A DNA stretch of 62,421 bases, filler included, from Polymyxa betae A26-41 (GCA_003693705.1; 6 parts of 6 records of this genome joined end to end with filler, not necessarily neighbours in it); one strand, 5' to 3'; shown: positions 1 through 62,421, numbered from the whole stretch's first letter. Notes: a model not told the origin generated them from the letters alone. Program-made: numbers and translations.

Positions 1-702
1 GAAGCAAAATGTAGCACCATACAAGTGCAAGGCTAGGAAGTATAGCCCAGAAGATAGTGAATTTCTGAAAGAGTTTACGGATGAACTATCGAAGAACGGT
101 CTGATAGAAGAAAACTATATCTCAAAATGCGCATCGNNNNNNNNNNNNNNNCGTAGAATGACTGTAAACTTGCGTGGAGTAAATGCTCTGTGCGAAAGTA
201 CGGTCTGGCCCATTCCATTCATGGAAGCAATTGTCAATTACCTGGCTGGATCCAAGATATGGTTCAAGCTGGACGCCTTCAAAGGTTTCTGGATGATGCC
301 GTTGTCAGGAGACAGTAGGGAGATGTTCTCCTTAATGACAGATAGAGGAGTCTATACCCCTTTCAGATCCATCCAAGGAGCGCTGAATTCAGCGACACAT
401 TTTCAGGCTAGAATGTCAGAAGTGTTCAAAGTTGATGTATAAGAAGTTGATTATCTGGATTAAAGATTTATTAGGGTACTGTAAAAACTATGAAGATTGG
501 TATAGCAGTTTGGAAGAGACCCTAAAAATAGCAATGAAGTTCAACATCAAGTTTAATGTTACAAAATGCGACCTGTTCGCTAATGAAGTAAAATTCTGTG
601 GAAGAGCGCTCTCACCAGAAGGGGTAGAGCATGATCCCGCACGGATAGAAGCCCTGCTCAATATTCCACAACCGAAGACAGCCAGGGATCTGCAACAGTT
701 CT
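1..702 (+). pseudogene. Ty3/Gypsy reverse transcriptase fragment (frameshifted, truncated)
   Basis: Motifs LDAFKGFWMM, QGALNSATHFQ, IIWIKDLL (degenerate YxDD), VKFCGR, HDPARIEAL and LQQF. Similarity stops abruptly near 702. Confidence 0.85.
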
Positions 703-1591
703 CGGTAAATATCTCTAAGCACGCGTGCTTGAAGCACGCGCAGCCACCTTCACAGTTTTAATTGCACAGTCGCGCAGAAACGTTTGTTTGACATAGTTAT
801 AATCGTGCCACAGGCACTTAGTATTCTGTCATCTGTTCATCCCAAGGGCAGACTCCGTTTACGTCTATACACTCTACAGCCCACCGGGCACACATCGTTG
901 CGTCTACGAGGCGTATGGAATGCTGTAGTGAAAAGATCCTTTCTAAGACTATCCGCTGGCGATTGGGCACTGGGCGTTGTGAAGAGTTTCGCTGTTCTAA
1001 GCATTTTTCATAATGCTCTTCGGATGCAACGGCTAGTCAAGCCTTTTTGTGAAACAACCGAGTCGTTTGATTTTATTGTTTGTTTTTTAAGTTGCAATCT
1101 GAACTAAAGCTGACCACCTGCAGATGGTTAATATTCGTTAGAGAGGCTTTCGGATGTAATATAGTTTACCTATCTTATCCATCCTACGCTGATGGGATGG
1201 TCTGTCGCGAACCAAAGCAAATTCGCCCTGAAGCAAGCTGCCAGCAGCCTGTAAAACTTCTGGACTCGCTGATTTGTAATCATCTCCGTATCCAAGCATG
1301 GAATGCATCTTCTCATTCATATGTTCTTCAACATTTAAAATAATCTGATCCGTGGGATCAGGAGGATTGCTCATTAAGCTATCTTCCCATTGCACGCTGT
1401 TTCCTGTTGCTTTGCGTCAATCAATGTTGAAGAAATTGAAAGACAAAGTGTACCGCATTCAGGTTCTTCGACTACATCGTCTTCAGCAATGGAGCAGTTA
1501 TTTACTGGTAAGGCGTTGGTGTTCACAACAATCGCCTGGAGCGGGTTTGAAGCGGATGAATCAGCTAAGATAACTTTACGGTTAGCAACTA

Positions 1592-4154
1592 CCGTAGACT
1601 CTCTTATAATTAATAGGGTCGGTGGAGGGGTTTCGTATTGATTATAAGCGAGTATCAATTATTAGAATAAAAATTTGCGTTCGCATTTTATGTTGTTACA
1701 CGCACTTTATATCTGCGTGACATTGATAATTGCGAGAACTGCGGGGCGGATCTTGACCCGGGTCAACCCTGCCAGCAATTGGAAGAATATCAGTCCCTCT
1801 CCTCTCTCGCGATCGCTGCGCTGTGTCACCCGTGCTTGCTACATTTACAGAGCTCTCGTTGTCAGTTATGGATCGCTGTGCTGTTTGTTCAGGCAACGTT
1901 AGCGGAAATCATCGGTTAGTGGACTTGCTTTGCCAAAAATAGTCAGGAAACAGGTTTTTCAGCTGTCCAGCTTGTGATCGACCCGTCCATCCGTTCTGTG
2001 GTGAACCATACGCAGCCGATGAAGAAGGATTTGGCCAACGCATTTGGTGCTCGAAGTCTGGGAAGTGCATGCTTTCCTATCAACAGAAGCCAGAATCTGA
2101 TTGGAAATTGCCCACTGATTCGGAGTTATCGTCGGATAAATCGTCTTCGGAGTTATCGTCTGATAGTTCATCCGATGAAAATCCTATCGTTGTCGTTAAT
2201 GCGGATGTCATCTGCAAGTCCAAATCCAAATTATCCCTTGAGCAACGATCCCAAATTTGGAAGAAGCATCAGGAAGCACCTGAAATGACACAGCTTAAGC
2301 TTGCTGAAAGGGCGAAAGATGAGTTCCAGCTGGAGAAACTCACACAAGCCACGATTTCTACAATTTTAAAGGATTTTAGGAAATCTTCCTCGGGTGGCGG
2401 GAATTTTACGAATGAACAGGTACACCAGATCTGGAAAAAAAAGCAAGCAGAGCAAAATGAGCCAGAAAGACTTAGCAGATTGGGCCAAGAAGAAGTTCAA
2501 TCTCCAGAAAGCACCTTGTCAGGCGACGATATCTAACATCGTCAACAACAAACGTGCCATCTCTGACGCTTTGGATGATAAGACTCGCAATATCAAGCGA
2601 AAACGTGTCGTGAAATCCCCTGAACTCGACAACATCTTGGTTGAATGGATTCTTCAGCGCCAAGAAAACCGAGTGATCTTAACTTGGCAACTGATCCAGA
2701 GGAGGGCTCACGAATTTGCTGATCTGTTGAAGTTGTCAGAGGACCAGCGTCCTAATTTCTCCGATGGTTGGCTTAGAAATTCTTGGACCGTCATGGCCTC
2801 AAGACCATCGTTCTTTCCGGTGAAAGCGGTTCTGTCGACACAGCAGCTATCGAAGCAGCTTTACCTGATCTTCAGAACGCAATCAAACAATATCACCCTC
2901 AGGACGTCTTCAACATGGATGAGACCGGACTCTTCTACTGTCTAACGCATGACCGGACAATTGCGACCAGACAGCTTGAGGGTATGAAGAAGGACAAAAC
3001 CCGTATCAGTATTGCTCTGTGTGTCAACGCGGACGGCACGCAAAAATTAGAACTTCTGATTATCGGTCACGCCGCAAAACCTAGAGCTTTCAACAAAATA
3101 TCCGGAGAGCAGCTTTGTTTCTATTACCGCCACAACAAAAAAGCTTGGATGACCTCGTTACTCTTTCAAGAGTGGTTGCAGGAGCTCGATTCTCGAATGA
3201 AGCGGCAACAACGAAACGTCCTTCTTCTTTTGGATAATGCACCTACTCACATGGTGAAGAATCTTAAACTCTTCAACGTAAAGATATTGTTCCTACCACC
3301 GAATACAACGTCGCGCATACAGCCGATGGATGCCGGCATTATTGCTGCATTCAAGAAGCGCTACAGGTCGTTCCATTTGGTTCATGCCTTAGATCGCGAT
3401 GCTGCTGGGGAGAAGGATCTCTACAAAGTAGAAAGTCTAAAGGCAATGCGATGGTGCCGTGCAGCTTGGAATGCATTGACGCCGGACACCATTGCAAATT
3501 GTTGGCCTCACACTGGTTTGATGAATAGCGGGACAGCCTCGTTCTTGCCTGACTCGTTCGATGACAGTGAAATCGATCAGCAGTTGCTAGATCATATCGA
3601 GCATCTCAACATCTCTTCGCCTTTGTCCATCGAAGAGATGGCAGGCCATGAGACGGACGATGCTATTCATCATGCGTTTTCTGATACTGATCTGGTAGAG
3701 CTGTTTTCTGAAGATGCTAATCAGGAGCATGATGTAATCGTAGATGCCAGCCCGGAACCAGATGTAGAAGAGGTTTCTTTTGAAGACAATATCAAAGCTC
3801 TGAAACTCACTCTTAACCTTCTGGTTGATGAACCTATAGAAAATGAGGCTGCGATTCGTGAAGTCCGCAGAGTTTTACTCCGTCTCAGTAAGGAAAAAAT
3901 GGAAAAAAAGATTTGTAATCTCAAACAGAGCGATAGTCGCTTTTTTATGACAAAATAAACATGATTTGAATGTGAGAAACCTGAAAGCCCCTTGGTATTT
4001 TTTTGCTTATAATTAATGGTTCCTGAGGTTTTATCAATTATGAAGTATAAGAGAATATTAATTATATGCCATAGAACACATTTGGTGGACGCGCTCATGA
4101 TCAAATATAATCGAGTATTATTTATAAGAGAACCAATTATAAGAGATCCTACGG
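1592..4154 (+). mobile_element. pogo/Tigger-family DNA transposon, full length
   Basis: 20-bp TIRs: CCGTAGACTCTCTTATAATT (1592-1611) and its reverse complement at 4135-4154 with 2 mismatches. TA TSD at 1590-1591 and 4155-4156. Confidence 0.92.
2069..3958 (+). pseudogene. pogo/Tigger (CENP-B-like HTH + DDE_1) transposase, split by two frameshifts
   Basis: ORFs 2069-2536, 2394-2945 and 2783-3958. CENP-B-like PNFSDGWL; catalytic motifs VFNMDETGLFY, LLLLDNAPTH and IQPMDAGII. Confidence 0.9.
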
Positions 4155-4190
4155 TATTCAAATAATTGATTGTGATATCAAAGCCGAAGC

Positions 4191-5690
4191 CTAACCTGGT
4201 GACTGTTTTTTATTAGGGCACGACGTAATGTTATGCCCAGGATTTTTACAGGCAGAGCAACGTTTGCTGTCCCTTGTTCGATTCTCATGCATTCTTGTGA
4301 TCGCGGAAGAATTAGTGCCAACGTTTGCAGGGCGACCAACGCTCTTTCTCCGCCTCATTGGTGGTTGCATTGCTGACGATGTCGCTGTCGGTGTTTGGGC
4401 GCTAACGCTTGATGCTTCTTTTAAGTCACTTAGGACGCAACCGCACTTAATCATTGCCAGCCTATAGACATGATCGCTGCTGTTGGAGCCCTTCTCGACG
4501 ATTTGCTTGCATATCTCGTCCAGTTTGTGATAACGCCTTTGTTGGCTGCTAGGGCAAACAATTTGTTGGTAAATGTCAACTTCAATGCGGCCGCCTTTGT
4601 TGACAGCTTCTTGCTCAATGTTGAATATAGGGTTATCAGCATCCTGACTCGTGGTGTCATCTGCTCAAAGGATCTAGAGCTTTGTTTGTCAATGGATGAC
4701 TCTACAATCGCCAGCGAGGATGCAGGACAGCTTTACAATAGAAATCCTTTCCCTCACGACTGTACACTGCACAAATTGTTGCACAAGGTATCAGAGTCGA
4801 ACAAAAATCTGAGCAGTTACACGAGCAAATGTTGTTGGATCCTGTGGATCATGACAACGAACGCTGTGAGGATTCTCCTGTGGATTTCTGTGTACAACGG
4901 TCCAAGAGCCATCATCATGTGATTGAACATCGACATATTGATGCACCGATTGAGCACGATCTTTCCATATTGCATCCACGTAATTAGACCAGTGCTTGCC
5001 ATTTTGGATCAGTTTGATTAACAGTTCTAGAGCGTTCACATCCTGGCGCTCGCATATGGAGAATAAGTGCTTAGATGTCTCGAACATGTTAAAGTTTTTC
5101 ATGTCTTTCTTCAACAGGGGGTCCTGCTTAATTCTGGGGTTATTCGATTCCGAGCGCTGTGATGCCACATGACCAGCTGTGAAATGTCGGGACGTTTTTG
5201 CCGCACAAACACGTTCAGCATCACGTTCTAATCTCTCGATGACTTCCAACACTGCAGGGACTATGCCGTAAGTTTGTTTACAATCAACGAATGCCTGATT
5301 CAAGCTTTCGGTCGATGGGAAAACATTGACAATAAGGGTATTGCAATCTTTCAAGAACTGAATCCCCGTTTCTTGCGACATTCCGCTTTTGGCAGACATA
5401 AGCGTTGTTCTGTAATGCTGGACACACAGAATATGGATAATGTCGCAATCATGCGCAGTGACAGTGTACGTGTTCTAAGAAATCATATATATGCGATTTC
5501 AATGGATGCAGTAAAGGGTTCTCGTTTCCAAGCAAGCTCGAACGCCACAAGCAGATACACAATTCAAACAGGGTAAAAGAACAATGTGGCTTATGCGGCA
5601 AGAATTTGGCCAATCTTAGTCTACACATTTGTACGAAGAGTTCGACGCCGACGGAATCTGTACCAATTTGTTCAACCACAATCAAGTTTT
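4191..5690 (-). pseudogene. MULE/Mutator transposase remnant with SWIM finger and C-terminal zinc knuckle
   Basis: Across several frames: HILCVQH, SQRSESNN, SWIM-like CSCNCSDFCSTLIPC (~4780-4830) and KRCSACKNPGHNITSCP. Confidence 0.7.
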
Positions 5691-5699
5691 ACCGCCCGT

Positions 5700-8530
5700 T
5701 CTGCGAAAAAGATGATTTAGACTCGCTGGATGATGTTTTTTCGCATTGCTGGAAGGTATATTGGTTTGCAATACAATAGTGCAGCTTTGATTCACATTGA
5801 TATCATAGATTCACAAGTCCGATGATATCCAGAAGATCAAACATCACTTTAAGAGCGAATTGGAGTATGCTAGGTAAGATTAATCTCGCCTATTTTATAT
5901 TGATATTTTATTATTTACTGTTACTGGAATTAGTTGGAGAAAGGGACTCAAAGGAGAGACGTTTGTAGTTCTAAACGGACCCAAATCGAAAGTGCAAACG
6001 CTGGTTTGTAATCGATCTCGAGAGAACCTGAACAAGAACACAAATGCTGTAGTAGAGAATAAGCAGCCGCTCATATTCTCGTGGGAATCTTGTAAGTTAG
6101 ATGCTTGCTGCTTAGCTCGTATGTATGTTTGGCGCAACGTCTCTGGCGAGGTCGACGTCGAGCACATCGCAACGCATTCGGGACACAAACCCACAGCATT
6201 CCAAGAGCAGCGCTTTCTGAAACTGTCGGAGCATGCATGTTATTGAGCAAATATCTGAGCAGTTACGGCTGGGGATCCTTTGCGATCGCATTGTAAAGAA
6301 TTGCAACGCTGCTCTTTCAAATCGCAACACCCGTAATTCCCTGATTGAGGTAAGCCTTTTCTAATGCGATCAGTTAAATCTAACACGACTGTGCATCAGA
6401 GCGGCGAAGTCGTCAGGGATTACATTATCACTCCGAAAGACGTTCTTAATATTAAAGCAAGGATTTTCATGACAAGCCTCAAGTCGCAGGATGTTGAGCT
6501 GACAGATGCTTACATTCGAGGCCTCCAGAACGAGATCTATAATCCTGTTTTATTTTACAAAGGTATACTATACTTTATTATCGTCGAATCCATTTATTGA
6601 TGCTGACCATGAATAGGCGCTCATGAAGACGACACATCTGGATTCGGATTCGAACGAAGCGAGTTCTGTGTTGTTCTGCAAACACAGTTCATGTTCGAGC
6701 GGATGAAAGAGTTGGTGTTTAATGCCGATTCAGAATTTGCATTAATTTCGTTGAATCAGGTTTGGGCACCGGGGCTGGGCCATTGATTCCACACATGGCA
6801 CCAACACATAGGGTTTAAATTCATCACTATCATCGTTGTTGACCATTTGACAAATCAGGGCTATCCCGCTTGCTTTTGTGTCACTTCACTCGAGAATAGA
6901 ATCGCGTTGAAATCTTTACTTTCAAGTTTAAGGGTATGTTGTTTTTGGCTATCGTCAAAATGCACACTAACTATCTTCGTTTATTTAGGCCAAATTTTCG
7001 GTTCTCGCTCCACGCGTGCTGCTCTCTGACGATGACAATAATGCTTGGAATGAGGGAAGTGCTATCTTCCCTTCAATGAAGAGTCATTTCTTATGCGTTT
7101 GGCATATTGATAAGAACTGGCAAAAAGCTGTAAGTTCTTAACCTTTTGGTTATCAAATCTGTGACCTGATCTGCATTTCAGCTATAAAAAAGACTTCGGG
7201 CTCGCGAGAACAGGAACGAGATGTACAGACAGCTTTGCTATCTTCGAATGATGCGTGATCGGGAATCGTTCCCTGAGGAGCTTGCAGGATTCGTAGCGAA
7301 ATGGGAGGTAAATGAAGATTTGTTTATCAAATATTTTGTAGATAATTATGCCAATCGCGCACAAACATGGGCGGTCTGTTATCGTGACCCAGATATGCCA
7401 GACACTACTGGACATTGCGAATCTTGGCGTAGGGTTTTTAAAAATAAATTCTTGAAGGGCAAGCAGAATATTTACGTCGAGCCGCTGCTGAGGTTGCTGA
7501 TGGACGCCGAAGAGTCATACTACAACAAATATCTCATGTCGAATTTGCTTTGTTTGATAGAGTTAGTCTGATGTCTGTAATAGGAGACTGACAGGAAAAG
7601 AATTCAAAATCAGCCCCATTTTTAATACCCGAATTAAGAAAGCCGTTCAAATCCCTGCCGATAGGGTTGAACAAATTCCTGGAGATGCCATCGACGGACG
7701 AACTCTTATGGTCAGGAATTCTGAAGAAACAAGAACGTACTTTGTTTCGGAGATAAGCTCAGTTATTGGATGAATGCAGAATTAATGTATAATTGTATAG
7801 AAAGCCAATAAGGTCTGTTTCAACGAGTACGAGGAAGCTGATCTGGAGAATGGTGTAAGCGACACCTTCAAAAAGGACTTGCCCTGCATGGCGTATCAGC
7901 TATGTCGTTCATCCGGCATTGCTGGAGTTGTACGTGCCACGATTACACAAGCTGTGGTCATCATTGCAAACCTTTGTTTGCCGGTAACTATTGAAATATT
8001 CGCATTGGACTTGTTTCTAACGTTTTTTTAGTTGCATTTCACCAAAAATGGTTTGACCCGAAGAACCTCAAAACTTCGAAAGGACTCCTGACGCCAGCAG
8101 ATCTGGAGATTGTGGCTGGTGTCAACAGCGCTGCCCAGGCTGTTGCTGCGGAAGAACTCCATGAGACTATCGCGCAGGCGTCCAAGCAAGACTCTACGCG
8201 TGCAGAATTCTTGGCGCAAGTGCATCTCCTAAATGAAGAGGCATGCGCTTTGAATTCTAACGCAAGCCTGGATTACGGTAACCTCATTTGTTTAGTCCAG
8301 GAACTGAGAACGCGTCTCACAGGGTCGAATGGCGATAGGATTGGGACTCCCGAGCAGCAGACGTTCTCGGGCGTCCAGCCAATGAGAACCTCCCCTAACC
8401 AGCATGTCAAGCGGCAGATGACCTTCAAGTCAACAAGGCCCGCTAAACGAAGGAAGGAGCAGGGTCGCAAACCAGATTTTCAAGACTTCACTCAGATCTC
8501 CCAAGACCTACGTAAGACACAACTTTCGCA
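5700..8530 (+). pseudogene. MULE transposase gene, probably intron-containing, degenerate
   Basis: WRKY/FAR1-like ESCKLDACCLARMYV...HSGH; IDSTHGTNT*GFKFITIIVVD; LLSDDD...FLCVWHIDKNW; DTTGHCESW. Short GT...AG gaps lie between coding blocks. Outer limits are approximate. Confidence 0.72.
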
Positions 8531-9209
8531 GCTAATTGAATTGTCCATAATTGTTGTTGTTAGGGTCTGCTGCTCCTCCTGTCGTCGAAGTTGGTGCTGT
8601 TTATGCTGCCACGAATCCCCGAAGTGATATTCAATAAATCCTATTATATTTCATCTCCACATTATTGTACGAAATACGAAAGTAGAGTTTTATTGCAATT
8701 TCACACAAACGATGGGATTGCACTCATTACAGATAACTTTTCGCAGCCGTTGGCTTGTAGAAAATTAATACAATCTTTCAAAGCAGAAAATACTCTTCGG
8801 TGATCGCTAACCACAAGCGACTTGCCGGTGAAGATATTTTGTCTCCACTAAAGCTCGAAAACAGGTCACAGCGTGCATCAACGTTAAGGTTGTTTTCGAC
8901 TTCACTTTCATTCTTCTCCTTGTTTGGCAACATCGTTTGTTGACCTTATGCTGCTCTGCCGAACGCTTAACTAGTCAATCGTTAGTAATCACTAAATGGA
9001 AACCAGACAAACAAGGAATCCTCAAACACAGGCGGCTGTATATCGACCTAATTCGGAAAAAGATTATTCGATTTTTTATTCCTAAGATAAATCAGATAAT
9101 CACTTTTTGTAGGCGATTTTAAGACCGTGACGGCAAAAACCGTGACGGCCAGCATCGTTGGAAGCGACTGGCCGTCACAGTCGGGCGCGACCCTCTGCCC
9201 TGGGAAGAT

Positions 9210-9684
9210 CGGGATTCAGATTCGTTCGACCGGGTATCGAAAACTACCGAAATTTATAGTCTCCCATACTGTAGCAGAGCAACAGGTAATGGATGACGTG
9301 GATAAGTACCTGAGCTTGCGCTGAGAGCAACCGGCAGTCGATCCCTCGGAATTCTGGAAACCCCATCTCAAGCCGTGTTTCGAACCTCAGCAAAGTTGCC
9401 AAGGACATTCTTTCCATTAATGGGTCATCAGTGGCGGTTGAAAGAATGCTTAACTGAGTTCGAGATATGATCGGGCTTCGCAGATAGTCCTTGAAGCCAG
9501 AGACGCTCAGTTCATCACTGTTCGGCAAGTGTGCATTGAAAAAATGAACAGTAAAAGTTGTTTCCGCTCCTTTATTCCAATTTCGTGTTTCTGTAGCCGG
9601 TTCTACCGGTATCGTATCCGGTTTTCCGGATAAGGTACCGGTCGTAGGCATGTACCCGACCCGAGACTACCGATCGGAGCCCTA
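9210..9684 (-). mobile_element. possible hAT remnant
   Basis: FPEFRGIDCRLLSAQA resembles the hAT dimerisation motif. TAGGG-type end at 9684 and CCGG-rich palindromic subterminal sequence at 9596-9680. No TSD found. Confidence 0.35.
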
Positions 9685-10127
9685 TTATTTACCGAACCAA
9701 TGAATGAGACAAACAGGCTGGAGCGAGAACGACTTAGCAGGGAGCTGGATTACAAGGAACGGTGTTGCTGTTTGAGAGAGTGTCGGGCTCTCTTCCACAT
9801 TGACCCAGTCACCGAGATAGTTCTTGTAGACTAGGCAGGAATTGCCACATACACGCTTCTTGATTGAAACCTCCTCCAAAGTACATCCAAAGTTCCTGAT
9901 GCGCTTGGCGATTCGTCTGACGTGGGCTCTGATTGTCCTCTCACACAGAAGAGTGGGACCGAGTTCGGCGACTGTCAGAATCACAGAGCTAATAGTTGTG
10001 TGGACGATGGGCATCCTATCCTTCCGTCTCAACGCAACGCCTCTTGCCTTCATCTTGTTGGTGGGAGAGATAAGCAATTCTGAGATGGCGTCCATGTTAT
10101 CAACTGTGGAGATGTCACAGTAGCTGG

Positions 10128-10227
10128 NNNNNNNNNNNNNNNNNNNNNNNNNNNNNNNNNNNNNNNNNNNNTTAATTAATTAANNNNNNNNNNNNNNNNN
10201 NNNNNNNNNNNNNNNNNNNNNNNNNNN
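10128..10227. other. artificial contig-joining spacer (also 25201-25300, 31331-31430, 35136-35235, 58548-58647)
   Basis: Identical 100-nt N block with central TTAATTAATTAA, which puts stops in all six frames. Confidence 0.95.
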
Positions 10228-10400
10228 TTGAGGTGGCGCCGCTTGATAAAGGTCGAATAAAGAAACATACTGAGGAGTTACAGAAAGCGTTAACAGATAT
10301 GCATAAAACCGTAACATTTAAATCTGAGGAATTGAGGAAATTTACAAATGGGGTTAAAAATATGAGGAGGAAAGAACCATATATTACCGTTGGTGATTTC

Positions 10401-11351
10401 CAGGCCTCCTTAAATACGGAAATTAATAAATAGAATCCGTATGTTCCGTATTTCTCTCCTAGGAAATTCCGTATTTCGTAATATTTTTATTGAAAATTTT
10501 CTTTTGTTTTGAAAAAAGAAAATATTTTTTTGCAAAAACTTCCGGCGCCAAGCTGGTGAATCGTAATTGCAGTTGTCATGAGAATGATCTAACAATGCCC
10601 TGGAGTGCGTTTCAAGCTTACAAGGGCGCATGATCACACTTCAGCAGCAAAAATCGGCGGTACAAGAACAAGTTACTACTTTACAGCGATTCGCGTTTGT
10701 TGAACGCATTCCGGAAGAAGCAGCCCAAGACTCAAGTGACGGCTTCGACGTTAAGAAGAACAGGCAGGTCAGTCAGAGCGATTTGATTGGACAAATCAAT
10801 GATCAAGGCGTCTTCACCATCCGGGCGCTGGATGGTCTCGACCCGGATGGCAGAGAGGAGGTGGTCCGGGCTGTTGGACAAATTATTCTCTCACAATTGT
10901 TGATGGTCTCAGAGCGGTCGACGCCTTTCGCGATGATGTTAACAACACCACCAGCGACCAAGACATCAGCTGATTGTCATTGAATCCGTGGGATATCGCG
11001 CAGACGAAAGCTTTGAGCCGCCATTCAGTGAGGACCGAGTCAAGTTTGCGAGGTTTGGACGACTCCTGGCCTGAAGAACAAATTTCCAGAGCTGACTTTT
11101 TCCCAATACTACGACAGTATAAAGCGACTTTTCTATCATTAAGTGGGAAAAAGACATCCATAGATGAGCAATGACGCCGTTTTCATTGGAGGGCGTTTTA
11201 CATTGCCGATGATTCGGTCATTGCTGAAGCAATTGCCTGGGAATACTGCCTTTCTAAGAAAGATCCGTATGTTCCGTATTTGGATCTCAGCCTGTGCCGT
11301 ATATTAGTAAAATACGGAATATAAGGAAAAATCCGTATTTAAGGAGGCCTG
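10401..11351 (+). mobile_element. non-autonomous hAT element (951 bp)
   Basis: Perfect 20-bp TIRs CAGGCCTCCTTAAATACGGA. 8-bp TSD GTGATTTC at 10393-10400 and 11352-11359. Subterminal CCGTAT repeats and an internal coding remnant. Confidence 0.93.
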
Positions 11352-11495
11352 GTGATTTCGTCCAATTAATAAAGAAATCCGCAAATATAAACCTACTTCT
11401 CAAGTCTAGTTTCAGCCACAGAATCACAAAGTGGGTGTGACTGTGTTCTTCCGTATATTATTGGAAAGTGGATTTGAGTAAACCCTCTTTGTATT

Positions 11496-12649
11496 ATGTC
11501 GTCTTCTGAGAAGGAGAGCTCTGGATCTGAATGCAAAGTTGATTCAGATGAAGAGCTATGGGATGGTTTCAGCTTCTTGAACCGATCAGCTGTAATGGCC
11601 CGGAACGCTATAGAAACCGAGACTAAAGAGCCTGGCTCTCAACAATCTGTGAATCCAGCAGAGGGCGTTCGTGATATTAATGGTAACCTATGCAGAACAC
11701 CGTCGATTTTCAAAAACCTGACCAACTTTACGGTTGACGAGTTCGAAGAACTATCAACCCTCGTATGCCCCGTAATCGCGCTAACCGCTAGGTCCCCTTT
11801 GGAAATAATTAAGGGAGCCGGCCGTCCCCCGAAACTAAATCCTGCTCAGCGATTGATGAACTTTTTGTTATTTTTGAAGCACGATAATTCATGCAATCAT
11901 GATGCGTTCCAATGGAATTGGGCACGCAGCTCTGTCTGCGATGATGCTATTTTTATCGCCAAGTGCATTGCGCAGGCGTGCGCGGAAGAAATTCGCTGGC
12001 CGAGTTCTGTTGAACGAGATGCTTCAGGCCGATTTATCCCGCAATTGCCTGGATGTATCGGGTTTATAGATGGCTGTGCCGAATTCGTCGTCCTTACAAC
12101 GATCCTGATGAGCGTCGCTGGTTCAACGGTAGAAAAAAGATGTATTGCTTTAACAATACTGTCGTTGTAGACCATCATGGATTGTTTATTTATGTTGATC
12201 CTGGCTATCCAGGAGGTTTCCATGATGTCAATATTCTTCGCGAGTCCGAACTCGATCAAAACTGGAGAGAGCACTTTACCGATAGGGAAAATTACCACGA
12301 GTATTCGTGTGGCTAATTGTCGATAATCATTTGTTATTGTAGGCCAGGATATGGATATCATGCGACGCATCGATAATAGGGAAATTGATAATGATATTAT
12401 TCCTGGCGTTATACATGCATTCAAAAAAATGCATGCCGGAATTCGAATCGCCGTGGAATGGGGTATCGTCGGCTTGAAAAGAAAATGGAAACGCCTGATG
12501 AAGGGCTTCGATTCCACGAAGCAAAGTTCCCTGACATATTCATATCACCAGCGATTCTAACGAATTTCTTGCATAGACGTCGGCGAGCGTTCCGAGTAGA
12601 GATAGAGCGAAACGGAAATCCTGGTGTTGGATGGAGATTTGATTATTAA
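11496..12649 (+). pseudogene. Harbinger-type DDE (DDE_Tnp_4-like) transposase, frameshifted
   Basis: CIGFIDG, FNGRKKMYCFNNTVVVD, YVDPGYPGGFHDVNILRES and RIAVEWGIVGLKRKWKRL. Confidence 0.85.
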
Positions 12650-12699
12650 TCGGCATTCATGGCCATTTATTTACAAGCTCTAAATATATACATAACTAA

Positions 12700-13484
12700 A
12701 GATTAAGCAGCTCGGCTGCCTTCTTCTTCATGGCTTCCTCAGTAAAGAGCCCCATTTTGAAGGCATACTTCAAATTCGATAGCTCTATCTGAACGTTCTT
12801 TCGCTTCAAGTGATCGTTCCACGCCTCAGCAGAAGATTTAAAATCTTCTGCGGGCTGCGCCGCGTGTTTGTCTTGAGGATATCGCCGAGGCGTTTGACCC
12901 CGAAATCCGGTTTTATTTCCGGAACTGCGGCACTGGCATTTTCCGAAGGTTGCGAGGGTTCGCAGACGCCGCTGATGATTGCCTCACGCTTTGCCAGCAT
13001 GACTTTAGAGGCATACGTGTTCGTCAATTTGAGGCGCTTTATTACGTCCTCATTCTGGAGCACCGCTTTTCCGTTTCCCTCATTTGAAGTACCGGTTTTT
13101 AGCTCGCTCAAAGATTCTCTAACGTGCTTCTGCACGTATTGTTGATCGAAATCGACACATTCCGGAAAGGTCTGGGTCAAGTCCTGAAACATTTGGAGAA
13201 TTTTTGTGGTTAGGTTTGCAATTATATGGTTTTTAGCTAGATTTACCTTCTTCCAAACAGCTCCAGGGATGAGCTGGGTAATGTTTTTCTTAGACTTGCT
13301 GTATTCTCGGCAAAATGGCAGTGTTTGATGCCACAAGCGTGCTCAGATGGTTGGGATCGATTTTAACGATCGATTTCCGCTTGCGGTTCTGTGCTGATGT
13401 TAGATCAGCGCCTGCTTCTCCGGAACCGGATGATGTTGTTTCGACATCAGGTACAAATGCCCTCGATCCCAAATGGTTATCCAT
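12700..13484 (-). pseudogene. Harbinger second ORF (putative DNA-binding partner), frameshifted
   Basis: ORFs 13290-13484 and 12806-13336 are convergent with the transposase inside the TIRs, matching the usual two-gene layout. Basic NLS-like NRKRK. Confidence 0.55.
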
Positions 13485-13698
13485 CGAAAATCACAACAAA
13501 GATCACTCAGAAATCAGTTATAAAGCCAAACAGAGTTTGAAACTGGAGCCACGTCCACTTTTATTGCTTAAAACAGTTTCACATCCACTTTAATGTAACT
13601 GGAAGCTGACTGGGGGGCTCTTCGAGTTTCTACATCAAGTTTGACCAAAACTGACTGTGACTAGATCCTGTTCCAGCCTATTTACGGACGTCTTTAAT

Positions 13699-13833
13699 GC
13701 GTGAGTCACACTCTGTGGATTCTGTCATCTAACTTGACTTCAACTACTTCATCAAAAACACAACTTCCTTAGTTTCTGTCAACCTCGAACACCTTCGTTT
13801 ATTTAGTATCTTAGTTTCTCTCAGACTTCGTTT
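13699..13833 (+). repeat. 5' LTR (main part; first 7 bp displaced to 11364-11370)
   Basis: Direct repeat of 18629-18763. Confidence 0.9.
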
Positions 13834-13847
13834 GGTTATGGGCCCAG
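13834..13847 (+). promoter_or_regulatory. Copia-type primer binding site GGTTATGGGCCCAG
   Basis: Abuts the LTR end. Same sequence as the initiator-Met half-tRNA PBS of Drosophila copia-like elements, and identical to 59015-59028 (-). Confidence 0.88.
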
Positions 13848-14917
13848 ATCAACCCTCTCTATCTCGATCACGTTCAGAATCTGTGCCACCTTCGAACCGC
13901 CGTCAGGAAACGGTCGACGTTCAGATGCTACAACAATTTGCTTTTCCTACACATGACCAACAAAATTCTGCCAGTACTAATGTTCAACAGCAGCAGCAGC
14001 TTGAATTTGCACAGCGGACAATCCGCGAACAAAATGAGCAGCTGCAACATCAACAACAGCAATTAGTTTTACTCCAACAGCAACCTCAACAGCAACAGCA
14101 GCACCTTCAGCAACAACAACACATGCCTCCTCAGCAAAATATGTCATCAAATGTGCCCAACGTTCCGCTACCTGAAAAATTTGATGGAGACAGGAGAAAG
14201 TTTAGAGGTTTTCTCAACCAACTTCGATTGATCTGGCGGCTTCCGCCCAATCGCTATCCAACGGATGGCATACGGGTCGTACTGCTCGGCATTCTCTTGA
14301 AAGGTCCAACACTACAATGGTTCAATCCATTCCTAGAAGCTGAAGATCCCCGTCTCCTGCAACTGTCGACTACCATTCAGTTATTGGAGGGTGCCTTCGG
14401 GGATCCTGATAGAATATTAACAGCATCAAGATGAATTGAGAATCTGCGACAAGGTCGACGATCTGCCAGTGATTATGCTGCGGAATTTCGCCTAACAGCA
14501 TCCGACCTTGACTGGAATGACTCAGATAAAACGTATTATTTCCAAAAAGGCCTGAATAATGGCGTAAATAGCTTGCTCTTACATAAACCTAAGCCCGCCA
14601 ATCTGGTTACTGCAAGTAACGACGCTATCGAAGTTGATAACCGGCTTCTCGAGCTTTTGAATATAACCAGAAACACCTACAGAATGTATGCATCATCTAA
14701 TCCATCGCCTACGGTAAACATGGGAATCAATTCTGACGCAATGATACTCGATGCTACCATACCTAGATCTCAGCCACGCGCGCCATTAACCGATGAGGAA
14801 AGAAAGCGCCGCAGAGAGAACCATCTTTGCCTGTATTGTGGACAGCCAGGGCACATCGCTGTTTCCTGTGATATACTGGCTTCGAGAATGTCGGGAAATG
14901 CCGAAAGACGTGGATGA
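13838..14917 (+). pseudogene. Ty3/Gypsy (PEG10/sushi-like) gag, one in-frame stop at 14432-14434
   Basis: Gln-rich N-terminus, PEKFDGDRRKFRGFLNQ, LKGPTLQWF, LRQGRRSASDYAAEF, LDWND, and EERKRRRENHLCLYCGQPGHIAVSC (CCHC). Confidence 0.88.
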
Positions 14918-14939
14918 ATAAACAATCGGTCTCCGCGTC
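14893..14939 (+). promoter_or_regulatory. putative -1 ribosomal frameshift signal
   Basis: Slippery heptamer G GGA AAT in gag frame (14893-14899), 7-nt spacer, then stem GACGTGGA (14907-14914) / TCCGCGTC (14932-14939). The -1 frame is open past the gag stop. Confidence 0.65.
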
Positions 14940-15002
14940 CGAGTTCACACAAGAATCTCCTGAAAATTCCGATCAAACTAATGCAGAAGTTACACATGAA
15001 AC

Positions 15003-15700
15003 CACGGAAACTTGAAAATCTCAACAATAGCGTCTAATCATCAACCACACCTTACCGCCCAAGTCATATTAGAGATACCACGTGTGTCGTTTGTCTCCTA
15101 CGTGAACAAAGGCTTTACAATTGAGAGCACAATTGAATTATGATTTAGTAGAATTAGATTCCAGGCCCCAAGGTCTCGTCCAGGCCGGCCAGCGTAGTTC
15201 TCGTTCCGGGCTTCCGGAGGCCGGACGGTGACTCACGCAGTTTCCGCCGCCACAGGGCCTCCAGTGGCGATTTGGCCNNNNNNNNNNNNNNNNNNNNNNN
15301 NNNNNNNNNNNNNNNNNNNNNNNNNNNNNNNNNNNNNNNNNNNNNNNNNNNNNNNNNNNNNNNNTGAGACAGCCTCACTACACACAGGTCGGGAAGATCC
15401 TTTGCATCTAACAGCACTGATAGACTCCTGCTCCTTCTCAGAGTTCATAGACAGAAATATTGTTACGAACGAAGGCATTCCAACCGTCAATTCAAGTCCG
15501 TTAAATGTTGAAGCCATTGATGGAAGAAACCTCGCACCCGTTACAAAGATATCTATACCTTTGAAATCAACTGTATGCAATAACTCAGAAATGATGAAAT
15601 ATTACGTCATCGATTCTCCTCATAACCCAATTTTCTGGGAATCCCGTGGCTCAAAAGAAACAACCCATCCATCAACTGGAACGACTTCACGATCAACAAT
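15003..15700 (+). pseudogene. Gypsy-type aspartic protease, interrupted by an LTR insertion
   Basis: Removing 15083-15388 restores HLTAQVILEIP-(G/R)REDPLHLTALIDSCSFSEFID in frame. LGIPWLKRNNPSINW follows after a frameshift. Confidence 0.8.
15083..15384. mobile_element. inserted LTR (solo, or element collapsed in the N gap)
   Basis: TGTGT...ACACA termini; near-TSD CACG/CAGG. 15365-15384 is the reverse complement of 35023-35042. Confidence 0.65.
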
Positions 15701-15837
15701 CGTGTGTGTGGCGTAAATCGCTTAGAAGCAAATGTGGACTATCACATCAATTCTGCTTTGATCGTCAATGAAAACAGCTCTCGTACAACAAATCCTTTTC
15801 TTGTTAATCCTATACCCGCCGCGCTAGGCTAAAGTTT

Positions 15838-18614
15838 ATGACTTGGCATCACAGTCTTGGACCTCGAAATGTTAGAGACATTTCTTCGAATGGCAAACAA
15901 AAAACTTACAAAGGATATGTCACTGGACGACACCACATCACAAGACCCTGGATTCTGTGAAGCTTGCGTCATCGGTAAAGCCAAAGCGGCGCCATTTCCA
16001 AGAGTTTCTAAGATTAAGAACTGGGACTTGCTGGGGCGTGTTGATGTCGACGAATGCGGACCATTACCAGTAGCTTCGATAAACGGAAAAAGGTACTTTA
16101 TCAGTTTTTCTGATCGCAAAAGCAAGTTGAAATTCACATACCTTTTACACCGAGAGAATGATGCATTATCAAGATTCAAATCTCTTGGAAGGAAACCCGA
16201 GAAACAAGTAGGAAACCCTATTAAATGTCTTTTCGGTGACAATGCTGGTGAATTCGTGAACAGAGAGTTCCAGGACTATATCGATAAAGCAGGGATTGAA
16301 TGGAGGTCTACCGTACCGTTTTGTTCGGAGCAAAATGGAATCGTGGAAAGAAGTCACCTAACGCTTATGGATTCAGTTCGTTAAATGCTACTACATGCGA
16401 CTTTACGAAACAGTTTTGGGGACCGGCCATTCTCACCGCGCCTCGCATATCTACAATGTATGTCCCCATCTCAACGATAAGGGTTCCACGCCACATGAAC
16501 TACTGAATGGAAGCAAACCGGATATTCGTTATCTTCGGGTGTTTGGATGTGATGCTTACGCCTTAATACCAGAGCATTCCCGGACAAAGCTTGACCCTTG
16601 AGCAGGAAAATCAATATTCTTAGGTTATGCACAGCATCAAAAGGGATACCTGGTTTATGATGCAGACTCTGGAAAAATCTCTGTTCATCGCTCAGTGTTT
16701 TTCAAAGAAGACGGGTTTGGAACACGAGATGCTTCCATGGCTTTGGCTGACCCAATACAGCCTGACGATGACTGTACCAGTAATTATCAGTTCGACGGAA
16801 CCGATGAGAATCTGAAGAAGACGACAGCTCTCGCGAATCTCTCGAATCTTCGGTTCAGGGAGGGATTGTGGAGAATATAAACACAACAGCGAGAGCCGTA
16901 AGACAGCGAAAATCTGTACCAAGTTATGGTAATCCCGTGAGCCACAATTGGATCCACGCCATAGTCAACCCTGACAGCAACACGCCGATCACCTTCAAAG
17001 ATGCGACATCATGTCAACATGCTGGACTCTGGATTCAAGCAATGAATGACGAGCTGAAATCTCTTCAGGATCACGGTATATGGCAGGATGTTGAGCGATT
17101 ACCTGCAGGGAAACATTCGATTGGTTGCCGCTGGATATACAAATTCAAGAGAATAACGACATCTGACATTTCATCCGGTTCAAATTGGATACTGAAGCAT
17201 CATGAGGATGGAACGTCCTCGAGGAACAAGGCCCGGTTAGTGGTACAAGGATTCAGACAAAAACACGGACTGGATTATCACGACACGTACGCTCCAGTCA
17301 TGAGAACAGACATTCTGCTGTTAATTGTCGCCCTGTCAATCCATGATCAGTCAATTGTTGCAGAACAAATGGATGTTGTCACTGCTTTCTTACATGCTCC
17401 TCTTTCAGAGGAACTTTATATGAGGGCTCCGGAAGGATACAAGTCAAGGTCAAAGTATGTGAGATTGCTGAGATCGTTATTTGGACTCAAACAGGCTCCT
17501 TACGAATGGTTTAAGACAATTGATCAGATTCTGGTGACGGACCTGGGGTTCACAAATTAAAATCCACAACATGCCTTTACGTCAAAAGATCACCTTCTGC
17601 ACGTTACTGCATTGTTGGTGTATATGTTGATGATTTACCGATAATCGGGCATCCAGAAATGGTCCAAGCGTTGAAGGATGCATTATCACAGCGCTTCAAA
17701 ATGACATATCTGGGAGCACTATCTCATTGCTTAGGCATCAGAATTCATCGAAACAATGAAGTTGGCACAGTATTCTTAGAACAAGGAAAGTACCTCCAGG
17801 AAATTCTTGATCTTTATGAAATGAGCGACTCTAAACCTCAGTCAACTCCAGCCAACACCGCTATTAAACTGACGAAGCAAACGTGCCCGAAAACTGATGA
17901 CGAACGACAGCAAGTGGCCCAGTTTCAAAGCAAAATTAATTACCGTTCTGCCGTTGGACATTTGATTTGGTTGTTTCATACCAGACCTGATATTACTTAT
18001 GCTGTTGGAGAGGTGTCACGATATGTAGAAGATCCTTGTCCAGCACACTTTGTCGCCTTAAAGCGAATATTCCGCTATCTAAACGGCACTAAAGCCTATG
18101 GACTTCTGTACAAAAGAGGCGCTTACTCAAGAATCGAGCTGAAAGGATATTCTGACTCCGATTGGGCTGGCGTTATCGACACCAAACGGTCCACGTCCGG
18201 ATATATTTTTCTTCTGAATGGACGTTCTGTATCCTATCACAGTATGAAACAAACATCGACTGCGTTGTCTTCCGGCGAAGCAGAAGTTATTGCTTCTAGT
18301 CTGGCTTCTGCTGAGGCAGTCTGGCTATTTGATGTGTTAAATGAGTTGGGATTTTGTGCGCAACTTCCGGTCACGCTTTTTCAGGACAATATTGGCTCTA
18401 TTTCTTTTGGCTTGAACGAGGTCAATCATTCGAAATGAAACATATCGCGCTAAGGGAAAACTTTGCTCGAGAACTCGTGAAGAATGGAACTGTGACTTCC
18501 AGTTATATTGCTACTTCTGAGAATCTTGCTGATTTTCTCACAAAGTCTTTGGGGCCAATCAAATTCGAATACTTTCGTACTAAGATCGGATGTGCTCAGA
18601 ATCCATTAGATTGA
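15838..18614 (+). pseudogene. Ty1/Copia integrase - RT - RNase H, with several stops and frameshifts
   Basis: WHHSLG...CEACVIGK, VDVDECGP, DNAGEF, EQNGIVER, LRVFGCDAY, ARLVVQGFRQKHGLDY, MDVVTAFL, YVDD, GYSDSDWAG, KHIALRENFARE, ADFLTKSL. INT precedes RT. Confidence 0.93.
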
Positions 18615-18621
18615 GGTAGGG

Positions 18622-18763
18622 AATTAATGCATGAGTCACACTCTTGGATTCTGTCATCTAACTTGACTTCATCTACTTCATCAAATAATACAACTTCCTT
18701 AGTTTCTTTCAACCTCGAACACCTTTGTTTATTTAGTATCTTAGTTTCTCTCAGACTTCGTTT
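18622..18763 (+). repeat. 3' LTR (142 bp, AATTAAT...CGTTT)
   Basis: Preceded by purine tract GAGGTAGGG and followed by TSD CGTCC. Confidence 0.9.
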
Positions 18764-20714
18764 CGTCCTAGTAGGCGATCCAGAACCGGCGAACTCTAGA
18801 GGACAGAAGTTATTTTTGAAATGGAGAGGGCCGTTTAGGATTACGGATACTGAGGATAATTATATTTTCGAAGTTGAGGCGTGAAATCGCCTATTTTTAT
18901 TCGTTAAAGATGTTTTCGTTTTAGGTCACGTGCCCTTCCTGTGACCTAGTGTATCTGACCTCAATACAGTACCATAGTTCTTTGTGTGCTATCATCTTTT
19001 CATCTACTTTCTAGTTTAGACCCTGGCGGCTCGGAAGCCGTCTCATAGGCCTATTTTCGTACTTCCGCTCACGCTCCTGCTCGCTTTGTAGCTAAGCTCC
19101 GAGTTCTGCGTAACTCTCTTCCTCAAATCAGGGCCTCCCCTTTGGGTGTCGTGCCCGTTTCCTCAACCGAGGTTCGTCGTCTGGCGTCGACTATTCGTCT
19201 TTGTCGTTGCCAACCGTTCCGCTCCCTCTTAACACACTCTTTGTGTTGACTGGTCGATATTGACCGTTTCGCTTCACCTGTTTTCTCTCTCTCCATTCGA
19301 GCTTCAGACTCTCTCTGGGTCGGGTCCCGAGTACAGCGAAGAGGTCTTAGGTGGCAGTTCAGTCGTCTGTTAGACGACGTTTAGTGATCGAGGGGAAGGC
19401 TTCGGCCGCGGCTTGGTTGCCAACCGATACCCTAGCAATTCTACTGTCTTTAGTCGAAAAGTTACGGTTGCCGAAACTTAGTAGACACTAAACACTTCAG
19501 AAGTGTCCTTGGTTTCTGTTCCCACGAGTTAGTCCAATCTCATTGTTCCAATCGTCATGAACCCTGTTCAAACGTCTATGATTGCGCCCCAAAAGCTGGA
19601 AGGCTACGACCGCACTGTTGTCAAAGCTTTCATTATCGAATGGGAAGCTTATAAGGATCGGATCAAGCGTTTCAATGAAGCCATTAAGGATGAGAATCGA
19701 AATCTTTCTGCTATTCCTCTCCGGGATGCAATTGTACCATGGATTTTACAGCATGTATGTACTTACATACTTAAGTTGCCATCAGGCTCAAATAAGACTG
19801 TGGTTGATGATATCTTGCTAAAGCATCTTCAAGAGTATACCGGCCTTGCGGTCCGGAATGCTTACGGCAGCAGAGACCTTTTCAAGTCTCTGAAACTTGT
19901 CCACCATGGCGACCCTCAGCTGAGTGTTATGGACCTTTTCCGCCCGTCCGAAGAGATCGTAGACAAGCAAGACCTAGTCGAACATTTCAGTAAACACACA
20001 GAGCTGCAGAAGAAGCAGATCCAAGGCATGGTGGAAGCTTTGCATCCCGACTCGCTGCGCGAAACTGTGAAAGCTGCCCTGGATGTCGAAGAGATCGAAT
20101 CACAAGCCGATCTTGGCAAGTTTCGTGATTTTCTTCTGGAGACGTTGAAGGCGTTCAAACGGTTCTATCGTGACGTTCATGGCTCTTCCAGCAAGACCTT
20201 TACATGCACTTCCAAACCCCTAGAATGTTTCAAGTGCAAAGGGTCCCATCACGTTCTCAAATGCTCCAGCTGTACTCCTGATGAAGCCAAGCGTTTACTG
20301 GAGGAATTCAGGCAACGCAAACGAGCAGAAGAGGCTACTAATCCCGCCACTTCAGCGCCCTCGTCAAGTGCTACAGCAACAACTCAGCAGAACAAAACCG
20401 GCTCTAAGCCTGCGAACACCCATACGGGTTCGTCCAGTTTCTATAAAACAAACTTTACAAGATCACAAGCTACGTCGGGTACAGCTACTACCGCTGCTAC
20501 GCCGTCCAGTTCTTCCAATGCTGCCAGCACATCCGCCACGCCACAGACCGGCCCATCGACCGGTTCATCGGTTGCTGCTAAAGCCAATCGTTTGGCTGTT
20601 GCTGATTATTATTCCTTCTGGTCTGCCCCTGCAATCCCATCTCCTGTGCACCTAGCCTCTGTTGCTGGCCCAATTGAGAACGCCACTGCCTCCAGTAATG
20701 CTCCAGTGCCGCTA

Positions 20715-22917
20715 CCGTCTTAACCCGAAAATAACACCATGATGTTGTATTCGAGTTTCCGAAAATTTTCGGTCGCCCAAAACATTCTCAATAAATCCAA
20801 ATATAACACCACTTCGCATATAACACCATGGTTTTTTATTCGAATAGATCACCACTTACTAAAACAGATCAACAATGAATCAAAGGTAGCAGCTAGATCA
20901 TGCAAACAGCGAAATAATTGCTCAATTGCACTAATTTAACGTGCTCAACTGAGGCTGCAGCTGAATAAACAAACGAAGAACCAGTCTCTGCGTTTTTCAC
21001 TTCAATGTTCCAGTTCTCTTTTACCGATGCAGCAAAGATTTCCAGTTCCGCTGCAGGAGCCATGCCGTTGTGCAACTTTTCGAAATACTCCTCATCAGTG
21101 ACATCGCGAAGTTCATCCATCGACTTCATAAAATTAAGCAAATCTTCCTTGTAGGCCATCCAGCTGTCCATATTCGTGCCACTTTTACGGGCTAAGCACA
21201 TAAACAAACTATCAGAATCTACATCAGGCAGATACCACTCAGGAGGCTGGTAAACTTCTTCATCATTAGAACTGCTTTCCAACTCGACATAAGACGAATA
21301 TAACTCATTCCATCTGGTGATATCAAACGAAGGTTCGAATAATGCCTTTAAAGGCGGATGTAGGATCTGGAGGTCCAAGTAATCTTTCGGAAGTAGACCG
21401 CAAATCGCAAATGCGTTAGAGAATCTGGTCGGCTGTTTTGGTTGCAATCCATTCGACGATCCAATTTGAAACAGTTAAATAGCCAGGGACTTTAGGGTTT
21501 CCAGCTTTAGTTTGCAACGTTGGGTCTTCCAAAGCGAGGCCAATAAACTTGTCGTAGCATGTTTGATAATATGCCTGGAAACTCCTATTAACTGGACGTC
21601 CAACGGTTGGAGAATGTTGGTTAAGTTAGGTGGGATAATGGCGATGAAAATGTTGTACTTCTCAAGGGCCTTAGATTTTGCCAATTTGATATGAACGCCA
21701 TATGAATCCATGATCAAAAGTGTTGGCTCCCGAAAAAACGCCGATTCGACCCGAGATATTATTGCATCTTTGACGAACTGAAGTAAGATGTCATCATTCC
21801 ACATGCCCGTCTTGTTAACATCAACAAGCACACTATCATGAGCAGACGGCTTGTTTTTCAATCCAGATAAGAGTAAATGCGGTTTTAATAGCTTTCCTGT
21901 GCTAGTAATCCAAATGTCACCGCCAATAGTTTATGGGAAGTACCGCCTTTTTTCAAAAGAACCTATAATCCAACATCAATAGCCATCTGACCATTAATTG
22001 AGCAAGTCAACTTACATCGCGACTTCCTTTGGTGGTTATAGTTGATGTCGGTTCAGTTTCAAAGTAACGGGGTACTTAATCCATATTGATTATGTTTTTT
22101 GGTTTGATTGAATGGGATTCGATTAAATGATGAACAAGCTGAATAAACCTTCGACAACTATCGTCCGCAGCAACCGGTAGAGAACGACAGGACGTCTGTC
22201 TTCGCGAAACAAGATTATGGCGAACTTTAAATTTTGAAACCCAACCAGGCGAAGCAATGAATTCCGCATCATGGTCAATTGAGCCGTCCTCCTTCGCTTG
22301 GCTGAATAAATTCAATGCCTTTTGCTGAATATACTGATCCTTGACACGTAATCCTTTTTTGTTCTTCAATTTGATCCAATCAATCAGCTGTGCCTCTAAC
22401 TCTTCGAATTTGGGTTTTCTTCCTCCACCGTTTAAACGTCGTGTCTTTCGGGTTTCGACATCATCATCTTCTAGCGCGGCTTCAAGTTCATGCTTTTTTT
22501 GTATCCAGCCTCGAAGAGTATCTCTACTGACACCGGTTTGCTTCGCTAAGGCAGGTAGGCCCTTACCGACTACGCCTTTTTCATACATCCGAATAATATC
22601 GAGTTTGGCCTTTATGGTGTAGCTTTTCCTCTTAGAGGCCATGCTTGTTTCAAACGAGCCAGACGTTCCAATCCGTAGTTCGATTTAATTGTGAAAGAAG
22701 CTGTGTCTAAGGTACCACAGAAAGATCTCTCGCGTAACTCAATCCGCGGCCTTTGTTATAACTTCAGTGATTAAAGAGTTTTTAGAAAAAGAGATAATAA
22801 AGTGTACTTAAGAGCTGAGTAGTTTATGGGACCTTAATACACTACGCTCTCCATGAAAAAAAGTTGTTCAATTCAATCTAAATACAACACCATGGTGTTA
22901 TTTTCGGGTTAAGACGG
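20715..22917 (-). mobile_element. pogo-family DNA transposon inserted in Gypsy gag-pol
   Basis: 37-bp TIRs CCGTCTTAACCCGAAAATAACACCATGRTGTTGTATT (1 mismatch). TA TSD at 20713-20714 and 22918-22919. Confidence 0.95.
20893..22642 (-). pseudogene. pogo transposase (HTH + CENP-B HTH + DDE_1) with C-terminal OTU-like region
   Basis: KRKSYTIKAKL, GGGRKP, FIASPGWVSKFK, IINMD, LIMDSYGVH and LQPLDV, then DSDSLFMCLA...AAELEIFAAS. Stops and frameshifts present. Confidence 0.85.
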
Positions 22918-24933
22918 TAGTCTCCAAATCAATTCCTCGGCTGATTTCCTCGGTCCGTATTGTGGTGGGCTCTCGTGGTTTCAATTTTGCAACCATTCTG
23001 GATGACGGCGCTGATTACACCGCTGTCGGCAAGAATTCATGGACTCTCATATCTTCTGCCGAACCCGAGACTTGTCAAGTCATGCAATGTTTCAGTTTAG
23101 ACGACGGTTCCGTTCATAGTTCTTCTTTGAAGTTTCTCGCTGATATTGCCATTCACCCGACGGCTGGACCCGTAACGGTTCGTCGTCATTGGGTTCACGT
23201 TCTTGATGTCGACATGCCTGAAGTCCTCCTCGGGCGACCGCTTCTCCTCGTCTTAGGCATTGATGTGGATAGCATGGTCACCGCGCTTGGCGCTCAACAC
23301 CTTGACGTTGTTGATGAGCCCGATAATAATTTTGCTGTTTCAACTGTTGAATCAGCCAACTCGGATCATGCCGATCATGACGATGTTGCGCCATCATGAC
23401 TGTTGGAAGAGGACGTAGTCATCCTGGGTGCGTCTGATGACTCTGAATTAGACCAAGCTCTCAACCAGATCGTGCAAGAGACCGTAAAGCAAGGCGCCAC
23501 TTCCGACTTTGTCGAACGTCTTCGCTCATTAATTGCCGATTATCGCGATATTTTCAGGGTCAATCTTGGTCCAGATCCTCCTGTTGATATTCCCCCGTTT
23601 CTCATTGAATTGAAAGAGGATGCACGGCCGGAGCTGTGTCGACCTCGTCGCCAGCCCCCCTCTTTACTCTCAGTTTCTTACAGAGCACTTCCAGCAGCTA
23701 ATCAATTACGGTTTTGTCGTTCCAAACCCGGATTCCGCCTGGTCTTCTCCAGTCTTATTCGTTCCTAAACCCGGTCAGAATAGAACTCTACGTTCAGTTG
23801 TTGACCTGCGTTATCTCAATTCGCAGATCCGGCGAAGGGTGTACCCAATGCCCCATCTCCACGCTGTCGGTGAATTCCTTTCTAATTCGACGGTTCTCGA
23901 AACTTTGGATGCCTTCAAGGGATTTTGGCAGTTCCCTATTGGTGGTGCAATCGAATCTCAATCTATGCTGACTCCTCTCGGTATTGTTACGCCGCTTTGC
24001 CTACCTCAAGGCAATACCAACTCCGTCTTCGCTTTCCAGCAAGGCATGGAGACCATCTTTCGCCCTTCTCTCACACAGTCGCAACTCCTTATTTGGATCG
24101 ACGACTTATTGGCCCACGCCGCGTCCATTGAAGATCTTCTCGCCATTCTTCAGGTCATCTTCGAGTCATGCAAAGTTAGGAATCTCAAGCTGAACGCTCT
24201 GAGGTGCCGTCAATACTTAACTGAGGCAAAATACTGCGGGCGCCTGTATTCAGCCGGAACCGTTCGTCACGATCCCGCGCGTATCGAATCGCTCACCGTC
24301 ATGCCCTCCCCTTCAAATGCGGCCGATCTTATGCAGTTTTTGTGTGCCGCTACTTGGATCAGCAGTCATATCCCTGATTTTGAACGTCACGCTCGCCCAT
24401 TACGAGACCTGTTAGAGCACCTAATGCAAGGCCATGCCACGCGATCAAAGGCTGTCGCTCGCCGCATACCTGTTCTGGCAAGTACCTGGACTGACGCTCA
24501 TGATGCAGCTTTCAAGGATACGATCCACGCCATATCAAATTCTGCTACTCTCCATCACCCTCGTGAAGAGTACGATCGCTGCCTCTTCACAGACGCATCG
24601 TTGGATTCCTATTCCATTATCATCACTTAAGTCGACCCAGTGGAACTCTCGAAGCCGTTGCCTGAACAAAATCTTTTACCGCTCGCTTTGTTTAGTCGTA
24701 GCTTGCGTGGTTCTGCAGCCCGTTGGGCAATTCCGGAGAAAGAGACGTTCCCGATTATTGATGCCATCCAGAGGTTCGACTATCTTGTCATCTATGAGCG
24801 TAAGCTGCGTATTTTCACCGATCATCGTAACATGATGTTCATCTTTAATCCGGAGACTACGTCGGTGCCCCTTAAGCAACACACGCTCGACAAACTTTAT
24901 CGATGGTCTCTGAAGCTCAGCTCAGTGGATTAC

Positions 24934-25200
24934 TGTCATGAATCTGCGCTACTTTCTCCAACCAGGGTGCTCCTCAATCTGTCCCTTACCGGTTCGAGCC
25001 ACCAGCGTCGGCGGCCGGTTCCTGTAAATAGGGCAGAGAGGAAGGAGTGACCGACCCTCTGTGGTTCAGACGAAGACTAGTACCACCGCCGTTGACCAAG
25101 GCTGTTGATCCGTAAGTCTTCTGTGTACGTTAAGGATTCGGGCTAGTGACTGTGGTTGCCACTGCTACCCGACTGTCCGCCAATTTTCGCGATCTTCCCT
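24934..25200. mobile_element. probable further LTR start truncating the Gypsy RNase H
   Basis: Coding similarity ends at TGTCATG (24934) and the sequence runs to the contig end. Confidence 0.35.
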
Positions 25201-25953
25201 NNNNNNNNNNNNNNNNNNNNNNNNNNNNNNNNNNNNNNNNNNNNTTAATTAATTAANNNNNNNNNNNNNNNNNNNNNNNNNNNNNNNNNNNNNNNNNNNN
25301 ATCCCCCAGTGGCCTGACGTCTTCTCCCATATCTCAGTATGATGGTGACTGCGATCGACACCTTCCGTCAAGAAGTCGAGTCCGGTTGAACCATCCATCA
25401 TATTTTGCTGCTGATCCCGTCGATGTTGACTCTGTATTTCATCTATGTTTTTGTGATAAGTATTGACAAGATTCTGCTATTTATTTAACGTTATGGTTGC
25501 ACGTACTCGTAGTAGTGCTCGCGGTTCCGGTTATGGTCGTCGTCAATCTACGCTCGCCGAATTCGGTATGGCGATTCAGCGAAGACGTGCGCGCGGTCTG
25601 CGTCGAGTTCCTCCTTCTGTTCTTGTACGACTCCGTTAAATGTAAGTTGCTTCATTTCGTTATTGTTGTTGCAATTCCAACAACGTATGCTCGTCGGCGC
25701 AAGCGTCGTGTCAGTTTATAGTACTTGATATCCAGTGGAGGGCTTGTATATAGACCCAGCCAGAAGAACTCCAGTGGATATCTAAACATGGACTGCAGCC
25801 AATACTCTCCTGAGGAATTTGTTGGATATTGTCAACGAGACTGTAAAGAAGACTCTCAATTCTTGGCTTATGGATCAAGCTTTGATACAATTTTTGTTTT
25901 GTTTGAGGCCCAATCGGGACGCGCCAGTTTATTTGTCAATTGAAAATCACTGA

Positions 25954-26466
25954 TTAGAATGAAGACGTTTTAAAAATTTCGGTTACAAATTTCTTATGGA
26001 ACGGTCTGGTATTCCAATCATTATGATGCGCACCATTGAATCTACTAGATCCAACGAGAGGCATTCGTGTTAGGCACTCCCTGCATATGCGATTATTTTG
26101 CATAAACCTTCGAGCTGCATAAACAGCATCGCGATGATAAGCTGCTACCCAGATGCCCGCCTTAATGTCTGCAAGCGAATCACGAATTGGCAACAGATGT
26201 TGTGCGATTTCGTTCATATTTTCAAGATCATCCAGCCTATCAAACCATGAATCTGGTAGGTTAAACTCCTCCTTAAAATCAGCTTCATCATCGAGAACAC
26301 ATTCCTTGGCATATAACATAAGTTCAAATACAACAGGACGATCGTCATCCTCGTCTTTTTGTATCTGTTGATTACATAGCCACGACACGTATCGGGGATC
26401 TTGGCTCCATACTTCATTAATAGTGCTCTCGTTGTATTTCCCAAAGCTTAACCTGAAAGTTGTCAT
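25954..26466 (-). CDS. small hypothetical protein with FGKY (DUF3820/ExoX-C-like) motif and Cys/His C-terminal motif
   Basis: ATG at 26466. LSFGKYNESTINEVWSQDPRYVSWL and ICRECLTRMPLVGSSRFNGAHHNDWNTRPFHKK. Confidence 0.65.
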   Translation of the reverse strand: MTTFRLSFGKYNESTINEVWSQDPRYVSWLCNQQIQKDEDDDRPVVFELMLYAKECVLDDEADFKEEFNLPDSWFDRLDDLENMNEIAQHLLPIRDSLADIKAGIWVAAYHRDAVYAARRFMQNNRICRECLTRMPLVGSSRFNGAHHNDWNTRPFHKKFVTEIFKTSSF

Positions 26467-26499
26467 AGCGATCCTGCGATGTCTTGGTACACCGAATCT

Positions 26500-26850
26500 G
26501 AATTGTAGCGATGTGGCAAAGATTGCTCCACGGACTATCAAGACCGAAATCGTTAAAGTATTGGATTCAGGCCGCCCTTGTCGGCGCCGGAACCATCATG
26601 ATGGGATGTCGCGACCACAATAATTTTCTACGTAAGGTTGAGGAGATTAAAACAAAAGAGTTGCCCGGTCATGCTCAGGCCGTGAATGGATGGTCACGAG
26701 ATGTCTGTCTGGCATTCGCAGATCAATTTCTGACAGCATTTTCAAGCCAATGTCCAGGAAGGAAAGATTTATCGCATATCATACGATCCTGAATCGAAGG
26801 GGAAGATCCATATTGAAGAGAAGCCCTCCTGGACTGACCGATTCAATTTT
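26500..26850 (+). pseudogene. RAI1/DXO decapping exoribonuclease C-terminal fragment
   Basis: KSLKYWIQAALVGAGTIMMGCRDHNNFLRKVEEIKTKELP...W...CLAFADQFL matches the DXO pattern KLLKWWxQSFLxGVxxIxxGxRD. Confidence 0.65.
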
Positions 26851-27289
26851 GAAATGGAATAAACATCAGAACGAGAGATTATTTTCGCAATGAAATTTTA
26901 TTAATGTCGAAGATAACGGGAAACAGTTATTTTTAGCCGAACAATTACAAGTCGATCATCGCTGAATCTTTGCCGAACGTAGTGAAAGCGGAGCGGAGAT
27001 TCCAGGACCTGTTGCCGAACACACAAAATATGTTTCCATGTTAATGGTCAGTTGCAGTGTGTTGCATTCCTACAGCAAAGACGAATGAGCTGTATAGAAT
27101 TTCTAAGGCGTTTCGAACCACTTATTAGAAAGTCTCTTCGAACTTTGGGTGGAAAATACGGTCACCAACAGTTATATCAAACATCCATCAGTCAGGCGAT
27201 TTTGGGCCCTACCATTAAGCGTGAATGAATCAGGCGCGAAAAATGACAATTTTGGACGTATTGTACGGCTCAACAAGTTCTCATGACAG

Positions 27290-27476
27290 CAATGAGACTC
27301 GAGAGTGTTAATAAGGCGACCGTGATCACCCACAAATTTGTAAAGTTTCGATTCGGTCGAGTGTCCTCCAGCGCCGCTCTTGTGGATTCCAGAGATGTGA
27401 TTCCGGTCAAAGATTCGATGACCCATGACTTTCCAGCACCCATAACTCCATGAATAATGATGTTGAAGGTTTCCTG
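27290..27476 (-). pseudogene. P-loop GTPase fragment, frameshifted
   Basis: FNIIIHGVMGAGKSWVIESLTG (G1), then in another frame SGAGGHSTESKLYKF...RLINT (G2 and G3-like). Confidence 0.5.
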
Positions 27477-29663
27477 CTAAAAGAATCCATTGAAAATCCT
27501 GCTTCCAATATTGATATGGCCCAATATGTGTCGTGAGTCCGATATTAAATTTGTGAGCAGATAACCCAGGTGACATCTTCGGATTCCGATTGAGGAAATC
27601 GTTGGAGGTCGAAACGATTATCCAGAATGATGTGGTGCTCGTGTGATGTATCTGCACGGAGAGATATTTGAAGCTGAGGGCTATATTTAGTTCCACAAAA
27701 AGTATAGATGTGACATGTGTCGATTTAAGCAAATGGCTGCGAAGATGAACTCAATCTGCAAATTCATCTTGCAGTCCTCTACAAGATTGGAATAACGATG
27801 TCAAAACTGCTGTTCAGATCACAAATTTCAGGATAAACACGCAAGGACGGTGAGACCCTAAACCCTAACAAGATACATGTTGAAATTGTATGTAGAACGT
27901 AAGCTACCAAATTGTAAACACAGCAAGAATCAGCTAAAGCAATTTGAGACAAATAAAAGGAATTAGAAAGCGGAATCTTTAGTTCTGCACTTTATATTCG
28001 CAGTGAAGACGGCGCCCTACGCAGTCTCGTGGCCTCTGTTCTTTGTGTAACGCGGCACTGTAACTCAACTCCGCGCTCTTGGGCTCGACTCTTACTGCAG
28101 CCGACACCTCACTCTCACGATCCGCCGATACCGCCGTATCTACTCTCGGAAAGACAAACACTTTGTCCTTCGCCTGATCGCGGACCTAAACCCTAACCCA
28201 TTACAATCGGTCCTTCGGCCAGACCTTTTCAATTCGATCCTCCAGCGTGCATGAATGGCGCAGTAATTAAAGGGCGTTGTTAACAGGAGCCGTACTGGAA
28301 GATGAGTACAGAGGGGATCACCTCCAGATTGTTGTATAACGACAGAATGGAAGGCTTGGAAACCCAGCTGGTTGGGAGAATGAGGTTTTAGGGTTTCATA
28401 GCAAGCATGGTCACAGAAGTCAGATTAACAACAAGAAGGAGTTGATCAGAAAAGATCCAGAATATAGAGCGTCACCACATTCTTAACGATTATTACACAG
28501 ACCTCGGACCATCCAATAAGATCGCGATCTCCGAACCTTCAACAACGGATTAGTCCTTCATTGTAACAATTATGTTCTCATGAAGAATTGGACGAATGCG
28601 TGACTACTGGGTAACCATGTAATGTTACATTGGTCGTAATACTTTGACATTTCTATAATTGGCGGGTCCTATGGAACCTTATGATATTATCGGATTAGAG
28701 AGGGATGGCACTGTGCAGATGACAATTGTCCCATCTGTTCAGCTGTATTGCATTACCCATACTGGGATTGTTTCATCTGTAAACGTCGTCCAACTGCCAT
28801 ACTTCAGGGGCTCTCCCTCGTCCGAGCTTCTAGGATTTGCGTACTTTTGATCGGGGCTTATTTTATCCAGTAGTTCCAGATTGTTTGGTGAAGGACATCG
28901 CATTTTGGATTACTGAATAAACCCAAACAGCTCATTGAACGATAGTTTAACTGTTTAAGCACAGAACGTGTCTGTAGTAGCGTATGAAGCCATTAAGCAG
29001 ACCAGATGGATGGAGTCCGAAGGCACACAGGACATATAGTGATGATCACTCTATTGAAAGTCGGCAGACGACAGATTGTGGTCAAGCGGGATCGAACCAC
29101 ACTTTTACCTCCAATAAATTTATCAAAAAGGACACAAGAAACCGGGCAAAACGAAGGCTGCGCGATCGTCGCATATTAGAAGCACTTGCCTGCAGGACGT
29201 ACTACCGCTGCTGGTAAAAGCTGCGTTTGTCAGGACCGGCCTCTCGAGCTGGTTGCGCCCGGAGCGATCATTGGGGTTGATTGGCCGCAGTTTTTCGCAA
29301 CATCCTTCAATTTGAATTCGAAATTGTGCGCGCAAAAGATTTCAGCACGAGTGGGAAAAAATCTGAATTTGAGTATGAGTTTGATCTCCCTTTTTTGGCG
29401 GAGCCATTAGAGTTCGGGACATGTTTGAATACTGCCCGGGAGATTCCTTGTATGGTTATCTGCTGTAGAACCTCTCCTGTATACTGACAGTATGAGTGAG
29501 ATTCAAGAAAGTTTGCTACTCTAGGTATGACCTTAATATGTAAATAACTCGCAAAGAAGTGTGCTATTCTGTTGATTTTTAATGATTGGGGTACTTTCTT
29601 CCGTCGGTACTATAAAGAATGACCGTTCTGTATTCGCACTTTCTGGGTCGTGTCTGCCCAATC

Positions 29664-30115
29664 TTGAACATTTCTTTTTCAAATTATTCTTAAGTTTCGC
29701 ACTTTTCTGTGGCTTGTCTTTCCAATTCTTGAACATTTCTGTTTTTATTCAAAGGGTTCTTAGGTTTGGGCATTTCTGTGGCTTGTCTTTCCATCCAATA
29801 TTTGAACATTTCTTTCTTTATTCAAATGATTCTTAATTTTCTCGCATTTCTTTGGCTTGTCTTTCCAATATTTGAACATTTCTTCCTTTATTCAAATGAT
29901 TCTTAAGTTTCGCGTATTTCTTTGGCTTGTCTTTCCAATATTTGAACATTTCTTTCTTTATTTGAATGATTCTTAAGTTTCGCACTTTTCTGTGGCTTGT
30001 CTTTCCAATATTTGAACATTTCTTTCTTTATTCAAATGATTCTTAAGTTTCGCGTATTTCTTTGGCTTGTCTTTCCACTATTTGAACATTTCTTTTGTTA
30101 TTCAATGATTCTTTT
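29664..30115. repeat. 70-bp minisatellite, about 6.5 copies
   Basis: TTTGAACATT recurs at 29801, 29871, 29941, 30011 and 30081, with two more diverged copies upstream. Confidence 0.92.
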
Positions 30116-32692
30116 TGTCACCATAAGTTCAACAGTGGTTTAAGCGATCTTCTTATTATTGACAAGTCTGAAGGCGACCAGCTGCTTGTCGTTCAAGTCG
30201 TTGACGCTCCACCGAATGCCCGCGAGGCTTAGAACTCACAAAGAGGACCGGCTCGGCCGTTGGCGGTTGACGTTGTGAGGACCTAATCGCTATGTTGACT
30301 GTGTGGCGAGGCGACGACAGCACTCAGCGTCGTAACAGAATCGCTGCTGCTGAGTCCATCTCCATTCCCTTCAACTTTAACCACGGATTCGCCGGACTGC
30401 TTCCGATTATTATTCGGCGGCAATATTCCAACAAATTTGGCGATAAAAGGCCCACGATTGAAAACCCTCAGTCCCCGTTCGCTATACTGAATGAAGGGAT
30501 GTTTGTGACGAAGATTTTCAAGATTTTGAATAATTCTATGAGACGGCAGCGTCTATTTCCTCAGAACTTGAGGATCCCAATTCACGTTTTCATTTCAAAA
30601 ACTAGACATGCCGGCCGCTTCAATACCAATAGCACAAATTCTGGGCGTCGTCGTGCGGCTGCAAGAATAACAGAAACTCGGAGGAGATTATTGAGCATTT
30701 CCAGACGAGACCGATTGACTTCGATGCAAATCATGAAAGTCGGATCTATAGCTATGAATGTTTAATGGAGGCCGCGAGATCGTCAACTTCATCCAATCGT
30801 CGAGCTGCCGGAGGGCAATTCGGCTTTCCAGCAAGCCACCCGGCTCGATGATTTGAAAGAGCGCCAAACTGCCACTCCGATTGCAGAAGTGCTCTCACAT
30901 TCATCAGCCTACTCATCGACGGCTTCTCGAATTACCGATGTATCCTTTGTTTGATAGGGAGATCTTCCACAAAAGTGAACATAACAATATGGATGAAAGA
31001 ATTCGAATCGTTGGGTTTTGCTATACTCAATACTTCATCACTTCAAACGATTGTATTCGTTTCCACAAGAAGCATTAAAAGTGTTACCGGGATGCTTCAA
31101 ACTGATACATTCCTTCATAGTTATCATAACCTAGATATACGAGTATGGTCTCTTTCTTCTCCAGTTTGAAATCACTCCTGCATGTACCTATTAGCTCATA
31201 GTTCTGTTCATCCTTCGTCAGATTGACAAGGCAGGTTAACACCATATATACTGTTATCGTTGATAAAGGGAATTTATCAAGCTTCGCTGTTGCTCTACAT
31301 TGCTTTAGAATGATGTGCATGAAGGATGCANNNNNNNNNNNNNNNNNNNNNNNNNNNNNNNNNNNNNNNNNNNNTTAATTAATTAANNNNNNNNNNNNNN
31401 NNNNNNNNNNNNNNNNNNNNNNNNNNNNNNTCCTCTCTGTAACGTTAAACCTAAGTCCTACGAATCCCAAGGGTTCATGTCTTTGGAATTCAACAGGTTT
31501 ATCCTCATCCTCAATTGGTATCTGGGTCACCATCCCTGACGAGTGTTAGGGCTCATCAATATCGCATTCGGTAAGCTATATAATGTGAAATACCTTCCGG
31601 GCTCAACAAATTACCGTTGATTTCAGTTTCTTCCGGGGTTGATCTTGCAGTGGGACCACGGCCAACGTTACAGGTTTCTGCTGTAAACATCTATTAACTG
31701 GGACGATACATGTCAAAAATACAGTTCCGCTCTCTGGAGCATTGTTTTGTTCAACGAAAACTCGGCTGAAGGTTGATGCATGCCCATACGGCCACACATA
31801 CTGCTGCTGACTCCGGATTAAGTGGGCAATAAACATGACACGACACGAAGGCCTAATTTCATAATGTAACACGTCTAGCCTGGATTGGTATTGATTGGAG
31901 CCACCAGTCAAAAAAACCGATTTTGTGAAATTTCGGCCCCCACACAAAACCGTTGCCTTGGACATTGCTTGGAGATGATGGCATGACAATGAGCAATCTT
32001 TCCATATTGCTCTTTCACTACAGTCAGTGGACCTAGTAAAATTCTGTCTGTGCAAACAGATTGAGCGGGCTGCTGCAGCAATCTGGGCCTTCTATTCGTG
32101 ATGATATATTCTTCAGCGGAACTTAAAAGCAACGCTTTGGGAGAATCGGCCGACTTAATTATGGATTTGTTACTCATCTGAAGAATCTCGTCAATGTCCA
32201 TGACATCATCTAAGAAACAGTTAACAAATCGAAAAAAATCAGTTAATCCCAACTGCAATCACATGACATGGAACAATCGGCTTCGTGATCGGTTGTACTG
32301 GCAGTGCTATCATCCAGTGAATCATAACAATTAGATACAAGCCGGATGCCTTCATCCACGTTTTCTGATTGAAGAAAATTTTCGATACCTGACCATTCGA
32401 TCAGAAAAAAGGAAAGTTAGGACGGCGTATAGTATGCACGAAGGCAAAATCCATAAATATAATACCACAAGAATTCATGGAGCGGACAGCAGTCTCAGCA
32501 CCCCCATCAGTCCCGACATCAATACAGTCCTCCGATGTTCGATTGCATGCAACCTCTGCCTGATTGGAGTGACCGCTAAAGCTCGATTCATTGTTGCATG
32601 ATTCAGTCAACAGTGGAATTCCTAAGAAAAAATTTAAAAAAACAGTTTGGGCTGTTAAGTTATATTCCTCAGAACCTGTGTCCAGCAACATG

Positions 32693-34203
32693 TCATCGCG
32701 ATTTTTGGTTGTGATGACCATTCGACACTTTAAATGTCGTGTACCCTGTTGGAAAGCATGAAGGGTCGAATAATGTCATCTCCGTGTGACGCGGAGCCAC
32801 CGAAACGCCCCGGATACAATGTAGATAATCCATAAACCTGGCCTCAGCGTCCTTTCGCAATTTGAAAACAAAATCTTTTAAATTGGGCGCAGACGGCGGG
32901 AAGAGGCGATTCAGCCTGCCATTGTAACTTTCCAACGGATTATTGGTCCGGTTGGCCAGTGACTCATCGCTGTTTAACACTCGATGGATATTCCAGATGT
33001 CAGGTTTGTACTTCTTCATCCACGTATTATGAAAAGATTGCCAGAACTTATCCAGTTTGGCTTGATTATTTTCATCAATATCTAATCGTGATTGAACATT
33101 TATACTGTACTCCAATGCTGTTGATTTCTTCATGGGGAATCAGCTTTAAAACCTCCAGCATGTCCTTGCGCATTAGTTTGTCAACAACGTCTTCATCAAC
33201 TTTGAATTTGTTTTTAAGTTCTCGCGCAGCGCCTTTTTCCAGTGAAATAAACAACCAACGATAGATACATTGGAACCCATAATAGCTATAAAACTGGTCA
33301 CGATTAAGGCAAATGCAGTTCTTGCGTATCAACTGACCCTTAACTGCCCTGACTAGCGCAGATTCGAAGTCACAGTAAATATGCGTCGCACATATGGGAC
33401 ATCCAATAACAGCGTTGATGAGGTTGAAAGCAAACCTATACAAAAAGGCTGTCCGGGCAGACATTACTACGTAAAAACCTGGGAGATATAAGTCAGTAAC
33501 GTGATCGCGAACCATAAAAATCATCAGCTGTTGGAAAGGTTTGGGGACAATGCGAAACGTTCCGTCAACAAAAAGATGAATGTTGGGGTTTTTCAATAGC
33601 TTGTATAAGCATGGAATCCCCCATCCAGCAAGCCTATGCTGGGTCGTTCCCTCATAAACAGGAGTGTTGAACGCCAAGAAAGGCTCAGAATGATCAGATT
33701 TCAAAGCCAGCTCGTTTTCCTCAATATCCCGTAATTTATCTGCTTTCAATCCACCTTTCTTAATATAGTGAATTCCCGAAATAACTTCTGCTTTCTTTAA
33801 CATTCTGATGGGAACATCCTGATATTTTGAATTTATGGAACTTAAAATTTTTTGCGAGATTTCCCTTGCAGTCAGGTGTCGTTCTGAGTTTGCGATACGA
33901 TCAATCATTGATCTCATCTGAATTTTTGCGATCTGATCTCTCCAATGGGTTCCAAATTGTACCTCTTCCACAACATCTAAAAGCTGGTCCGCGTTATTTA
34001 GAATGCAGTTATGATCCCCCACAAAACAGCGTTTTTAGGGACCCATCACAATTGACAACAATACTGGCAGAGCAAGCCTGAGAGCGTTTCTGGGTCACAC
34101 GATATTTATGGCAACGGAAATATTTCAGACCGGTTGGCCCTGTCCGATTGTAAATATACGTATATCCACCCATATGGATGGCGGGGTTGGCAGCTTTCGT
34201 CAT
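32693..34203 (-). pseudogene. MULE transposase with N-terminal FLYWCH-like finger
   Basis: GGYTYIYNR...YFRC...CSAS...HNC, HLFVDGTFRIVPKPFQQL, IYCDFESAL and RTNNPLESYNGRLN over three frames. Confidence 0.85.
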
Positions 34204-34568
34204 GACGAGAAAACGGAATGGATACAGGATGAAGAGACTCCAGGACCCTAGACACCAATATCAAGAGCTGCAGAGCCCGTGGCGGAATTTTTATTGACAG
34301 TCGATTTAAATTTGGAAGGAGTGTCTGATTCTTCCGAATGCCGTTTCAAGAAAACGAATTTGCAGGTGTTATCTATATTGTGCTGTTGTTTGAACGCTTT
34401 CAAAGTACATGCAATCCGTGCCTTAAAAATACTTGAAAAATTCATAGCATGGATAATAAACAAATGCAACAGCGCCTGATAACAATGAAAGTAGTCAAGC
34501 CAGTGAAATCCAATCCAAAATTGAGAAATTCATTTAAAAAAACTATCTGCAAATTAGTTCATGGAAGC

Positions 34569-34757
34569 GGTAGGTTTTAGGGTTTGTAGGTCAATTTGTA
34601 GGTCAAAATCGTGAGGGTATGTCAATGTGTAGGACGCAGTAAAATGTCCGGAATGTAGGTAAAAATTAGGTCATTTTCAAGAAAGTAGGTCAATTTGTAG
34701 GTCAAAAAAACTGCGGACGGAGTTGGTCAATTGCTGTGCGTAGGTCAATCGTAGGTC
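34569..34757. repeat. GTAGGTCAA subterminal repeat cluster (probable MULE terminus)
   Basis: Many GTAGGT(C)AA copies upstream of the transposase, ending where the Gypsy protease fragment is cut. Confidence 0.65.
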
Positions 34758-35022
34758 ATTTTAAATCCTCCCGTACTGGCTCTGTTAGCTCTTGTAACGT
34801 AATACTCGGATCATTCCGGAAAACCTCATCTGCGACACTGTGTGGTATAAGAGACACCCCTCTAGCGCCACTATCCAGGACTGCAGGAAAATAAAGACTA
34901 TTATTTATCCTCACTAACACTGATTCGCTATCCTCACTAGCTACAATGTGGCAAACCCAAGTATAGTTGGAAGGCTTCTTGGCTAGCATTCTTTTTCAAA
35001 TATTCGTAAACCTGCTGTTTAC
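34758..35022 (-). pseudogene. Gypsy-type protease fragment
   Basis: YFPAVLDSGARGVSLIP. Cut on both sides by other elements. Confidence 0.65.
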
Positions 35023-35135
35023 TGTGTAGTGAGGCTGTCTCACATTCAAGACAAATAGAACAACTGAGTCAATCGATGCTAATGATTGATCAGTGACATT
35101 GATCCATCGGAAGGTATCCGTGGAAAACCCTAACG
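35023..35135. mobile_element. LTR terminus, same family as 15083-15384
   Basis: TGTGTAGTGAGGCTGTCTCA is a 20-bp inverted match to 15365-15384. Confidence 0.6.
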
Positions 35136-35235
35136 NNNNNNNNNNNNNNNNNNNNNNNNNNNNNNNNNNNNNNNNNNNNTTAATTAATTAANNNNNNNNN
35201 NNNNNNNNNNNNNNNNNNNNNNNNNNNNNNNNNNN

Positions 35236-35907
35236 TCAAATTGAACTCCTTTTCCAGCACAAATTTTGAGCTAAGCCCGTGTGCGACTGTATGTCGCACA
35301 ACCCTTATATGTGCGACCCCCTCGATACTATGGAGAATACATTCAATACAATCAAACAGTTAATCTGTTTTTTATGAAATCGTATTCGGCGGAATCTTCC
35401 GCTACTTGGACATGTTACCTTTTTGAGTCTGAGATGTCTTCCCCTTCTTCCGCTAATGCTGATTTTTGGTGCAGCTCTGCTCGGCTGACATATCGATTCA
35501 GGAAAGTGTTCCCGTTCAAATAACACCAGAATCTGCGAGCAGGTCAATACACCATGCTCATTTAATTCAAGCATCCTTTTCTCGACATCTTCAGGAATAA
35601 ATCGATTTTGAGGTAGGGCTTCCAACTCGGCTTCGTTGAACAGCTCATGGTTGTGCTCATTGGATATCTCGTATATCCTGATTTTTTCGCTATTTCCGTC
35701 GCCGAGGCAACGCAATCGGATAAAGAACTGGCAGCCGCACTTCAAAGACTTTTTCGAACGCTGAATCTCTTCTGCAACCATTGAATCATTTTTCTCATGA
35801 AAACCTTTACGAAAGCAAAGGAAAGTCTGTTTCAGAGGGCACTTAGCAAAAGATACGCAATGCTGGCGGGCCTCATTCAAGGATTCAAATTCTCGGTCGA
35901 TTGTCAT
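35236..35907 (-). pseudogene. FAR1/MULE N-terminal DNA-binding domain fragment
   Basis: EFESLNEA...KSLKCGCQFFIRL...EISNEHNHEL. Confidence 0.7.
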
Positions 35908-36363
35908 GGACTCGACTTCACAAAAGTTTGGATAGTTTTGCTTCCATTCAATTGCAATTCGCCTTCTTTATTGACAAATATCGGCGTATAATCGTCTTCG
36001 ACTTCTTTGTGGAAATTATGCAGATTAGAGTTATCTCCATTGTCGGTGGGCTTTCGGGGTGGCCATGGACGCTCCTGTTCCAATGGAGTTGTGGGTGTAG
36101 GAGAAGTAGAAGCAGAGCAGCCGAGAGTGGTGCCTGAAACATGGGACTTACATCGACCCAGCCGGAGAAGTTTGCCCAGACCTGCGAGCATTTGTAGGCG
36201 CTACTACTGTTTAGATCGTAAGAGAAAGGTTGAGAGGGGGTCGCACACATAGCAGGGTCGTTTCAACATTTCGACTTTGATACCCCTCACGGAGAATCGA
36301 TTCTCCCGCATGATTTTCGACCACCGGAGATTCGATTCTTAACCTAACTTTGATACCCCCTAT

Positions 36364-36431
36364 TGACGGGAGTTGAACTCTAGACCCAAGGCTTACAAGT
36401 TCGGACCCCTGACCACCGCACTACGACCGTC
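36364..36431 (-). pseudogene. tRNA-like sequence (pseudo-tRNA or SINE head)
   Basis: A-box-like TAGTGCGGTGG, B-box-like AGTTCAACTCC and GACGG/CCGTC ends. Anticodon and T stems pair poorly. Confidence 0.45.
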
Positions 36432-37386
36432 ACGTCTTACAACGATTCGCATGATCAGATTGGGGAATATGGTCGAAGACACGGAATCCGAATAAAATAT
36501 GGTGGGTGGGGAAAAGTTTCCTGGCAGCCTGGCGGAAATGAAAAGGATTCAATTATGAAAAAACCAAAATCTTCTTGGGAATAATTCTGAATTGGAAGCG
36601 TAATTATGGAGGGGATTTGTCCTGCAAAACGCCGTTTTGAAACTGAGTTGCAACTGTCTGGAGGCAAAACGGAGCCTCATCCGAAAACGCAGTTTTCTCT
36701 CCGTGAAACGGCGTTTTCAAAAAGGAGGTCCGACCTCCGTATTGACACCGTTTTGCGTGTCGCCGCACCTTCCTGACGCACAGGATTCTGCGTTTACGGC
36801 GATTTGTCTTGGGTGTCTGGAGGTTCCAAGCCCATCAAAACGCCGTTACGACTACCGTATAGTGCGGGACTTTGTACCCTACGGGACTTTGTTACCAACC
36901 CCCCAGTGAAAATTGATGTATATTCTATAATATTTCTTTTGTGAGGACATTTATATTGGCGCAAATGAGATATCTTCGTAGGCCACGTCAAGCCGAGTCG
37001 ATTGATGTATAGATTTTCAACCATTGTCTTTTTCTGTGATGGTGAGGGGCCTCCATCAGCACCAGCCAGGCGAGGTCATCGACATCGTTGGAGTTGCGTC
37101 TGGCGTGCCGAATTTCCGATGCTATCTCACAGCACGGTACCAATTGTGGGAAAAACATATCTCGTTGTATGAACGAGAAATATTCTGTTGAAGATATACG
37201 ATAAAGCACTCCCCGAAACTATTGGTCCAAAGACTGAACAAACCGAACATCGACTCCACAAACCGCACATCGACTCCTAATCAAAAGTCAACACAAATCG
37301 TTCTAGCACCTCGTTTGACAGCATATCTGATGAATGATGATCAAAACGATCTTAGGTATGTTTTGTCATTGAAATATCCAAAAAGA

Positions 37387-37471
37387 TGTGTTCGACGGGA
37401 TTCGAACCCGCGCTCCGCGAACGAAACTAGCGCCTTAAGCTAGCGCCTTAGACCAACTCGGCCACAAACAC
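37387..37471 (-). tRNA. tRNA-Leu (AAG)
   Basis: Acceptor GTGTTTG/CGAACAC; anticodon arm CTAGC-TTAAGGC-GCTAG; long variable arm; GGTTCGAATCC; T5 terminator just downstream. Confidence 0.93.
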
Positions 37472-38524
37472 ATTTCCATATTTATCGTTCAAACGCTTCA
37501 ATTAAGGAACGATCCTCTACCTCAGAATAAGCAAATGCACAGCGGAAGATAACATATTCTATGTTGAATCATCTTGTCGACGATGAGCATTTCCATTTGA
37601 TTGAACCTCATCCATGCGATGAGCTGACCGAGCGAGAGTAGACCCAATTGTGACCTCGATGCTCGTAGTCCATTGTTGAACGAAGACAATCGCTGGTCAC
37701 ATATCGAGCCATTGATATCGATGATGGTGCAGGTGTAAGTAAAGGGAGCCAAGCTTTGCGATTGAGGTAAATGTATATTCAGTGCGGATAATACCTCTGG
37801 TGACTGAGGACCAGGGAATACTGCCAGCGAGCATGTTGCAGAGAGTGCTGATTCTGTATCAGTCGCGATGGGTTCGTGCTGTAAATCGTTTCTTCTTCGC
37901 CCCCCCCCCCCCAACAGACCTATTGTTTGCAGCAGCCACGACATGATCCTATTAACTGGGTAATAACACTCGAAACCTCCGGGTCCTCGAAAACATGAAA
38001 GTCAAAAAAGGCCCGAAAATCTCGCCCGACCCAGCCGAAATCCCGCCCTCACCACCACCCTGGAGAAACAGGCCCCAGCCATCATCGGAAAGCGGTATCG
38101 GCTGGTCTTCATCAGCAATTTTGCCAAATAAACTCGGCCTCCATTGTGGCTTATACCAAGTCTGTTTTAGTTCTAACCAGGTATATAAGCCGTGCTCGGA
38201 CCTTCAAATTCTTCATTCGTGTTGTACACCTAATCATCATACTTCTACAGGCATAAAACCTGGTATTACCCGTGTTAATTTAAATACACCAGGCGTGACC
38301 ACAAGTCATGTTAGCCCCGGCAGACGAAACATAACTCGTGACGATAGGTCGTTAATTCAAGACTCGTCTCAGAAAGGCCTTCTAGCATAGAGCCGAGTTA
38401 TTGATAGAAAGGCAACGTGTGCCAGCGATAAAAAGATGATCTTCGTGTAGAAGCGGCTTCAATCACAACTACAGCGGGATCGGGATGGAGATCGACTAGA
38501 AGGGATGCGGCTGCAGGCGTAAGC

Positions 38525-38893
38525 CGATTAGCAATTCAAGCATTACAGCAAAAACAGCAAACGAAAAACGTCGATGAGTTGATATCTGTAGTGCAGAAGT
38601 CGTTAGTTGAAATTTCCGATCAAGCGCTAAACTGTGCCTTAGAAACACTGCAGAATATCATGATGGAATGAAGATATCTGGAGGAATGCACAACAAGATT
38701 CCTCACACTGGGAAGATGAAGATTTCAAAGGAGAGTTGCTTTCCAGTTCAGATTAGGGTCGAGCAAGGTGCCATAGCCCAACAATCTCCAAAACCGTTTC
38801 CGAATTCCGACACTGGTTTTTGATAAAAATGTACCACTCAGTATTGAAGATTCTTCAAAACTATTACCGACTACTGAATCTTGAATGGAGGGT
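38525..38893 (+). mobile_element. mariner (plant DD39D-like) transposase C-terminal remnant and 3' end
   Basis: IQALQQKQQTKNVDELISVVQKSL...ETLQNIMME...GG..NKIPHTGK. GGAGGGTG end resembles mariner/Stowaway TIRs. Confidence 0.6.
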
Positions 38894-38934
38894 GTGCAAT
38901 AGTGCAGTGGCCCGGATATGGAATTTTATTCATT

Positions 38935-40270
38935 TCAAGATGGAGTCTGCGGAAGACCGGTACAGAGTTTGGAAACATCTCTGCCAAGTCGAATTTTGAA
39001 GTCCAGAAATTTTGTTGCTAAAGAACAATATGTGGCTGCACCAACAGGACGCTCACACTCTTGGAATTTGAATTCTACAATTTTCTCCATCTCGTACTGA
39101 ATCATATTAAGGGCGTTGAATGTAGACGTTACCATCAAATGGGACATGAAATTTGAGAGGCGGCGACGATGTGCTGAAATTAACGAACGATTTGAAGTAT
39201 GGGATGGCGATGTGCTCGATATAAGCTCTGTAAAATCCAATAAGGGATGTTTAAGCCACTGTTGGATTAGGGTTTCGATCTTGATACGAGCACGAGCTGC
39301 AGCACTGCTGAAGGCATCATCACCACGAGATTTGGCACCTCTTTTCTCCTTCAGAAATTTCTTAGACTTGATGTTCTTGTATGGTCGTAATATATCCTGC
39401 AGATCGCTCTGTATCGTATCTGATAAAAGTTTCAAGAATGAAATCGATATTCGTATCGTGTATACGCACCTGATAACTTACTATAGACCTTGATGATATC
39501 CTGAATGCGATCTATCATATTCTGATCGAATCGTATAGAATAGTCGTTGATAGAAATAGATTTACAGATCCGATCTGGACCATTATCTACGGACAATATT
39601 CTCTCAGCTTCTTCAATCGCATCACGCAACATCGCATCAAGTTTTGAGAGGTCTTTCGGGAAGGCCAGATCTTTCCTCTTGGACAATTTCTGATGAAGGA
39701 TTTCGGCGATGGGCGCAATTGATACGGGATCCGGGTATCGAGTCAAGGCGTTGTACTGGTCCACGGCTTGTGTCAATTTACGAAAGAAATCTGGTTGGAG
39801 ATTGTCGTGCGCCTTCTGCATTAACATGATAAGCTTCATGTGCCCATCATGTACTTCAGCCATGATCCCAACAACTTGCGTGACGTCGTACTGGTCCGGG
39901 GCCAGACGAATATCGTCAAGAATGGCGTCCAGAGAGAGTTTGAAAGATTGTAGCGGCGGATCGAGCTTCGTGGGCAAAAAGTCCGCATCAGCTAATGCAG
40001 TAGCAAGAGCTTTACTGTCAGTATTATGTTGCACATGGCTACGACTTAGAGCAAGTAACACTTTTGTAAGTAACATATGTGAGCAGTGAAGGATAGTCAG
40101 TCCATAAGCCTGACTCTCGAATAATGTTAAAGACGAGGGGTCATCAGGTAACAGATCCGGTAACGTGAAATCGACCTGACACGTTACTTGGCCCATAATT
40201 TTCGGGTCCGGAATCTTCTCAGTTATAGAATCTGAACGACAATCGATCAGCAGGAGCCAAAAAAAGATGA
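38935..40270 (-). CDS. hypothetical helical protein (two overlapping ORFs; frameshift or intron)
   Basis: ORFs 39432-40196 and 38935-39435. A short hydrophobic stretch lies in frame upstream. No family recognised. Confidence 0.45.
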
Positions 40271-40339
40271 AACGTTAAACAAAGCTCGGGAATGCCTTCA
40301 TGTAACATAATCAGACGCCCAAGTCCGAATAACATGAAA

Positions 40340-42100
40340 CTACAGGCTCCACCAACCTGCGGATCTCAATAGTCTTGATGCTGCGCTTGAAGGTTCTGTC
40401 CGAGTCTTATTATTCGATTCGTTTTTTAAAAAGTAAAACTGACCTGGAGTTAACGTTACTTGTACAGTGTCCTTCACTACATTTCGATCTACAACAATAT
40501 GACCAACATTAAAGCAGCCTGGCACAGGACCTACCTTTGCATTTCTTTTTGCGTTGCTTCTTGGAGTTGCCGGGTTTTAAACTGGTAGAGTCCGAAACAG
40601 GCACAGAGACCGAAGAACCTTCATCCTTCAGAATCCCATCATCAGCATCGGCAGTCGCGGCCGTACTGAATCCGTGTTCGGAGATTGGCAGAGAGGGAGC
40701 GCATTCAGATTCAGGTTCGAGATCAACTTGTGTGATTTCCGTGACTGGAGATGGAGATCCATCTTCTACTCTAGGTCCTGTAACAGAATTAGTAACAAAA
40801 CAATTGAGAAAATGGGAAAGATCGCAAAAATTCGAATCGAAAAAGAAGAAAGGTATGGTACTGTTTACAGAACAATCAAGAAAATGTGTTAAATTGAGAA
40901 AGATTCTCTGGTGTTTACCTGAAGCAGAATCTGATTTCTGTGTTTTGGATATTGCCGAACGCCCTATAATTTCCAAACATTAGATTGTGTATACAACTAG
41001 AAGGGAATACTGGACCTTGGGTCCGATTGCAGCGGGGTTTCTTCCGAGCCTCTATCAAATGAAGTCAATGAATTCAATGAGCAATAAAGTTTAGATCTCC
41101 AACCTGATTGCCTTTTCTTGATCTGATTCTTAGAGAGACGTTCAACAGGTTTCAAAGATAAGTTGGAAACTGGAGACTCAGTTTCGACATTTTCAATGTT
41201 GCTGTTGATATGGAGTTTGTTGGCAGCAGATTCAGAAACAGCAACATCAGTATTGAGGATGTTGTGATGGCCGGAATACAATTCGACGCCAGTATCGACC
41301 ATATCTTGATGCGAGATGTCCGGCGTAGTTTCCGCCGAATCCTCCGGCATAGTTTCACCTGAATCATTCGGCATAGTTTCAGCTGGACTCTTTGGCACAG
41401 TTTCATTTGAATCCTCGGGCAGAGATTCAGCTAGACACTGCGGCATTGTTTCATCAGCAACCAGATCAGAATTATCACGTTCATCAATCGTAGTATTGCC
41501 AGATGTTGTATAATCTGTGGAATGAGACATCTCAAGAACAATTGAAGGTTCATAGATCAGGGTCTCTGGGTTTTCAAGGAATGAATTCCAAGAATCACAG
41601 ACTGTAGAATCTTCAGATTCAATTAGAATATCTGCGGAGCTCGTTGACAATCCCATAACATTGTTGAAATCAGGATTTGGTTTGACGATGTTGTCCATTG
41701 AATTTGTCAATGAAAAGTCTTCAGACATAAAAGTGAAAGGGTTGAATCCAGTATGTACAGATTCATCAGAGCAGGTAGACGGCTTACAGGTGCTAATGAC
41801 ATCTTCATTCGAAATCTTGCTGTTCATGAAATCTGTCATTGAGAAATAGCTGAAAGATTTGGATCCAGTCTTTGCATAATCATCAGAACAGGTAGACGGA
41901 TTACAGGTCTTAGTGACATCTTCATTCGCAAACTTTCTGTTTATCAAATCTGTCAATGAGAAATAACTGAAAGAGTTGGATCCAGGCTGTGCAAATCCAT
42001 CACAATTGGAAGACGACTTAAATGTTTCAGCGTCACGTTCAGTCGGAATCCTTCCCTGAAAGCCTTCATTCAGATACTAACTGACCATATTAAAAATATT
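40340..42100 (-). CDS. hypothetical acidic Ser/Asp-rich protein with internal repeats (broken ORFs)
   Basis: ORFs 40997-41956 and 40509-40976. About 40-aa repeats (FSYFSMTDF...TCKPSTCSD) and 8-aa repeats (MPEDSAET). Confidence 0.45.
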
Positions 42101-42188
42101 TCAACAAACCTGCGAAGAATTGAATGGAGATAGGTGTGAGAGGATAGAATCATCTAAACATACATTAGATAATATATTACAAAAAACT

Positions 42189-42602
42189 TTAGAGGAAACT
42201 CCAACCTAGTTCTGTGAACATTCTGCGGATTTCGATATCACGAATGTGTCGTGTCTGATCTGAAAATTTCATTCGAATATCAGCCAATACTGAATCCAGT
42301 CGCTGATTTAACATCTCCGAGATCTGCCAAGCATTCCATTCACTGAATATGGACATGTTTGATGCAAGATCGAACAGCATATTGTTGGCATCCTTCAGTA
42401 ACGTGAACATGGTATTGGAACATCGATCATGAAGAACATTATTCAAGATGGTCCAAAATTCCTGAATATCACAGCGAATATTGAATAGAGTTGTAGCGAT
42501 ATCATGACCTGGCTCCATAACAGATATTGATCTGCGGCAGTAATGTTGATAATCTTGTACGAGATCATCATATTGAATGTGTGAAGAGAGATTCATCTCC
42601 AT
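42189..42602 (-). CDS. hypothetical protein
   Basis: 137-aa ORF with protein-like composition; no motif recognised. Confidence 0.3.
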   Translation of the reverse strand: MEMNLSSHIQYDDLVQDYQHYCRRSISVMEPGHDIATTLFNIRCDIQEFWTILNNVLHDRCSNTMFTLLKDANNMLFDLASNMSIFSEWNAWQISEMLNQRLDSVLADIRMKFSDQTRHIRDIEIRRMFTELGWSFL

Positions 42603-42768
42603 ATCATCCCATACATGATTGAATATACATTGCTGTTCAGATTCATTACCAAGACAATGAGTAATCTGTTCAGCTAATTCAGAGCTAAGCCCTAAAAGTC
42701 ACGTAATCAGAAAGGTAATTAGGAAGTCGTATCACATTCTCACCTGAGTGCAATGTCCACTCGCCAAT

Positions 42769-42896
42769 CCCGCGATCCTAGTAAGGGCTGGTTAGATCAG
42801 CAAATGACAGTACAGGTAACATTACAGGTTGGGCCAGTGTCACAGCTACAGTAGAGAGTATCATCAAGAGCATTGTCAATACCATTGGTGATTTGG
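42769..42896 (+). repeat. left arm of long inverted repeat
   Basis: 128-bp exact reverse complement of 57936-58063. Gapped similarity continues to about 43085. Confidence 0.95.
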
Positions 42897-44448
42897 AACA
42901 ATGATGAAGGAGACTATTGACCGGCAGATTTCCAGAGATTGATCTCGTGATTAATGCAACTCTCGAAACTTTTGACAGACACTCTTATCGCAATCGGAGT
43001 GCCCCCAGTGCGCAAGTTCTCCAGAAACAGCGCTTACCCAATTCTGCGCCCGTAAAAAAATATACACGAACGAGGTCGCACATTTTACAATCGAGGCTGG
43101 TAACCGCTCAACCTCCGGTAACTGCCGTATAGACTATAGAACCTGGCTGAAGTGCCTGCGATCAACTTTTTACGCAATTCGTTATTTTTCCCTTTTATTT
43201 TTCAGGTCACCGACTGTATCGGATTTGACTCATTTGAGGTCCCAAAACCTCCGTTCGCAATACACTGCGCTCGGAGCCGATTTAGGGACTGCGTGACTGC
43301 ATCTGATGAATATTCTCCTGCAATTTGATGAAGTATGGGGCCTCCCTAATGAGGTTCGGCCACGGAGTCCGTACGGAATCCGGAGGCCACGCTGGAGATG
43401 ATAGATTTCTACCTGGGATTATACTCAGAATATTAAATTTTGTTTCTATCCCTGTATTCGTTTTGAGTAGATCTTTAAGATCCCGATACCGAGGAATCGC
43501 TACAGAGACTTCTTAAAAAAAGTTGATAAACGCTGTCAATCCGGAACGAAAACAAGCTATGGATCTCTTCGAAGTAGACGGAGTTTGTGTTTATTCTGCC
43601 CTTAATGCAACAATCCGCTTTTTGATTTGCCTTGAATCGAAAGATGTTTTGCCTCTGGTATTGAACTGCCGAATGTGTCAAGCCCAGAACTGCCTTTTTA
43701 TTGCAATACCGGCTTGGCGTCAGAGAACTTCTTCTAATTTCAGAACAGCTTGTTTCGATAAAAAGTTCGACGAGGTCGCTCGACCACGATGTCCTGTTAC
43801 CTGCGCCTGAAGAAGGGGTTCTAATTGGCCTTTTAGTGCTTGCGAATAACCACAAAATATTTCAGAAAGTCAGCGCACTTGCAGCTCCAGCGCAGGTTGT
43901 TAGATTCCTTGGTTTTGCCTCGCTCTCTTGGCCGTCAATATTGAGTTGAGCCGTTAGAGGAGATGTCTACGACGACAACAGAGACAACGACTAATAGATT
44001 AAATTAGCGAAGTGAGTGCGCGCACTTTATTGAACACCAAGATGCTTGAGTTAAACCAACAGTCAACGGCAGCACACTGCTTCGTCGTTACGCTCCTGGC
44101 CAAGTGCGCTAACTCATATGCTAACAATACTCTTTGTTAAGGAATTCGAGAACCGCAACACAGTGACATTGCACATAATTAATTCCGTCACGCAGAATTT
44201 TTTTGTACGGTACGAAGTTCATAGGATAGGGATTGATACTGTGATTAAAATCTACTCATTAGCCAAGCTCGTGATTCTATGCCTGACGACAAGGCTCTCG
44301 GTTTCGTACAGAGCCTGCTCTGGCAAGACCAGACCAACGAAAAAGTATCATACAGTCGCTTGCCCAAGATTTGGGGATCGATATCTCCCTGCGAACGCAA
44401 CAGAGATGGAACAACTCTCCAGGTAGCGAACCTTTTTCCGCTTACAAG

Positions 44449-45233
44449 CAGGGATGCCTACTAAATAATTCATGACTAAGAGTAATTCCTAATGACCCAT
44501 TAGCATCATTTATTCCGGGTAGAAGGTGGGAGGAATAAATTAGAATATTTATTCCTTTGTGGGGATAATTCCTAAAGATTTTGGGAATGATTCCTATTTA
44601 TTCCATGTTAGAATGCATAATCTCAATATTCCAAGGTAACCCTGCGTCCATCGGTCAAATACAATTGCAAACTGATGCAGAAGCGTCGTTTTGATTTCCC
44701 TCAACTAAAAAGGTCAGTTTCTTTGAAGGAATCAACACAAACTGGTTCAAGTTTGCTTAATAACCTAGGGTTTTCTTTTTCCAAAAGTTGAAGGGAAGCA
44801 AGTCTTCCACTTGATGCTTGTGAAGATGTTCTCGCCTGCTCAATAGTAACCGGGTGATGCCTGTTGATCTGGTCCAGCAGGTTCTGCCATCCTCGGTTTT
44901 CTTTGCGGGACATCCCACAGTGACAGTCTGACAGGTCCAGACGTGGTCCTCGCCATCCACAAAATATTTTGCAACAAGCTCCTTACTATCAACCCGGGCC
45001 ATCTCTCCTTCAGCGGTCGTCGTTTTGCCAATAAAAAGCAGCCGCGGTGCCCGCTACGACCTTCGCATTTATAATTGGAATATATCTAGGAATATGTTCC
45101 CTATTCCGGAATAAACAACTCCATGACAGACTAGAATAGGAATAATTTATTCTGCGGCGGTCACATTAGGAATAGTATATTTTATTTATTCACCTGAAAG
45201 AATAAATACATAATTTTTATTCCGGAATCCCTG
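44449..45233 (-). mobile_element. non-autonomous hAT element with BED-finger remnant
   Basis: TIRs CAGGGATGCC / GGAATCCCTG. 8-bp repeat CTTACAAG at 44441-44448 and 45236-45243 (2 extra bases on the right). ATTCC subterminal repeats; WTC...GWQNLLDQINRHH. Confidence 0.78.
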
Positions 45234-45598
45234 AACTTACAAGAGCAAACGTTTCTGGGTCTTTCTTTATCTTCGGGCGCAGCACACTCTGATTGAACCT
45301 TTGCTAAACCAAATTTGAAATTTAATGAAATTTAACTCGTTCTGATCGAAGGTAATTTTAAGAGCTTATGCTTTCAGTTTTAATAGCGGGTTCGACGACA
45401 GAACATGATCGAAAGTCACTCTCTCGAAGTAGTGTGTTCCGCTCCCCTTTACAAAATTCTGCGAGACGGAATTTATTATGTGCATGTCACTGTATTGCGG
45501 TTCTCGTATTCCGTACTTTGTGATCTAACGAAAGCACATCTACCTTAGCTACTGCCTATGAAAAACAGCGTTAGGCACATCAGAAGGTAAAATTTCCA

Positions 45599-45775
45599 TG
45601 TTAAATCACATTATCTGTTGAGCGATATACAAGTCTGGAGTGGTTACGGACTATTTTGTTACAAAACCTGAATGAGACAGGAGCAGCCCTTCTGCAGGTC
45701 ATTAAGGCGGAGCCTCATGACATCATTAATATCTCCTATATAAACACACTCTCAATTGTTGTCGTGGATTTAACA
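45599..45775 (+). repeat. Copia 5' LTR (177 bp)
   Basis: TGTTAAATC...GATTTAACA perfect 9-bp terminal IR, followed by PBS-like GATTAAGAGTCCCA and gag. Confidence 0.82.
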
Positions 45776-45798
45776 GATTAAGAGTCCCATCGCCAACT

Positions 45799-47052
45799 AT
45801 GAGTGTGGAGAACAAGGAAGGCGAAGTGCCATTATTCAATGGGACTGACTTCCGTGATTGGAAACGTCGCATGGCCAACTACTTGGTTAGCAAGGATTTG
45901 GACATCGTGGCCAGGTTAGATATGAGCACTCTGACACTTTCATCTAATCCACCTATACTCAATGTCGCCGGGAATTCCAATTTAACTTCTCGTAAAGATC
46001 TTAAAGCTCGAGCTCTTATTGAAAAGAGACTTTCAAAAGGCGTCCTGCAGTTTATTGAGACAAGTAAAGCGACAACTAGTCATCAATTATGGGCTCGACT
46101 GGTTGCTGCTTATCAAAGGACATCAGGATCAGCAACGGTCACTGCAGTCAAAAATCTTTCAAATCATCGTCTGGGGGATCTGACTGTTCAGAATTACATA
46201 GCAGAACTGCACTGCATTGTCAACAACCTTACAATAGCATCGGGGCATATTTTTCCTGATAGCATAATCGCTGCTTTCATCTTAGCTGGGCTTCCTGAGG
46301 AATACAGTCCTGTTATTACCGCTATTGACAGCCATTCAAGCGAATTAGGCAGTGATCATGTTCGTAAAATGCTATTGAACAAGGAAATCGAACTTTCCGC
46401 TATTACGACAAGTACTGACAGCCAGTGTCATCTATCGAAGATGCAAGTTGAACTAACCGCATTACGTACTGAATTGACAAAATTTCGCAAGATTTGTAAT
46501 CATTGTCACAAAAACGGTCACCTTGAGAAAGATTGCTTCATTAAACACCCGGAGAAGCGACCTAAATGGATGAAAGGTCTAAAAGACAATAAAGATGCCG
46601 ACAATGCTGCGTTGTATACTGGAGACATCCTTCATCAGTCTGAATGTTCATCAAAAATTTCAAGCCGAATAAGTCTCATTGACTCTGGGGCTTCAACAAT
46701 GATGGAGCCGTGTCGGGAAGTATTTTCTGACATGAAACCAAGTCCAAGCAATCATATCATTCAACAAGCAGGAAATGATGCCAGTTTGAGTATCGACGGT
46801 ACAGGAACTACACATATTACTCTCGGGAATCAGGAGTACAAGTTAAAGAAGACCCTGTGGGTGAGAGGGCTCCAAACCGCTTTGTTTTCGGTAGGAGAGG
46901 GGACATCTTTGGGATTGAGTTTCATCTTTTCTGGAGAAGAGTGCAGGATCTATGACAAAAGGATGGAACTTCTTGTCGTAATTCCTAAGGTTAACAACTT
47001 ATATCCGATCATCTGGTTACTGAGATTTCAAAAAGATATGGCAGACATCTGA
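45799..47052 (+). CDS. Ty1/Copia gag-protease, truncated before integrase
   Basis: FNGTDFRDWKRRM, ILAGLPEEYSPVITAI, CNHCHKNGHLEKDC and LIDSGAS. Confidence 0.9.
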   Translation: MSVENKEGEVPLFNGTDFRDWKRRMANYLVSKDLDIVARLDMSTLTLSSNPPILNVAGNSNLTSRKDLKARALIEKRLSKGVLQFIETSKATTSHQLWARLVAAYQRTSGSATVTAVKNLSNHRLGDLTVQNYIAELHCIVNNLTIASGHIFPDSIIAAFILAGLPEEYSPVITAIDSHSSELGSDHVRKMLLNKEIELSAITTSTDSQCHLSKMQVELTALRTELTKFRKICNHCHKNGHLEKDCFIKHPEKRPKWMKGLKDNKDADNAALYTGDILHQSECSSKISSRISLIDSGASTMMEPCREVFSDMKPSPSNHIIQQAGNDASLSIDGTGTTHITLGNQEYKLKKTLWVRGLQTALFSVGEGTSLGLSFIFSGEECRIYDKRMELLVVIPKVNNLYPIIWLLRFQKDMADI

Positions 47053-47399
47053 CTGCTTGGTGTTATGTTTCCAAAACAATACTGCTGCAACGCACACTCC
47101 CAGGTGAGACTGCGATGCGTTCAGCCTGCCAACACCAAAAGGACTGAAGATCGTTTTGCAATGGACCCAGCCCATGTGTGGATGAAATCTGGCTTCGTCT
47201 ATTTTGCGGTTATGGTATTAGGGCTCGGACTTAATTTTCACATTTTTGCCTATTCCTAACATGAAAATTGTTCCTAGTGGGAAGGCGGCATTCATATTTC
47301 GAAATATAGAGCGTTACAGGAGAAAATGTTAGCAGCTGTGTTTTCCCATGTAAGAAAAGAAGTCTAAAAGAGAAATGCAGAGCGTGGGCGATGCCCAGA

Positions 47400-47640
47400 C
47401 CTTGTAGTGGATTCATGATGGGTGGTGGAGGCCGAAGATGCAGAAATATCTGGGAGAGGCGATCGTTGAGTCACGACCTGCAATTTCCCTTGCGCTCGGC
47501 ATCCAGATCGAGTGCAGGTCGAGACACATCGACGTCCTTCATCACTATGCTCGTGAGCAGTCCGTGGCCGGCGTTCGTGTAATTGAGCGCGGCAGTGGTT
47601 GCGGACATGCTAACCAGGCCTCTCGGCGCGATTGAGCTCC
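47400..47640 (+). pseudogene. Copia RNase H C-terminal remnant
   Basis: SRHIDVLHHYARE and ADMLTRPL. Confidence 0.6.
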
Positions 47641-47949
47641 AGCTCCAGTCTTGTTTGCGTAGCTGCGTTCGGGAAGTGATGTCAGGAGGCGACCGCGACG
47701 CGGCGGGCGTAGCCTTTGAAAATATTTGAAAGAATCATGGCCGGAAACAATTTCAGGACGCTCAAAAGCTGTTGAAGCCACGTTTTTGGAGCTTCTAGGG
47801 TTAGGGTCGTTACAATTACTTTTTGTGCATAGTGCATCTGGGATTATTGGCCATACATCATCCCAAAGCGGTAACAATTGTGAAGTTACTCGGGGTACGG
47901 GGGCCAACTCACTGTATGGATTGGGCCAGTGACTCACTTTGGCTGGTCT

Positions 47950-50161
47950 CTACGGATCTCTACAGGAGCTCTTAGAGGCCGATGGAATCTGGCAACGCCG
48001 ACAGATTGAAGAAAATACTTCATTCAAGTTTAAAACATGAAATGAAAGCGATTTATTTGGAGCGTTTATTAGAAGGCGAGATTGGAGTGGGTTGGCATTG
48101 CTCCAGCCCCAGCCCTTGACATTTGATGTATGACGGTTTACTGATAGGTAAACTCGATCCCCATGTACGGCGAAACGACTTGATATCGGAGCCATGATGA
48201 TCACGGAAACATGCCGTAATAGCCTTCGCTGATCGCAATAGTTGAGCAAACGGTTTGTCCAGGTCCGACCTGGGGACGAGGCCGTACTGGTCCGCGATCG
48301 CGAAAAGAAATCGAACTTTACTCTCCAGATCGAATCGAACGAAATCTCTTATATTCGAACAGGATAGCCGTCCTAGGGAATTACGTTGTACTTGAAAATG
48401 TGAGATAGGATCTTGGAGATGTTTAAGTCCGCATTTGGATTCCGGTTGACAGCATTTATACACGAATCGAGCAATAGGGAATGGATCACCCCACTTATCA
48501 ATAAATGCTCGAAGATCACCATGGCAATGATCTGAATACATTATATAAGAAGGAATACGTAATTATGCAAGATGTATTCGAAACTGAAGTAAAATCACAA
48601 TATGATATATGAGATAATTATCAATTCAACAGAAAGCGAGAAGAAACATGAAAATTTCACCAAAATAAAATGAAACATTATCGTATTGATTGTGGAAGGA
48701 ATACTTCGAAAGCATGCTAGAGTTGGCAATAGATCGTATCTAGAAAATTGCCGTAGATTGGGCGGTAATGCAGGTTTCGATATGCGGTGACGTTTGAGAG
48801 TGAGAGAGGCGCTGATAGCGAACACCATAATATGTTTGGTAGTTTCAGCTGCATGCATATAATGAAATGCAGCTAGATCGACTCTCTTACAATTCACTAT
48901 ATAATACATCTCGGAACCAATCTGCAAGACCTGACGACCGATTTGGACCTCCTTCTTCGTGATACCCAGAGATCTGAAGAATTCGTGGATATCGAGAGCG
49001 GAACAGAAATTCACCATGTCCAGATATGTGTCAGGAATATGGGAGATATTTCCAGTGAATGGCTCGATTTTTGGATCTAATTTCGTAATGACTTCATCGG
49101 GTTCAGAATCTGCAGCCGACACCATCACCAGCTCGCAATCTTGAGGCGACCTCATCATCTGCTCTTCGGAAATTGGAGCCGCCTTGAGTTGGCTGCAGCT
49201 CGAAATCGGCATTTAGCGCCGACTCCATCTGCTGCTCTTCAGGCTCTGAATATTGAGCTGAAACGATTCTGTGCGTTTCCCGATCTAACAGGCATAAATT
49301 GCCTTCGCTGTTTGAAACAGAGCCGATTTTTTGTTCTTGAGGCTGTAAAAAGCCATCACCAGATGGTAATGTTACAGCATCAGTGATATCTTCATCAGGT
49401 GTGAACGTGACTTGCGAAGGAACAGTGTCAGCCGATGGTAACGTTTTTGCTGCTGAGACGTCATCAACAGATGTTAATGTTACTTCATCCAAAGCATCCT
49501 CAGAAACGCCATCCGTAATCCGTAATGATGCATTTGTTGAAACATCATCGGCAGATGGTAATGTTACCGCATTAGGGGAATCTTCAACATCGAATAACAT
49601 TACTCGATTGGGCAGATTATCAAAGGATGGTAACGTAATCGTTGCTGGGACATTCGCAGGAACCTCATCATCAGATAATATGATTATTTCGGATCGGATA
49701 TCATTAGCACAGGGCAATGTTACTTCTGCTGGGATATAAAATGGCGCATCTTCATTGTCTTCCGGGACATCATAAACAGATGTGAACTTGACGACATCAC
49801 GAACATCTTCAGCAGAACTTAATGTTACTGCTTCAAGATCATCAACAGGATCCGCAGATGCGGCCGACGGACTTGCCTCTGATACCGAAACTGTCCCAGA
49901 ATCAGACCCAAAATCTCCCGAGACAGCCATAAGGGGATCCTCGTCAGAAGAGAATGTTAAATCCGGAGATGCTTCATCGGCATCTAACGAGGATTGATCG
50001 GCGAAGTCCGACTGGCCTGGTTGAAGGAAGCGAGGTCGTAGAGCCCCGGTACGCGGCCTCTCTAGAACAGCTGTCTCGTGATCAATCCAGGACCTCTTCT
50101 TAGTACGTGCTCCAGCACATAGAGCCCCTAGTAGGGCTATATAGACCACAGTAACCCTCAT
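47950..50161 (-). CDS. candidate secreted protein with acidic repeats (frameshifted or spliced)
   Basis: ATG at 50161 gives signal-peptide-like MRVTVVYIALLGALCAGA, then VTLPSADDV-type repeats. Probably continues through ORFs 48595-49212 and 48053-48541. Confidence 0.55.
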
Positions 50162-53100
50162 CGAGGGAGAACCTATCAAGAGCAGAATGCGCGCATTTCG
50201 ACGAACAGAATTGGGCCGAAATTGGCCACGGCGTAAAATTTGGAGAATCTCCGTCGCGCACTTTTCAAGTTTGGAGTGGTCTAAATATAAAAAAAAAATC
50301 GCCAAAATTGGGCTAGAGTTGGCTCAATACCAAATCGTCGTTTGGAGAATAGCAGAATGATCAAAAGTTGCTGAATCCTCCAAGTTCGGCCTTAAAAAAT
50401 ACATTCAATCAGGATTATGTCGAAATATTTTTCAGAGATATTGTGCGGACTTGAGGTGGTCTGATTTCGAAATGTGAGCCCACTTGCGATTTGGATAGCG
50501 CTTACGTTCGTACTAACAGCGATTCGCTTCTAAGAACAAATTCACTACCGCGACCAGACTGTGCAGTTATGCTGTGCTTAGTCGTCAAAACTTGGAAGTT
50601 ATCTTCAACATAAGGAGCTGGATATTTGGCGATTGCACGAACTAGCTGAACTGGTCAAGATGGGGTTGCGATCAACGCCTTTCCAGAACGACCATGTCCA
50701 CGAATATGGACGGAAAATCTGTGAGAAAAAGGGCCATGCACAATTTCAGCAACCCGCTAAGGGCAACTTGCGAATACGTTCCCGATCGGTTCGTGAAAAT
50801 GCTTTCCAACCATGTATAGCAAGGTTACGCCAGCGCGACGCACGGGACCATACGCTACGTCCAGGCGGTAAACACGTATCATATACGAAACAAAGAAAAC
50901 GTGATCAATTGCAGTAATAGTGTGCAAGATAAAACTGTGAATTTTTATTCATCATGCAACGAGAAAAAGATTTTAATTAGCTGTCATCACCACAATGTCA
51001 CATTGCACCAGCTTTGCCGCATCCAAATCGCAAGAGACGCGTCGCACCAAAATCGCCTTCACATGCCTGCACTGTTACAGTTCGCTGGCCACCAAAACTA
51101 CATTAGGTGACCACGTGCGTAACTATCACAGCGAAATCTACAATTTCTTTATATCTGACGACGGCCGCTCCCGCCGACAACGCTGGTGTTACCGACAACC
51201 CGCCGATGAGATATCCGAGTAGGTGGAAGGGCTGAAGGTCTTGCTCCCTACAGAGCGGCGGGACTGTCCTCGCGATTGGTCGCCTTCTATCGAGGCATTT
51301 TGGGGAACCTAAATGGGTTGCAATTCAGACTTTCCGGTTAACCGTGTCAAAAAGTCGTACGGGACATTTGATCAGCGCCATAAGTTACCCGCTGCTCGAT
51401 ACCTGCTTAAACAACGCCAATCCTGTTTTTCAATAATAACTAACCCGATGGCAAAGTTTGGCGAGTGTATTCGACTCCATTGTAAAGTTGGAAAATAGGA
51501 TGTCACATCTGCCAGCTATAGAAAAGTTTCGTGGAAACGCTCTTGTTTGTACAAGTTGGAATCAGACTTGGGCCTTGCTATACATGGTTGGAAAGCATTT
51601 TTCACGTACCGATCGAGAACGTATTCGCAAGTTGCCCAGGCTGCATTCACTCGACTGGTTTTCAGTATGCAATCGCCCAGACATTACGGATGTTTTCGTC
51701 GGTTTGCGGGATGTCCGTGGCCGGCTACAATCTTCGGAATATCGATCGTATTGAACGATAAAATCACAAAGACATGCATGATTCCGTCGACATCGTAGAT
51801 ATGCACGATGACCAACCCCCAGGAACACACCCGCGAATAAACATCATCAATTTCGTTGGTCCTTTTGGACGCAACTTTTCGTTAAAAGCAGAATGTGACA
51901 TCCTATTTTCCAACTTTACAATGGAGTCGAATAAACTCGTCAAACTTTGCCAGCTGTGTGCTTTGTGAAATCGCGATCAAGTACGGACTCGTGCTGTGCA
52001 GACCATGAGTTTTATAACGTCTTGGGTGGAGTCCCGTATGGCGGCGGACACTCGCGTTGGCAGGTTCTGAACTTGGCGCGCAATCGCTTTCTTGCACTCC
52101 ATCATCCCGCCTAGGAACTGCTGCATCCAGAGGTCCAGTCGGCATCCTATATGTAACAGATTCTTGTCACCATCACCGCTATTCATCTCAATATTACGCA
52201 AATAGTGTGAGGGCGGCGCCTTCGATGGCATCCCAACACCTTATCACTTGTTAATGTTGTCGTTGAGATGGTGTCTTCCATTTTTCAATCGGTTGCGAAT
52301 GCGCCGCGTTCACAATCCGTCATTGCGTCCAAAGCGTCCCCCCAAACGGTCGTCGGTGGAGCAATTACCGACACCACCAGAGGATGGATTGTCCAGCGAT
52401 GTTGATGTAACGTTGCCGTTATTGCTGCAAGACGATGCAGTGTTGCCCCATGTGTGATTTTAACATTTCCCAAAAAGGAACCCGTGAGTGAACCCCAACC
52501 AAACAGTGCGCGCTCTCCGTCTGCGTTTACACAAACTTTGATTGTCGTTGCAGTGTACACAGATAATGCGCAGCAGGTTCGCGTTTATATATATACTAAT
52601 GACTGCATCAGAATATCAGGAACGAGTCGGTTCACAGCGACCACGGTGTGCGGACTATCCACAATCTCCGGCGGAGGCATGTTCGCAGCCGGCAACTCCA
52701 GGAGCCGAGCCTATGGGCTGCTCATATAGGAACGACATTGGTTCGCGTTCTATAACAACGTGAGTACCGAGGACCGCCCGCAGCAATGCGGCTCGTTGCG
52801 GTTGTACGCGTGCGTGCAGTCCTCGTGGGTAGAGAATGGCATTTCGGTCCCGGAATGCGGACGCATTTTTAACCCACCTTGGCCCCGGGTACGCACGCTG
52901 CCTTACGAGAGACCGCGCCGCTACGCTCGTCTAACATTCATGACACACACGCCGGAGCGTCATCCCATCGACGTGACAGAGCCAGGCCACACGGACGTTA
53001 TCAATGCTCTTTGTGAGCGAATCCAATCCGGCCTTGGTACTGCATTTCGGCTGTGCTTATTGAATACCTGACTTAACTTAACATATGGATCTTGTATCGT

Positions 53101-55163
53101 ATATGGATAACGTTAAACATATGTACGACCGCGTCCTTCGAACATTCACAGTCTGGACTTTGCTGAAGTCGTCTCAATTACGTTTTGTTTGTTTCGTATG
53201 TGATACGTGTTTACCGCCTGGACGTAACGTATGGTCCCGTGTGCCGCTCTGTCGTCGAGTGAACGTTACGTGTGACGGACGTCCCGTGCGTACGTGGTGG
53301 AGGGTACTCATGGTGTACGTGCGTCACGTCAGTCCCTATAGTAGGGCAACGTGCGTAGTTGGAAAGAATTTTTTACGTATAGAACGGGATGTATTTAAAT
53401 GTTGCCCAAAGTGTTCTGAGCCTGAGTCTGGCTCTTCGGGTCCAAACCCTAACCGCTTCGCGAGAGCCTTGTCTACCACGTGCCTTACCACGTCCCGCGA
53501 AAATCGGGGCAGCCCAGCAGTGAGATGCAGGGGATTGTGCGGGAAGGTCCCATATTGACCTTTAAACAATATTTCAAGATTACGTTTCGATAGGAATGCG
53601 CCAAGAATTTCAGAACCGTCAACCCCTATAAATATTTATTCCGCCATACCATCAACGTTAATATAATTGCAAGATATCCATACGACGCTCATCAAGGACA
53701 ATAAGGACTAGAATCGTCACCTTCACTTCCTACTGCAGCGACGCCTCAAGTGATGAGCGACTAAACAGAATCAACGATTCTCGCGAGCGCATTCTGTCTT
53801 ACACGACGTCTGCCGGATTCTACGGAATTGAAGATGTTCATTCGTACGTCGAAGCTTCGACGCATAAACAGCTCACGAAAAGACATCGTCGCCAGAGCCC
53901 TGTCGAGTTTTCCAATCTCCTCAATGTCACGCTCGTAGATAACACACCTATACCCGGAATCGTTAAAAAGCTCAAGTCGTCCGTGCGCCAGTAATACAAA
54001 TTCTATGTCTCTTATCTTTTCTTGAATATGTCCTTAATGCATTCGTAATCTTAGTAGACGGATAAAACGCCAGCGCCTGCATTGGGAACAGATTGACGGG
54101 ACTGCTTCGGAGTTATCAGTGGTAGTGAGGGCTCCCACTATCCCAAATTCTAACCAAGCGTTTAATAAAACACCCAAATCTTTTCGCAATACTTTATTAA
54201 CATTGTAAACCAGCATTTCTGCGTCGTCGGATTCAAGATCACATTTCGCCATCGGTAGTATGCGCTGGTAGTTCGAATTTATTGTGAAAGAAGCTGTGGC
54301 TAAATCTACCTGAGATAGATCTCTCGCGTAACTCAATACGCGGCCTTTGTTAGAACTTCAGTGATGATTGTTTATTTAGAGAAACACATGATTAGTGTGG
54401 GAACCTCCGCCCCGTCCTCAAACAATGGGTTCGGCAAATCCACGGCAATACACAACAGTGTGAGGTCTTCAGGACTGCGCCGTAATCCTGCAAGTACAGA
54501 TGAGACAGGTATTCAATGGAAGGGAGGAAACACCTGGAAAAAAAGACCGAGAGAGCAGATCTCCAAAGTTAAAGTTTGGAAATCCCCATTTACGCCTTAG
54601 TACGACAAAAGCCATCAAGAGACTCAGCACTGTATCAACTGGGGCTGAATACCACACTTTGTCCGCCCAGGACAGGCTTCGTATTTCCTACTACAAAACG
54701 CTTTCTGCACACTATGCACAATCCGAAGAGCTGAAATTCGTCATTTACGAGGAAATCATCGAAGTTAGAATTGAAGATATTTTTCCCCTCATCCAGATGG
54801 TCATGGAAGCGTTTCGCACTCAGGAGCTTTATCAATCTTTAATCGGAAGGCGGAATTCTGTATGTTTTGGCGTTTGAAAAGTTTTAGACCAAATTAGAGG
54901 GAGCTTCGACATCAAGTTTGCGGCGAGTATGAAGGCCTCCAAAACATCATGCGAGAAATGGTGATCAAACTGTTCTGTCAATATTAAGTTTGTAGGAAAA
55001 TTGAATCAAACTCGTGAAACGGAGACAGTAATCGAATTTTTGATGCTGCAGAACGTGATCAAACATCAAACAGCAGATGGGTAGATGGATACGAATGACG
55101 TTTATAGTATTTAATATCGGATTCGATCCTACTATGAAAGGTGACATGAAGTTTGATAGATTA

Positions 55164-57230
55164 TTACGAAAATGTGGCCAGTTTGGCAGTCTCGATCAAA
55201 TATTGGACCTCGTGCTCGTTTCGAATTCCGCCGATCTCAATCACCTTACAATATTCTCCTGCAACTGATACATGATGATAATGTAGTTTACATTTACGAA
55301 TCACCCAGACTCCATCGTCATCCGTACTCAAAACAACCGGAATCTTTTCTCGAATAAATTCCCTGATAATGACCGAATTCTCGGTCTGCTTGAACTGATA
55401 GGTTGGTGACAATAACAGGTATAAATTACTGGTCATATTCAGCTCACATACAATCTGTTCATCTCTCAGAAAATCTCGCGCTAATCTCGCCATTCGACTA
55501 TTTTTATGCATGAAAGCAACTCCATGTCCAATTCGCAGATGTCTCTTTATACCGTTCTGAATCCTTTTTAGAGCATCCAGAGCGATATCGAGATGCGTCT
55601 CGAATGCAATATGTGAAGTGGAATCTGCGTTGGGTTCGGACGGTGGTAAAGGCAGAGATTCTCCACAATGTATTCGAATCCCGAATCTCTTCTGATATTG
55701 TCGCATTCTCCATACAATCCCCTTCGGGCCAATAAAGTCCGAATGTATCAAGGCACAATACGGAAGGCCGTATTCGTCACCAACCCAATCACAGCCGACA
55801 ACGAAACCCTTCCACCATTGATGCAGACGACCATCACTCTCCAGCACATCCCGCTGAATACGTCGTACGGGTCCGTCCGAGCCGAAGATCTCCAGAAACG
55901 CCCGTTCGGCATTTCGGTCAGCGTCGGCTTCGTTGTTGCCGCGGCATAGTCGCTTTGCGCTTTCACCTCTGTTTTCTATGAGGAATGAGAGGGCATCGTC
56001 TCGCCCATTGAGACGTTTGTTGTCGACATACACGCTGGTCCTGTTGAAAGCCGCCAAAAAACAGTAGAAGAATGCTCTTGGTCGGTCATGATACATGCCC
56101 AGGATTTTGGCCCATTTCGGGGTGTTCGATGTCTGCAGGTTTCTGTAACGAACTAAAGATTCGGGTAGAGACCCGTCATCATCATCTTGCGAATCAGCCG
56201 TGGTGGATTGCTCGGAGACATTATCGCAGATCTGAGCGGCAGGTTTCCTCTTACGTGCAGGAGCTTTGGCTGTTAAAGGCCGAATTGGCGATGAATAGGC
56301 TTTAGTGACCAGATGCTTCCAGATATCGATATTGAGAAGATCATTGACTGACATTGAGAATTCGACATAGTGAACTCCTGCCTTATCATATCGTGCTATA
56401 ACTTGATTCAGTAAGATGGATAATACTTCTAGACGTTGTTCATAGATACAATCCTTCATCTTGAAGCGTTTTGGATAGAATTGCGGTGTGAAAGCGTCTT
56501 TATAGGTATTCAGATCAGGTCCCGAAGGACAATCTCCATTATTGCTTAACATGGAGAATCCATTACGGACAGCAGCTCGGACGATCTTATTGCTCTCCAT
56601 CTGCTTGATAAGTTGCGTGTTTTTTACACCTCGAATGAGATCGAATCTTCGCCTTCGTGCATTGAATATGATATATTCATTCAAAGATAAACCCAGATGG
56701 TATTGCAGAGTATTTGTACAGATATCATCATAGTCCAATCGTGGACGCTTTGAGCCGTTTTGATCGCGGTCGTGAACGGGTTTATCTGGAAGATCAAAGA
56801 GCATCATGAGAACATTGTCACTATAAACGACATCATCCGTATAGGTCTTCATAAACCATTCCAGAGATAGATTGTCATGATGAAACAGCTGATCGTTAAA
56901 CGCAAACAGATATCTGTCTTCGATGGCTGAGAGAGATCCATTCTGGAGGTCGTCAACAAGATGTCTCAAGCTCTGATTGATAGATGGCTGGATGTGTTTA
57001 GTATCAAGTTGATCTTTCAGCAGAGTTGTTAGCTGTTTTCGGAAGTTGATCGAATCTTGAGCAGGAGGATCGCAGATCCTAGGCAAATACGTCTCCATGA
57101 TCCGATTCACCCAGAAATCGGCGGAACCCATTCCCATCAGATGTGTGTGGAGTTCGACAAGGTTCTTCGACCTCGTGAATATATCGAGTTTCTGCCAGGC
57201 TGCATCTCGATTCTCACTATCTGTCATCAT
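55164..57230 (-). CDS. adenosine/AMP deaminase-family (amidohydrolase) protein, 688 aa
   Basis: Uninterrupted ORF. ELHTHLMG (HxH), GVHYVEF, VVGCDWVGDE, IHCGE, RIGHGV, ELNMTSN and LSTDD occur in the canonical order. Confidence 0.88.
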   Translation of the reverse strand: MMTDSENRDAAWQKLDIFTRSKNLVELHTHLMGMGSADFWVNRIMETYLPRICDPPAQDSINFRKQLTTLLKDQLDTKHIQPSINQSLRHLVDDLQNGSLSAIEDRYLFAFNDQLFHHDNLSLEWFMKTYTDDVVYSDNVLMMLFDLPDKPVHDRDQNGSKRPRLDYDDICTNTLQYHLGLSLNEYIIFNARRRRFDLIRGVKNTQLIKQMESNKIVRAAVRNGFSMLSNNGDCPSGPDLNTYKDAFTPQFYPKRFKMKDCIYEQRLEVLSILLNQVIARYDKAGVHYVEFSMSVNDLLNIDIWKHLVTKAYSSPIRPLTAKAPARKRKPAAQICDNVSEQSTTADSQDDDDGSLPESLVRYRNLQTSNTPKWAKILGMYHDRPRAFFYCFLAAFNRTSVYVDNKRLNGRDDALSFLIENRGESAKRLCRGNNEADADRNAERAFLEIFGSDGPVRRIQRDVLESDGRLHQWWKGFVVGCDWVGDEYGLPYCALIHSDFIGPKGIVWRMRQYQKRFGIRIHCGESLPLPPSEPNADSTSHIAFETHLDIALDALKRIQNGIKRHLRIGHGVAFMHKNSRMARLARDFLRDEQIVCELNMTSNLYLLLSPTYQFKQTENSVIIREFIREKIPVVLSTDDDGVWVIRKCKLHYHHVSVAGEYCKVIEIGGIRNEHEVQYLIETAKLATFS

Positions 57231-57478
57231 TAGACCAATCGTAGTGCAGCGATGAGGTCGTGATTCGAGATTTCAGTAGTAGCACAAGAGATCGGTTAGT
57301 ACGGGTTCACAGATCTTTGATGTTGATGAAGAGACAAACAAGTGATTTAACAGAATGAATTGCATTGGGTGCGCAGTGAACTTGGGCTACTTCCGAGACG
57401 AGGCAGTATGTTAGCAGCAGTGCCAACTGAAAACATTTTCTAAAAAATTATAATTTTAATGGACACAACAAAATCAAA

Positions 57479-57551
57479 TGCCACCAGCGTGGATCGAACA
57501 CGCGACCTTACGATCTTCAGTCGTACGCTCTCCCAACTGAGCTATGTCGGC
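57479..57551 (-). tRNA. tRNA-Phe (GAA)
   Basis: GCCGACATAGCTCAGTTGGGAGAGCGTACGACTGAAGATCGTAAGGTCGCGTGTTCGATCCACGCTGGTGGCA: 73-nt cloverleaf with one acceptor mismatch. Confidence 0.92.
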
Positions 57552-57935
57552 TATGTTTTCATTAAAAGCTTCATCGACACGTGATTTTCAGGTAACCTAA
57601 AGTTTCAATCGGCATTCGGTTTGCGAAGTTGAAGGTTCTTGAGCTAGCAACAGGCAGATTACGATCAGAAAGAGGAACTCAAATGACCCAATTGCCTAGT
57701 TAGCGTTTGAGAGGATTTATTTTCGTAATAGTCAAGAATAAATAATAGGGGTTCCTGCTTCCAGCTGTATTGACCAATTATTAGAGCCTTTACGGTAGTT
57801 AGATGTGCGAAAATTCTTTCGTTTTTTTTTCAGGGTCGCAGAATTTTGGTACGCAGTTCTGGAGAATCTGATCCGTAAAAACTCAATCTCTGGAAATCTG
57901 CGGATGACCCGATCAATTCTCTCCTTCATCATACC

Positions 57936-58063
57936 CCAAATCACCAATGGTATTGACAATGCTCTTGATGATACTCTCTACTGTAGCTGTGACACTGGCC
58001 CAACCTGTAATGTTACCTGTACTGTCATTTGCTGATCTAACCAGCCCTTACTAGGATCGCGGG
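57936..58063 (-). repeat. right arm of long inverted repeat
   Basis: Exact reverse complement of 42769-42896. Gapped similarity extends inward to about 57805. Confidence 0.95.
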
Positions 58064-58279
58064 CTAACAAAGATCAACGTGTTCCTTGCAAATGGCAGCA
58101 ATAAAGACGCTCTGTTAGCTGTATGCTATTAGCTGATATGAATTTTAGTCGGTGAAATTCCAAAATCACCCCATTCCTCTGCACTACAAGTTGACCGGTT
58201 ATAATATAACGGGTGCGGACCCCGGATCAGGGTTATATGAAAGAATAAAATCATATTCCTCTTCTTGTAAAACAATAAT

Positions 58280-58410
58280 AGGGGTTATCAAAGTTAGGAG
58301 ATTCGAATCTCCGTGGTTGAATCTCCTATTAGATTCACCTCAAATAGGTGAATTTAAAATAAGATTCGGGCCACGGAGATTCGCATCTAACGCAAACTTT
58401 GATACCCCCT
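58280..58410. mobile_element. 131-bp MITE
   Basis: TIRs AGGGG(T/G)TATCAAAGTT, flanked by AAT on both sides. Internal palindrome GGAGATTCGAATCTCC. The same terminus occurs at 36346-36361. Confidence 0.8.
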
Positions 58411-58647
58411 AATATAAAAATCCGTTCGGATTGTATCATTTTCGTGACCTTCCAGCCGATCCATGTGATTTCGTACATCCTTGATAGTTATGAACTCGTT
58501 ACGGGAAGCATTCTGTTAAATGGTTAGAAAGTGAAGTGTCAGATATCNNNNNNNNNNNNNNNNNNNNNNNNNNNNNNNNNNNNNNNNNNNNTTAATTAAT
58601 TAANNNNNNNNNNNNNNNNNNNNNNNNNNNNNNNNNNNNNNNNNNNN

Positions 58648-59282
58648 TGTCAGCTGTTGTTCCTCGAGAGCGTTGGAGTAGTCATTCGTTGCGTCTTCAA
58701 GTTCAGCCTGGGTTGCGTTCAGGGCTGCCGAAGCTTTCTCGTCATTTGCGCTGCCTTGAGTTTCATTTTATCTGTTACGAAGTTGATAGTTTTCTCCGAA
58801 AGCCGAAGCTGCGCGCTGTGCAGCTCCTTTGACTCAGATTGTAAATCGAGTGCTTGAGAGGGTCAGGGTTCGTCGCCCTTCATGATAGCGTAAGCGTTCA
58901 TGCGTCTCATACCGATGATCACCTCACGTCGCCACAGTTGCCAGTTAGAGTCGGATAAAACGTAAGTAGTGAGTTGCATACTTGATACCCGTGTTTCAGC
59001 CATCTGCTGTGTTGCTGGGCCCATAACCTGATATTGGAGGTAGCTATCTAGCGATAAACGCAGTGAACAGAGAAGCTGCTTTTCGGGAATGAATAATTTC
59101 CTTTTTATAATATATTATCTGTATCTACAGGCACGAGTTCGTTTGGTCATGGCACGCGCCAGCCATATTGATTTTATGCCATCAATGGTAACTTCATTGG
59201 GCGGGTACGCTGGCTGGACCCATGCGCAGCCCCCACCTCTGGGTCAGAAAGACTGCGTGGCGCAGCCACCGCAATCATAACA
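58648..59282 (-). mobile_element. Ty1/Copia 5' end: LTR (~59029-59282), PBS (59015-59028) and degenerate gag
   Basis: CA|GGTTATGGGCCCAG on the minus strand; LSDSNWQLWRREV...AYAIMKGDEP. Distal LTR end is approximate. Confidence 0.75.
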
Positions 59283-59787
59283 TCTAGTTCATATGGAGAT
59301 CAGCTCAAACACCAGAATGTTCCGATAATTCGCCAATTGCATCGGAGCGCTGGATTGGGACACTCGTTCCATGCAAGCCAAGATACAACAATTCCAAGGC
59401 GATTTGGAATTATAAAGCCTTCTACAGCGAAAACGTTCAGGCTGCATGTTTTTCGATCTGAAGTCCGTGCACGTTCTTGCAGGACGGGAAGGTTTAGTGT
59501 CGGATGCTTGTATCTTTGCAGTTGCGAGCTGTAATGAATTCGCAGTACCAGCAGGCAAATAGTATATCGGGGACGCTGGTAATGATTTGAATTGGAAGTG
59601 TTTGATTCTATACCGAGGCGTTCGTTATCACCGGAGCGAATGGAATCTGTGTAACCAGAGTCCACAGAACGCAAAAGAGTTTTTAGTTTGAGGCAATCTC
59701 AGCTTCGTAAGGAAATTGGGCGGATTGTTGGCGTCTTGATGAAGCGTGTTCCGATTCAGACGATGGCGCTTGTGTACGCCTTTAATT

Positions 59788-59860
59788 CAGAGTTCAGACA
59801 GCGGCATGTGCTGACGACGATGTCATCAGAGGTTAGACAGCGGCATGTGCTGACGACGAT
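59788..59860. repeat. 39-bp-period tandem duplication
   Basis: TCAGAG...AGACAGCGGCATGTGCTGACGACGAT occurs twice. Confidence 0.85.
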
Positions 59861-62421
59861 CTCATATTGTCATCTGTTCAGGATAAACTTGTGTATGCGC
59901 ACTATATTTTATAGAGCCTGGTCGCCGACAACGAGAGAGAAATGTATATCTGGAAGCGGGCGGCAATACGACGAGCTCTTCATGACGTTCGACAAAGCAA
60001 TCGTCGTGGCTTCAGTCAAAGGGATAGGTGTTCCGCGGAAGCTTGTGCTAAACGTTTAAATTGCCCAGCAAATGTGGGAGGAATATCTACAGCACACTGT
60101 ATGCTCCTCATAGCAGGAAATTCAGTCCTAATCCCAGCGTCTAGTCTCGCGGAGATCAACCGGTGCGGGGTGATGGAGTCTATGATGGTAATCGGGTGCC
60201 TGTTCTATCATCTAGAGGTGCACAATCTGGCATCCCGATGAGTATAAAGTCTTTGTCCGGCGTCGATAGAGCGTCATAAGCTATTATCCATTTCATGGAC
60301 AGACAGCTTGTCGAGGCAACATCAGTGGAGAGCGTCCAAGGCTTTCACTAGGTAGCCAAAGTCCAGGTTGCAAGCAGGTTCATTTTCTCTACAGGCTGAC
60401 CGTGGATTTCGACCAATAACTCGAGGGTTTGTGCATTCAAGGGCCCAGCACTTTTAGGTGTCGAATATTTGGGACGACGATCTCCAGTTGCAGATCGTTT
60501 GCGCATATTCCTGAGTTTGTGCATACGAATTTCTCCTAAGCTGCTATCAATTTCAGAAGTGGTCGTGCTCTGAGTCCTGTTAACAGTTAGAACAGTTCAG
60601 GAACTGGGTCTGAATCCGAAGTCTTAGACAAGAAGAAATCATAACTACTACAGTCGCCATAAGCTGCACATAACTTAAATGCTGGGGATGCTGTCACATC
60701 CCCAGCAAGCTCAGGTTTGCCTGGGAAATTCCATGCTGATGTTGTGGCTGACGTGGAGACAGATTCTGAGATCTGCGACATCGGAACCGATCCGACGCCC
60801 GACTGTACCATCGACTAGGCAGATCAGATCCTCGAAAAGGGAATACAGTAATTGCCTCTATTATATCTCCGGCTAATAAGCCCTGAGCACTGAAATAGGA
60901 CCTGAAAAGTGAAATAAGACCCTGGACCCTGGCTGTGAAGCCTTCCAGGGTCTTAATTAACACACTTGCCAAATTACCGTAGGGGTCGAGCTGTCATTAA
61001 GCTCGTTCCAGCCATGATTGAATATCGTATTGAAAAAGTTCATATGATATTCGGCAAGGAACCAGTATCGATTCGTTGCTCATGCTATAGATTTTTCCAA
61101 TGAACTCAAGCAAACACACCGATTAGCTTCGTCATGGTGCTCGGACACAATGTGAGCTGCCCTAACGTCTGGGAAGGGGATGTGTGTGCACTGTCAATTC
61201 GCCTTTCATTCAGTATATTTTCAAGATTGCAATTCGTCAAAGCACGTACATCAGTCAACCATACTCGAATGAATTTGCTTAGCTTTTTTCGCTTAGCCAG
61301 TAAAGTAAGACCCTCAAGGCTCAAGATCTTGGAAAACTCATTAAGCCCCTCAACCCGGGCTGAAAATACCCTATTCTTATAAGCCGGAATTACTGAAGCT
61401 CCTTTCTCGCTGACCAGCAGATCGGGACGTTCGTTAGGAAAATCGATTCGGATGTTGATTTGAAATCGGCCAGCTCACTCGCAAAATCGGAACCGCAGTA
61501 GCAGTAAATGGATTTGAATCGGAAGACTCGGAAGACTATCCTCGACTTCTTGTTCCGCGGAGATCCGCGGAGAATACTTCTTATCTGCTTAATCTTGCAA
61601 ACGTCGAGAGTGTTGAAAGTCTGAAGACCACTTGTCTTCTGACATGAACTACGAATATTGATCCTGAGGTTAGACAACCAATAACAGAATGAATTGTATA
61701 ATTATGAAATGAGAATTATATAGGATAATGCATATTAGGGGACTTCCATATAGTGTCAAAACTCCGCGGCGGACTTTCCACCTACCAGTGTTCTTGCCAC
61801 CCTCCACAGTGTCAGCCCGGTCTCCCTTGTTCACCCTCGCAACTCATTTTCGCCCGCCCTTCCTTGTGATGAATGTCTGGCTGGTCCCAGTTGCCAGGAG
61901 TTGCAGCCCTTACAGAGGTCACCGGTGCATTTTCAACAGAGAGACGTTGGGTCTGAAACATTTCTTGCAGCTGTGCGGACTGCTTGAGCGATGTCCGGCC
62001 TCGTGGAATTGCTGATAAGTTGGAAGTTGCCGACGGCCTCTTTTATGGGAACAAGATATCTTCGCTTTGTTCCGGGGTTCCGGACTGTTGCAACTTCAGT
62101 GATAGGTGGTGTTTTTTTGGCACGAGTGGCAAGCGGCCACGCTGGCCACTGGCTAATAACAAGCCCACTCAGTTGTTGCCAGAGGGGGTAAGAGTGGCAG
62201 GATTCCTCTTACTGGTTGTTTTGTTTAATTCCAGGTTATTTGACAAAAATCTCCTTTTGATTGGACGATGTTGTTTGTGTTGAAGTTCTCATCGGCTTAC
62301 CGTCCTCGCGAGATGATGTTCCTGCATATCAAGAAAACTGCGCAGCAAAAACTGCGCGCCGGAGTTAGGTCCCAGAATGTCAGTTTCATTATCGTCAGCT
62401 ATTTATATCGAATCAATTATT

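What the first reader, a model, noticed from the sequence alone, without database searches (positions are those of the whole stretch)
11364..18763. Apparent Gypsy/Copia chimeric LTR retrotransposon
Seen: one pair of LTRs with a 5-bp TSD. Inside, in order: a Copia PBS whose ATG opens directly into a PEG10/sushi-like Gypsy gag (PEKFDG, LRQG..S..DY..EF, LCLYCG..GH...C), a GGGAAAT -1 frameshift signal, a Gypsy-type protease (ALIDS...LGIPWL..NPSINW), a ~50-aa linker, then Copia INT (WHHSLG/CEAC), RT and RNase H in Copia order. The N gap lies inside a separate inserted LTR whose removal restores the protease frame, and the PR-INT junction is in gap-free sequence. Known: Copia and Gypsy gag/PR are distinct and normally travel with their own pol; the ordinary Copia gags at 45799 and ~58990 look quite different. 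Inference: a lineage in which Copia enzymes are packaged by a Gypsy-type capsid and protease. The TSD and matched LTRs suggest it transposed in this form. I know of no described family like this but cannot search. This copy is decayed.
Basis: partly seen in the sequence, partly recalled or inferred. Interest (0 to 1): 0.92.

Follow-up and report, generated by a model that had tools for sequence, protein, structure and literature searches.

The report
Copia retrotransposon with Gypsy capsid-protease module
This is a dead copy of a real and widespread family of Copia-type jumping genes whose shell protein, protease and frameshift signal came from a Gypsy-type element, showing that such modules can be swapped between two retroelement families and still give a working element.

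Summary
The mixed architecture is real and belongs to a lineage. It is not a one-off. The element spans 13694-18763, not 11364-18763. It has 140-bp LTRs 95% alike and a PBS complementary to the anticodon stem-loop of initiator tRNA-Met, with the gag ATG inside the PBS. Gag is Ty3/Gypsy-type (Pfam DUF4939, Retrotrans_gag; PDB PEG10, Ty3). A G GGA AAT slippery site is followed by a covarying stem-loop. The protease is Gypsy-type. Copia INT, RT (RVT_2, 1e-35) and RNase H follow in Copia order. The window copy has at least ten stops or frameshifts. The N gap sits inside a ~312-nt insert that relatives lack, away from all junctions.

At least nine other elements share the architecture. Two are intact with identical LTRs (L006, L007). 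One, in Plasmodiophora brassicae (L010), has a perfect 5-bp TSD. Pol trees nest the family inside Copia. Its sister (L011) has an ordinary Copia gag and protease but the same LTR ends and the same ATG-in-PBS. Family gag is 25-44% identical to Gypsy gags and matches Copia gags only at the zinc knuckle.

Best reading: a Copia backbone replaced its gag-PR and gained -1 frameshifting from a chromovirus-like donor, then spread. My literature searches found no description.

The parts
13689..13693 (+). candidate 5' target-site duplication, CGTCT
   Evidence: Matches CGTCC at 18764-18768 in 4 of 5 positions, and only if the LTR starts at 13694. Weak on its own.
13694..13833 (+). 5' LTR (140 bp)
   Evidence: 134/141 identical to 18624-18763. 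It ends ...GTTT directly before the PBS, as in L005, L006, L007, L010 and L011.
13834..13847 (+). primer-binding site GGTTATGGGCCCAG, complementary to the anticodon stem-loop of initiator tRNA-Met; it contains the gag start codon (13838)
   Evidence: Sequence. The tRNAiMet antisense probe printed in PMC5648532 contains this 14-mer internally. The same PBS follows the LTR in L005, L007 and L008, L010 (1 mismatch) and L006 (1 mismatch).
13838..14917 (+). gag, Ty3/Gypsy (PEG10/sushi/Ty3-capsid) type with a CCHC zinc knuckle; one in-frame stop at 14432-14434
   Evidence: Pfam DUF4939 3.8e-7 (above cutoff); Retrotrans_gag 4.7e-4 and zf-CCHC below cutoff. 64% and 57% identical to the intact gag P0001 across the stop. 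The family gag profile hits PEG10 7lga at 8e-15 and Ty3 6r22 at 2e-10.
14893..14899 (+). slippery heptamer G GGA AAT for -1 ribosomal frameshifting
   Evidence: Lies at the same place, six codons before the gag stop, in 8 elements, as G GGA AAY or G GAA AAC. Pol is in the -1 frame in all of them.
14907..14939 (+). stem-loop 7 nt after the heptamer (arms 14907-14917 and 14930-14939); it encloses the gag stop codon
   Evidence: RNAalifold consensus of 10 pairs, 7 with compensatory changes. 92% of cells are paired against 38-51% with slid partners, and 0 of 500 shuffles reach the observed values.
14896..15080 (+). pre-protease region (-1 frame to ~15010, then frame 0 from ~15021; one frame break between them)
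   Evidence: The translations align with the region upstream of the L001 and L005 proteases (HLTAQVILEI against YLTARIQLRL).
15081..15392 (.). foreign, GC-rich insert that interrupts the protease; it holds the assembly gap 15278-15364
   Evidence: Absent from the proteases of the relatives. No other copy in the piece. No Rfam or tRNA match. Its nature is unknown.
15393..15715 (+). protease core, Ty3/Gypsy retropepsin type (ALIDSC..., IDGR, LGIPWL..NPSINW); frame break near 15634; the active-site DSG reads DSC here
   Evidence: Of 11 family proteases, 8 hit Pfam RVP_2 (best 1e-13) and none hits Copia's Pol_BBD. In the PDB the profile hits DDI1 and the Ty3 Gag-Pol protease.
15716..15837 (+). PR-INT linker (~40 aa, poorly conserved), gap-free
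   Evidence: The same junction lies inside single ORFs in P0006, P0154, P0156 and P0157.
15838..16865 (+). Copia-type integrase (WHHSLG/CEAC zinc-binding part, rve core, SH3-like domain), with several stops and frame breaks
   Evidence: Pfam rve 1.6e-5 (below cutoff) and SH3_retrovirus 2e-10 and 1.2e-9. The homologue P0006 hits gag_pre-integrs at 4.2e-9.
16868..18611 (+). Copia-type reverse transcriptase and RNase H (stop at 17558 with a frame break; frame break near 18436)
   Evidence: Pfam RVT_2 1.1e-35 and 1.7e-7. Pol, read through with X at each break, is 62% identical to L005 pol over 684 columns and falls inside the family clade.
18613..18623 (+). polypurine tract GAGGTAGGGAA
   Evidence: Equivalent purine runs precede the LTR in L005, L006, L007, L010 and L011.
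18624..18763 (+). 3' LTR
18764..18768 (+). candidate 3' target-site duplication, CGTCC
   Evidence: See the 5' TSD entry.

Best explanation
The window holds a decayed copy of a distinct lineage of Ty1/Copia (Pseudoviridae-type) LTR retrotransposons. The LTRs, the internal tRNA-iMet primer-binding site, the start codon inside that site, the polypurine tract and the INT-RT-RNase H genes are of Copia descent. The capsid-nucleocapsid gene (gag), the protease and the gag/pol expression device (a -1 frameshift heptamer plus stem-loop) descend from a Ty3/Gypsy chromovirus-like element. A single recombination most likely replaced the region between the PBS and the start of integrase in a Copia ancestor. 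The hybrid stayed competent for transposition and diversified, at least in Plasmodiophora brassicae (Rhizaria) and in unidentified eukaryotes in several metagenomes.

Shown: the architecture, its conservation, the intact ORFs, the young copies, a TSD, the covarying frameshift stem-loop, and the phylogenetic placements.

Inferred: a Gypsy-type Gag makes the particle that packages the Copia-type RNA, primer and enzymes; the Gypsy-type protease cuts the Copia-type Pol; frameshifting sets the Gag:Pol ratio; and the mode of origin (template switching or DNA recombination).
For: (1) Independent members share the architecture. L005 reads RNase H end, PPT, LTR, PBS/ATG, intact 325-aa gag, -1 PR, INT-RT. 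L006 has 100% identical LTR segments, a gag ORF and a 1126-aa pol with RVP_2, gag_pre-integrs, rve, SH3_retrovirus and RVT_2. L007 has 135-bp LTRs 100% identical. The others are L008, L009, L003, L004 and L001. L010, in P. brassicae GCA_001049375.1, has LTRs, a PBS and a perfect TSD GAGGT.

(2) Pol is Copia. RVT_2 scores 1e-35. Family pol is 41-50% identical to the normal Copia P0158 (E reported as 0 for two of the three family pols, 9e-140 for L005) and gives no significant BLAST hit to a Gypsy pol (E 0.4-1.8). In the INT-RT-RH tree the 10 family rows form a clade (SH-aLRT 82), sister to P0158 (99). The RT tree rooted on Gypsy RT nests that group behind P0180 and P0213.

(3) Gag and PR are Gypsy. 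Pfam hits are Retrotrans_gag, DUF4939, Ty3_capsid and RVP_2. PDB hits are PEG10, Ty3 and DDI1. Family gag is 25-44% identical over its full length to gags of Gypsy elements (E 1e-18 to 1e-70) and matches Copia gags only at the zinc knuckle. Among the best 150 protease hits with a downstream domain, 3 carry Copia INT (all in the family) and 14 carry a Gypsy RT or INT. L002, whose gag is 52% identical to the window's, reads chromodomain, LTR, gag and has the same heptamer.

(4) The backbone is Copia. The sister L011 has an ordinary Copia gag (Retrotran_gag_2) and protease (Pol_BBD) in one gag-pol ORF, yet shares the AAT...ATT LTR ends and the GGTTATGGGC PBS with the start codon inside it.

(5) The frameshift signal is conserved and covaries.
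Against: The gag-PR tree does not resolve the family as one clade. The AU test does not reject monophyly (p 0.28), but that does not prove it, so more than one capture is possible. Support for family monophyly in pol is moderate (82), and it is a trichotomy with P0158 in the RT-only tree. Trees were built with the quick method on samples biased towards close relatives, with no GyDB or REXdb reference set. No clear TSD was found for L006 or L007, and the window's own is 4 of 5. No expression, particle or transposition data exist. The heptamer variant G GAA AAC in L005, L007 and L009 is not a canonical X XXY YYZ site.
Confidence: 0.88

Rival explanations
1. One-off artefact: a nested insertion, a post-insertion recombinant or a mis-assembly around the N gap joined a Gypsy gag-PR fragment to a Copia element in this genome only.
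For: The window is a graveyard of transposable elements, with Gypsy, Harbinger and pogo remnants nearby. An assembly gap and a foreign insert lie in the protease.
Against: The same architecture occurs in nine other elements from six metagenome assemblies and one sequenced genome. Their junctions lie inside single ORFs, and among them are identical LTRs and a perfect TSD. The gap is not at any junction.
Confidence: 0.02
2. Ancestral retention: this is a deep-branching Copia lineage that kept a Gypsy-like gag and protease inherited from the common ancestor of the two superfamilies. No exchange took place.
For: Copia and Gypsy capsids and proteases are distantly homologous (established knowledge). 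The tree samples here are limited.
Against: The family is nested in Copia behind P0158, P0180 and P0213 when rooted on Gypsy RT. The sister P0158/L011 and all other close Copia carry Retrotran_gag_2 and Pol_BBD. Family gag is up to 44% identical (52% for the window fragment) to chromovirus-type gags, while family pol has no BLAST-detectable similarity to Gypsy pol. The same heptamer sits at the same place in the chromovirus L002.
Confidence: 0.06
3. Several independent captures: different sub-lineages (window/L005/L001/L003; L006/L007; L008/L009) acquired Gypsy gag-PR modules separately.
For: In the gag-PR trees the sub-lineages do not form one clade, and a starred split groups the window sub-lineage with Gypsy rows.
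Against: The AU test does not reject a single clade (p 0.28). All members share the same junction positions, the same heptamer position and the same stem-loop with compensatory changes. They also form one pol clade. Gag evolves fast and the trees are weakly resolved.
Confidence: 0.1

Closest known systems
Ty1/Copia elements (Pseudoviridae), especially those that prime from an internal fragment of initiator tRNA-Met (Drosophila copia, yeast Ty5; Hemivirus)
   Same: RVT_2 reverse transcriptase. Integrase with gag_pre-integrs, rve and SH3_retrovirus. Order PR-INT-RT-RH. Short LTRs. PBS complementary to the anticodon stem-loop of tRNAiMet. 5-bp TSD (L010). The nearest relative with an ordinary gag is L011/P0158, 41-50% identical in pol.
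   Different: Gag is not Retrotran_gag_2/UBN2 and the protease is not Pol_BBD. Gag and pol are separate frames joined by -1 frameshifting, whereas the sister L011 has one gag-pol ORF (Drosophila copia uses splicing and Ty1 uses +1 frameshifting; from memory). The LTR ends read AAT...ATT/TTT rather than TG...CA, a trait shared with L011.
Ty3/Gypsy chromoviruses with PEG10/sushi/Ty3-type gag (Metaviridae)
   Same: Gag (PEKFDG box, Retrotrans_gag, Ty3_capsid, CCHC knuckle). Retropepsin (ALIDSG... ILG.PWL..NP.I.W; RVP_2). G GGA AAY heptamer just before the gag stop. 25-44% gag identity. The example is L002/P0002.
   Different: There is no RVT_1 reverse transcriptase, no RT-RH-INT order, no Integrase_H2C2 and no chromodomain. 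The LTR and PBS are of Copia descent.
Gmr1-like elements (Goodwin and Poulter 2002, cited in PMC2774666): Ty3/Gypsy elements with a Copia-like pol domain order
   Same: A mixed appearance, with Gypsy-type features combined with the order PR-INT-RT-RH.
   Different: In Gmr1 the RT itself is of Gypsy type and only the domain order changed. Here RT and INT are true Copia genes (RVT_2, Copia clade) and only gag-PR is Gypsy.

Membership tests
Ty1/Copia (Pseudoviridae) | Reverse transcriptase of the RVT_2 type that groups with Copia RTs | tested here: met
   RVT_2 1.1e-35. Trees. 41-50% identity to the normal Copia P0158.
Ty1/Copia (Pseudoviridae) | Pol domain order PR-INT-RT-RNase H | tested here: met
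   Window. Single ORFs P0154, P0156, P0157 (and P0153, whose PR is N-terminally cut).
Ty1/Copia (Pseudoviridae) | Copia-type integrase (gag_pre-integrs zinc-binding part, rve, SH3_retrovirus) | tested here: met
Ty1/Copia (Pseudoviridae) | Copia-type Gag (Retrotran_gag_2 / UBN2 / TYA) | tested here: not met
   No such Pfam hit in the window or in intact family gags. The hits are Retrotrans_gag, DUF4939 and Ty3_capsid. BLAST to Copia gags matches only the zinc knuckle.
Ty1/Copia (Pseudoviridae) | Copia-type protease (Pfam Pol_BBD) | tested here: not met
   None of 11 family proteases hits Pol_BBD, and 8 of 11 hit RVP_2. The normal Copia relatives nearly all carry PF22936.
Ty1/Copia (Pseudoviridae) | tRNA-iMet primer-binding site next to the 5' LTR | tested here: met
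   GGTTATGGGCCCAG at 13834-13847, contained in the antisense tRNAiMet probe of PMC5648532.
Ty1/Copia (Pseudoviridae) | 5-bp target-site duplication; TG...CA LTR ends | tested here: inconclusive
   Perfect 5-bp TSD in L010. The window's is 4 of 5. None is seen for L006 or L007. The LTR ends are AAT...ATT/TTT, not TG...CA.
Ty3/Gypsy (Metaviridae) | Reverse transcriptase of the RVT_1 type that groups with Gypsy RTs | tested here: not met
   No RVT_1 hit. No significant BLAST similarity to the Gypsy pol P0051. The Gypsy RTs form the outgroup.
Ty3/Gypsy (Metaviridae) | Pol domain order PR-RT-RNase H-INT | tested here: not met
   INT precedes RT.
Ty3/Gypsy (Metaviridae) | Ty3/PEG10-type capsid gag and RVP_2-type retropepsin | tested here: met
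Gmr1-like Gypsy elements | Gypsy-type RT combined with a Copia-like domain order | tested here: not met
   The RT is RVT_2 and falls in the Copia clade.

The most novel reading that the evidence does not exclude
This is a previously unrecognised lineage of retroelements that was recently active. It was created by exchange of the whole structural and protease module, with its frameshift signal, between two virus-like families (a Pseudoviridae backbone and a Metaviridae gag-PR). It occurs in Rhizaria, including the clubroot agent Plasmodiophora brassicae. It would be a natural demonstration that capsid, nucleocapsid and protease are interchangeable across Ortervirales families, despite different primers, integrases and polyprotein layouts. 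It could warrant its own named clade.
Probability: 0.6. Interest if true: 0.8.

Novelty: new variant of a known kind. Interest (0 to 1): 0.72.

Why it matters
Classification and annotation of LTR retrotransposons assume that gag, protease and pol travel together within a superfamily. Tools that call 'Copia' or 'Gypsy' from one domain will mislabel these elements or split them as nested insertions.

Biologically, a successful hybrid means several things must hold:
- A Gypsy-type capsid and nucleocapsid can package a Copia genome and its half-tRNA primer.
- A Gypsy-type protease can process a Copia polyprotein.
- A -1 frameshift cassette can replace the single-ORF expression strategy of the Copia parent.

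These points make module compatibility in retroelements directly testable. The case also adds a documented inter-family recombination to the modular evolution of reverse-transcribing elements. Naturally intact copies (L006, L007) and a copy in a sequenced protist give starting material.

Tried and rejected
Rejected. There is no LTR similarity there; it lies just after an unrelated element with terminal inverted repeats.
- Insert as a solo LTR. It could not be supported, and Rfam and tRNA scans were empty.
- Gag searches in the 90%-cluster protein database gave few hits (2 and 10), because of the length window and the Q-rich words. The protease profile search of the representative library and the pol search were the productive routes.
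- No repeat pair was found around the L003 copy, which is 5'-truncated.
- No TSD was found for L006 or L007 under any boundary I tried.
- The exact-sequence look-up of a window ORF, meant to identify the source organism, found nothing, so the host of the window is unknown. Its GC content of 41-49% differs from the 57% of the P. brassicae locus.
- One tree script did not return and was rerun with a simpler model.
- In the RT-only tree I cut the first window piece in the wrong frame, which produced a long branch. The correctly framed pol tree is.
- My impression that 18767-18884 encodes an integrase C-terminus got no tblastn support.
- Eight literature searches (the seven that asked for a description) and five papers read found no description of such a lineage. 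This is absence in the searchable library only.

Full report
**What is in the window**

The only long direct repeat around the finding is a pair of 140-bp LTRs at 13694-13833 and 18624-18763. They are 134/141 identical with two 1-nt gaps. The element is therefore 5.07 kb and starts at 13694, not at 11364.

The stretch from 11364 to 13693 belongs to other transposons:
- a 953-bp element with perfect 21-nt terminal inverted repeats that ends at 11352;
- a Harbinger-type DDE_Tnp_4 transposase remnant at about 11496-12600.

Directly after the 5' LTR comes GGTTATGGGCCCAG (13834-13847). This 14-mer is contained, internally, in the antisense probe for human initiator tRNA-Met printed in PMC5648532. 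So it pairs with the anticodon stem-loop region of tRNAiMet, not with the 3' end. From memory, that is the priming style of Drosophila copia and yeast Ty5. The ATG at 13838 lies inside this site and opens the gag frame.

**Reading frames of the window copy**

- **Gag** runs from 13838 to the stop at 14915-14917 in one frame, with a single in-frame stop at 14432-14434. Pfam hits are DUF4939 (3.8e-7, above cutoff), then Retrotrans_gag (4.7e-4) and zf-CCHC (1.8e-3), both below their cutoffs.
- **Frameshift site.** Six codons before the stop is G GGA AAT (14893-14899).
- **Protease.** The -1 frame continues into a pre-protease stretch. After a frame break the protease follows (15021-15080 and 15393-15715), with a further frame break near 15634.
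- **Integrase, RT and RNase H.** A ~40-aa linker leads to a Copia-type integrase (WHHSLG, CEAC, rve below cutoff, SH3_retrovirus 2e-10). RVT_2 follows at 1.1e-35, then RNase H, a polypurine tract and the 3' LTR.

The copy carries at least ten stops or frame breaks, and the protease active site reads DSC. It is dead.

**The assembly gap**

The gap (15278-15364) lies inside a ~312-nt GC-rich stretch (15081-15392). That stretch has no counterpart in the proteases of relatives: HLTAQVILEIP is followed, after the insert, by EDPLHLTALIDS, where L001 has YLTARIQLRLNNQEYQLTALIDS. The protease frame is the same on both sides. The gap length is only an estimate, so continuity cannot be tested.

None of the three informative junctions (PBS-gag, gag-PR, PR-INT) is near the gap, and gap-free relatives show the same layout. 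I could not verify that the insert is a solo LTR.

**Is it a lineage?**

Yes. A profile of the protease searched against 1.84 billion representative proteins gave 278 hits. The best six are close relatives. One of them, P0006, holds the gag zinc knuckle, the Gypsy-type protease and a Copia integrase N-terminus (gag_pre-integrs 4.2e-9) in a single ORF. It is followed on a 48.7-kb contig by an SH3_retrovirus and RVT_2 ORF.

The contigs fetched from these and from a pol search give nine further elements:

| Locus | Source | What it shows |
|---|---|---|
| L005 | JGI 3300079107 | RNase H end, PPT, LTR, PBS with the ATG inside, intact 325-aa gag, -1 protease, INT-RT |
| L006 | JGI 3300067093 | 100% identical LTR segments, a 313-aa gag ORF, and a 1126-aa pol ORF with RVP_2, gag_pre-integrs, rve, SH3_retrovirus and RVT_2 |
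| L007 | ENA ERZ25039503 | 135-bp LTRs 100% identical, PBS, a 348-aa gag, and a pol frame open for 1193 codons |
| L008, L009 | JGI 3300066482 | gag fragments and full pol ORFs (P0156, P0157) |
| L003, L004, L001 | ENA assemblies | partial or truncated copies with the same Gypsy-type PR (L001: gag and PR only; L003, L004: PR joined to Copia INT) |
| L010 | Plasmodiophora brassicae GCA_001049375.1, contig CDSF01000096.1 | see below |

In L010 the LTRs flank Gypsy-type gag (4096-4803), PR-INT (4980-6244) and RT-RH (6441-8638). The PBS is GGTTATGGGCCCAT. A perfect 5-bp target-site duplication, GAGGT, flanks the element.

Members are only 50-64% identical in pol and 34-63% in gag. So the architecture is old, conserved and recently mobile.

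**Which parts come from where**

*Pol.* In an INT-RT-RH tree the ten family rows, including the window read through with X at each break, form a clade (SH-aLRT 82). That clade is sister (99) to P0158, and next (100) to P0180, among ordinary Copia polyproteins. An RT tree rooted with Gypsy RTs keeps this group nested behind P0180 and P0213.

P0158 has Retrotran_gag_2 and Pol_BBD, which is the ordinary Copia gag and protease, in one 1289-aa ORF. Its contig L011 shows LTR ends AAT...ATT and the PBS GGTTATGGGC with the gag ATG inside it (M-G-S...), just as in the window and L005 (M-G-P...). So the LTR, the PBS, the start codon and INT-RT-RH form one Copia backbone.

*Gag.* Family gags are 25-44% identical over their full length to gags of Gypsy elements (E 1e-18 to 1e-70). 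They match Copia gags only at the zinc knuckle. Conversely, family pol is 41-50% identical to P0158 and gives no significant BLAST hit to a Gypsy pol. The gag profile finds PEG10 (7lga, 8e-15) and Ty3 Gag (6r22, 2e-10) in the PDB.

*Protease.* Eight of 11 family proteases hit RVP_2 and none hits Pol_BBD. In the PDB the protease profile finds DDI1 and the Ty3 protease. Among the 150 best protease hits that extend into a downstream domain, 3 carry Copia INT (all in the family) and 14 carry a Gypsy RT or INT.

*Candidate donor type.* L002, whose gag is 52% identical to the window's, reads chromodomain, PPT, LTR, gag. That layout is a chromovirus.

*Gag-PR trees.* The family sits with P0002, P0143, P0014 and P0048 on one side of a well-supported split within the Gypsy sample. 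Its own monophyly is unresolved. An AU test does not reject it (p 0.28).

**Expression device**

In every family member pol is in the -1 frame relative to gag. The heptamer G GGA AAY sits six codons before the gag stop; L005, L007 and L009 have G GAA AAC instead. The chromovirus L002 has G GGA AAT in the same position.

Seven nucleotides downstream lies a 10-bp stem that encloses the stop codon (window 14907-14917 with 14930-14939). Seven of its ten pairs show compensatory changes. 92% of cells are paired, against 38-51% when partners are slid, and none of 500 shuffles reaches the observed values.

The Copia sister L011 has no frameshift. So the frameshift cassette most likely arrived with the gag-PR module. 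This last step is inference.

**Most likely mechanism**

A Copia ancestor resembling L011 lost the segment between its PBS and its integrase and gained the corresponding gag-PR segment of a chromovirus-like element. This could have happened by template switching between co-packaged RNAs or by DNA recombination after nested insertion. The data do not distinguish the two.

The hybrid makes a Ty3/PEG10-type Gag. About six codons before its stop, a fraction of ribosomes slips -1 to make Gag-PR-INT-RT-RH. The Gypsy-type retropepsin would release Copia-type enzymes. Reverse transcription would start from a tRNAiMet fragment at the Copia PBS, and integration makes 5-bp duplications.

Shown: the anatomy, its conservation, intact ORFs, young LTRs and one TSD. 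Inferred: particle formation, protease specificity, the Gag:Pol ratio and priming.

**Comparison with what is known**

- It works like a Copia element in replication enzymes, primer and gene order.
- It works like a chromovirus in particle, protease and translational control.
- It fails two defining features of Copia (gag type, protease type).
- It fails two defining features of Gypsy (RT type, domain order).
- It is not a Gmr1-like element, where the RT is Gypsy and only the domain order is Copia-like.

Literature searches and the papers I read found no description of such a lineage. The papers were Llorens et al. 2009, Muszewska et al. 2011, Wang and Han 2021 and Kojima 2025. That is absence from the searchable library only; Repbase and Dfam could not be consulted.

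**Limits**

- The host of the window is unknown.
- The window's own TSD is 4 of 5 and depends on the boundary chosen.
- L006 and L007 show no clear TSD.
- Trees used the quick search on relatives picked by similarity.
Broken frames were read through only with X at each break inside scripts.

Noticed in passing
L010:3537-3729 and 8633-8803; L011:405-529; L007:1185-1319; window 18622-18763: The LTRs of this family and of its ordinary-Copia sister do not end in TG...CA. They start AAT or AGT right after the polypurine run and end ...ATT or ...TTT right before the PBS. The P. brassicae copy's TSD fixes the ends as AATCGG...CTAATT.
   Followed up: partly
window 13838; L005:509; L011:534: The gag start codon lies inside the primer-binding site (GGTT ATG GGC ...), giving M-G-P or M-G-S. 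The window sub-lineage and the ordinary-Copia sister share this. L006 and L007 start gag further downstream.
   Followed up: partly
L005:1460-1466, L007:2468-2474, L009:401-407: Three members with long open gag and pol frames have G GAA AAC in place of G GGA AAY at the frameshift site. This is not a canonical X XXY YYZ heptamer, yet pol is still in the -1 frame and the stem-loop is kept.
   Followed up: no
window 10400-11352: A 953-bp element with perfect 21-nt terminal inverted repeats (CCAGGCCTCCTTAAATACGGA) and subterminal CCGTAT repeats. It is probably a non-autonomous DNA transposon.
   Followed up: no
window 11496-12600 (+) and 12806-13336 (-): A Harbinger/PIF-type transposase remnant (DDE_Tnp_4, 1.3e-10) with frame breaks, and a 176-aa ORF on the opposite strand with no Pfam hit.
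   Followed up: no
window 20893-22642 (-): A pogo/Tc5-type transposase N-terminus (HTH_Tnp_Tc5 4.5e-14, CENP-B_N 2.2e-7).
   Followed up: no
window 23620-25050 (+): A genuine Ty3/Gypsy RT-RNase H remnant (RVT_1 1.7e-13, RT_RNaseH 1.8e-13) that runs to the edge of the piece. It is unrelated to the element studied.
   Followed up: partly
window 19557-20723 (+): A 388-aa ATG-initiated ORF in a locally GC-richer stretch (49%), with no Pfam hit and no exact match on record.
   Followed up: partly
window 15081-15392: A GC-rich insert of unknown nature that splits the protease and holds the assembly gap. There is no second copy in the piece and no Rfam or tRNA hit.
   Followed up: partly
L002:1-190: This 1.5-kb metagenome contig reads chromodomain, PPT, LTR, gag. 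It is evidently a collapsed assembly of a multi-copy chromovirus. L005, L009 and L011 are circularly permuted in the same way, so their contig ends are not genomic flanks.
   Followed up: partly
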